This document shows positions 1 to 64,000 of a DNA stretch of 64,000 nt, one piece after another. Position numbers and translations under genes: made by a program. The DNA lies in contig CM059431.1 of NCBI GenBank assembly GCA_030390025.1, forward strand, positions 141,486,001 to 141,550,000, in the 5' to 3' direction. The notes beneath the pieces are model-generated. The model was not told where the DNA came from. It saw only the letters and a program-made list of their open reading frames with translations, and searched no databases. Each line of letters opens with the position of its first letter. The first letter of the stretch is position 1. The stretch is from Squalus acanthias (taxonomy: Eukaryota).

Positions 1-2100
1 TGATCGCTCTTCCCCAAGGGACTCGCACGCAAGATTGCTAATTAATCCTTTCTAATTACATAATACCCAGTCTAAGATGGCCTGATCTCTAGCTGGTTCC
101 TCGACATATTGGTCCAGGAAACAATCCCGTATACACTCTAGGAATTCCTCCTCCACAGTATTGTTACTAATTTGGTTAGCCCAATCTATATGTAGATTAA
201 AGTCACCCATGATAACTGCTGTGCCCTTATTGCACGCGTCTCTAATTTCCTGTTTAATGCCATCCACAACCTCAGCATTACTGTTTGGGGGTCTGTATAC
301 AACTCCCACTAATGTTTTCTGCCCCTTGGTATTTCTCAGCTCTACCCATACAGATTCCACATCATCAGAGCTAATATCCTTCCTTACTATTGTGTTAATC
401 TCCTCTTTAACCAGCAATGCCACCCCACCTCCTTTTGCTTTTTGTCTGTCCTTCCTGAATATTGAATACCCCTGGATGTTGAATTCCCAGCCATGGTCAC
501 CCTGGAGCCATGTCTCCGTAATCCCAATTATATCATATCCGTTTACATCTATTTCCGTAGCTAATTCATCCACCTTATTATGAATGCTCATTGCATTAAG
601 GCACAAAGCCTTCAGGCTTGTTTTTTTAACACTCTTAGTCCTTTTAGAAATATTATTTACTGTAGCCCTGTTTGATTTACACCCTTGATTTCTCTGCCTT
701 CCACTTTTGCTTTTCGCCTTCCTGTCTTTTGCTTCTATCCTTGCTTCCCTTTCCTCGGTTTCCCTGCACAGGTTCCCAAACCCTGCCATTTTAGTTTAAA
801 CCCTCCCCAACAGCAGTAGCAAACACTCCCCCTAGGACATCAGTCCCGGTCCTGCCCAGGTGCAAACCGTCCAGTTTGTACTGATCCCACCTCCCCCACA
901 ACCGGTTCCAATGTCCCAGGAATTTGAATCCCTCCCCCTTGCACCATTCCTCTCGCCACGGATTCATCTGAAATATCCTTCTATTTCTACTCTGACTAGC
1001 ACTTGGCACCGCTAGCAATCCTGAGATTTCTACCTTTGAGGTCCTATTTTTTAAATTTACCTCCTAACTCCCTATATTCAGCTTTTGGGACCTCATACAG
1101 TTTTTTACCTATATCGTTGGTACCTATATGCACCACGACAAATGGCTGTTCACCCTCCCCCTCCAGAATGCCCTGCAGCCACTCCAAGACATCCTTGACC
1201 CTTGCACCAGGGAGGCAACATACCATCCTGGAGTCTCGCTTGCGGCCGCAGAAACGCCTATCTGTTCCCCTTACAATAGAATCCCCTATCACTATAGCTC
1301 TCCCGCTCTTTTTCACCCATCCTGTGCAGCAGAACCACCCATGGTGCCAGGATGTTGGCTGCTGCTGCCTTCCCCCGATAAGCAATCTCCCTCAACAATA
1401 TCCAAAGTGGTATATCTGTTTGAGGGGGGCATGTCCACAGGGGACCTCTGCACTACCTGCCTGCGCCTACTGCTCTGCCTGGTGTTCACCCATACCCTTC
1501 CTGCCTGTGCAGCCTTTACCTGCGGTGTGACCAACTCCCTAAACGTGCTATCCACGATCTCCTCAGCATCGCGAATGCTCCAGTATGCATCCATTCGCAG
1601 CTCCAGCGCCCAATGCGGTCTGCCAGTAGCTGCAGCTGGATACACTTCCCGCACACATCTTCGTCAGGGACACAGGAAGTGTCCCTGATTTCCCACATAG
1701 TACAGGAGGAGCATGCCACGGGGATGAGCTGTGCTGCCATGACTTATCCTTTAATTAATTTAAAATAACTCAAATCAATACCACAAATTACACTACAATT
1801 AAATGAGATACTCAAGGGCCCTTGTATACTAGCACTCCCTGCTACACAACAGAGACCTTAGAAACTATAACAACAAAAATTAGGACCTTCTAAACTTTAT
1901 AAACTTTTAACCTTAACTGTCAAACTGCAGAGTAGTATAAATACTCACCTGGCTGTACTCACCCAATCAGCTGCTTCCTCTTGTCTGCATCACTTTTTTA
2001 ATTGTGACGTGGCTCTGCAACGCCGCCTACGATCTTTGAAATTGGTAAGCCTCTGCAAAAAAGCCCGCGAAAGTGAGTTTAACTACTCACTGTGCTGCTG
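1..2100 (-). mobile_element. CR1-type LINE, 5' part: 5'UTR, frameshifted ORF1 (Cys/His finger + SGNH esterase), start of ORF2 (APE endonuclease); runs off the left edge
   Basis: ORF1 pieces 1740-791 (VACSSCTMWE..CGKC; RAIVIGDSIVRG..VVHIGTND..DGLHL). ORF 789-52 has endonuclease motifs (CLNAMSI, GITETWL, GGGVALLV, VYRPP, MGDFN). Confidence 0.93.
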
Positions 2101-4495
2101 CTCTCTCCGCTCCCGACACTGGCCTCTGCATCATACTCTCCAATCAGTACTCTGTTCTGAGTACTGTTGGGGTTGATGGTTCCTCTGGGGAATGCAGCCA
2201 GAGCCAAATCCACGGCACCATGGGTGGCTCATCTGCGCAAGGGGATGGAAGAAGAATGGAAGAGCAATAGTGATAGGGGGTTCGATATTTAGGGGAGCAG
2301 ACAGCCGTTTCTGCAGCCGTAGACGTGACTCCAGGATGGAATGTTGCCTCCCTGGTGCCAGGGTCAAGGATGTCACCGAGCGGCTGCAGGGCAATCTGGG
2401 TGGAGAGGGTGAACAGCCAGAGGTCGTTGTCCTTATCTGTACCAATGACATAGTCAGAAAGAGGGATGAGGTTCTGCAGGCAGATTTTCGGGAGCTAGGA
2501 GAGAGATTGAAAAGATGGAATTCAAAGGAAGTAATCTCCGGATTACTCCCGGTGCCACGTGCTAGTGAGTACAGGAATAGGAGGATAGAACAGATGAAAG
2601 CGTGGCTGGAGAAATGGTGCAGGAGGGAACCTGTTGGGTCGGGTTTAAGCTATCTTGGCAGGGGCATGGGTAACGGCATACAGTAGCAGAAAAGAGGAAT
2701 AAGGTGAATAAAAGAGTGAGTGTGTTACTAGAGAAGAAAGTAGTACAAGAGGCGGAAGTAGTACCATATGAGATAGGAGCAAACGAAGAAAGACTGCGAG
2801 AATTCAAAAATGGGTTTAGAATGCATGTACATAAACGCACAAAATTTGGAGAATAAGTTTGTTGAGCTACAAGCACAATTAGCCGTGTGGCAATAAGATG
2901 AGATGGCAATAACGGAAATGTGGCTTAAAAACGGTGAGGACTGGGTACTTAATATTCAAGGCTACAAGGTGCTCAGAAAAGATAGGGAAGGATAAACGGG
3001 GGGGGGGGGGTGCGGTGGCAGTGCTGATTTAGGAAGACATTGTAATGTTAGAAAGGGAGGATGTTCTTGAGGGGACAAGGACAGAATCCATTTGGTTGGA
3101 GTTGTGGAGCAAAAGGGTATGATCACGCTATTGGGGGTATTTTACAGGCCTCCAAATAGTGAGAGGGAGGTAGAGGAGCAAATCTACAGGGAAATCGCAG
3201 AGACATGCAAAAGCTATAGAGTGCTGATGTTGGGGGACTTTAATTACCCAAATATCGATTAGGATAATGCTATGGTAAAGGGAAAGGACGTGAAATAATT
3301 TCTGAAATGTGTTCAGGAGAATTTCCTTGACCAATATGTTCTTGGCCCAACTAGGAAGGAGGAATTGCTGGATCTGGTGCTGGGGAATGAGTTGGCCAGG
3401 TCAACCAAGTGTCTGTGGGAGAACACTTGGGTAAGAGTGATCATCATATCATAAGATTTAGATTAGCAATGGAGAGGAGCAACGGACAATCTAGAGTGAA
3501 ACTTCTAAATTGGAATAGGGCTAACTTCAATGGGATGCAAAAGGTTCTAGCGAGGGTAAAATGGAACCAATGACTGACAGGAACATCTGTAATGGAAAAA
3601 TGGGTGATCTTTAAGGAGGAGAAGTTCCACTACAGGCGAGGGAAATTCCGAAAAGACAGAAGTGTAAGGGAACCAAATAAAGTGCTCCTTGGATGACGAG
3701 GGAGATAGAGAAGATGATGAAAGCAAACAAGAGGTTGTATGATGCATGTCAGGTGAATTCTTCAAGGGAGAACCAGACCAAATACAATAAGTTGATAGGG
3801 AATGTGAAGATGAAAATAAGATTGGAAAAGAGAGAATATGAGAGTAGAATGGCGGTTATCATAAAGGAGATCCCAAAAATCTTCTACCAGCATGTAAACA
3901 GTAAGCTGGTAGTAAGACTTGGGGTGGGGCCTATATGAACACTTTGTATCGGTGCTTACTAAGGAGTTGGATGCTGAAAAAATATCGATAGAAGTGGAAA
4001 GGTTAGAAGCAATGGAAAGTTGAACATTGATATACAGGATGTACTAGAAAGATTGGGTATGCTTAGAGTGGATAAGTCGCCTGGTCCAGATGGCTTGCAT
4101 CCCCGGTTGCTAAGGGAACTGGGGGAGGAGATAGCGGAAGGGATTGCCATAATTTTCCAATCTTCCCTCGTTGCGCGGGAGGTGCCTGAGGATTAGAAAA
4201 TGGCAGATGTGACGCCATTGTTCAAGAAAGGATGTAAGGTCAATCCTAGTAAATACAAGCCGATCAGTTCAATATCAGTGGTGGATAAAGTATTAGAACC
4301 AATAATCAAGGAAAAAATTTACAGGCACTTGGAGAGGTGTAAGCTAATGAAGGAGAGCCAACACGGAGTTGTAAAAGGCATATCGTGTTTAACTAACCTA
4401 ATTTAATTTTTTGGTGACGTAACAGAGAGGATTGGTGAAGGCAATGCAATGGATGTTGTCAAAATGGATTTTATGAAGCCGTTTGACAAACTACC

Positions 4496-5221
4496 TTCTT
4501 CTTCTTCTTAGGCAGTCCCTCGGAACAGAGAATGACTTGCTTCCACATTAAAAATGAGTTCGCAGGTGACTGATGAGTCCAATGCGGGACCTACAGTCTC
4601 TGTCACTAGTGGGGCAGACGGTGGTTGAAGGGGCGGGTGGGTGGGGTGCTTGGGTTGACGTGCGCTCCTTGCGCAGCCTGCGCTTGGCTACAGCTTGCTC
4701 CCGGCGAAGAGACTCGAGGTGTTCGGCGCCTTCCGGGATGCTTCTCTCCACTTTGTGCGGTCTTGGGCCAGGGATTCCCAGGTGTCGGTGGGGATGTTAC
4801 ACTTTTTCAAGGAGGCTTTGAGGGTGTCCTTGAAGCGTTTCCTCTTCCCACCTGAGGCTCTCTTGCCGTGCCGGAGCTCCGAGTCGCGCGCTTGTTTTGG
4901 GAGTCTCGTATCGGGCATGCGGACAATGTGACCCGTCCATCGGAGCTGATCGAGCGTGGTCAAAGCTTCAATGCTGGGGATGTTGGCCTGAGCAAGAACA
5001 CTGACGTTGGTGCGCCTATCCTGCCAATGGATTTGCAGGATCTTGTGGAGGCAGCGTTTGTGTTACCTCTCCAGTGCATTGAGGTGCTGCGAGTGCAGCC
5101 TTCGGTCGCCTGAGGAAGGGAGTGTTTGAAGACCAGGACCTCGAACCCGGCACTAAGCTCATGGTCAACAGAGCAGCAGTGATACCCGCCCTGCTGTATG
5201 CCTTAGAGACATGGAACATGT
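4496..5221 (-). mobile_element. RTE-clade (BovB-like) LINE 3' fragment inserted in CR1
   Basis: QLRWTGHIVRMPDTRLPKQ..GGKRKRFKDTLKASLK and C-terminal CPT..CRSRIGLISHLRTH; (GAA)n tail read as cttcttcttcttc at ~4495-4509; imperfect ~10-bp target duplication acaaactacc/acaaagtact. Confidence 0.88.
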
Positions 5222-5382
5222 ACAAAGTACTACATAGAAGGCTGGTCAACAACATGAGGCTCATGGAATAGATAGATCAGTGCAGCTTGGATAATGAATT
5301 GGCTTAAGGACAGAAAACAGCAAATTGTGGTAAATGGTTGTTTTTCAGACTGGAGGATGGTAGACAGTGATGCTCCCCAAGG

Positions 5383-7466
5383 AATAAAAACAGAAAATGC
5401 TGGAGATACTCAGCAGCTCAGGCAGCATCTGTGAAGAGAGAAACAGAGTTGACGTTTCAGGTCGATGACCTTTCGTCAGAATTAGAAAAAAGCAGGAAAT
5501 GGAACAGATTTTTACGCAAGTGTAAGTGCTGGGATAGTGGAGAGGGGCTGAAAGAACAAAAGGGAAGGTCTGTGATAGTATAGAAGGCCGGAGAGGTTAA
5601 GAGACATTAAGAGATATTCAAGGCAAAAGGAGATGTTAATGGGACAGGTTAAGTTACAAAGGATGGCTCGAGATGAAGTGTAAATTTTGCTGGTCGAATG
5701 AAAGACAGCTGCCATGTGGGAGAGAAGGAAAGACACAAACAATTTGTGTGGATAAAAAATAGATATAGGATAGGGGCCGAGGTTATGATCTGAAATTGTT
5801 GAACTCTATGTTGAGTCCAGAAAGCTGTAAAGTGCCTAATCGATAGATGAGGTGCTGTTCCTCGAGCTTACGCTGAGCTTCAGTGGAACAATGCAAGAGG
5901 CCGAGGACGGTGAGAGGTCTGAGTAGGAGTGGAGCAAATAATTAAAGTGACCAGCGACCGGAAGCTCTGGATCCCCATTACAGACTGAACGGTGGTGTTC
6001 CGCAAAGCGGTCACTCAATCTGCGTTTGGACTCCCCAAAGTAGAGGAGACCACATCGTTAACAGCGATTACAGTATACTAAACTGCAAGAAGTACAAGTA
6101 ACTCACTGTTTCACCTGGAAGGGTTGTTTGGGGCCCTGGTCAGTGGGAAGGGGGGAGGTATAAGGGCTTGTGTTGCCTCTCCTGCACTAGCGCGGGAAGG
6201 TGTCGGGCAAAGGGGAAGTGGTGCTGGGGGTGGTAGAGGAGTGGATGAGGGTGTCGCGGAGGGAGCGGTCCCTTCGGCATGCTGAATGGGGAAGTGAGGG
6301 GAAGATGTGTTTAGTGGTGGAATCACGCTGGAGGTAGTCGAAATGGCGGAGGATGATCTGTTGAATGTGAAGGCTGGTGGGGTGAAAGGTCAGGACAAGG
6401 GGAACTCTATCGTGGTTCCAGAAGGGAGGTTGCAGGGGTGAGGGTAGAAGTTGCTGAGATATAACGGACACGGTCGAGGAGCTTGTCGACCACAGTAGAG
6501 GGGAATCCTCTATTGAGGAAATAGGAAGACATGTCGGAAGCAATGGTATGGAAGGTGGCATCGTCAGGGCAGATGCGGCAGAGACGGAAAAACTGGGAGA
6601 ATGGAATAGAGTCCTTACAGGAGGCGGGGTGTGCGGAAGGTGGCATCGTCAGGGCAGATGCAGCAGAGACGGAAAAACTGGGAGAATGGAATAGAGTCCT
6701 TACAGGAGGCAGGGTGTGCGGAAGTGTAGTGCAGGTAGCTGTGGGAGTCAGTGGGCTTTTAGTGAATGTTTGTCAATAACCTATCCCCAGAGATGGAGAC
6801 GGAGAAGTTGAGGAAGGGAAGGGAAGAGTCGGAGATGGACCATGTGAAGGTAAGGGAAGGGTGGAAATTGGAAGCAAAGTGAATGAAATTATCTAGTTCA
6901 GGGCGAGAGCACGAAATGGCCTGTTGCATTGTTCCACTGAAATTCAGCGTACGCTCGAGGAACAGCACCTCATCTTTCGATTAGGCACTTTACAGCTTTC
7001 TGGACTCAACATAGAGTTCAACAATTTCAGATCATAACCTCGGCCACTATCCTATATCTATTTTTTATCCACACCTTTTGTTCGTGTCTTTTCTTCTCTC
7101 CCACATGGCAGCTGTTTTTCATTCTGCCAGCGCAATTTACATTTCATCTAGAGCCATCCTTTGTTTCTTAACCTGTCCCATTTATATCTGATTTTGCCTT
7201 GAATATCTCAGAATTTCTCTTTACCTCTCCTGCCTTCTATCCTTTCACAGACCTTCCCTTTTGTTCTTTTCTCCCCACCCACCTTTCCCAGCCCCTTAAA
7301 AATCTGTTCCATTTCCTGCTTTTTTCCAGTTCTCATGAAAGGTCATCGACCTGATACGTTAACTCTTTTTCTCTCTTCACAGATACTGTCTGACCTGCTG
7401 ATTATCTCCAGCATTTTCTGGTTTTATTTCAGATTTCCAGCATCAGCAGTATATTTTTTTGTATTA
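5383..7466 (-). mobile_element. Penelope-like element fragment (RT C-terminus + GIY-YIG region) with a ~510-bp inverted terminal duplication
   Basis: Minus-strand ELDNFIHFASNFHPSLTFTWSISDSSLPFL, HPASCKDSIPFSQF, RVPLVLTFHP, DRFAEH..PVAGHFN. 6921-7430 is the reverse complement of ~5383-5900. Flanks duplicate the CR1 target (gctccccaagg / gtttcccaagg). Confidence 0.9.
5446..5483 (-). ncRNA. Minimal type I hammerhead ribozyme motif (PLE-associated)
   Basis: Minus strand reads CTGACGA-AAGGTC-ATC-GACCT-GAAAC-GTC-AACT: intact core, stem II, palindromic ACGT stem III and a GUC triplet. Confidence 0.8.
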
Positions 7467-7484
7467 GTGTTTCCCAAGGGTCTG

Positions 7485-7519
7485 AGAGAGATAGAGAGAT
7501 AGAGAGATAGAGAGACAGA

Positions 7520-7575
<56 letters not shown>

Positions 7576-7582
7576 GATAGAG

Positions 7583-7676
<94 letters not shown>
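7485..7676 (+). repeat. Compound (GA)n/(GATA)n microsatellite inside the CR1 RT
   Basis: Directly visible; lies between the CR1 PQGS-encoding and NDLD-encoding segments. Confidence 0.97.
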
Positions 7677-10624
7677 ATGAATGATCTGGATATTGGAACA
7701 CAGGGTAAAATTTCTAAATTTGCAAATGACACCGAGCTTGTGGTACTGGCAAACAGTGAGGATGATACCAATCGACTGCAATAGGACATAGAAAAGCTAG
7801 CAGAATGGGCAGGCAAGTGGCAGATGGAATTTCATAAAGAGAAGTGCGAGGTGATGCCTTCTGGCAGAAGGAACAGAGAGAGGCAATATACACTTAATAC
7901 ACCGTTTCAATGATTGGGAAGGGACAGAGGGACCTGGGAATTAATGTGCATAGGTCCCTGAATGTGGCAGGACATATTGAGGGAGTTGTTAGATATGCAT
8001 ATGGGATCTTGGGCTTCATAAATAGAGGTATTGAGTACAAAAGTAGAAAAGTTATGTTGAAACTTTATAAAGCGATGGTTAGGCCACAACTGGAGTAGTG
8101 CGTCTAGTTCTGGTCACCACACTTTAGGAAGCATGTGAAGCCCTTGAGAAAGTGCAGAGCACATTTCTCAGAATGGTTCCGGGGTTAGGGGATCTCAGTT
8201 ACAAGGACAGGTTGGAGAAGCTGGATTTGTTTTCATTAGAGCAAAGGAGGTTGAGGGGTGATTTGATAGAGATGTATAAGATTATGACGGGTTTGGATAG
8301 GCTAGACGGGAAAGGCTCTTCCCACTAGTTGATGGTACAAGGACTAGTGGTCACAGATTTAAGTTTTTGTTCAAGAGATACAGGGGGAATATGTAGGAAA
8401 ACGTTTTATGCAGCGATTGGTGAGGACCAGGAACTCTCGGCAAAAGGAATTGGTGGAAGTGGGGGCACTCAATGTTTTTAAGGGGAGAATAATAGGAACT
8501 TGAGGGAAATAACGGCTCATGGCTACGGGGATAGAGCGGGGAAATGGGAATGACTGGATTGATCTACAAAGAGCCGGCACGGACTCGATGGGCCGAATGG
8601 CCTCCTTGTGTGTCGTTATGACTTTATGACTCTATGTCATGACTCTATAATGGGTAGTGAGCAGGAGGTTGTGGTTAGACTAGGTTGAATATTAAGAGTA
8701 AGTGTGGTGAGCAGGAGGTTGTGATCAGGTTAGGTGGGACATTAACGGTAATGTGTAGAGCGCAGAAGGTTGGAATCAGATTAGAGGCGATATTAACTGT
8801 GATGGGTAGCGAGCAGGAGGTTGGGATTAGACTAGTGGGATATTAACGGTAATAGGTAGTGAGCAGGAGGCTGGGATCAGATTAGGAGGGATATTAACGG
8901 TAACGGTTAGTGAGCTGGAGGTTGGGAAGAGACGAGGTGGGATATTAACGGTAATGGGTAGTGAGCAGGAGTTTGGGATTAGACTAGGTGTGATATTAAC
9001 GGTAATGGGTAGTGAGCAGGTGGTTGGGATTAGACTAGATGGGATATTAACGGTAATGGGTAGTGAGCAGGAGGTTGGGATTAGACTAGGTGGGATATTA
9101 ACAGTAATTGGTAGTGAGCAGGAGGTTGGAATTAGACTAGGTGGGATATTAACGGTAATGGGCAGAGTGAGCAGGAGGTTGGGATTTGACTAGGTGTGAT
9201 ATTAACAGTAAAGGGAAGTGAGCAGGAGGTTGGGAATAGACTAGGTGTGATATTAACGGGAATGGGCAGTGAGCAGTAGGTTGGGAATAGACTAGGTGGG
9301 ATATTAACGGTAATGGGTAGTGAGCAGGAGGTTGGGATTAGATTCGGTGGGATATTAACGGTAATTGGTAGTGAGCAGGAGGTTGGGATTAGACTAGGTG
9401 GGATATTAACGGTAATGGTTAGTGAGCAGGAGGTTGGGATTAGACTAGGTGGGATATTAACGGTAATGGGTAGTGAGCAGCAGTTTGGGATTAGACGAGG
9501 TTTGATATTAACGGTAATGGACAGTAAGCAGGAGGTTGGGATTAGACTAGGTGGGATATTAACGGTAATGGGTCATGTGCAAGAGGTTGGGATTACACTA
9601 GGTGGGATATAAACGGTAATGGGTAGGGAGCAGGAGGTTGGGATTACACTAGGTGGGATATAAACGGTAATGGGCCGTGTGCAGGAGGTTGGGATTAGAC
9701 TCGGTGGGCTATTAACGGTAATGGGTAGTGAACAGGAGTTTGGGATTAGACTAGGTGGGATATTAACTGTAATGGGCAGTGAGCAGGAGTTTGGGATTAG
9801 ACTAGTGGGATATTAACGGTAATGTGTAGTGAGCAGGAGGTTCATCTTACATTAGGTGTGATATTAACGGTAATGGGTAGTGTGCAGGAGGTTGGCATTA
9901 GACAAGGTGGGATATTAACGGTAATAGGTAAAGTGCAGGAGTTTGGGATTAGACTAGGTGAGATATTAACGATAATGGTTAGTGTTCAGGAGGTTGGCAT
10001 TAGACTAGGTGGGATATTAACGGTAATGGTTAGTGAGCAGGAGGTTGGGATTAGACTAGGTGGGATATTAACGGTAATGGGTAGTGAGCAGCAGTTTGGG
10101 ATTAGACGAGGTTTGATATTAACGGTAATGGACAGTAAGCAGGAGGTTGGGATTAGACTAGGTGGGATATTAACGGTAATGGGTCATGTGCAAGAGGTTG
10201 GGATTACACTAGGTGGGATATAAACGGTAATGGGTAGGGAGCAGGAGGTTGGGATTACACTAGGTGGGATATAAACGGTAATGGGCCGTGTGCAGGAGGT
10301 TGGGATTAGACTCGGTGGGCTATTAACGGTAATGGGTAGTGAACAGGAGTTTGGGATTAGACTAGGTGGGATATTAACTGTAATGGGCAGTGAGCAGGAG
10401 TTTGGGATTAGACTAGTGGGATATTAACGGTAATGTGTAGTGAGCAGGAGGTTCATCTTACATTAGGTGTGATATTAACGGTAATGGGTAGTGTGCAGGA
10501 GGTTGGCATTAGACAAGGTGGGATATTAACGGTAATAGGTAAAGTGCAGGAGTTTGGGATTAGACTAGGTGAGATATTAACGATAATGGTTAGTGTTCAG
10601 GAGGTTGGCATTAGACAAGGTGGG

Positions 10625-11097
10625 ACGGTTATCCAACAGCCCTCTGGACTCAACATCGAGTTCAATAATTTCAGATCATAACCCTGGCCCCTATCACATA
10701 TATATTTTTTTTTATTTTATTTTTTTCATCCACCATTTTGTTTGGCCTTTTTTTCCCTCCCAGAAGCTGGCAGCTGTCCTTCATACTCCCAGCGCATTTC
10801 ACACTTCATCTAGCCTCTACCTGTCACATTACAACCTTCTCTTGCCTTGATTATCTCTTAATGTCTCTCAATGTCTCTTAATCTCTCCTGCTTTCTATCC
10901 CACCACTGACCTTCCCCTTTGTTCTTTCTCCCCCCACCCCCGCTTTTCCCAGCATTATACTTGCTTTAAATCTATTTCATTTCCTGCTTTTTTCCAGTTC
11001 TGACGAAAGGTCTTCGACCTGAAACGTTAACTCTGTTTCTCTCTCCGCGGATGCTTCCTGGACTGGTGAGTTTTTCCAGCGTTTTCTGTTGTTGTTC
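10625..11097 (+). mobile_element. PLE 3'/pLTR fragment inserted in the 51-bp array
   Basis: Similar to 6990-7430 (cagcc..tctggactcaacatcgagttcaataatttcagatcataacc...). Confidence 0.88.
10996..11033 (+). ncRNA. Minimal hammerhead ribozyme motif
   Basis: AGTT-CTGACGA-AAGGTC-TTC-GACCT-GAAAC-GTT-AACT; stem I AGTT/AACT is intact. Confidence 0.8.
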
Positions 11098-12374
11098 GGA
11101 ATATTAACGGTAATGGGTAGTGAGCAGGAGGTTTGTGTTAGACTAGTGGGATATTAACGGTAATGGGTAGTGATCAGGAGGTTGGGATTAGACTCGGTGG
11201 GATATTAACGGTAATGTATAGTGAGAAGGAGATTGGGATTAGACTAGGTGGGATATTAACGGTAATGGGTAGTGAGCAGGAGGTTGGAATTAGACTAGGT
11301 GGGATATTAACGGTAATGGGCAGTGAGCAGGAGGTTGGGATTAGACTAGGTGGGATATTAACGGTAATGGGCAGTGAGCAGGAGGTTGGAATTAGACTAG
11401 GTGGGATATTAACGGTAATGGGTAGTGAGCAGGAGGTTGGGATTAGACTAGGTGGGATATTAACGGTAATGGGCAGTGAGCAGGAGGTTGGAATTAGACT
11501 AGGTGGGATATTAACGGTAATGGGCAGTGAGCAGGAGGTTGGAATTAGACTAGGTGGGATATTAACGGTAATGGGTAGTGAGCAGGAGGTTGGGATTAGA
11601 CTAGGTGTAATATTAACGGTAATGGGCAGTGAGCAGGAGGTTGGAATTAGACTAGGTGGGATATTAACGGTAATGGGTAGTGAGCAGGAGGTTGGAATTA
11701 GACTAGGTGGGATATTAACGGTAATGGGCAGTGAGCAGGAGGTTGGAATTAGACTAGGTGGGATATTAACGGTAATGGGTAGTGAGCAGGAGGTTGGAAT
11801 TAGACTAGGTGGGATATTAACGGTAATGGGCAGTGAGCAGACGGCTAGGATTAGACCCGGTGACGCAGGGAGGAGAAAACAAACGTTTGCACATTATTAA
11901 TGAGAGACAGTCCGGTTTTTTCCATCCCTACACTGCTTTTTTAACTTGTTTTCTCTCTTTGTGTCTCACTGTATTTCACTATTTGAGCTCTTCTGTTATT
12001 TAATGTCTTCTTTAACCCACAGCAGATTTTTTGTGCCATCTAACATTTCCCCGATTTACTATTACGTAGTTTCTTGGTGATTCAGCTCATTGCCTTCCCT
12101 CTAACTCCTGTCTGTTGCCTCTGCTCTCTCCTTTTCCTAGTTCCAACAAAACCATTTCCCTTTTATTTTCAGTCCACACACGAGTTATACCCGAACCGTT
12201 TCCCTTTTCTTTGTAGAAATACTGATGGATCCACTGGGTATCTCCACCTCTTCATATCATTGTTTCAGATTCACAATATTTGCAGTTTTATCCATTTCTT
12301 TGATATTTGTTGCCAAATCCGTTCTGTAACATTCTACGATTCCAATATTTGATATTGCAACTATTTCAGTGGCA

Positions 12375-13100
12375 TTGATGAAAGCAAATCAGATGTTGGA
12401 TGTGCTAACAGGTCAATATTAAGCAGACGTAGTGAGATAATCCTGCTACCTTATTAATCATTGTTGTGATCGCACTTAGAATACTGTGTACAGTTCTGAT
12501 TGCCTCAGTACTAAAAGGTTATCGCAGCTATTGAAGGGAGCAACTAGAATGATTGAAAGTGTTGGATTAGGAGTTGTTATTGTGTAAATTGGGCATGTTC
12601 TCACTGGAAGAGAGAAGGTTGAGAGGTGATATGTTCGCTGATTCACTTTGTCCAGTATAGTAGAAACAGAGGACACAGTCTGTGCTTGAAGGAGGGTAAA
12701 TTCAAAACTACTCCACAGAAACAATATTTCAGTGAGCGAGTGGTCAATCTGGGGAACAGGCTCCCTCGGGAGATGGCGGAAACAGTTAGTATTGATTCAT
12801 TAAATGGCAAATTGATGAGATTTATTTCAAAAAAATCACATTTTGGGATGCAGTATATGAGTAATTTGAGATATGACATGGTAAGAGTAGCATGATTGGA
12901 GAAAGAGGTGTCTTTGGATCCATGGTTCCCGAAGCTCTCCACCTCTGGGGTTTTCCTCATCTCATGTCTGGGTCTGTTGTAGACTAATTGATAGAGATCG
13001 ATTAGTCAACAACTCCATTGTCTTTGTAGCATTCGATACGAGGATGTTGATGGGGAATTACACAGACCTCGGTCTTTTCTCATCGAGCAATTCCTTTGTT
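12375..13100 (+). mobile_element. Old CR1 3' fragment
   Basis: Degenerate HLEYCVQF-like segment and RGHSL..FSERVVNL.N.LP C-terminus. Confidence 0.7.
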
Positions 13101-13165
13101 AGGACATTCTGTCAATGCTGTGATGCTCGAATAATCTAAACTCATTCTGTGTCCCTCCCACTTAC

Positions 13166-13332
13166 TTGATACTCTTGTCCACTGAAATGGTCCTCGCCTG
13201 TTAACGAGAGACCGAGTCCCTCCACACCCTCTTCAACCGCCTGTTCTAGTCTGTCCCGGTAGAATTTCGTCAACTGGAACAGCTGGTAATCGTTACACTT
13301 TGTCAAGAACTCAGTGATTTTAGAGCTCGGAT
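13166..13332 (-). CDS. Internal coding exon of an NLR-like (NACHT-LRR family) gene; CARD/death-fold-like N-terminal segment
   Basis: Acceptor ttcacag| at 13333 and donor |GTAAGT at 13165; 167 nt, phase 1 to 0. Encodes (D)PSSKITEFLTKCNDYQLFQLTKFYRDRLEQAVEEGVEGLGLSLTGEDHFSGQEYQ, which resembles the N-termini of elasmobranch NLRC3/NLRP-like proteins (recognised from memory, not searched). Confidence 0.8.
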
Positions 13333-14289
13333 CTGTGAACACAAAGAACCACATTAACAAAAAGCTTCTGAAAACCCACATATATTGCACATGTGCATCA
13401 ATCTATAGAGTCAATTCTGTGGGCAAATTTGTCAAACACGACTTATCTACTGCTAATCGGTTCCAGCCACCCCGATCATCCCCTGTATCTGTAAATGTTC
13501 ACTAATTCAACCTTCAAATCCAGATTCTAGGAGTTTGCCCACAACACAGTCCCTCCTCTATCTCATCTCCACTGCTCGATAGCCTGAAATACCCACAGCG
13601 AAATGTGCTATTCCACTTCCTATTCCTTAACTGTATACATATAGATTATATCTTAACATAACTCCAGGGAACATCCTGGTGTTCCAGCGCGGACATAGAA
13701 CTCTTTAGTAATACTGGCATCCACAAATATATTTTCAATCTCCTCAAAATGTTATGATCAGGATCGTTTCGCTCCGACTCCCGTTCAAACCTAAGTCCTG
13801 TCTCATAGTTAATAGATCACAGCACCCAGGAGGACAAGGGCAGAAGGTGCATGGGAACACCATCGCCTCCCATTTACCCTCCAACTCACACACTGACCCG
13901 ACTTGGACAAATCTCGCCGTCCGTCATCAATGCTGGGTCAACATCATGCAAATCCCTACCCAAGTGTGCCTGTTTCAACAGTTTTATTAATTCCAATTTC
14001 TAGTCTCAGATCGGGACATTTCCCATCCTCCAGTCAAATCAGCTGATTCCCTCCCACTGCTCCATTGACCCATTCTGGAAAATGTTGTTGGTGGGTTCAG
14101 ATCGCGGCCGTCCCGTCCCTTCCCCGCAAACTAAACCTCGTGCCCGAAGAACGTGAACCCTTCCCTTCTGCTCCAGCCCTGCAACCGCACATTGACCTGC
14201 CTCATATTTCCCTCATTAAGCAGCCCAGTTTAAAACAATCCGTAGTTCAACAGTTTGAGGCATTGATATGTTGTCTAGAGCCTCAGTCT

Positions 14290-14780
14290 TGTTATTCCCT
14301 CTATAAACGCATTTCTATTCATGTTACTGGTTCCGACCATGGCTATTTTTTGCTCACCTTTCCGTCCCAGAGATGGTCTCACCCGTTCCAGGATGTTCTT
14401 CCCTCTGGTACCAGGGAGACACCTTACCATTCGGGACCTGCTCAGGGCTGCAGAAGCTATCCGCTGCCGATAGAACGTCCCACCTTTATCGCTCTCCTTC
14501 TCCTATGCCCCACCTGCCTCTCAAAACCGCCCCACTCGGGGTGGCCTCCTGCTCCCTGGTACCACACTGTCGCTCAGGAAGACCCTCCTCTGAGTCACTG
14601 TCACTATCCAGCTAAAAGTCCCCAATAGCAGGTATCTATTGGACAGTTCCAGTACTGAGGGGCTCCCTCCACCTGTGACTGCGAGGCCCCTGTAGATGGT
14701 CACTCACTTCCCGCTTTGTACTGAGCCCCTGTCCTGTTCCTCTTCCTGTGTCAGCTGCAGGTTCATGCATGAGATCTGGA
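14290..14780 (-). mobile_element. Decayed CR1 ORF1 remnant
   Basis: LELSNRYLLL motif and a degenerate esterase segment similar to 1100-1450. Confidence 0.6.
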
Positions 14781-15499
14781 CCCTTTATCGGGACAGACAT
14801 TATATTTTAATTAATTTTCTGAACGTACTTTTGTCCTTTCTCATTCTTGAAGATGTTGGATCTTCTCCCCTGTTTGAACATTCAACCATGGTGGTGACAG
14901 GCGTTCCCAGATTCTGAAGCTCTGCATTAAATACAATATTAATAGGAGGGTTAGATGATAATATTGAAATGAAAAGGAGAACGTTGCCTTGTTAAACATG
15001 ATTTCAAGTCCCTGCTCCCCATCAGTACACCAGCTGGTAGGACTGGGATCGAGCATTTCCCAAGTGTTACGATCAGCTCTCCACATCAGGTGTGACACAG
15101 ACAGCTGCCCAGTGAAATCCAGTGAGTCCCGCTGATCTCCACAACCGAGTTCCAGATGGACTCCCGTTGGCCGAGACTCCGCACTGGGAGCGCCCATTGG
15201 TGAGATTTACTCACACAGTGCAGGCCAAAACCAGCCTTATTCCTGAGGTAGAGAATATTCTGCAGGGAAATATGGAGCGGGGCGATTATTGATGGATTAA
15301 ATGATCCTTCACTCGGTTGTACACAGTGTGACGGTATTGTATTATTTTTTTTATCTATGTGTATTGATTGGTTGAGTTTTGATATTAAATTATGGTATTT
15401 TATGAATATGATATATATCCACATACAAAATATACAGCCGAGTGTGATTCCTCTGGTCTCTATGAGCAGTGACGTTGTGGGTTCATGGAGATGTGATCT

Positions 15500-16690
15500 G
15501 GTTAGAGTGAGGAGAGGGTGAAATGCACAAGTGACCAGAGTCGGAGGAACAGAGAGATCTTGGTGGTGGGGGATTGTCGGGCTGGAGGAGGTTACAGAGA
15601 CAGGGAGGGCCGAGACCATGAAGGGGGTTTAAACGATGATGAGAGTTTTAATTTGGGGTTTCTGGGGGACCGGGAGCCAATGTAGATTCACAAGGACAGG
15701 GGGGGATCAGTGAGCAGGGCTTTTGATGCACTTAAGTTTATGGAGCATGAAAGGAGCAAAGTTGGCCTGGAGAACACTGGAAACATCAAGTGCACAGTGA
15801 GAAAAGCATGGATGAGGATTTCAGCAGCAGATGGGCTGAAGCAGGGATGATGAATGGCGATGTTACGGGGGGTGGAGGTAGGCGGTCTTTGTGAGAAGAG
15901 GAGATCAGGTCGGAAGCTCAGCTTGGCGCCAAATAGAACACTGAGGTTGTGAACAATCCGAGACATTGGCTGGGACGGGGATGGGTGATGTTATGGAGGT
16001 GGAGCTAGGCGGTCTTGGTGAGGAGAGGAGATCAGGTCGGAAGCTCAGCTTGACGCCAAATAGAACACTGAGGTTGTGAACAATCCGAGACATTGGCTGG
16101 GACAGGGAAGGAATCTCCGGCGACGGAACAGAACCGTAACTGGAGAAATATGTAGGTCATCACAGACTGGCTGTCGGACAAGCAACGTGAGAAACCACAA
16201 GCAATGGTGTTTGAGAGAGGTGCTAGAGATGTAGAGCAGTGTGCTGTCAGCGTACATATGTTCGAATAATGTCTCCAAGGGGCAGCATGTAGATGAGAAA
16301 TAGGAGGGGGTGAGGGGAGGTCCATGGGGGACTCCAGAGGTAACAGTGCAGGAGCGTGAAAAGAAGCCATTGATGGAGATTTTCTGCTACGACTGGATGG
16401 GTAAAATTGGAATCAAGCGAGGGAAGTCCCATTGAGTTGGACAACGGAGGACAGGCGTTGGAGGAGGATGTTATGCTTGACCGTGTCAAAGAATGCAGAG
16501 GTCGGGAAGAATGAGGAGGGATAGTTTGCCACGATCAGTCATAGGACGTTCCATTTGTGACCTTGATTATTGCCATTTCAGTGCTGTGGCAGGAGCGGAA
16601 ACCCAATAGGTTAGATTCAAACATGGAGTTTTGAGAAAGATTCAGGAGCCGAAAAAACATTGGGAAGAAATGGAGGCTGGAGATGGAGAT
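15500..16690 (-). mobile_element. L2-type LINE RT/3' fragment with a ~127-bp internal duplication
   Basis: GFRSCHSTEMAIIKVTN, LFLIYMLPLGDIIR, HMYADSTLLY, VHNLSVLF..LSFRP (twice), AAEILIHAF. Confidence 0.85.
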
Positions 16691-16949
16691 ACACGTGTCC
16701 AACTCTTCACTCACGTGTGAAACTGAACGTATTTCTTTGATCAAACCCTCTCCTCTGAAATACGCAAGTCTCATTTGGGGTTTAATGTTATAGAAACAGT
16801 TAAACTCATTTCATTTTTACAGAACATTCCACGCGCTCTGGCTGGGCGACTGAAATCGCCCAGTTGAACCTGAGGCGTTTGCTTATTGCAGGGTACAGAC
16901 TTAGAGCAACACTTAGATATTTTCTTTGTACCAAACTGCTTCAGATAAT

Positions 16950-17689
16950 GGCCCAGAATTAAACACTGAGCGTTCCTGCGGGGGTAAGGCTTCCCCGCGA
17001 TATCTCACTGCGCGCCTACCTTTTTCCTCCGGGCCCACACAAACTTTAGTTTCAAGGCTGCAGCTGCGCAGTGCTTGCATGACCAAGAGACGCAGTTAGT
17101 TCGTGCGAGCTCTGGGATCACGTGATTCAGTTAGAGCCAATGGCAGCACACCATCTTTCATTCATAGTTTTGACAGGAAGACCTGTCAAAGCTATGAATC
17201 TATACCCCCCCAAAAGAACAGCTAAACCTCAATTAATTTTTTTTTAAAAGCCATCACATTAATAAAATAAATATAGTTAAATAAATTAACCACTTTAAAC
17301 AAAAAATTAAATTTTTGAAAAAATGTATAATCTTTTTAAAAGTTATAAAAATAAACTTACCTTTCTTTAAAGTCTCTAAAAAAGATAAACTTGTTGAAAA
17401 AAATTTAAAATACTTAATTAACTACTTACCTTGTTAAAAGAGGGTCTTACACCTCCTTTCTTTATGTGCAAAATCTTCCATGCTTACCTGCGCGTTCAAA
17501 GCACTAAGTGCACTGCGTGCGCGCAGCCTGTAGCGCGCACACACTTCACTTAGGAACCGCCCCCTTTTGAGTTCACGAAGTGCCGGTTTCCCGCGCATGC
17601 GCAGTGCATGCTGGAAACCGGCAATTGGAGACCTAAAACGCGAGAGTACACAGTGCGTACTCTCGCGTATTAGGTCTAATTTTCGGGCC
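16950..17689. mobile_element. Non-autonomous DNA transposon (MITE), probably PIF/Harbinger type
   Basis: Imperfect terminal inverted repeats GGCCCAGAATTA / TAATTTTCGGGCC; AAT on both flanks (3-bp TSD); AT-rich core; internal hairpins. Confidence 0.72.
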
Positions 17690-17964
17690 AATGTGTCATT
17701 GTCACAACCCTTTTTACATAGAAGGTACAGAACAGAAACAGACCTTTCGGCCAAACTCCACGACGGTGTTTATGTTCCACAAGAGCCTCTTCCCACCGCT
17801 CTTCACCTAACCCGATCAGCAGAAACTTGTATTCCGCTCTCCCTCATTTCTATCTCTAGCTTTCCCGTAAATGCATGTTTTCTTTGCAGTGAGGCTGTGT
17901 AATCTGGAGCGTGCCTTCTCACTGACCCTGCACAGTTCACGTGTTGTTATTCCTCCGTCCCACA

Positions 17965-18085
17965 GACACCGACACGGCCCTCACCCCACTGACACAGCCC
18001 CCACACCACTGACACGGCTCCCCACCCCACTGACACGGCCCCACACCAACACCCCAGTGACCCAGCCCTACAACGATACCCCAGT
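17965..18085 (+). repeat. Short degenerate ~21-bp C-rich tandem repeat (CCCACTGACACGGC..)
   Basis: About 5-6 imperfect units visible. Confidence 0.75.
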
Positions 18086-19315
18086 AAAGGGGAGTGAGTG
18101 GTTACACTCCAAGCCTAATGTCCGCATTGTGAAGTTTGATTTGTAGCATGAAGTGAATGTGACAAGGGACGAGGGCAGCATTAAGTGTGACGCTTACATT
18201 AAGTGTGCATTATAAATAAGACTTTTAAAAGGTTACTGGCGAATCTCCATGGTTTTGCTCATACTTAGACAGATGGACTGGAAAGAGTTCTCACTGCGTT
18301 TGTTGAAACAGGCGAGAATGGCAGGCGGACGTGTGAATGTTCACTGCAGCGCCCCCAGTGCTGAGAGGACTGAACAAGTGACAATATTCTATATTATAAA
18401 AGGAATTGAAACAGGCTTTATCAATAAAAAATTGTTATTAAACCATGGCAAAGGGAAACCCTATGAATTGTATCTATACAAGCTGCTGTGTTATAATGTT
18501 ATTTTTCTGGTTTAGCAGAAACTGTATTAAAATGTATTCCCCGTATCCAGAAGATGCTGCTGCTACTGGGCTGACGAATACACAGATAGGAATTTGCAGT
18601 GAATCAAGGAGAGAGTTCTGGTAATTGGAGAGGGAAGGGTTGAGAGTGTCGGAGCAATAGGTAATACAAGGCGAATGTGAGAGTAATGATATAAATGTGT
18701 TAGTAGACTTATGTTGGGTTTCCATGTGAGGTGGTTGAACTTCTTCCTGCAATGCTGCTATGTTATTCTGCTATATTTCTACTACCACTCATAGCTTGCC
18801 TGGATATCTTCCTGCCGCCTGGTGGATAGAAGCAGTCTCTATTCCTGGAGACCTCCTGCAAAACCCCGAAAGCAGTGTCTGGAAATTGGGCGGCTCTTGT
18901 GGGGCGGCCATTGTCGACATCTTCACTTATATTTGCCTATAGCCAAAGTGCTCCTCCACTTTTAAAGGAGTAGGTTGTCATTATTTTTCGTCAGCAACGG
19001 TGAAATTGACGCCCATCATTCTGCGTGCGGCCAATCCGCAGCGCAAGGGGCACTGACAAGCCGCTTATTTGAATTAAATTAAAGGGACGGGCATGTTTAA
19101 GGACTTCTATGCAGCCACGTCATTATCTGCACGTTCAAAGGGTGGTGGTCATTCTCCGCACTAAAAGCAATTTCTACCCGCTAAGCATTTTTGTCTAAAA
19201 AAACCCGAAATAATAAAGTACAGGGGCAGAGAACTGAAACCAGAATATGCCACAAGTATAGCCGTTAACAATTGTTTCACATTTGTAACTATATTATATA
19301 TACAGTTATTTATAT

Positions 19316-20030
19316 AGAGGGACCTGGGAGTATATGTCCCTAGGTCCATGAAGGTGGCAGGAGATATTGAGAGAGTGGTTAGCAAAGCATATGGGATCTT
19401 GGGCATCATAAATAGAGGTATTGAGTACAAAAGTAGAGAAATTTTGCTGAACCTTTATAAAGCGCTGGTTAGGCCAGAACTGGAGTGTTGCCTCCAGTTC
19501 TGGTCACCGCACGTTAGGAAGGATGTGAAGGCCCTTGAGAGGGTGCAGAGGAGAATTACCAGAATGGTTCCGGGGTTGGGAGATCTTAGCTACAAGGACA
19601 GGTTGGAGAAACTGGATTAGTTTTCAGTAGAGCAAAGGAGGTTGAGGGGTGACTTGATAGAGGTGTACAAGATTATGACGGGTTTGGTTAGGCTGGACGG
19701 GGAAAGGTTGTTTCCAATAGTTGATGGTACAAGGACTAGGGGACACAGATTTCAGGTTTTGGGCAAGAGATACAGGGGGGATGTGAGGGAAAATCTTTTA
19801 CACAGCGAGTGGTGAGGACCTGGAACTCGCTGCTGACGGAAGTGGTGGAAGCGAACACACTCAATGTTTTCAAGGGGAGACTGGATAGGCACTTGAGGGA
19901 AATAAACTTGCAGGGGTACGGGGATAGAGCGGGGGAATGGGACCGACTGGATTGCTCTACAGAGAGCCGGCACGGCATCGATGGGCCGAATGGCCTCCTT
20001 CTGTGCCGTTATGACTCGATGACACTCTAT
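19316..20030 (+). mobile_element. CR1 3' fragment (same subfamily as 7930-8648)
   Basis: GIEYKSREILLNLYKALVRPELECCLQFWSPH; 3'UTR ending in gccgttatgactcgatgacactcta. Confidence 0.92.
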
Positions 20031-20124
20031 TTATTGTAGGTCGGTAAGTGAATGGGCAGAGTGTTGCTGTAGTGATTGAAGTGTTCAGAAATGTTTTAGT
20101 TGAAACGGGTTTAATTCTACTCAC

Positions 20125-20356
20125 CTGTTTTTCGTTCAAAGCTTGGAGTACTGTGGTTTAATAAATCTCCGTGAGAAGGAGTCGCTTCACTTGTACCGGT
20201 TCCTGGGGCCTGATCATCTTCCCCAGGAGCAGGGCCTTCAATCTGACTCTGTTCACTTGCACCGGTTCCTGCGCTCTGATCACCGTCCCCAGGAGCAGGG
20301 CCTTGAATCTGACTCTGCTCACTTAAACTGCTTGGTTTACTTGATGAGTGCCCCAT
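20125..20356 (-). CDS. Putative first coding exon of the NLR-like gene (whole exon 20373-20125, ATG at 20356)
   Basis: Acceptor ttttgcag| at 20374 and donor G|GTGAGT at 20124. 232 coding nt (phase 1) join in frame to the 13332 exon (..ERKT-D-PSSK..). Starts MGHSSSK and contains a 66-bp in-frame duplication. Confidence 0.72.
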
Positions 20357-20539
20357 CTCAGGAAACTTGTTATCTGCAAAACAGTTAATTCCAGATTATA
20401 GCAAGGTATATTAGAATGGAACAGAAACATGGGGAATCAAAATAACTCCATTGCACCGCTGATACAAAATCGAGGGACGAGGTCACCGATTTGAAAATTC
20501 TAAAATAGTGAAAAATATTTCCCCTGATTATTAATCAGA

Positions 20540-20912
20540 TGGTGAGTGTGGGATGTGCGGATGGATCAGGGCGAGTTCGGGTGGATCAGGGTGAGTTCGG
20601 GACGTGCGAGTGGGTCAGGGTGAGTGCGGGTCGTGCGGTGGATTAAGGTGAGTGCAGGTCGTGCAGGTGGGACAGGGTGAGTGTGGGACATGCGGGTGTG
20701 TCAGATTATGTGCGGGAAGTGCGGCTGTGCCAGGGTGAGTGCGGGACTTGCGGGTGTGTGAGGGCAAGTGCTGGTGGGTGATGGCGAGTGTGGCATGTGC
20801 GGGTGGGACAGGGTGAGTGCGGGAGGGTCAGGGTGAGTTCGGGACGTGCGGGAGGGTCAGGGGGTGAGTGCGGGACGTGCGGGTGGGTCCGGGTGATTGC
20901 GGGACGTGCGGG
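20540..20912 (+). repeat. ~29-bp G/CpG-rich minisatellite (GGGTGAGTGCGGGACGTGCGGGTGGGTCA)n
   Basis: About 12 imperfect units. Confidence 0.85.
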
Positions 20913-21299
20913 TCCTGCTTGTGGATCAGTGCCGAGATATTTTTTTACTTCAATCGTGCTTAATCTATAAATTATTAGCAGCACACGGTTATTACGGCAG
21001 TAAATCATTTGAAGTTAAAAACAGAGAGTGCTGCACTAAAGGTAATCAGAGTTTATTTTTATCTTTGGGCAATAATGTAATATGAACGATATCGAATTAG
21101 CCGCTCATTTTGCACAACGGACGATTTTCCTTCCCATTGATGTCAATGGAAGCGGGTATCAGGCGTGCTTTATACTGGGCGGCCAATTCCATATCCCCAA
21201 TATTAAACTACCACACAGATTTCACTACTTGAAATTACTCCCAATGAATTACAATCTCCAACATTTCAAAACTTAGTAATTCAATGTTGCGTAGATTTG

Positions 21300-23335
21300 T
21301 ACAAAAGCACAACACTGCTGATGCTGGAACTGCTCAGCAGGACAGGCAGCATCTGTGGAGAGAGAAACAGTGTTAACGTTTCAAATCGATGACCTTTCGT
21401 CAGAACTGGAAAAAGTTATAGAGGTAACAGGTTTTAAGTAAGTCCAGGGCAGGCAAAGCGGGAGAGGAGGAAATAACGAAACAGAAGGTGTGTGATAGGG
21501 TGGAAGGCAGGAGTGATTAAATGACAAAAGGGATGATTGTACAAAGGAAAAGGAGATGGTAATGGGACAAGTGAAGAATCAAAATATGAGTCTAGAAGAG
21601 ATGCAAATGGGAATGGCAGAATTGTCAACATCTGCCATCTGAAAAAATAGGTGCAAAGAAATTGTTGAACTCGATATAGAGTCCGGAAGGCTGCAAAGTG
21701 CCGAATCGAAAGATGATGTGCTGTTCCTCGAGCTTACTTTGAGCTTCATTGGAACAGTGTCAGAGGCCCAGGACAGGGAGGTCAAATTGGGAGTGGAGCA
21801 GAGAATTAAAGTGACAGACGACCGGAAGATTGGGGTCACGCTTGCAGACTGAACAGAGGTGTTCCGCAAAGCAATCAGCCAATCTGAGTTTAGTGGCCCC
21901 ATCGTGAGCAGCGAATACAGTATATAAATTGCAAGTATAACAAGTAAATCGCTGTCTCACCCGGAAGGAGTGTTTGGGACCCTGTACAGTGGAAGGGAGG
22001 AGTTAAAAGGGCAGGTGTTGCACCTCCTGCCCTTGCACGGTTAGGTGCCGTGGCAAGTGGAGCGGAGATTGGGGGTGATTGAGGAGTGGACCAGGCTGTC
22101 GCGCAGGGAGCGGTCCCTACGGAATGCTGAAAGAGGAGTGGAAGATATGTTAATGGTGTGATTACACTGGAGTTGGCGGAAATGGCGGAGGATGATCCGT
22201 TGAATGTCGAGGTTGGTGGGGTGAAATGTGAGGATAAGGGGAACCCTATCGTGATTCTACGAGGGAGGGGAAGGGGTGAGAGCAGAATTGTGGGAAATCG
22301 AACTGACACGGTCGAGGGCCAGGTCAACCTCACTGGAGAGGAATCCTCGGTTTAGGAAAAAGGAAGACATATAGGAAGCACTTGTATGGAAAGGGGCATG
22401 ATCGGAACAAATGCGACAGTGATGAAGAAACTAGGAGAATTGAACAGAGTCTGTACAGGAAGCGGGGTGGGAGGAAGTGTAGTCCAACTAGCTGTGGGAG
22501 TCACTGGGATTTTATTGAATGTTTGTCAATAGCCTATCCCCAGAAATGGAGGCAGAGAAGTCGAGGAAGGGAAGGAAGGAGTCGGAGTTGGACCATGTGA
22601 AGATGAGGGAAGGATGGAAATTGGAAGCAAAGTGAATGTAATTTTCCAGTCCAGGGTGACAGCAGGAAAAGGCCCCGATGCAATCATCATTGGACTGGAC
22701 AAAGAGGTGGGGGAGGGGACACGAGTAGAACTGGAAGAAAGAATGTACCACATATCCGACGAAAAAGCAGGCATAGCTAGGACCCATGCGGGTTCCCATA
22801 GCAACACCTTTAATTTGGAGGAAGTGAGTGGAGTCAAAGGAGAAGTTGTTCAACGTGAGAACAAGTTCAGCCAGGCGGAGGAGGATGGTGGTGGATGGGG
22901 ATTGGTTGGACCTCTGTTGAAGGAAGAAGTTGAGCGTCATCAGCCCGTCCTGTTGGGGGATGGAGCTCTAGAGGGATTGGACATCCATGGTGAAAAAAAG
23001 ATGGTTGGCGCCAGGAAGCTTGAAACGGTAGGAGTCGTGGATGCAGGTGGGAAGAGACTAGACAAGGGGAAAAATAGAGTCGTAATAGGAAGAAATCAGC
23101 TCCTTTGGCCTACCAGTGCAGTCTTGTATAAGTATCTTGGGAAGTAGGTAGAAGCGGGCTGTGCGGGGTTGGGGAACGATGAGGTTGGCGACCGTGGAGG
23201 CAAGATCTCCAGAGGAGATGAGGTCAGTTACAGTCTTGGAAACGATCGCTTGGTTTTCGGCAGTGTGGTCATGGTGCAGTGGGAGGTAGGAGGAGGTGTC
23301 AGAGAGTTGGCCTTCAGCCTCCGAAAGGTAGTGGA
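21300..23335 (-). mobile_element. Penelope-like element (RT + GIY-YIG, decayed) with a terminal hammerhead motif at ~21370-21408
   Basis: LAELVLTLNNFSF..QIKGVAMGTRMGPSYAC, YCIRCSR, RLADCFAEHL..VVCHFN. Minus strand reads CTGACGA-AAGGTC-ATC-GATTT-GAAACGTT. Confidence 0.9.
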
Positions 23336-23384
23336 AAGTAGGAACATAAGTAGGAGCAGGAGTAGGCCAAATGGCCCCTCCAGC

Positions 23385-23638
23385 CTAGGCTGCAGAAGGC
23401 AGGACCAGGAATGGTGGAGCGGTGAAAATCGGGGCCGCGCAAGAGGTTAGAATTGGAGGAGCGCAGAGATCTGGGAGGGTTGTAGGGCTGAAGGAGGTTA
23501 GAGATAGGGAGGGGCGACTCCAGGGAGGAAGGGACGAGGGCATGAAGTGATTTGAAATCACGGAGGAGATTTTTGAAATCAGTTTTTGCTGGACCGGGAG
23601 CCAATGTAGTTCAGCGAGCACAGGGGTGATGGGTAAAC
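23385..23638 (-). mobile_element. L2 3' fragment
   Basis: LAELHWLPV..YNPPRSLRSSNSNLL..AF motif typical of the L2 ORF2 C-terminus. Confidence 0.8.
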
Positions 23639-23949
23639 TTGTGACTGTGTGTTAACGACAGAAACTGATCTTACTTCACATCCCATTGCACGGACACATG
23701 CTGGAAAATTGTGCTCAGTGGTCAGACTGTCCCAGTCTCATTCTCATCATATAATGCCTTACCTTGTAACCTTTGTATAACGTCTAAAGGAATAGGGTAT
23801 ATCTGTGACAATTGGACTCTCTCTGACCTTTCTCCCCAGCCCATCTCCAGGACCAGTGTGTATCTGAGTCAATGGGACTCTCTCTGACCTTTCTCCCCAG
23901 TCCATCTCCAGGACCAGTGTGTATCTGAGTCAATGGAACTCTCTCTGAC

Positions 23950-24116
23950 CTTTCTCCCCAGTCGATCTATGAATGCTCTTTCAATCGGAAGATTTCTCTC
24001 TGGTCGGTGCTCTCACAATCCTGTGCTAGTTCACCTGCTGTTATTCCTCAGTCTACAATCCCTGTTTACTTCCAGCTGTGCAGCTTCCTCAATCACTCCA
24101 TCATTTACCAGGAGAT
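23950..24116 (-). other. Putative non-coding exon; paralogs at 25801-25968, 32903-33069, 35981-36147 (all minus) and 53418-53578 (plus)
   Basis: Conserved acceptor (ataattag|ATC; attattag in the 33 kb copy). Donor AAG|GTAAGA in three copies and AAG|GTCAGA in two. No sustained ORF. Confidence 0.55.
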
Positions 24117-24389
24117 CTAATTATGACAGGACAGAAAATGAGAACAATATTGACGGTGTGAACAAGAACGTAATGTGCACGTTTCCTGTAATTATCTAAT
24201 GGTGGCAGGCCTGAAAATAATCTAATATTGACAGTGAAGTAAATCCCCACGGACCAACCATAGCCCTGGTATTAATGGGTTTGCTGCCGTTTCTTCCATT
24301 CACCACAGTGAACGATCTGTGCTTTGCTCGTTCTCCTCCACAACAGCATCACAAATTCCAACAAACGAAATCAAACTGCTTGAACTTAC

Positions 24390-24780
24390 CACTCAGATAT
24401 CCTCAGAGAATTCTTGTATTAACTGCCAGTTATTCCCTGCCCCAGCCGCTCTGAGATACAATTCCTGCTTGTTTTAAACAACGCCCAGTTTCTGCCCTGT
24501 TGAATACTGCGGATTACGACACTCTGCGTTTCTCTGCAGTTTGCAACAGGAGATCCAGGGCGGTGTCTGAAACTATCTCCCTCTTTACCGAGAAAACAGT
24601 GGGATCGCTGCCGGATCCTCCGCATCTTCAGCTTCAGGGCCGAGTATTTCTGTTCGATACTTCCTGTCCCTCAGGTACTCAGCATGCCCGCCCGGGCTAA
24701 CTCCAAACACCCAGAATTCGAGGCAGAAATGTAACATTATCTCTCTGCACATTAGACAAAACGGCGCTGTTTGAATTCAC
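24390..24780 (-). promoter_or_regulatory. Putative proximal promoter/first exon of the NLR-like gene; inverted paralog at ~52790-53170
   Basis: Moderately CpG-rich, non-TE sequence ending in donor GTG|GTAAGT at 24389, upstream of the conserved non-coding exon. Confidence 0.4.
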
Positions 24781-25588
24781 TGGGCACATCCACCCCGGGT
24801 TACACACTGTCTGATCTCACTGGGCCCATCCTCCCCGGGTTACACACTGTCTGATCTCACTGGTCACTACCTCCCCGGATTACACACTGTCTGATCTCAC
24901 TGGTCACTACCTCTCCGGGTTACACACTGTCTGATCTCACTGGGCCCATTCTCCCCGGGTTACACACTGTCTGATCTCACTGGGCCCATCCTCCCCGGGT
25001 TACACACTGTCTGATCTCACTGGGACCATCCTTCCTGGGTTACACACTGCCTGATCTCACTGGGCCCATCCTCCCCAGGTTACACACTGTCTGATCCCAC
25101 TGGGCCCATCCTCCATGGGTTACAGAATGCCTGATCTCACTGGGACAATCCTCCCGGGTTACACACTGTCTGATCTCACTGGGACCAGCCTCCCCGGGTT
25201 ACACACGGTCTGATCTCAGTGGGCCCATCCTCCCCGGGTTACACAATGTCTGATCTCACTGGTCACTACCTCCCCTGGTTACACACTGTCTGATCTCACT
25301 GGGACCAGCCTCCCCGGGTTACACACTGTCTGATCTCACTGGGCCCATCCTCCCCCTGTTACATTCTGTCTGATCCCACTGGGCCCATCCTCCACGGGGT
25401 ACAATTGTCTGAAGGCACTGGGCCCATCCTCCCCGGGTTACACTGTCTGGTCACACTGGGCACATCCTCCCCGGGTTACACACAGTCTGATCTCACTGGG
25501 CCCATCCTCCCCGGGTTACACACTGTCTGATCTCACTGGGCCCATCCTCCCCGGGTTACACACTGTCTGATCTCATTGGGCCCATCCG
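24778..25588 (-). repeat. 40-bp minisatellite, ~20 units (reverse complement of the 49341-52756 array)
   Basis: Plus-strand unit ACACTGTCTGATCTCACTGGGCCCATCCTCCCCGGGTTAC. Confidence 0.97.
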
Positions 25589-26149
25589 ACCCCCGGATGA
25601 CCCAATGCATACTTCTCTCCAGTCAGAAAAACATCCGTTCACCACTGCTCTCTGCCTCCTATCACTCAGACAATTAGCAACCCAATTTACCACGATCCCT
25701 TTAATACCATGTATCTGAGTCAATGGGACTCTCTCTGACCTTTCTCCCCAGTCCATCTCCAGGACCAGTGTGTATCTGAGTCAATGGGACTCTCTCTGAC
25801 CTTTCTCCCCAGTCGATCTCTGGAAGCTCTTTGAATCGGAAGGGTTCTCTCTGGTTGGTGCTCTCACAATCCTGTGCTGGTTCACCTGCTGTTGTTCCTC
25901 AGTCTACAATCCCTTGTTTACTTCCAGCTGTGGACCTTCCTCAATCACTCAGTCATTCACCGGGAGATCTAATTATGGCAGAGCAGAAAATGAGAACAAT
26001 ATTGAAAGCGTGAAATAGAAATGTAGACTTTTCTTCTGCTTACTAAAAATTAAATTTCAAGGCCGAGTATTTGTTTGATTTTGTCCCTTTCCTCAGATCC
26101 CCAGTTCCGGGGCTGTGTGTTTAGTTTGGAGCTTTTCCTCACAGTAAAT

Positions 26150-27060
26150 TTCCTGCCGCCTGAGACTCCCCCATTCTCACTGCTCTGGGCGGAAATGCGC
26201 CATTTTGTGGCCAAAGTGCCTGAAGGCACCGCGCCCTCCACCCCCGGCCCAGACCCTGTATTGTGAGCCGGTTCAGCACATTCCTCGGGAGCTGATGCTG
26301 ACAGGAATCTCCCCTCCGTTTCTCTGCCGAGTTACAAAGCGGGTCTGTGACACTGTGAAGCCCCTCCCTCCCTCGCTGTGATCTAAACTCTGGGCTGAGC
26401 AGCCGCGCTGTCAGGCCGTGTGCTGAATGGAGCCGAGTTCCCTCAGTCACAGAGCGCGGCCCCTGTAACCCGGGCAACCATCCTGTTTCTTACCGTCACT
26501 CACACACCAGGCCGCGCCGCCCGGCCCGGCACACAGCAAACCCCGCCCACTGCACATCCCCGGATCAAAAGTGAGAAGTCGCACAACACCAGGTTATAGT
26601 CCAACAGTTTTATTTGAAATCACAAGCTTTCGGAGCGGCTGTTCCTTCGTCAGGTGAAGTAAAGGAATACAAATCGACAAGGCATATGCTTTGTCGATTT
26701 GTATTCCTTTACTTCCCCTGATGAAGGAGCATCCGCTCCGAAAGCTTGTGATTTCAAATAAAACTGTTGGACTATAACCTGGTGTTGTGCGACTTCTCAC
26801 TTTTGTCCACCCCAGTCCAACACCGGCATCTCCGCATCATCCCCAGATCAGCAAGGGAGCGGCACTGCGCCTGCGCTGGAGGGCAAGGGAACGTCACTGC
26901 GCCTGCACTGGAAGGCAAGGTAGCGTCACTGCGTCTGCGCTGCAGGGCAAGGGAGCGTCACTGCGCCTGCGCGGGAGAGCAAGGGAGCGTCACTGCGCCT
27001 GCGCGGGACCATGACAGCATCACCACACCGCCACCAGTGGCGGGAAGACTACACAACAAC
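26150..27060 (-). promoter_or_regulatory. CpG-island promoter-like region (copies at ~33270-33800 and ~36330-36850)
   Basis: GC box CCCCGCCCAC (26541); repeated NRF1-like TGCGCCTGCGC; ETS+YY1 GCGGAAATGCGCCATTTTG (~26190-26207); minus-strand donor ACG|GTAAGA at 26493. Confidence 0.65.
26568..26837 (+). mobile_element. Fold-back (palindromic) PLE-type non-autonomous retroposon with a hammerhead core in each arm
   Basis: 119-bp arms (26567-26685 / 26686-26804) with no loop, plus a 33-bp unique tail; 13-bp TSD catcccc(g/a)gatca; absent from the paralogous sites at ~33660 and ~36740. Confidence 0.9.
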
Positions 27061-27845
27061 AGAGCAACAGGAGGCGGCCATTCAGCCCCTCCAGCCTGTT
27101 CCATCATTCAATTAGACCACGGCTGATCTGTGTCTTAACCCCATGGATCGGCCTTCGTTCCGTAAACCTTAATGCCCACCAAACATCTATTAATCTCAGT
27201 TTTGACATTTTCAATTGACCCCCAGCCTCAACATCTTTTAAGGGAGTGATTTCCAGATTTTTACTACTTTTTGTCTCAAGAAATGCTTTCCGCCATCCAA
27301 ACGGAACTAGATTAGTACCTGAAAAAAATTGCAAGGCTACAGTGAAAGGGCGGTGGATTGAGTTGAAGTGTTCTTGCAGAGAGTCGGCACGGGCTCAATG
27401 GGCCGAATGGCCTCCTACTGTGCTGTAACGATGATTCTATCACCCCTTAATGCCTAGCTCTAATTTGAAGGATATTCCTCATTGTTCTGGACTGCCCCAC
27501 CAGAGGAAAAATAGTTTTTCTCTATCTATCCTGTCAAATCCTTTAATCATCTTAAACACCTCAATTAGATCACACCTTGATCTTCTATATTCAAGGGAAT
27601 ACAAGCCGAGTCTTTGCAACCTGTCCTCATAATTTAACCATTTTAGCTCAGGGATCACTCCGATGAATCGGCGCTGCATCCCCTCCAAGGCCAATATCTC
27701 TTTCCTGAGGGGCGGTGCCCAGAACTGAATAACATGTGGAACAATATTCCCGACTCAAAATACATTCAGACAGAGGTTATTAAATTTATAAAAAGTATTA
27801 CTAAACCAAGAGGAAGTCTTCCAAATTATATGCATCTATATAACC

Positions 27846-28004
27846 TACTGCTCAGAAACAACAGGTTCCTACTCCTGGACTGCCGACTACACAGACAGGA
27901 GTTTACACTGAATGTTTCACGGTCTTTCCGATATAAATTGGAGCCAAGGCCTCTTCTACTGAGATCTGACAGATTGTTACCCTGGCAACAGAGGAAATCA
28001 CTCA
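27846..28004 (-). other. Conserved exon-like block (copies ~39286-39456 minus, 58237-58400 plus; diverged homolog ~18540-18750)
   Basis: Pyrimidine-rich acceptor ttccgttttcag|; visibly more similar between paralogs than its flanks. Confidence 0.45.
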
Positions 28005-28699
28005 CTGAAAACGGAAATAACAAAACCAACATCACATGTTCGGAGTTTAGTTCAGAACATTAACCCTGAATATTCAGCCAGTGTTTCTAATCATGAAGCT
28101 GTGATTCCAATAATGGATTTTAACACCACCAGACTCCCGGACACTGCGGGTTTACTGAATCCACTGTCAGTTCCAGCTGTACAGCACATTAAGCAGCGCC
28201 GCATCTACAGAGATACATCAGAAAAATAGGCACGTTGTTGAAGATACACCCTGTGACCCCCGAAAATCAGATCGTCTTAAACCATCTAAATCTGTTACTG
28301 TTATCGAATTATATGTATCTATAAACCTGGATCGTGTGACCAACAAGAAACTTTATTCTGACAACACAAAATAATTTTAATATTCATTAAAATATAAGAT
28401 TCACGTACCATTTTATCAGTTTATACTTAAAGGATAATCATTTAATTCAACTGCCATTGTGAAATTCAGAAATAGATTCACTGATAGAAAATAACTAAGT
28501 AAACCCAGCGTCCAGTTAAGAATTGTAAGATTATTTATTGCGAGTTGGATATGAAATATATTTGAGTGTCTGGAACTACCTTAACCTGCAGTATAATATC
28601 GTTATTATGGGGAACATAAAGGTCGGTTCTTTCCAAGTTGGTGCTGGTGGCGGGGAGACAGTTAATATCTGCTGGGCTCTTGGATCAAACCCCTTCCAA

Positions 28700-29850
28700 T
28701 CTTACAACACAGGAGGCCATTCGGCCCACAGTGCCTGTGCCGGCTCTTTGAAAAGATGTCCAAACTCGTCCCACACCCCAGCTTTCTCCCCATAACCCTG
28801 GAAATTCATCCTCTTCAAGTCCAGGTCCAATTGCCTTTGGAAAGTTCCCATGGAATTTGTTTCCATCAGTTTATCAGGTGGTGCATTCCAGATCTTAAAC
28901 CTCTGTGTACAACAAATTCTCCTAATTTCCCCTCCAGCTCTTTTGCAAATTATTTTAAAACTGTGAGCTTTCGTTAACGCCTCACTTGCCAGAGGAAATA
29001 TTTCTTCCTATTTGCTCTATCAAAAACCCTCATAATTTGGAATATCTCTATTAGCTCTTCCCTTAACCTTCTCTGCTCTGAAGGCAACAATCCCAGCTTC
29101 TCCGATCTCTCCACATAATTGAAGTCCGTCATCCTGGTAAACCACCTCTGTACCCTCTCCATGGCCTTGGCATCTTTCCTAAAGTGCGGTGCCCAGAATT
29201 GTACACAATACTCCAGCCCAACCAGTGAATTGTAATGGGTTAGCATTGACCTCCTTGTTTTTCTGTTGAATGCCCCATTTACAAAGCAAAATCTCCCACG
29301 CACTCGCTTAAAAGCCTCATCAACTTATCCTGCCACCTTCAAAGATTTCTGAATCTGCACCCCCAGATCCCTCTGCTATTGTACCCACTCAAAATACTAC
29401 AGTCAAGTCTGTTCACACTGATACGCATTAAATAGCATCTGCCATGTGTCTGCCCATTTCACCAGACTGTCTGTGTCTTTCTAAAGTCTGCTACTATCCA
29501 GCTCACCATTTACAAGAGTCAAACTTGGTATCATCAGCAAACCTCGAAGGTCCACTCCCTATCCCGAAGTCCAGGTCATTTAAAATATAAGAAAACAAAG
29601 GTCCCAATTCCGACCCCTGGATGACCCAATGCACACTTCTCTCCAGTCAGAAAAAAATCCGTTCACCACTGCTCTCTGCCTCCTATCACTCAGACAAATA
29701 CAAACCCAATTTACCACCGTCCCTTTAATACCATGCGCTTCTATTTTCTGAACAAGTTTGTTATGTGGGCCTTTATCAATTGGCTTTTGCAAGTACATAT
29801 ATACATCTGCAGCACTCCCTTCATCAACCCTCTCTGTTACTTCATTTACA
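28700..29850 (-). mobile_element. Decayed CR1 RT/3' fragment carried in the duplication (copies ~34370-35520 and ~39975-41125)
   Basis: VDEGSA.DVYMDFQKPFDK..LSDRRQRAVVNG; LEYCVQFWAPHFRKD. Confidence 0.88.
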
Positions 29851-30178
29851 CTAAAACACACACAAGATTCACTGTGACTGTCTGTTTATGCTTAGAGACA
29901 GAAACTGATCTCACTTAACATTTCATTGCACAGCCTCATGCTGGATAATTGTGCTCGGTGTTCAGACTCTCCCAGTCTCATTCTCACCATTTCCTGCCTT
30001 ACCCTGTAACCTTTGTGGACTGTCTACAGGACCAGTGTGTATCTGAGTCAACTGGACTCCCTCTGACCTTTCTCCACAGTCCATCTCCAGGATCAGTGTG
30101 TATCTGAGTCAATGGGACTCTCTCTGACCTTTCTTCCTGGTCCATCTCCAGGACCAGTGTGTTCTCCACAGTCCATCT

Positions 30179-32312
30179 TAAAAGAAATTAAGGATAGTAT
30201 CCGACTAAAAACAAGGACATATAAGGTAGCCAAACTTAGTGGGAGGATAGAAGATTGGGAAGTCTTCAAAAGACAACAAAAAGTAACTAAAGGATTGATT
30301 AAGAAAGGGAAGATAGATTATGAAAATAAATTAGCAAAAAATATAAAAACAGATAGAAAGAGTTTCTATAGTTATATAAAAAGAAAAAGGGTGGCTAAGG
30401 CAAACGTAGGTCCCTCAGAGGATGAGACCGGGAAATTAATGGTGGGAAATATGGAGATGGCAAAAATGCTGAACAAATATTTTGTTTCAGTCTTTACGGT
30501 AGAGGACACTAAGAATATCCCAACACTGGACAAACGGGGCTCTGGGGGGGGGGAGGAGCTAAATACGATTAAAATCACTAAGTAATTGGTACTCAGTAAA
30601 ATAATGGGACTCAAGGCGGATAAATCCCCTGGACCTGATGGCTTACATCCTAGGGTCTTGAGGGAAGTGGCGGTAGGGATTGTGGATGCTTTGGTAATCA
30701 TTTTCCAAAATTCCCTGGACTCAGCAAAGGTCCCGGCAGATTGGAAAACTGCTAATGTAACACCCTTATTTAAAAAGGGTAGTAGGCAGAAGGCTGGAAA
30801 TTATAGACCAGTAAGCCTAACATCTGTGGTGGGTAAAATTTTGGAGTCTATTATTAAGGAGACAGTAACAGAACATTTAGATAAACATAATTTAATAGGA
30901 CAAAGTCAGCATGGCTTTATGAAGGGGAAGTCATGTCTGACAAATTTGCTCGAGATCTTTGAGGAAATAACGTACAGGGTGGATAAAGGGGAACCAGTGG
31001 ATGTAGTGTATTTAGACTTCCAGAAGGCATTTGACAAGATGCCACATAAAAAGATTATTGCTCAAGATAAAAAATCACTGGATTGGGGGTAATATTCTGG
31101 CATGGGTGGAGGATTGGTTATCTAACAGGAAGCAGAGAGTTGGGATAAATGGTTCATTCTCGGACTGGCAACCAGTAGCCAGTGGTGTTCCGCAGGGGTC
31201 GGTGCTGGGTCCCCAACTCTTTACAATCTATATTAACGATTTGGAGGAGGGGACCGAGTGTAACATATCAAAGATTGCAGATGATACAAAGATGGGAGGG
31301 AAAGTAGAAAGTGAGGAGGACATAAAAAACCTACAAGGGGATATAGACAGGCTGGGTGAGTGGGCGGAGATTTGGCAGATGCAATACAATATTGGAAAAT
31401 GTGAGGTTATGCACTTTGGCAGGAAAAATCAGAGAGCAAGTTATTATCTTAATGGCGAGAAACTGGAAAGTACTGCAGTACAAAGGGATCTGGGGGTCCT
31501 AGTGCAAGAAAATCAAAAAGTTAGTATGCAGGTGCAACAGGTGATCAAGAAGGCCAACGGAATGTTGGCTTTTATTGCTAGGGGGATAGATTATAAAAAC
31601 AGGGAGGTATTGCTGCAGTTCTATAAGGTTTTGGTGAGACCGCACCTGGAATACTGCATACAGTTTTGGTGTCCATACTTAAGAAAAGACATACTTGCTC
31701 TCGAGGCAGTACAAATAAGGTTCACTCGGTTAATCCCGGGGATGAGGAGGTGGACATATGAGGAGAGGTTGAGCAGATTGGGACTCTACTCATTGGAGTT
31801 CAGAAGAATGAGAGGCGATCTTATTGAAACATATAAGATTGTGAAGGGGCTTGATCGGGTGGATGCGGTAAGGATGTTCCCAAGGATGGGGGAAACTAGA
31901 ACTAGGGGGCATAATCTTCGAATAAGGGGCTGCTCTTTCAAAACTGAGATGAGGAGAAACTTCTTCACTCAGAGGGTAGTGGGTCTGTGGAATTTGCTGC
32001 CCCAGGAAGCTGTGGAAGCTACATCATTAAATAAATTTAAAACAGAAATAGATAGTTTCCTAGAGGTAAAGGGAATTAGGGGTTACGGTGAGCGGGCAGG
32101 AAATTGAACATGAGGCTGAGTTCAGATCGGTCAGGGCCCTCTGGGTGGCGGAGCGGGCCCAGGGGCTGAGTGGCCGGGTCCTGCTCCTGCTCCTACTTCT
32201 TGTGTTCTTTAGATTTGAGGTTAGGATCAGATCAGCCATGATCTTATTGAATGGCGGAGCAGGCTCGAGGGGCCAATTGGCCTACTCCTGCTCCTATTTC
32301 TTATGTTCTTAT
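30179..32312 (+). mobile_element. Young 5'-truncated CR1 (RT + 3'UTR) inserted into a 61-bp array
   Basis: ORF2 broken only by one stop (30583-30585) and one frameshift (~31050); GVPQGSVLGP, IADD, HLEYCIQFW; TTCTTATG-type tail. Confidence 0.95.
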
Positions 32313-32910
32313 CTCCAGGACCACTGTGTATCTGAGTCAATGGGACTCTCTCTGACCTTTCTCCCCAGTCCATCTCCAGGACCAGTGCGTATCTGAGTCA
32401 ATGGGACTCTCTCTGACCTTTCTCCCCACTCCATCTCCAGGACCAGTGTGTATCTGAGTCAATGGGACTCTCTCTGACCTTTCTCCCGGTCCATCTCCAG
32501 GACCAGTGTGTATCTGAGTCAATGGGACTCTCTCTGACCTTTCTCCCCGGTCCATCTCCAGGACCAGTGTGTATCTGAGTCAATGGGACTCTCTCTTACC
32601 TTTCTCCCCAGTCGATCTCCAGGACCAGTGTGTATCTGAGTCAATGGGACTCTCTGACCTCTCTCCCCAGCCCATCTCCAGGACCAGTGTGTATCTGAGT
32701 CAATGGGACTCTCTCTGACCTTTCTCCCCACTCCATCTCCAGGACCAGTGTGTATCTGAGTCAATGGGACTCTCTCTGACCTTTCTCCCCAGTCCATCTC
32801 CAGGACCAGTGTGTATCTGAGTCAATGGGACTCTCTCTGACCTTTCTCCCCACTCCATCTCCAGGACCAGTGCGTATCTGAGTCAATGGGACTCTCTCTT
32901 ACCTTTATCG
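32313..32910 (+). repeat. 61-bp minisatellite, longest array (others at ~23810-23960, 25711-25812, 30030-30165, 35700-35990, 41300-41640; reverse complement 53570-53830)
   Basis: Unit TCTCCAGGACCAGTGTGTATCTGAGTCAATGGGACTCTCTCTGACCTTTCTCCCCAGTCCA. Confidence 0.96.
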
Positions 32911-35900
32911 CCTGTCGATCTCTGGAAGCTCTTTGAATCGGAAGGGTTTTCTCTGGTTGGTGCTCTCACAATCCTGTGTTGGTTCACCTGCTGTTGTTCC
33001 TCAGTCTGCAATCCCTGTTTACTTACAGCTGTGGACCTTCCTCAATCACACCATCATTCACCGGGAGATCTAATAATGGCAGAGCAGAAAATGAGAACAA
33101 TATTGAAAGCGTGAAATAATGTAATGTAGACTTTTCTTCTGCTTACTAAAAATTAAATTTCAAGGCCGAGTATTTGTTTGATTTTGTCCCTTTCCTCAGA
33201 TCCCCAGTTCCGGGGCTGTGTGTTTAGTTTGGAGATTTTCCTCACAGTAAATTTCCGGACACCTGAGACTCCCCTATTCTCACTGCTCTGGGCGGAAATG
33301 CGCCATTTTGTGTCCAAAGTGCCTGAACCCAGCGCGCCCTCTACCCCCGGCCCAGCCCCTGCAATGTGAGCCGGTTCAGCACATTCCCCGGGAGCTGATG
33401 CTGACAGGAATCTGCCCTCCGTTTCTCTGCCGAGTTACAAAGCGGGTCTGTGACACTGTGAAGCCCCTCCCTCCCTCGCTGTGATCTAAACTCTGGGCTG
33501 AGCAGCCGCGCTGTCAGGCCGTGTGCTGAATGGAGCCGAGTTCCCTCAGTCACAGAGCGCGGCCCCTGTAACCCGGGCAACCATCCTGTTTCTTACCGTC
33601 ACTCACACCGGCCCGCGCCGCCCGGCCCGGCACACAGCAAACCCCGCCCACTGCACATCCCCGGATCAGCAAGGGAGCGGCACTGCATCTGCGCGGGAGA
33701 CCAAGGGAGCGGCACTGCGCCTGCGCGGAAGAGCAAGGGAGCGAGGCTGCATCACTCCAGCGCCACCAGTGGCGGGAGGACTACACAGGAAAATACCAAC
33801 AGAGGGAGGCCATTCAGCCCCTCCAGCCTGTTCCACCATTCAATTAGACCACGGCTGATCTGTGTCTTAACCCCATGGACCTGCCTTGGTTCCGTAATCC
33901 TTAATGCCCAACAAACATCTATTAATCTCAGTTTTGACATTTTCAATTGACCCCCAGCCTCAACAGCTTGTTGGGGAAAGAGAGTTCCAGATTTCCACCA
34001 CAATTTGTGTGAAGAAATCCTTTCCACCATCCAAAGGAACAAGATAATTACCTGAAGGGAAAAAAAATTGCAGTGCTACAGGGAAAGAGCGGGGGATTGA
34101 GCTGAAGTGCTCTTGCAGAAATCCAACACGGGTTTGACGAGCTGAATGGCCTCCTACTGTGCCGTAACGATGATTCTACCTCCCCTTAATGGCCTAGATT
34201 ATTTATTGAGAGTTGGATCTGAAATATATTTGAGTGTCTGGTACTACCTTAACACGCAGTATAATATCGATATTATGGGGAACATAAAAGTCGGTTCTTT
34301 CCAAGTTGGTGCTGGTGGCGGGGAGACAGTTAATATCTGCTGGGCTCTTGGATCAAACCCCTTCCAATCTTACAACACAGGAGGCCATTCTGCCCATGGT
34401 GCCTGTGCCGGCTCTTTGAAAAGATGTCAAAACCAGTCCCACACCCCAGCTTTTCCCCCATAACCCCGCAAATTCCTCCTCTTCAATTACAGGTCCAATT
34501 GCCTTTGGAAAGTTCCCATGGAATTTGTTTCCATCAGTTTATCAGGTGGTGCATTCCAGATCTTAAACCTCTGTGTAAAGCAAATTCTCCTAATTTCTCC
34601 TCCAGTTCTTTTGCCAATTATTTAAAAACTGTGACCTTTCGTTAACTCTCCACTTGCCAAAGGAAACATGTCTTCCTACTTGCTCTATCAAGACCCCTCA
34701 TAATTTTGTATAATTATTAGGTCTCCCCCTAACCTTCTCTGCTCTAAAGGCAACAATCCCAACTTCTCCGATCTCTCCACATAACTGAAGTCCGTCATCC
34801 CTGGTATCATCCTGGTAAACCTCCTCTGAACCCTCGCCATGACCTTGGCATCCTTCCTAAAGTGCGGTGCCCAGAATTGTACACAATACTCCAGCCCAAC
34901 CAGTGAATTGTAATGGGTTATCATTGACCTCCTTGTTTTTGTGTTCAATGCCCCATTTACAAAGCAAAATCTCCCACGCACTCACAAATGCCTTTTCAAC
35001 TTATCTTCCCACATTCAAAGATTTCTGAATATGCACCCCAGATCCCTCTGCTATTGTACCCCCTCAATATACTAGTCAAGTCAGTTCACACTGATCTGTA
35101 TTAAATTGCATCTGCCATGTGTCTGCCCATTTCACCAGTCAGTCTATGTCTTTCTAAAGTCTGCTACTATCCTGCTCACCATTTACAACAGTTAAACTTT
35201 GTATCATCAGCAAAACTCGAAGGTTCACTCCCTATACCGAAGTCCAGGACATTTAAAATATAAAAAAAATCAAAGGTCCCAATTCCGGGCCCTGGATGAC
35301 CCAATGCACACTTCTATCCAGTCAGAAAAACATCCGTTCACCACTGCTCTCTGCCTCCTATCACTCAGACAATTAGGAACCCAATTTACCACAGTCCCTT
35401 CAATACCTTGCGCTTCTATTTTCCAAACAAGTTGGTTATGTGGCCCTTTATCAAATGGCTTTTGAAAGTCCATATATACATCTACTGCACTGCCTTCATC
35501 AACCCTCTCTGTTACTTCATTTACAATAAAATACACACAAGATTCACTGGAACTGTGTGTTTAGAGACAGAAACTAATCTCACTTCACATCCGATTGCAA
35601 GGCCTCATGCTGGATAATTGTGCTCGGTGTTCAGACTCTCCCAGTCTCATTGCCACCATTCCCTGCCTTACCCTGTAATCTTCCTATACTGTCGACAGGA
35701 TCAGTGTGTATCTGAGTCAATGGGACTCTCTCTGACCTTTCTCCTCGGTCCATCTCCAGGACCAGTGTGTATCTGAGGCAATGGGACTCTCTCTGACCTT
35801 TCTTCCCGGTCCATTGCCTGGAGCAGCGTGTATCTGAGTCAATGGGACTCTCTCTGACCTTTCTCCCCAGTCCATCTCCAGGACCAGTGTGTATCTGAGT

Positions 35901-36914
35901 CAATGGGACTCTCTCTGACCTTTCTCCCCAGTCCATCTCCAGGACCAGTGTGTATCTGAGTCAATGGGACTCTCTCTTACCTTTATCCCCAGTCGATCTC
36001 TGGAAGCTCTTTGAATCGGAAGGGTTCTCTCTGGTTGGTGCTCTCACAATCCTGTGCTGGTTCACCTGCTGTTGTTCCTCAGTCTACAATCCCTGTTTAC
36101 TTACAGCTGTGGACCTTCCTCAATCACACCATCATTCACCGGGAGATCTAATTATGGCAGAGCAGAAAATGAGAATATTTATCGAAAGCGTGAAATAATG
36201 TAATGTAGACTTTTCTTCTGCTTACTAAAAATTAAATTTCAAGGCCGAGTATGTGTTTGATTTTGTCCCTTTCCTCAGATCCTCAGTTCCGGGGCTGTGT
36301 GTTTAGTTTGGAGATTTTCCTCACAGTAAATTTCCTGCCGCCTGAGACTCCCCCATTCTCAATGCTCTGGGCGGAAATGCGCCATTTTGTGTCCAAAGTG
36401 CCTGAACCCACCGCGCCCTCCACCCCCGGCCCAGCCCCTGTATTGTGAGCCGGTTCAGCACATTCCCCGGGAGCTGATGCTGACAGGAATCTCCCCTCCG
36501 TTTCTCTGCCGAGTTACAAAGCGGGTCTGTGACACTGTGAAGCCCCTCCCTCCCTCGCTGTGATCTAAACTCTGGGCTGAGCAGCCGCGCTGTCAGGCCG
36601 TGTGCTGAATGGAGCCGAGTTCCCTCAGTCACAGAGCGCGGCCCCTGTAACCCGGGCAACCATCCTGTTTCTTACCGTCACTCACACACCGGCCCGCGCC
36701 GCCCGGCCCGGCACACAGCAAACCCCGCCCACCGCACATCCCCGGATCAGCAAGGGAGCGGCACTGCGCCTGCGCGGGAGTGTAATGTGACGCGAACTCA
36801 TCACTATAGCGCCGTCAGTGGTGGGAGGACTACATCGGAACATATTAGCAGGAGGCGGCCATTCAGCCCATCCAGCCTGTTCCACAAACCAATTCGATTC
36901 GTTCCACAAACCAA

Positions 36915-38525
36915 TTCGATTCACTCCACTTGATTTCAGGAAAGGATTGAGCACACTGGATACAGAAAAGGCTATATGGACCCTGACAACATCCCGGCTA
37001 TCGTGCTGAAGACTTGTGCTCCAGAACTAGCCGCGCCTCCAGGCAAGCTGTTCCAGTACAGCTACAACACTGGCATCTATCCGACAATGTGGAAAACTGC
37101 CCAGGTATGTCCTGTCCACAAAAAGCAGGACAAATCCAATCCAGCCAATTACCACCCCATCAGTCTACTCTCAATAATCAGCAAAGTGATGGAAGGTGTC
37201 ATCGACAGTGCTATCAAGCGACACTTACTCACCAATAACTTGCTCACTGATGCCCAGTTTGGGTTCCGCCAAGACCACTCGGCTCCCGACCTCATTACAG
37301 CCTTGGTCCAAACATGGCAAAGGAGCTGAATTCCAGAGGTGAGGTGAGAGTGACTGCCCTTGACATCAAGGCAGCATTTGACTGAGTGTGGCATCAAGGA
37401 GCCCTAGTAAAACTGAAGTCAATGGAAATCGGGGGAAAACGCACCACTGGCTGGAGTCATAACTAGCACAAAGGAAGATGGTTGTGGTGGTTGAAGGTCA
37501 ATCATCACAGCCCCAGGATATCGCGGCAGGAGACCCTCAGGGCAGTTTCCTAGGCCCAATCATCTTCAGCTGCTTCATCAATGACCTTCCCTCCATTATA
37601 AAGGTCAGAAATGGGGATGTTCGCTGATGACTGCACAGTGTTCAGTGCCATTCACAACTCCTCAGATAATGAAGCAGTCCATGCCTGCATGCAACAAGAC
37701 CTGGACGACATTCAGGCTTGGGCTGATAAGTGGCAGGTAACATTCGCACCACAGAAGTGCCAGGCAATGACTATCTCCAACAAGCGAGATTCTAACCACC
37801 CCTCCTTGACATTCAACGGCATTACCATCGCCGAATTCCCCCCCAATCAACATCCTGGGGTGTCACCATTGACCAGAAATTAACTGGGCCAGTCACATAA
37901 ATACTGTGGCAACCAGAACAGGTCAGAGGCTAGATAATCTGAGGCGAGTGTCTCACCTCCTGACTCCCCAAAGCCTTTCCACCATATACAAGGCACAAGT
38001 AAGGAGTGTGATGGAATATTCTCCACTTGCCTGGATGAGTGCAGCTCCAACAACACTCAAGAAGCTCGACACCATCCAGGACAAAGCAACCCGCTTGATT
38101 GGCACCCCATCCACCACCTTAAACATTCACTCCCTCCACCACTGGCGAAACTTGGCTGCAGTGTGTACCATCTACAAGATGCACTGCAGCAACTCGCCAA
38201 GGCTTCTTCGGCACCACCTCCCAAACCCACGACCTCTTCAACCAAGAAGGACAAGGGCAGCAGGCGCATGGGAACACCAGCACCTCCAAGTTCCCCTCCA
38301 AGTCACACACCCTCCTGACTTAGAAGTATGTCGCCGATCCTTCATCGTCGCTGGGTCAAAATCCTGGAACTCCCTACCTAACAGCACTGTGGGAGTACCG
38401 TCACCACACGGACTGCAGTGGTTCAAGGCGGCAGCTCACCACCACCTTCGAGGGCAACTAGGGATGGGTAATAAATGCTGGCCATGCCAGCAACGCCCAG
38501 ATCCCATAAGCGAATTTTAAAAAAC
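36915..38525 (+). mobile_element. 5'-truncated non-LTR retrotransposon (CR1/L2-group RT, distinct family), present only in duplication unit 3
   Basis: PDNIPAIVLKTCAPELA..PVHKK..PISLLSIISKVME..QFGFR, MFADD, IYKAQVRSVMEY; A-rich 3' end. A 3' remnant of this family also lies at ~13820-13960. Confidence 0.88.
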
Positions 38526-41500
38526 AGCTATTAAAACAATAGCAAAATACTGTGGATGTTGAAATCCGAAATAACGGAAAATGCGAAGCAGGTCAGGCAG
38601 AATCCGTGGAGAGAGAAAAACGTCTTAATCTCAGTTTTGACCTTTTCAATTGACCTCCAGCCTCAACAGCTTTTTGGGGGATTGATTTCCAGATTTTTGC
38701 GACCTGTGTGAAGAAATGCTTTCCGCCATCCAAACGGAACTAGATAAGTACCTGAAAAAAATTGCAGGGCTACGGAGAAAGGGCGGGGGATTGAGCTGAA
38801 GTGCTCTTGCAGAGAGCCGGCACGGACTGGACGGGCCGAATGGCCTCCTACTGTGCTGTAACGATGATTCTATGATTCTATCACCCCTGAACGGCCTAGC
38901 TCTAAGTTGAAGTTTATGCCTCATTGTTCTGGACTCCCCCACCAGAGGAAAATTCGTTTTTCTCTATCCATCCTGTCAAATCCTTTAATCATCTTAAACA
39001 CCTCAATTAGATCACACCTTGATCTTCTATATTCAAGAGAATACAAGCCTAGTGTTTGCAACCTGTCCTCATAATTTAACCATTTTAGCTCAGGTCTCAC
39101 TCCGATGAATCTGCGCTGCATCCCCTCCAAGGCCAATATCTCTTTCCTGAGGGGCGGTGCCCAGAACTGAATAACATGTGGAACAATATTCTCTACTCAA
39201 AATGTATTGAGACAGAGGTTATCATATTTAAAAAGAAGCGTTACTAAACCATGGCAAGAGGAAGTCTTCTGAATTATATGTATAACCTACTGCTCAGAAA
39301 CAACAGGTTCCTACTCCTGGACTGCCGAATACACAGACAGGAGTTTACACTGAATGTTTCACGGTATTTCAGATATAAATTGGAGCCAAGGCCTCTTGTG
39401 CGGAGATCTGACAGATTGTTACCCTGGCAACAGAGGAAATCACTCAACGACAATAACTGAACACAGAAATAACAAAACCAACATCACTTGTTCGAAGTTT
39501 AGTTCAGAACATTAACCCTGAACATTCAGCCAGTGTTTCTAACCATGAAGCTGTGATTCCAGTACCGGATTGTACTACACCATCAGACTGCGGGTTTACT
39601 GATTCCACAGTCAGTCCCATCTGTACAGAACATTAAGCAGCGCCACATTGACAGAAATACATCAATAAAATAGTCGCATTTATTAAAATAGAAGATTTAC
39701 GTATCATTTTATCAGTTTATACTGAAATAAATCATTTAATTCAACTGCCATTGTGAAATTCAGAAATAGATTTACCGATAGAAAATAACGAAGTAAACCC
39801 AGTGTCCAGTTCAGAATTGAGAGATTATTTATTGCGAGTTGGATATGAAATATATGTGTGTGTCTGGTACTAACTTAACACGCAGTATAATATCGCTATT
39901 ATGGGGAACATAAAGGTCGGTTCTTTCTAAGTTGGTGCTGGGGGCGGGGCTCTTGGATCAAACTCCTTCCAATCTTACAATACAGCAGGTTATTCGGCCC
40001 ACATTGCTTGTGCCGGCTCTTTGAAAAGATGTCCAAACTAGTCCCACATCCCAGCTTTTTCCCCACAACCCTGCAAATTCGTTCCCCAAGTACAGGTCCA
40101 ATTGCCTTTTGAAAGTTCCCATGGAATTTGTTTACATCAGTTTTTCAGGTGGTGCATTCCAGATCTTAAACTGCTGTGTACAACAAATTCTCCTAATTTC
40201 CCCTCCAGCTCTTTTGCCAATTATTTTTAAACTGTGACCTTTCGTTAACGGCCCACTTGCCAGTGGAAACATTTCTTCCTATTTGCTCGATCAAAAACCC
40301 TCATAATCTGGAATATCTCTATTAGTTGTTCCCTTAATCTTCTCTGCTCTAAAGGCAACAATCCCAACTTCTCCGATCTCTCCACATAAGTGAAGTCCGT
40401 CATCCCTGGTATCATCCTGGTAAACCACCTCTGTACCCTCTACATGACCTTGGCATCCTTCCTAAAGTGTGGTGCCCAGAATTGTACACAATACTCCAGC
40501 CCAACCAGTGAATTGTAATGGGTTATCATTGACCTCCTTGTTTTTGTGTTCAATGCCCCATTTACAAAGCAAAATCTCCCATGCACTCTCAAATGCCATT
40601 TCAACTTATCTTCCCACCTTCAAAGATTTCTGAATCTGCACCCCCAGATCTCTCTGTTATTGTACCCCCTCAATATACTGTCAAGTCAGTTCACACTGAT
40701 CTGTATTAAATTGCATCTGCCATGTGTCTGCCCATTTTGCTAGTCAGTCTATGTCTTTCTAAAGTCTGCTACTATCCTGCTCACCATTTACAAGAGTCAA
40801 ACTTTGTATCATCAGCAAACCTCGAAGGTCCACTCCCTATACCGAAGGCCAGGACATTTAAAATAAGGAAAATCAAAGGTCCCAATTCTGACCTCTGGAT
40901 GACCCAATGCATCCTTCTCTCCAGTCAGAAAAACATCCGTTCACCACTGCTCTCTGCCTCCTATCACTCAGACAATGAGGAACCCAATTTACCACCGTCC
41001 CTTTAATACCATGCGCTTCTATTTTCTGAACAAGTTTGTTACGTGGCCTTTTATCAAATGGATTTGAAATTCCATATATACATCTACTGCACTCCCCTCA
41101 TCAACCCTCTCTGTTACTTCATTTACACTAAATCACTCACAAGATTCACTGTGACTGTGTGTTTAGAGACAGAAACTGATCTCACTTCACATTTCATTGC
41201 ACAGCCTCATGCTGGATAATTGTGCTCGGTGGTCAGACACTCCCAGTCTCATTCTCACTATTTCCTGCCTTACTGTGTAGCCTTTGTGTGCTGTCTACAG
41301 GACCAGTGTGTATCTGAGTCAATGGGACTCTCTCTGACCTTTCTCCCCCAGTCCATCTCCAGGACCAGTGTGGATCTGAGTCAATGGGACTCTCTCTGAC
41401 CTTTTTCCCCGGTCCATCTCCAGGACCAGTGTGGATCTGAGTCAATGGGACTCTTTCTGACCTTTCTCCCCAGTCCATCTCCAGGACCAGTGTGTATCTG

Positions 41501-41849
41501 AGTCAATGGGACTCTCTCTGACCTTTCTCCCCAGTCCATCTCCAGGACCAGTGTGGATCTGAGTCAATGGGACTCTCTCTGACCTTTTTCCCCGGTCCAT
41601 CTCCAGGACCAGTGTGGATCTGAGTCAATGGGACTCTCTCTCTCTCACTGACTCTGAGAGCTGAGCTGTGTCTGCAGTTCGCTGCAAACTGTAAAGTCCG
41701 GCTGTGTGGGGCGGGGAAGGAAGGAAGTGAAGCATCTTAATCAGAATATTCAACAATCACAACCGGCATTAACTGTGGCTCAGCGCGGGAATTCAGAGGG
41801 AACTGTCCCCGTGTTGGAAGGCGAGAGACAACAAGAGGATTACACACAT

Positions 41850-43330
41850 AGGAGATACAGGCGCAGTAACAGGCCAATCCGCCCAACCAATCCACGCCGG
41901 CGTTAACGCTCCACTCGAGCCTCCTCCCACCTTTCCTCATCAAAATCTATCAGCATAACCCTCTATTCCCTTCTCCCTCATATGCTTGTCTAGCCTCCCC
42001 TTAAATGCATCTATACTATTCGCTTCAACCAGTCCCTGTGGCAGCGAGTTCCACATTCTCACCACTCTTTGGGTAAGGACGTTTCTTCTGAATTTACTGT
42101 TGTTTTCTTGGTGACTATCTTATACTAATGGCCTCTAGTTATGCTCTTCCCCACAAGTGGAAACATTCTCTCTGTATCCACTCTATCAAAACCTTTTATA
42201 ATTTTAAAGACCTCTATTATATCACCCCTCAGCCTTCTTTTTCAAAAGAAAAGCAACCCAACCTATTCATCCTTTCCTGATATGTACACCCTCGCATTTC
42301 TGGTATCATCCTTGTAAATCTTCTCTGCAACCTCTCCAGTACCTCTATATCCTTTTTATAATAGGCAACCAGAACTGTGCGCAGTACTCCAAGTGTGGTC
42401 TAACCAAGGTTTGATGCAGGTTTAGCAATAAACCCTATTGCTTGGTTTGCTTTTTTATGGCCTTGATAACCTGTGTCGCAACTTTTACTGATGTGTATTT
42501 GTACTCAGAGATCCCTTTGTTCCTCTCCCCCACCTAGACTCACTCCCAAGTAATAAGTGGCCTCCCTATACTTCCTGCCAAAATGTAATACCTCACATTT
42601 ATCTGTATTGAACTTCATTTTCCAATTATATGCCAATTCTGCAAGTTTATTAATGTCCTCCTGTAATTTGTTGCAGTCCTCCTCAGTATTAACTTCCCCC
42701 ACCCCTCCAAGTTGTTGACATCAACAAATTTAGAAATTGTGTTTTTAATTCCAAATTCTAAATCGTTAATATAAATTGTGAACAGCAGTGGTCCCAGCAC
42801 TGGTCCTTGTGGAACACCACGACCCTTCTGCCACTGGGAATAGCTACCCTTTACCCCTACTCTCTGCTTTGTGTCTTGAAGCCAGCTAGCTATCCATTCT
42901 GCTACTTGTCCCCTGACTCCGCATTCTCTGACCTTGTTCATCAGTCTATTACGGGGTAGCTTTTCGAAGGCCTTTTGAAAATCTAGATAAATTACATCTG
43001 CTGCATTATCATTGTATACTATGTGTGTGACCTCTTCAAAACATTCAATGAGGTTGGTCAAGCAAGAATTTCCCTTTTGAAATCCATGCTGACTATTCAT
43101 TACTATGATTTGGTTTTTCGATGTTCTCCTTTCGTTGGGATTTCATTATTTTTCCTACCACTGATGTTAATCTGACTGGTCTATCATTCCCTGGACATGT
43201 TCTATCCCCCTTCTTAAATATAGGTATTACGTTAGCTATTTGCCTGGCACCACATCTTTTTTCTAACGAATTATTAAATATGTGTATAAAGAGGGAGGAG
43301 AAGCGATCAGCAATTAACCTGTTTCCCTTT
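41850..43330 (-). mobile_element. CR1 RT/3' fragment
   Basis: NVIPIFKKGDR, SQHGFQKG.SCLTNL, YLDFQKAF, GVPQGPVLGPLLF. Confidence 0.9.
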
Positions 43331-43332
43331 CG

Positions 43333-43810
43333 GCACCAGTAAATGGGGGGGGAATTGGGGGAGGGCGCACCAGTAAATGGGGGGGGAATTGGGGGAGGGC
43401 GCACCAGTAAATGGGGGGGGAATTGGAGGAGGGCGCACCAGTAAATGGGGGGGGAATTGGGGGAGGGCGCACCAGTAAATGGGGGGGGAATTGGGGGAGG
43501 GCGCACCAGTAAATGGGGGGGGGAATTGGGGGAGGGCGCACCAGTAAATGGGGGGGGGGGGAATTGGGGGAGGGCGCACCAGTAAATGGGGGGGGGAATT
43601 GGGGGAGGGCGCACCAGTAAATGGGGGGGGAATTGGGGGAGGGCGCACCAGTAAATGGGGGGGCGGAATTGGGGTAGGGCACCAGTAAATGGGGGGAATT
43701 GGGAGAGCGCACCAGTAAATGGGGGGGAATTGGGAGAGCGCACCAGTAAATGGGGAGAATTGGGAGAGCGCACCAGTAAATGGGGGAATTGGGGGAGGGC
43801 ACCAATAAAT
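43333..43810 (+). repeat. ~33-bp G-run minisatellite (GCACCAGTAAATG7-11AATTG5AGGGC)n
   Basis: About 14 units with variable G-run length. Confidence 0.95.
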
Positions 43811-44019
43811 GGTCTCCTTCTCCAGATAATAGGGTGCGGGATGATCTGATAGAGATCTTTAAAATTATGAAGTGGTTCGTCTGGGTCGTTAAAGAAGACT
43901 TTCCACTTGTGGAGGTGTCCAGATTTAGGGGCCATAATTATGAGTCTAATAAATGCAATAGGGAACTCACCCGATACTTTACCGAGACAGTAGTTAGGAT
44001 TTGAAACTCTCCCCTACAT

Positions 44020-44270
44020 GGTGTGTGTGGCGCACTGATCCGCAAACTCTCCGCACCAACCCCGCCCGCGCAGTCTCTGATTCGGATCCGGTTCCCGATA
44101 TATCCACGCGGCCCGGCTCCATCAGCCGCTCATCAGCCCGCTTTCCAGCGGCCCCCGTCACTCGGCCATTTTGGTTCAACTGAATATTACTGGAACCTGC
44201 GCGTCATCCGGGGGTTGGGGGTCAATATCGAGCATGCGCACTGCGGCCACTGCGCAAGTTGGCTCCAGAA
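44020..44270. promoter_or_regulatory. CpG-rich promoter-like segment
   Basis: GC box CCCCGCCC, YY1-like GCCATTTTG (~44165), NRF1-like GCATGCGCA (~44232). Confidence 0.45.
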
Positions 44271-45306
44271 ATTTATGAGAAGTCGCACAACACCAGGTTA
44301 TAGCCTCAGCAGCCAGGAGAAGGGGAAGGAGAGTGAGGAGCAGCAGCAGCAGCAGCAGCAGCAGAGTGGTGGTCTCTGTGACCAGGAAGAGGAGAAGGAG
44401 ACCAGACAGCAGACCACCACCAACAACCAACAACCACTACAACTGAGGTGCCTGGAGAGAGAGGACAGGAGAGGAGAAAGAAAAGAAAGGAAGGCCAAGG
44501 CCAATAACACCAGAGGAGAGGCCTTTCCATCACTGCCTCCTCAATTGGCCTCCATTTTAGGAGAGGGAGAGAGGGGAGAAAACATCACAACATCCATCAT
44601 CTGTTTGGAAGGAGGAAGGAAGGAAAGAACAGCTACAGGTGGGTGTGATTCTGGTGCACTCTCCCAGAGACTTTGTTTTGTAGGTGGGGGGAGGAAAGAA
44701 GAAAAGAAGAAGGCCGGAACATCCAAGGGGTGTGTGTGTGGCTTCTGTAAAAGCTAGGCCGCACACACCACTAATAAACACCCCTTCCCATTGCCTGGCC
44801 TGGGACAGCTGGAGCTGCCTAGGTGAAGTCCCCAATTCAACAAACATCTAATTGGGCATCGTTAAGACCTGGTGCAGGACTGAGCCTGGGCATCTCCAGC
44901 TTTCCCAGGTGAAGACATCTTCTCCCCCCACCAGAAGACCACCACCAAAGACTTTTATTTACATCGGAGAGTGCACCACCCCCTGCCAACACCCACCCAC
45001 CCACCATCCTGAGTGGCGACCCTGCCCTTGCGGCTTCCCTCCTTCCCACCCCCTCTCTCTCTCTCTTTGTCTCTTGTCTCTCTCTGCCTCTCTCTCTAAG
45101 AGGCACCTCAAATTACTTTTAATTAAGTACCCATTGAGCAGAGGGGAGAAGGCCCCTCTCCCAATTCAATCATATAAAGGGAGAGGTGTGCCTTCAATTT
45201 AAGAGCTCCCTCTGCTCAGGGGAAAACAAAAACAAAAAACCAGAGGCCATTAACACCTTCAGGCCTGTGACTTGGGGTGAGTGTAGCCCTTAAAGACCCG
45301 TCCATT

Positions 45307-47467
45307 ATGGCGAGCACATCTTCGTCGGTGGCGGGGGCAGCGAGGGCATATGCGAGCGTGGCAGCCGCGGCCACGGCCGCAGCCACGAGTCCTCCTGTTA
45401 CCCCGTCACCTTTTACCCTCCTTACGAGGAAGAATGGGGTCAAGAGCTACACTCACCCCAATATGACAATAGAGGCGTGCGTAAAAGCCATGGCTGGGGT
45501 TGTCGGTCCTTCAGCCATCGTCGCCGCCTCTAAAATGTATGGCAAGGCTGTGTTCTTCCTGGGGTCGGAGCGGGCGGTGTCCCTGGCCATCGAGAAGGGG
45601 CTCACCGTGGGCGGGACCTTCCTGCCGGTGGATCCCCTTGAGGCCACCACGCAGAGGATTGTTGTTTCCAACGTCCCGCCCTTTGTTCCGGGTGAGCTCC
45701 TCCTCCCCCACCTACGTCAACTGGGGGAGGTGAGGTCGGGGATCACACCCATCCCGCTCGGCTTCCGGGAAGCCAGCCTTCGGCACGTTTTCTCCTTCTG
45801 GCGCCAGCTTTTCGTCCGGCTAGCGCGGGAGGAGGACGCGGACGGTGCGTTCACGGTGCTCCACGGGGGGACCGCCCACCGCGTCTTCTGGACCTCGGAC
45901 GGCGTGCGGTGCTACGCCTGTAAGGAGGTGGGGCACGTCCGCAAAAACTGCCCCGCCTCCAAGGCCGCCACGACACCTAGCACGGCCAGGGCTGGCGCCG
46001 CCGCCCCCCCTCCCCCTGATACTGTCCGCGCGTCGAAGACGATGGATGCGCGGTCGAAATCGGAGGCCAACACCATCACGGCCTCCGGCGGGGGGGAGGG
46101 AGAGCGTCCGAGGGGAAAGAAGGCGCTTAGAAAGACGAAACACCTAAGGGCGGATCCCCTCGTGGAGGAAACATCCGATTTGACCGAACTCACGCCCGAG
46201 TACATCGCGGAGTTGATCGGAAAGCGTGAGACTGGGGGGGTCCTCGTGCCCGGGCCCGTGACCGTGACCGCAACTGCCAAGGCAGCTAAATCAAGACCTG
46301 CGGCCGGGCTCGGGCCCGAGGGGCCGAAGAAACCCAGTCATCGGAAGGGGGCAGAGAGGGAGGCCCCAGCAGACATGGAGGCCTCCCCCTCTCCGGGCCC
46401 CAATATGTTAAAAAGGAAGCTCGATACCCAGGAGGAGGACTGCGAGGAGGAAGGTCCCTCCGCAGAAGGGGAGTCGTCGCCCGCCGCGGGTACTGCGCCC
46501 CACCCAACCACCGTCATCGTGGTGCGCGAGCGGCAGGGGTCGCCTGTCCCTCGGGAGGGTGAGACAGCCGAGTCTGTCCGACCTGTGCCTCCGGGGGATG
46601 GGGAAGAGACCCTGCCCGTGGGGGGGGGGGGGGCGCGGAACAACCCGCGGATATTAATAAAAATCCAGAACCGTTGCTCCTCGCCGGGTCGGGCGTCCTG
46701 GGGACTGGGGCGGGCGAGGCCAAAGAGGCTGAAGCTGAGCCCGCCTTTTACAACCCAGATATCTCCCAGGGACTGCTCGACCTGGTGGAGGAGTACAACA
46801 ATCCCCAGCCCGCTGGGTCGGAGGTTGGTGGCGGGGAGACAGAAAGCCCCCTGGCTCCGTCTCTGATGTTGGCGCCGGACGTACTGGAGGACTTTGAAAT
46901 TATTTTCTCCCCGGTTTCTCCGGTCGCTCCGGCGCCTGAGGCGGGGGGGGGCGCCCCGAACCGCCGCCGCATCCCGGCCCTGCGCCCCTGAAGGAGCCCA
47001 GGGTGGACTCCACTGCCACCGATCCTGGGGGTGGGATCGTGACGGAGGCGGGGCCGGCCGGTGCGGCCGAGCCGTTCGCTGCACCCCGTGCGACGGACGG
47101 GTTGGCCGCCGGTGACGACCTCCCGGAGGAGGACGGGGACTCGGTGTTGGGCACCGAGGATGATTTGGAGTCCATCGGCAGCGAGGCGATGGACGCCCTC
47201 GTGCCCTTCACCGACTCTCCCCTCATCCCCGTAGGGGAACTCTGGGATTTTATGGCCACGAGCCAGGGTCGTCACAAGAAGATCCGGCTGGCCCTCGACA
47301 AGTGGTCGGAGCTGGCGCTGCTCGTCATGTCCGTCCGCGCCGCCATTAAAATCATGGGCGCGGACAAGGACGTTGGCCGGCTCGAGCTGCGTCAGCTCAA
47401 GACGTTCCACACTGGGCTGCTGCGGGAGTGGCGGTCGTCAGTGACCGCGCTCCCTCCCCCCCGTTAG
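45307..47467 (+). pseudogene. Tx1 ORF1 (gag-like, zinc knuckle), frameshifted at G homopolymers
   Basis: VGPSAIVAASKMYGKAVFFL..RIVVSNVPPFV..CYACKEVGHVRKNC (CX2CX4HX4C); frame changes near 46620 and 46945; TAG at 47465-47467. Confidence 0.85.
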
Positions 47468-47492
47468 GTAGAAGTTGCACTACGCTTCTGAG

Positions 47493-49340
47493 ATGAAGAT
47501 AACCATAGCCAGCCTCAACATCAACGGCAGCAGGGAGGCGCGCCGTAGATTCAATAACTTCTCGGTCCTTCGGGACGGGAAATATGCCGTGTGCTTCCTG
47601 CAAGAAACCCACACCGTTCCGGGAGACGAGGCCACGTGGCTCCTGGAGTGGCAAGGAGGGGTCAGCATGAGTCACCTCTCCAACAATTCCTGCGGGGTGG
47701 CTGTCTTGCTGGCCCCGCATTTTCAGCCGAAGATCTTGAGGGTCAAGGAGCACGTGCAGGGCCGCTTGCTCCAGGTCACTGTTTGCCTGGGAGGCGTGCC
47801 GCTCCATTTAGTGAACGTGTACGCCCCCCGGACCGGTGCGCAGCAAGTGCGCTTCTTCGGAGAAGTGTCCGCTCTTCTGGGCTCCATCGACGTGGGCGAG
47901 TGCGTCATCCTCGGGGGGGATTTCAATTGTACCCTCGAGGCGCGGGACCGGTCGGGTCCCCCGCGAAGCCCGGCGGTGATGGAGAAGTTGCGGGACCTGG
48001 TCGGGTCCTTCGACTTGGTGGACGTCTGGTGAAATCTCCATCCCGACTCCAGCGCCTTCACGAGCGTGAGGTCTGGAGGAGGAAGGTCCAGAATCGACCG
48101 CCTTTACATTTCCCGGGCGTACGTCTCCTGCATTCCGGCGGCTTCCATGCGGCCGGTGCTGTGCACGGACCACCACCTGGTGTGGGCGGAGCTCGCTCCG
48201 CTGCGCGCGCGGAGTGGGGGTCCGCGTACTGGCATTTTAACAACCTGCTGCTGGAGTACGCACGGTACCGGGATTCGTTTCGCCGGTTCTGGGCCGACTG
48301 GAGAAGGAAGCGGGGAGGCTTCCCCTCCTTGAGGCTATGGTGGGACGTGGGCAAGGCTCACGTCCGCGTCTTCTGTCAGGAGTACGCGAAGGGGTCGACC
48401 AAGAGGCGGGAGGTTCGGGTCGGGCGATTGGAGAAAGAAGTGCTCGTCCTGGAGTCCCGTCTCGGTCAGGTCGTCGAGGACCCGGCCCTGCGGAAGGTGT
48501 ACGAAGAGAAGAAGGGCGCGCTGAAGGACCTGCAGCTGGTCGGGTCCCGAGGCGCATACGTGAGGTTGCGGATCCAGTTCCTGCGGGACGTGGACCGCGG
48601 CTCCCCCTTCTTCTACTCGCTGGAAAAAAGACGGTGGGTCCGTAAGCAGCTCTTGGGGCTGCTGGCCGACGACGGATCTCTGGTCTCGGATCCGGAGGGC
48701 ATCAGCGCGGAGGCCCGGGCCTATTACGGGGCTCTGTTCTCTTCGGATCCGTCCAGCGAGGATGCGCGCAGAGTTTTGTGGGAGGACCTGCCGAAGGTCG
48801 GCCCGGAGGGCGCCGAGAATTTAGAAGCTCCGCTAAGCCTGGCGGAGCTGACCGGCGCCCTGCGCCAGCTCTCGAGAGGCAAGTCCCCGGGGCTGGACGG
48901 GCTGACCGTGGAGTTCCACAGGGCGTTCTGGGACGTCTTGGGGGACGACTACGCGCGGGTCCTGGGGGAAAGTCTGGCGACCGGGGAGATGCCCCTCTCT
49001 TGGCGCAGGGCGGTCATCGTCCTGCTGCCCAAGAAGGGCGATTTCCGCCTACTTAAGAACTGGCGTCCGGTCTCCCTCCTCAGCACGGACTACAACATTT
49101 TCGCCAGGGCTATGTCTGCTCGCCTTGGCACCGTGCTGGCCCACATGATCCACCCCGACCAGTCCTACATGGTCCCGGGCCGGAGTATCCACGATAACAT
49201 CCATCTGGTCCGGGATCTGGTCCACCATTCCCAGAGGGCTGGTCTGTCGGTCGCCTTCCTTTCCCTAGATCAGGAGAAGGCGTTCGACAGGGTGGATCAC
49301 GAGTATCTTTTCGGGACTCTGCGCGCATTCGGGACATCTC
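47493..49340 (+). pseudogene. Tx1 ORF2 (APE endonuclease + N-terminal RT), disrupted
   Basis: MKITIASLNING, FLQETH, VNVYAP, LGGDFN, SRIDRLY, TDHH; W.FNNLLL, KSPGLDGLTVEF, NWRPVSLL, SLDQEKAFDRVDH; in-frame TGA at 48030 and frameshift at ~48210. Confidence 0.92.
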
Positions 49341-52300
49341 GTAACCCGGGGAGGATGGGCCCATTGAGATCAGACAGTGTGTAACCCGGGGAGGATGGCT
49401 CCAGTGAGATCAGACAGTGTATAACCCGGGGAGGATGTGCCCAGTGAGATCAGAAATTGTGTAACCCGGGGAGGATGGGCCCAGTGAGATCAGACAGAGT
49501 GTAACCCGGGGAGCATGGGCCCAGTGAGATCAGACAGTGGGTAACCCGGGGAGGATGGGCCCAGTGAGATCAGACAGCGTGTAACCCGGGGAGGATGGGC
49601 CCCGTGAGATCAGTCAGTGTGTAACACGGGAAGGATGGGTCCAGTGAGATCAGACAGTGTATAACCCGTGAAGGATGGGCCCAGTGAGATCAGACAGTGT
49701 GCAACCCGGGGAGGCTGGGTCCAGTGAGATGAGACAGGTCGTAACCTGGGGAGAATGGGCCCATTGAGATCAGACACTGTGTTACCCGGGGAGGATGGGC
49801 CCAGTGAGATCAGACTGTGTGTATCCCGGGGAGGATAGGCTCAGTGTGATCAGACAGTGTGGAACCCGGGGAGGCTGGGCCCAGTGAGATCAGACACTGT
49901 GTTACCCGGGGAGGATGGGCCCAGTGAGATCAGGCAGTGTGTAACCCGGGGAGGATAGGCTCAGTGTGATCAGACAGTGTGGAACCCGGGGAGGCTGGGC
50001 CCAGTGAGATCAGACAGTGTGTAACCAGGGGAGGTAGTGACCAGTGAGATCAGACATTGTGTAACCCGGGGAGGATGGGCCCAGTGAGATCAGACAGCGT
50101 GTAACCCGGGGAGGATGGGCCCCGTGAGATCAGTCAGTATGTTACCCGGGGAGGATGGGCCCAGTGAGATCAGACTGTGTGTATCCCGGGGAGGATAGGC
50201 TCAGTGTGATCAGACAGTGTGTTACCCGGGGAGGATGGGCCCAGTGAGATCAGGCAGTGTGTAACCCGGGGAGGATAGGCTCAGTGTGATCAGACAGTGT
50301 GGAACCCGGGGAGGCTGGGCCCAGTGAGATCAGACAGTGTTTATCCCGGGTAGGGTAAGCCCAGTGTGATCAGACAGTGTGTTACCCGGGGAGGATGGAC
50401 CAAGTGAGATCAGACAGTGTGTAACCCGGGGAGGATGGACCAAGTGACATCAGACAGTGTGTAACCCGGGGAGGATGATCCCAGTGAGATCAGACAGTGT
50501 GTAACCCGGGGAGGTTGGGCCACGTGAGATCAGTCAGTGTGTAACCTGAGGAGGATGGGCCCAGTGAGTTCAGACAGTGTGTAACCGGGGAGGATGGGCC
50601 CAGTGAGATCAGACAGTGTGTAACCCGGGGAGGATGGGCCCAGTGAGATCAGACAGTGTGTAACCCGGGGAGGTTGGGCCACGTGAGATCAGTCAGTGTG
50701 TAACCCGGGGAGGTTGGGCCACGTGAGATCAGTCAGTGTGTAACACGGGGAGGATCGGCCCAGTGAGATCAGACAGAGTGTAACCAGGGGAGGATGGGCC
50801 CAGTGAGATCAGACAGTGTGTAACGGGGAGGATAGGCCCAGTGAGATCAGACAGTGTGTTACCCGGGGAGGATGGGCCGAGTGAAATCAGAAATTGTGTA
50901 ACCCGGGGAGGATGGGCCCAGTGAGATCAGACAGAGTGTAACCCATGAAGGATGGGCCCAGTGAGATCAGACAGTGGGTAACCCGGGGAGGATGGGCCCA
51001 GTGAGATCAGACAGCGTGTAACCCGGGGAGGATGGGCCCCGTGAGATCAGTCAGTATGTAACACGGGAAGGATGGGCCCAGTGAGATCAGACAGTGTGCA
51101 ACCCGGGGTGGATGGGCCCAGTGAGATCAGACAGTGTATAACCCGTGAAGGATGGGCCCAGTGAGATCAGAAAGTGTGCAACCCGGGGTGGATGGGTCCA
51201 GTGAGATGAGACAGGTCGTAACCTGGGGAGGATGGGCCCATTGAGATCAGACAGTGAGTAACCCGGGGAGGATTGTCCCAGTGAGATTAGACAGTGTGAA
51301 ACCCGGGGAAGATGGGCCCAGTGAGATCAGACTGTGTGTAACGGGGAGGATGGGCCCAGTGAGATCAGACAGTGTGTTACCCGGAGAGGATGGGCCCAGT
51401 GAGATCAGACTGTGTGTATCCCGGGGAGGATGGGCCCAGTGAGATCAGACAGTGTGTAACCCGGGGAGGATAGGCTCAGTAAGATGAGACAGTGCGTAAA
51501 CCGGGGAGGATGGGTTCAGTGAGATGAGACAGTGCGTAAACCGGGGAGGATGGGCCCAGTGAGATCAGACAGTGTTTATCCCGGGTAGGGTAAGCCCAGT
51601 GTGATCAGACAGTGTGTAACCCGGGGAGGAAGAGCCCAGTGAGATGAGACAGTGCTTAAACCGGGGAGGATGTGTTCAGTGAGATGAGACAGTGCATAAC
51701 CCGGGGAGGATGGGCCCAGTGAGATCAGACAGTTGTTTAACCCGGGGAGGAAGAGCCCAGTGAGTTAAGACAGTGTGTAACCCGGGGAGAATGAGCCCAG
51801 TGAGATCAGTCAGTGTGTAAACCGGGGAGGATGGGCCCAGTGAGATCAGACTGTGTAACAGGGGAGGTTGGTCCCAGTGAGATCAGCCAGGGTGAAACCC
51901 GGGGCTGATGGGCCCAGTGAGATTAGATGGTGTGTAACCCAGGGAGGATGGGCCCAGTGAGATCAGACAGAGTGTAACCCGGGGATTTTGGGCCCAGTGA
52001 GGTCAGACGGTGTGCAACCCGAGGATAATGGGCCCAGTGAGATCAGACAGTGTGTAACCCGGAGAGGATGGGCCCAGTGAGATCAGTCAGTGCGTAACCC
52101 AGGGAGGCTGGGCCCAGTGAGATTGGACAGTGTTTAATCCGGGGAGGATTGTCCCAGTGAGATCAGACAGAGTGTAACCCGGGGAGGATGGGCCCAGTGA
52201 GATCAGATAGTGTGTAACTCGGGGATGATGGGCCCAGTGAGATCAGACAGTGTGTAACCCGGAGAGGATGGGCCCATTGTGATCAGACAGTGTGCAACCC

Positions 52301-52756
52301 GAGGAGGATGGGCCCAGTGAGATCAGTCAGTGCGTAACCCGGGGAGGATTGGTCCAGTGAGATCAGACAGTGTGTAACCCGGGGAGGATGGGCCCAGTGT
52401 GATCAGACTGTGTGTAACCCGGGGAGGATGGGTCCAGTGAGATCAGACAGTGTGTAACCCGGGGAGGATGGGCCCAGTGTTATCAGACAGTGTTTAACCC
52501 GGGGAGGATGGGCCCAGTGAGATCAGACAGTGTTTAATCCGGTGAGGATTGGTCCAGTGAGATCAGACAGTGTGTAACCCGGGGAGGATGGGCCCAGTGA
52601 GATCAGATAGTCTGTAACCCGGGGAAGATGGGCCCAGTGCGATCAGACAGTGTGTAACCCGGAGAGGATGGGCCCAGTGAGATCAGACAGTGTTTAACCC
52701 GGGGAGGTGGCGCCCAGTGAGAACAGACAATGTGCAACCCCGGGAATGATGGGCCT
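49341..52756 (+). repeat. 40-bp minisatellite, ~85 units (GTAACCCGGGGAGGATGGGCCCAGTGAGATCAGACAGTGT)n
   Basis: Directly visible; variant units recur in blocks. Confidence 0.98.
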
Positions 52757-54429
52757 TGTAAATACACCGGCATCTCCGCATCTTGTAAATTCAAACAGCC
52801 CCGCTTTGTCTAATGTGCAGAGAGAAGATGTTACGTTTCAGCATCAAATTCTGGGGATTCGGAGGAAGCCCAGGCGGTTGGCCCGAGGTTCGGAGGAAGG
52901 GACAGAAATACTCGCCTCTAAACCTGAAGAGCCGGAGTACCCCATCAGCGATTGGTCCCACTGTTATCTCGGCAATCTGTGACACATTTTCCGAAATAAC
53001 ATTGGATTTCCTGTTGAAAACTACAGAGAGAAGAAGAGTTTCATAAACCGCGTTATTGATCAGGGCAGGAGCTGAGCTTTGTCTGAAATAAGCAGGGATT
53101 GTATAACTGAGAGCGGCTGGGGTTGGGAATAGTTGGGAGTTAATGCAGTAATCTTTGAGGATAACAAAGTGTTAGTTCGAGCAATATGATGGCGTTTGTT
53201 GGGATTTGGCGATGCTGCTGTGGATTAGAACGAGCAAAGGGAGACCAATCATTTGGTGAGAATGGAGGAAACAGCAGCGAACAAATTAATAACAGCGCTG
53301 TGGTTGGTACGTGGGAATTTACTTCACAGTCAATATTTAGATAATTACATACACGTGCACACTACATTCGACTTCACATCGTCAAATTGTGTTCATTTTC
53401 TACCCTCCCATAATTAGATCACCCGCTAAATGATGGAGTGATTGAGGAAGGTCCACAGCTGGAGTAAACAGGGATTGTCGACTGAGGAACCAGGTGAACC
53501 AGCACAGGATTGTGAGAGTACCAACCGGAGAGAACCCTTCCGATTCAAAGAGCTTCCAGAGATCGACTGTGGATAAAGGTAAGAGCGAGTCCCATTGACT
53601 CAGATACACACATGTCCTGGAGATGGACTGGGGAGAAAGGTCAGAGGGAGTCCCATTGACTCAGATACACACTGGTCCTGGAGATGGTCTGGGGAGAAAG
53701 GACAGAGAGAGTCTCATTGACTCAGATACACACTGGTCCTGGAGATGGCCTGGGGCGAAAGGACAGAAAGAGTCTCATTGACTCAGATACACACTGGTCC
53801 TGGAGATAGACTGGGGAGAAAGGTCAGAGAGATTTTCTCATTGATCCAGATGCTAACTGGTTCTGTAGACAGTGCACAAAGCTAACATGTAATGCAGAAA
53901 ATGATGACAATGAGACTGGGAGAGTCTGACCACCGAGCACAATTATCCAGCATGAGGCCGTGCAATGAAATGTGAAGTGAGGTCAGTTTCTGTCTCTAAA
54001 CACACAGTCACAGCGAATCTTGTGTGTTTTTAGAGTAAAGGGTTTTGATCTAAGAGTTGAGTGAAATCTGAGGCAGAGCCCAGCAGATGGAAACGTGTCT
54101 GTTTATTAGGCGGGGCTGAATTCACATCGACAACATCAGATCTCAATTTTAAAATGGCTCAGATCTGGTGACTAATCAAATGGAAAAATTGAACTGAAAA
54201 CATCATAGTCAATTCACTGATCACAATGAAAACACAATCTGAAAGATCAGCCAAGCGTATCACAGATATAATAAATTATTCATTCACAAACAATCATAAT
54301 TAGAACGAAACATATTTCTAACTACAAACATTGATCATTTGTGATTTATTGATCACTAAAAATATTAGAATTTTAATGTAACAACATGGAGAATTGCAAT
54401 ATATTGATTGACGTCCTATTTGACGCTGA

Positions 54430-54690
54430 GATGAGCTTGCAACCCCATAATCGCTTGATCACCAAATGTGCCTGCTTCCACCACCATAAAAATCACCGGC
54501 TTCTGCCTCAGTCTCTGCTCAACTGCTGCTGGAACCCTCATTCATGCCTTTGTTACCTCTGAACTCTAATATTCCAAAGCTCTCTGGCCGGCGTCTCCTC
54601 ATGCACCCTCTGCAATCTCGAGCTCATCCAAAGCTCGGCTACCCATAACCTAACTGGCACCAATTCCAGTTCATTCATCACCCCTGTGGT
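54430..54690 (+). mobile_element. L2 fragment
   Basis: ctgctggaaccctcattcatgcctttgttacctct..catcacccctgt, an L2 C-terminal signature. Confidence 0.7.
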
Positions 54691-55929
54691 CGGAATGGAT
54701 GTAAACTCACTGATCCCAGGTTCAATCTGGCGGCTGGAACTGCTACAGATGTGCGGGGTTCTGGCGCTGCACAGCCAGGACCGCCCTCCCGTGTAGACTG
54801 AGGCTAATGATTGGATTTCTGTTGTTGTTTGAACAATCTTCTGTTGTTCACTTGTTAACGAATTAAGTCTTAACGTTATAAACACTTTGCTTCTTTCTAC
54901 TTTAACATAATAAAAACAATCTAAAAGCTGAGTATAATTTCATCATATTATAACACAATTTACGTGAACTTTTGTCAGCAGATTTGAGCGTAGGCATGTG
55001 CTCCTCCTTTTACATTTCTTTCTTCTAAAACTTAACACAAAAACTTATTTTTACATACTGTTTCTCTTTATCGAACTGGCAATGCCCTTGCCTGGTCATT
55101 GCAACTTCCATCAGCCGATGCTTACGCACACAAGTTTACATTTCCCTACAACATATGTATATCAACATCCCTTCACGTTGGTTGCAATGTCCTTGTTGAC
55201 ATTCTTATTTGCAGGGATCCCAGTTTTAGTCTAAGGGCCTGAACCTGGTCACTTGATCAAGCTGACTGTTGCTCAGTGAAATCCGTATTTCTCTCTCTCT
55301 CTCCATCTCTCTCAATCTCGCTCGGTCTCAATGAGGCCAACCACTATTGTTTTTGCTCTCTATTGAATGAGCTAAAATTAACACTTTCCAGCAGGGCAAA
55401 TATCCGAATTCCATGCACCAACACAGGCGAATCTTGTCCACTGACAACACAAATCCTAAATTGCAGGAGCGCTGCCCAAGGTTATTGAACAGAAAACCCT
55501 GAGCAAAGGGTCCCCCATTCTCCTGTGTCCGCGGGCAAGGCTCCCCGCCGGCAGCACCAAATCTGAAATAAACGACCTCCATGGTCTCCATAATATCGAT
55601 ATTATACTGCGTGATATGGCAGTACCAGAAATTGCTACCGAATTAAACTATATTTAACATTAAATTGTTAAAATAAGTAAACTGACAGGTCTCAACAAGA
55701 AGCTGGGTGAAACTTTTCAAAAATATGCCCCATCGTAACATCTGTTTCTCGATTTAACAATTTAAGTTGAATTCAATGGATATTAATTAAACATAAAACG
55801 ATGATAAAATTATCACCAAACGTTATTAATTTTCAATCAGAAATTTCAACTTAATTCAAATGAATAATGTTGTGTGTTGTGTCGGAATAGTGGTAGTGAT
55901 CATAATTCAGTTTGAATTGAATAGTTGTG

Positions 55930-57605
55930 GAAAAGGATAAAGATAGACCACAAATACAAATTGGGGAAAGGCAAATTTTACTGAGCTGAGATGTGATTTC
56001 GCAAAAGTCGACCGAAACTGCTACATAAATTAAATCATTGTGAGATCAGTGGAGGCATTCAAGGAAGAGGATTCAGAGCAAATATATTCCCACAAAGAAA
56101 AAGGATGTGACTCCCAAATCTAGGGTCCCCTGGATGTCAAGAGGCTTACAAGGTATGATCATACAAGAAATGGAAGTTTATGTCAGATACCGAGAGCTAA
56201 ATACTGCAGTAAGCCTGGAGGAGTGTAGAAAGTGCAGAGGTGAAATCGAAAAGGAAATTAGGACAACAAAAAGAGGGCACGAAAAAATATTGGCAAGTAC
56301 AACCAATGGAAACATAAGATATTTGATAAATACATAAAGAGCAAGAGGATAACTTAGGAAAGAATAAGGCCTATTAGACACCAAAAAGGTAACCTGTGTG
56401 AGGAGGTGGAAGACGTAGGCATGGTTCTTAATGAATAATTTACGCGTGTCTTCTCAAAAGATGGGGATGAAGCAGACATTGTTTTTAAGGAGATGGAGTT
56501 TGAAATAATAGATGAAATAAACATAGTGAGAGAGGAAATATTAAAGTAGATAAATCGCCAAACACTGATGAAATATATTCCAGGCTGTTAAGAGAATCAA
56601 GGGAAGAAAGATCGGAGGCACTGACGATTATTTTCCAATCCTCTCTGGCTACAGGAGAACTTGAGGACTGCTAACGGGGTACCGTTGTTTAAAAAGAGAG
56701 AAATGGATAGATCGAGTAATTACAGGCTTAACTCGGTGGTGGGCATTTGTGAGGGGCAGTATTAGTCGTTACTTGGAAAGACACGGATTCATCAAGCACA
56801 GTCAGCATGGATTTGTTAAGGGAAGGTCGTGTCTGACTAGCTTGATTGAATTTTTTGAGGAGGTAAAAAGGAGGGTTGATGAGGGTCGTGCATTTGGTGT
56901 AATCTACATGGATATTAGAAAGGCATTTGACAAGGTCCCACATGGCAGACTGCTCAGAAAAGTAGAAGCCCATTGGATCCAAGGGAAAGTGACAAGTTGG
57001 ACCCAAAAGTGGCTCCTTGGCAGGAAGCAAAAGGTAATGGCCGATGGTTGTTTTTGTGACTTGAAAGCTGCTCTCAGTGCGGTGCCGCAGGGATCAGTAA
57101 TAGCTCCTTTCCTTTTTGTGGTATATATCAAGGATTTAGTTTTCAATGTATGGGGCATGATTGAGAAGTTTGCAGATGCTACGGAAATTGGCCGTGTAGT
57201 TGATAGTGAGAAATAAATCTGAACACTGCAGGAAGGTATCAATTGACTGATTCGATGGGCAGATAAGTGGCAAATTGAATTTAGTTCGGAGAAGCGTGAG
57301 GTAATGTTTTTGGGTATGGCTAACAAGGCAAGGAAATGCACAATAAGTGGTAGGATTCCGAGAATTGTAGAGGAAAAGAGTGACCTTGGAGTGCATGTCC
57401 ACGGATCCATGATGGTACCTGGACAGGTAAATACATTGGTTACAAGGCATTCGTGATACTTTCCTTTATTAGCCAAAGCATAGAATATAAGAGCAGGGAG
57501 CTTATGCTAGAACTGTATAAAGCACTAGTTAGGCCACAGCTTGAGTACTGTGTACAGTTCTGGTCACCACATAACAGGAAAATGTGATTGCACTAGTGCA
57601 GGTGC
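55930..57605 (+). mobile_element. Decayed CR1 ORF2 fragment
   Basis: SQHGFVKGRSCLTSLIEFFEEV, KAFDKVPH, VPQGSV, KFADAT. Confidence 0.9.
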
Positions 57606-58454
57606 AGATTCTGTGATTTTAAATTTTCTCGGTGGTCATCTGATCCAGATCCCTGCCTCGAACAAGTGTTTCATTGTATTAAACTGACAGTGGTGTTTGT
57701 GCCGATACTTTCTAGATTCATTCCCGTGCTCTTTCTACACAATCAATTGATTATCGAGTGGACCTGCTTTTAGCAGGAAATACAAACACGATGTTTCAGC
57801 ACTTTAAACACTAATTAGAGTTTTAAGAAATGCCTTGTTTATTCAAATTTTGTAAAAATTCGGATGTGTAAGGTAACTACCAGATGATTTGACATGGAAT
57901 TCAGTATTTTACCAGCAATTAATGGTCACTGTTGACAGTTACAAATTTAGGTGTTTTAAGACAGTCAGATTTTCAGAAAAGGTGGTGTCTATTTCCAGTA
58001 TTGTGAGTATGTTATCGATGTGCTTTGTAGATGTGGCGCAGCTTAATGTTCTTTGCAGTTGGAACTGATGGTGGATTCAGTAACTCCGTAGTGTCAGGTC
58101 TGGTGGTTTAAAAGAAAAACATCCGTTACTGGAATTGCAGCTCCATGGTTATAAAAACTGTCTTAATGTTCAGGGTTAATCTTTCTCTGAACTAAACGGA
58201 CAACAGATGATGTTCCTTTTGTTATTTCCGTTTCAGTTATTGTCGGTGAGTGATTTCCTCTATTGCCAGGGTAACAATCTCTCAGTTCTCAGTAGAAGAG
58301 GCCTTGGCTCCAATTTATATCCGAAAGACCGTGAAACATTCAGTGTAAACTCCTGTCTGTGTAGTCGGCAGTCCAGCAGTAGAAACATCTTCTGGATAAC
58401 TGGATTATTTTAAATACAATATCTATATCAGTAAAATAAGATTATAAAACAGTT

Positions 58455-58650
58455 GCAAAAGCAAAATACTGTGGATGATATAATTATGAAAAAAATACAG
58501 AAGTGCTGGAAATACTCAGCAGGTCAGGCAACGTTTCAGGTTGCTGAGTTCTGACGAAAGGTTATCGACATGAAATGTTAATTCTGTTTCTCTCTCCACA
58601 GATGCTGCCTGACCTGCTGAGTAATTTCAGCAACTTCTGTTTATATTTTA
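58455..58650 (+). mobile_element. Short decayed fold-back PLE derivative (same family as 5383-7466) with a mutated hammerhead
   Basis: Inverted arms actcagcaggtcaggca / tgcctgacctgctgagt; CTGACGAAAGGTTATCGACATGAAATGTT. Confidence 0.75.
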
Positions 58651-59055
58651 TAAAGCTGTTAATTCTGAAAAGTAGTTTATATAGTTACATATAATTCTGA
58701 AGACTTCCTCTTGCCATGGATTTATAACATTTTTCTTACATTGATAAAGCCTGTTTCAATACCCTTTTAATATAGAATATTATTACACGTGTTATTCAGC
58801 AATCCCACCACTGGGAGGGGGAGTCTACAGTCAACATTCGCAAATATTCCCCTGTCATTCTGACCTCTTCCTACAAATGTTGTGAAATGTTATTCTAGTT
58901 CATCTGTCCTCGTATGAGCAAGGTTATCGTGATTCACTATTAATAAATTAAGTCTTATTTGTAAAACACACTACCTGTAAATTTGACACTTATTGTTGGC
59001 CAACAGATTTCCTCTCACATTCACTTCCTGTTACATATCTGACATCAACATTCTA

Positions 59056-59254
59056 TGATGTGGAGATGCCGGTGTTGGACTGGGGTGGACAAATGTGAGA
59101 AGTCGCACAACACCAGGTTATAGTCCAACAGCTTTATTTGAAATCACAAGCTTTCGGAGCGACTTCACCTGACGAAAGAGCAGCGCTCCGAAAGCTTGTG
59201 ATTTCAAATACAGCTGTTGGACCATAACCTGGTGTTGTGCGAGTTCTCACATTT
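59056..59254 (-). mobile_element. Fold-back hammerhead retroposon, copy 2 (shortened centre)
   Basis: Same arms and tail as 26568-26837; 12-bp TSD atcaacattcta; one core CTGACGA-AAGAGC-AGC-GCTCC-GAAAGCTT on the plus strand. Confidence 0.9.
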
Positions 59255-59269
59255 ATCAACATTCTAGTG

Positions 59270-61200
59270 CAACCTCTCCCTCGCCGGTAATAAGTTTTGC
59301 AGGGACCAAGTTCCTGACGAATCGAATAACTAGGGCATTAGATAGGGCTTCAAGCTAATGAAGGAGGCGGGGTGGGAGAATTCAGGAAAAGATACATTGC
59401 AAAGCAGTAAGAGAAATGTGAAGTCTGTAGAGAAGATGTAGCGAATTGGGTACAAAATAATCAGAGTGGGTCAGGAAGGGACAGGGAGTTTAACAAAGAT
59501 ATTGGGCATTAGTGACAAAGGTGACATCAGGGAAATTAGAAAAAAGTTCAAGCTAAAGGCAGTATATCTGAATGAGAGAAGCATTCACAACAAAATAGAA
59601 GAATTAAAAGCACAGATAGAAATACATGGATTTGATCTAATAGTATTACGAAAACGTGGATGTAGAATAACCAAGGTTGGGAGCTACATATTCCAGTATA
59701 CTTGAATTTTAGAAGAGGCAGGCAAAAAGGAAATGTGCGCAGCCCCGATAATAAAGGATTGGATAAAGATAGTAGAGTTAAAGGATGTTAGCTGGGTAAA
59801 TTAAGGTGTAGAAACTGCAAGGGACAATAAACAGCGGTGTTCTTAATTTATAGCCCTCATAACAGTAGTTGTAATGTCAGTTACAATATAAATCAGTAAA
59901 TTAGAGGTACTTTTAACAAGGGGAATCATTGGTTACTTTAATTTTCATATAGGCTGGAAAAAAAGCATTTGCAGCAATAGTGCGGGAAACGGATTCAAGA
60001 TAGTTTTCCAGATCAGTATGTGGAAGAACCAACTAGGGAACAGGCTATTTTAGAAATGGTATTGTGCAATAAGACAGGGTTAATTAACAACCATGTATTT
60101 AAGGAACCTCAGGGGAAGAGTGATCACAATATGATAGCATTTTAAATTGTCTTTGAGAATGGTTTAATTAAGCCCGATATATGTTCTTAATACTGAATAA
60201 AGCGAACTACGTAGGGCTGAGGGGTGAGTTAGCTAACGTAGATTAGGAAATGAGATTAAAAGATATAATATTACATCACCAATTGCAAACATGTGAAGAA
60301 ACAATTCATAATTCACAAAGAATATACTTTACCTTAAGAATATACTTTACCTTAAGATAAAAAAAAACACGAGAACATTGTTCCAACCATGGTTAACAGT
60401 GCGTTTAAAATAGTATTAGATTAAAGGAAGAGGCTTAAAATGCTGCCAAAAATTATAGTAAGCCTGAGGATTGGGAAGATTTAGAATTCAGCAAAGTAGG
60501 ACCAAGAAATTGAAAAATAAGGGGTAAAGAGAATATGAGAGTAAACTAGGAAACGACTTTAAACAGACTGTAAAAACTTCTATAGGAATATAAAAAGGAA
60601 GAGATTAGCGAAAGTAAACGTGGTCCCTTACAGGCAGAGACAGGGTAAATGATAATGGGGAATAAGGAAATGGCCGAGACATTAAACAAATACTTTGTAT
60701 CTGTCTTTAAGTAAAAATACCAATAAAACATTCCGGAACCATTGGAGATCCAAGGGTCTACTAAAAATGAGGAACTTAAAGAAATTAGTATGATTAAAGA
60801 AATAGAACTGAAGAAATTAATGGGACTAAAAGCAGACAAATCCGCAGGACCAGATGGCCTACATCCTCGGGTTCTAAAGAAAAACGTGGCTGCAGAGATA
60901 GTGGGTGCATTGGTTTTGATATTCCTGAGTTCTCTATATTCAGGAACGGACCCGGCGGATAGGAAGGTAGCAAATGTAACCGACTATTAAAGAAAGGAGG
61001 GAGAGAGAATACAGGGAACTATAGACCAGTTAGCCTAACATCGGCAATAGGAAAATGCTGGAATATATTATTGGAGACGTGGTAACATGTCACTTAGAAA
61101 ATCAGAATCTGATTGAGAAGAGCCAACAAGAAATTATGAAAGGAGAAGTCGTGTTTGACAAATCTGTTAGAGTTTTTTTGAGGTTTTAACAGAGCTTAGT
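59270..61200 (+). mobile_element. Old CR1 (endonuclease to early RT), heavily decayed
   Basis: KAVYLNERSIHNKIEEL; LKADKSAGPDGLHPRVLK. Confidence 0.85.
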
Positions 61201-61214
61201 GCCTAGGCAACAGA

Positions 61215-63730
61215 AGGCACAGCCTTGATTCCCCTCGAGTCCAAAAATCTATCTATCTCAGCCTTCAATATACTCAAAGATTCAGCATTTATAGCCCTCT
61301 GGGAGAGAGAATACCAGAGATTCACAACCCTCTGAGTGAAGAAATTCCTCCTCATCTCACTCTTAAATGGCATACTCCTTATCCTGAGACTCTGCCCCCT
61401 AGTTCTAGACACTCCAGCCGGGGGAAACAACCTCTCAGCATCGAACCTGTCAATCCCCTTCAGAATCTTATATATTTCAATGAGATCACCTCTCATTCTA
61501 CTAAACTCCAGAAAGTATAGGCCCATTCTACAAAATCTCTCATCCCAGGAATCAATCTCGTGAAACTTTGTTGCACCGTCTCCAAGGCAAGTATATCCTT
61601 CCTTAGCTATGGAGACCAAAACTGTGCACAATACTCCAGGTTTGGGCTCATCAAGGCCCTGTACAATTATTGCAAGACGTCCTTACTCATATACTCCAAC
61701 CCCCTTGCAATAAAGGCCAACATGCCATTGCCTTCCTTATTGCTTGCTGTACCTGCATGCTAGCTTTCTGTGTTTCTTGCACAAGGACACCCAAATCTCT
61801 CTGAACACCAACATTTGAAAGTTTCTCACCATTTAAAACATATTCTATTTTTCTATTCTTCCTACCGAAGTGAATAAACTCACATTTCCCTACATTATAC
61901 TCCATCTGCCACATTTGCCCACTCACTTAATCTATCTATACCCCTTAGCAGACTCGTTGTGTTCTCCTCACAGCTTACTTTCCCACCTAGTTTTGTAACA
62001 TCAGCAAACTTGAATATTTTACACTCGGCCCCTTCATCTAGGTCATTAATATAGATTATAAATAACTGAGGCCCCAACACTGATCCTTGCGGCACCCCAC
62101 TAGTTACAGACTGACAACTCTCTGTTTTCTGTCCGCTAACAAATCTGCTATCCATGCCATTATATTATTCCCAACGCCGTGAGCCCAAATCTTGTTTAAT
62201 AACCTTTTATGTGGCACCTTATCGATTGCCTTTTGGAAATCCAAATATACTGCATCCACTGGTTCCCCTTTATCTACCCTGCTAGTTACATCCTTAAAAG
62301 TCTCTAATAAATTTGTCAAACACGATTTCACTTTCATAAAACCATGTTGACTCTGCTTAATCATGTTATGATTTTTCTAAGTGACTTGATACCACTTCCT
62401 TAACAATGGATTCCAGCATTTTCAATACGAACGATGTCAGGCTAACTGGCCTGTAGTTCCCTGTATTTTCTCTCCATCCTTTCTTGAATAGCGGTGTTAC
62501 ATTTGCGACCTTCTAATCCCCTGGGGCCATTCTAGAATCTATTTAATTTTGGAACATCTAAACCAATGCATCCACTATCTCTTCAGTCACCTCTTTTAGA
62601 ACCCTAAGAGGTAGGCCATCAGTTCCAGGGGATTTGTCGGCTTTTAATTTCTCTTGTTCTTTTTCGCTACTTATATTAATTACGTTAAGTTCCTCACCCT
62701 CATTAGACCCTTGGTTCCCCACCATTTTTGGTATGCTTTTCGTGTCTTCTACTGTGAAGACAGATACAAAATATTTGGTATACATTTCTGCCATTTACTT
62801 ATTCCCCATAATAATTGCTCCTGTCTCAGCCTCTAAGCGACCAAAGTTTACTTTTGCTACTGTCTTCCTTTTTACATACTTGTAGACGCTCTTACAATCT
62901 GATTTGATATTTCCTAATAGTTTTCTCTTATATTATATTTTTATGATGCGGAGATGCCCGTGTTGGACTGGGGTGGACAAAAGTGAGAAGTCGTACAACA
63001 CCAGGTTATAGTCCAACAGTTTTATTTGAAATCACGAGCTTTCGCAGCGACGGTGGTGTCGAAGGAGCAGCCGCTCCGAAAGCTTGTGATTTCAAATAAA
63101 ACTGTTGGACTATAACCTGGTGTCGTGCGACTTCTCAATTATATTTTTACCCTTTCTATCAAATTTTTGGTCAACCTTTGCTGGTTTCTGAAACTTTCCC
63201 AATCCTCAGGCTTACTATTATTCTTTGAAACTTTATAAGCTTTTTCTTTCCAACTAATGCTATCCTTAACTTCTTTAGTTAGTCACGGTTGGATCACTTT
63301 CCCGTGGAATTTTTGTTTCTCAATTAAATGTATTTTGGTTGAGAATTATGAAATATTGCTTTAAATGCTAGACACTGCTTATCTACCGCCATGCCTTTTA
63401 ATCTATTTTTTCCAATCTACCTTATCCAACTCGCCCCTCATACCTATGTAATTGGCTTTATTTAAGTTTAAGACTCTAGTTTCGGACTCAGGCAAGTCAC
63501 TCTCAAAATTAACGTGAAATTATATCATATTATGACCCAGATTACCCTTTACTATGAGATTGCTAATTAACCCTGTCTCATTACACAGTACAAGATCTAA
63601 AATAGCCTGCGCCCTGGTTGGTTCCGTGATATATTGTTCCAGGAAACTGTCCCGAATACATACCATAAACTCGTCCTTCAGATTACCTTTGCCAATTTGA
63701 TTTGTCCAGTCTATATGAAGATTAATGTCT
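61215..63730 (-). mobile_element. Decayed CR1 ORF2
   Basis: SQHGFMK.KSCLTNL, GVPQGSVLGP, KFADVTKLGG, RRNFFTQRVVNLW. Confidence 0.9.
62944..63137 (-). mobile_element. Fold-back hammerhead retroposon, copy 3 (CTGA of the cores lost), inserted in CR1
   Basis: Same arms and tail; 12-bp TSD attatattttta. Confidence 0.9.
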
Positions 63731-64000
63731 TAAATAAACCCTGTTTGAAAAAAAATCTCTTTATTCCTCCTCTAGTGCTTTTGCCAATTACATTCAATCT
63801 ATAACATCTGGTTGCCAACCAACTTACTAGAGGAAAGTTTATCCCTATTTCTTCTCTCATATCCCCTTATTTTTTTGATTACGTCTATAAGCTCTCCCCT
63901 AAATCTTCTCAGATCTAATGGGAACAATTCCAGATTCTCCAAGTCTGCAGTTGACTGAATTCCCTCATCCCGGATATCATCCTGATAAATCGTGTCTGTA

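Follow-up and report, generated by a model that had tools for sequence, protein, structure and literature searches.

Does a Tx1 LINE that begins inside the arm of another mobile element owe its position to a choice of target, or to accident? The question is raised by the locus at 44276 in the window, by which we mean the whole stretch of 64,000 nucleotides of Squalus acanthias DNA that was analysed. Here 28 nt (44276..44303, minus strand) correspond to the outer end of the tail-less inverted pLTR arm of a Penelope-like element (PLE) insert; the PLE sense is the minus strand, and the 28-mer forms the 5' flank of the LINE. It is identical at 28 of 28 positions to arms at 26572, 26799 and 59096, and its pattern has seven matches in the window when up to three mismatches are allowed (four of them exact, including the 44276-44303 copy), against 0.00 expected from 100 shuffles, which bears out to the letter the claim of an earlier, sequence-only reading that this stretch equals the start of a fold-back arm. 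The remaining six of the seven matches are both arms of three fold-back inserts (26566-26840, 59056-59255 and 62943-63137). The 28-mer is followed directly by TCCAACAG in all six of these arms, whereas at 44304 a CAG-rich leader stands in its place, and the arm's continuation is thus lost there, as that reading had also said. The observation as a whole, a Tx1 start within a PLE arm, is confirmed as real and correctly described.

The repeat itself can be characterised from the three intact inserts, each flanked by a 13-nt duplication with one mismatch. The insert at 26566..26840 (plus strand), which was used as the reference, has two empty target sites, in paralogues near 33660 and 36740, and carries a minimal hammerhead motif in each arm, at 26657 (minus strand) and 26714 (plus strand). 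The insert at 59056..59255 (minus strand) likewise has two empty target sites, and in the insert at 62943..63137 (minus strand) the short arm starts at the first base of the 28-mer. All three combine a long arm bearing a tail of about 39 nt with a short, tail-less arm, and so display the pLTR anatomy of PLEs: an inverted truncated copy, a tail at one end and a flanking duplication. The literature on PLEs reports just such an inverted truncated copy, with a tail of 30-40 bp on one side (PMC8557442, PMC3846280), and minimal hammerheads as well (PMC4209133). The motif was not recovered in the inserts at 59056..59255 and 62943..63137, the predicted hammerhead fold has type-I topology and is no better than shuffles (z 0.08), and a search of Rfam gave 0 matches. 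Among the 86 reading frames scanned there was no match to a GIY-YIG domain, the inserts being too short to carry an RT/GIY-YIG ORF, so that the label PLE rests on DNA anatomy. The junction falls between AATAAA and the PLE tail, outside the hammerhead motif. A minimal hammerhead motif is also present in a distinct second repeat family, seen at 5383-5483 (minus strand) and 10996-11096 (plus strand), and also near 7328-7429 and 58547-58648; this family is probably another PLE end.

The place where the 28-mer begins bears on which of the two elements arrived first. In all three intact inserts the short arm begins at the 28-mer or just before it, with 6, 5 and 0 extra letters, and the copy at 44276 starts at 0. 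Because these starts coincide with the 28-mer start, the 28-mer can be taken as PLE sequence, the usual outer terminus of an insert, and not as host DNA, and because it starts at the tail-less arm boundary of intact inserts, the PLE insert most likely came first, with the LINE landing inside it in antisense orientation. From 44304 to 59000 nothing was found that continues the PLE arm. The last 19 nt of a PLE tail occur at 52764..52782 (plus strand), and were considered as the far half of a split PLE; this was rejected, as they form a separate small insert, placed directly where the minisatellite described below ends, which has an 8-nt direct repeat of its own and is missing at a paralogous site near 24775, and their flank does not match 44240-44278.

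The flank that received the PLE insert (44014..44275, no strand assigned) is low-copy and GC- and CpG-rich (CpG o/e 1.04, compared with 0.10 in the Tx1 leader and 0.91 in its ORFs). Contigs from four of 24 sequencing runs were aligned to 44000-49345, and 20 of the 24 runs hold part of the stretch. In run X1, which may be the sample from which the window derives, a single contig is exact over 44094-44296 at a depth of 24.8. A contig of 508 nt from run X2 follows 44000-44278 at 93% identity (19 differences) and then continues for 174 unlike letters, without the arm; it probably represents this site in a paralogue that lacks the insert, and, so read, it places an insertion boundary at the arm start, where it diverges. 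The 64-kb window itself contains no empty paralogue of this site, and none of the loose ends listed from the run contigs, beyond which 797 more exist, lies at 44276 or 44304. Since the flank upstream of the 28-mer is low-copy, it is not Tx1 leader; for this reason we rejected insertion of the PLE into a Tx1 leader. Just upstream of the flank, a G-rich 34-bp minisatellite of 14 units (43333-43812) lies within an RT-bearing LINE remnant.

Downstream of the junction, the Tx1 LINE opens with a 5' leader of 1003 nt with a CAG/purine-rich head (44304..45306, plus strand), which has no second copy in the window and is multi-copy in four of four runs from about 44358. The leader had been said to run into ORF1; it does precede ORF1, but not immediately, given its length. 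ORF1 (45307..47467, plus strand) has an ATG at 45307 and a CCHC zinc knuckle (Pfam zf-CCHC, E 1.2e-4), and is frameshifted: its first frame ends at the stop at 46866, and coding plausibly goes on in two other frames up to 47467. ORF2 (47493..49333, plus strand) carries an APE endonuclease and the first part of an RT (Pfam Exo_endo_phos, E 2e-9; RVT_1, E 6e-18), is colinear with residues 1-626 of the 1308 of Xenopus Tx1 ORF2, and has been damaged by a premature stop at 48030-48032, a frameshift near 48212-48215 and the loss of its 3' half. The LINE body is covered in all four runs compared, and 150-168 places, or about 3% of sites, separate the window copy from the family majority. Other copies run on past 49333 with RT sequence (12 contigs of X2, one of X7), so the cut at this position is peculiar to the 44276 locus; and since the LINE is cut there, its 3' junction and target duplication are lost, in line with the earlier claim. 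What follows the broken RT is a 40-bp minisatellite fused to it (49341..52755, no strand assigned, 85.5 units by TRF), and the window copy is a broken and poor representative of its family. A second array of the same 40-bp unit occupies 24777-25587, and both arrays end at rearrangement junctions. A module with a 61-bp tandem repeat (23640-41650 and 51946-54039) occurs in at least six duplications, one of them inverted.

Protein comparisons place the LINE in the Tx1 clade, as proposed at the outset, and there within the Tx1L subgroup. The RT-side region is 56% identical to Xenopus Tx1 ORF2 over 371 residues and the endonuclease 48% identical to that of Tx1L over the first 179 residues; in a midpoint-rooted protein tree of 30 rows, hand-picked from 120 matches listed plus the query, the LINE falls in a nine-row clade at 100/100 with Tx1L and rows from turtle (five), sturgeon (one) and stingray (one). 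Its nearest protein match overall is an unnamed protein (76%). The hairpin loop, which helps to choose the target (PMC1950540), has 8 residues between its anchors here as against 11 in Tx1L. A contig of X2 spans 47972-48142 without gaps, so other copies have the short loop as well, and a loop of this length is consistent with a target other than that of Tx1L. Six of the nine matches checked, the sea turtle gene models P0003-P0007 and P0012, hold 2-4 copies of the same RT segment, which suggests that Tx1L-subgroup copies are closely spaced or tandem in turtle genomes. A distant fish-type Tx1 relative (L011, 1-192) starts directly after a long CT run; a start after a CT run has been described for Kibi. 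Near the beginning of the window (55-2690) are LINE fragments in opposite orientations, with a GDSL-esterase-like ORF1 and an APE domain.

We consider it probable, at roughly 70%, that this LINE family aims at the PLE arm and that three events account for the locus. In the first, a PLE truncated at its 5' end, whose inverted arm lacked the tail, would have inserted at about 44276, the anatomy seen in the intact inserts being carried over to this locus. In the second, the Tx1L-subgroup LINE would have inserted 28 nt inside the PLE arm by target-primed reverse transcription, antisense to the PLE. Its position is observed; that its APE endonuclease recognises pLTR sequence, with an abundant and harmless repeat serving as the landing site, is suggested by the habit of the clade, as in Tx1L and the crocodilian families. 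If the general mechanism applies, the 5' junction after TTATAG would represent the second-strand cut, and the first nick would have been made a few bases further left, in the strand that is sense for the PLE, while the duplicated stretch would originally have stood after the 3' end. In the third, a later deletion or rearrangement may have fused the RT to the minisatellite, a break that is visible in the sequence, and would have removed the LINE 3' half together with the duplication and what remained of the PLE. Under target-primed reverse transcription, the LINE 3' end should be followed first by the duplicated stretch ending in TTATAG and then by TCCAAC, which amends the earlier expectation of the continuing arm at 3' ends.

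The earlier interpretation of the locus is supported in part. A lone copy in the window cannot prove aimed insertion, and against targeting it can be said that this copy lies in a rearranged region, has departed from the family majority to the extent given above and has no readable duplication. One PLE-arm junction of this Tx1 family was observed, that at 44304. The junction 20-mer had 0 matches in metagenome contigs and the arm 18-mer had 0 in viral contigs; in prokaryote genomes the arm 18-mer had 9 matches, against 17 expected by chance, none of which extends beyond 26 nt. Of 232 candidate stretches in metagenomes, 9 proved to be related loci, none of them close (29-45% identity), and as a set they show nothing of the PLE arm beyond one chance 13-mer; the viral and prokaryote candidate stretches yielded 0 of 7 and 0 of 290. 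The arm and the leader, in translation, matched no stored protein.

How surprising the coincidence is can be expressed in numbers that call for caution. Given how densely PLE DNA occurs in the window, about 1.3% of insertions with randomly placed 5' ends would adjoin it, a weak figure because the finding was picked for this very coincidence; the probability of hitting this exact base is 7e-5, a value that is unusable because the base was not named beforehand. A Tx1 element with no preference for the PLE repeat, or with another target, might simply have landed in a very common repeat: PLE-derived DNA makes up 1.1% of the window, with seven arms in 64 kb, and where very many windows are surveyed, 1% coincidences get flagged. 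We regard such nesting by chance as unlikely, however, as the prior odds in the Tx1L subgroup favour specificity and the expectation per insertion is low.

Another account divides the LINE in two, with a head (44304 to about 44430) that came from a PLE-targeting Tx1 and ORFs that came from a second Tx1 seated in the CA-rich spot of the leader, for which the CA-rich run at 44411-44443 would be suited. This composite is compatible with targeting by the head and does not exclude it, but one contig connects 44376-44426 with the sequence from 44513 on, the depth seen across the unmasked head resembles the family depth (a weak indication), and no internal duplication was noticed in an informal look; we hold it to be quite unlikely. 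Very unlikely, too, is a reading in which the LINE recognises the end of the PLE as a structure or intermediate and not as plain sequence. The LINE sits 28 nt away from the boundary of the short arm, within a long inverted repeat that could extrude as a cruciform, and in another PLE the short-arm boundary is an internal start of reverse transcription (PMC11167929). Were the LINE to home on fresh or extruded PLE ends, one retroelement would be tracking the integration product of another, and read-through transcripts of the LINE would end in a PLE hairpin and hammerhead.

The 28-mer might also have travelled as a 5' extension, copied along with the LINE from a master copy seated in a PLE arm. 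There is precedent for this in SINEU-2B and Mariner-N4 (main text of PMC4494074), and neither the downstream half of the PLE nor a duplication remains to show that the PLE stood first. The start of the 28-mer, however, is the natural short-arm boundary, an unlikely spot for random truncation; in X7 the depth of the arm bin exceeds that of the LINE body by a factor of some tens, although this is a rough measure and depth is not copy number; and X10 holds the LINE yet has a depth of 0 in the arm bin, leaving very little likelihood to a travelling extension. Fusion of a PLE insert and a nearby Tx1 by deletion, so that the junction is not an insertion site, has parallels in the fusion at the other end of the LINE (49333), in the segmentally duplicated, minisatellite-rich region and in a loose resemblance of the LINE head to the arm continuation, but it requires an extra event and the 1 kb leader looks near-complete, which makes it highly improbable.

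If, as we prefer, the insertion was aimed at the PLE arm, a retroelement end repeat would join the DNA transposons, LTR elements, snRNA genes and microsatellites that serve as Tx1 landing sites. How APE endonucleases change target is a standing question, and this LINE, with its shorter loop and other site, would form a natural pair with the biochemically studied Tx1L. In the literature searched (titles and the starts of abstracts) we found no Tx1 element aimed at a PLE, and the main text of PMC4494074 has 0 occurrences of "Penelope" or "shark"; target alignments in its supplement, as well as Repbase and Dfam, may bear on novelty.

Among known systems, the window inserts resemble the pLTR fragments of PMC4209133, PMC8557442 and PMC11167929 in having a truncated copy in inverted orientation, a tail on one side and a minimal hammerhead of type I with a palindromic helix III. 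Unlike PLEs with a coding body, they have no attached RT/GIY-YIG and are recognised by their pLTR anatomy. Tx1L is inserted in Tx1D, and other transposons are likewise the targets of the crocodilian Tx1 families (PMC4494074; PMC6719617), which prefer fixed positions in Mariner-N4, LTR elements and Harbinger (PMC4494074, main text). The LINE described here is like Tx1-Mar and the other crocodilian families of that study in being a Tx1-clade LINE positioned in another transposon. It is closest in plan to Tx1L of Xenopus laevis (UniRef YTX2, P0037), with which it shares a CCHC ORF1, an APE-RT ORF2 and a seat in another mobile element. It is nevertheless distinct from Tx1L itself, for which target specificity is known: its hairpin loop is three residues shorter, its own specificity is a candidate only, and whereas Tx1L sits in the piggyBac-type DNA transposon Tx1D, the window LINE sits in the pLTR arm of a PLE.
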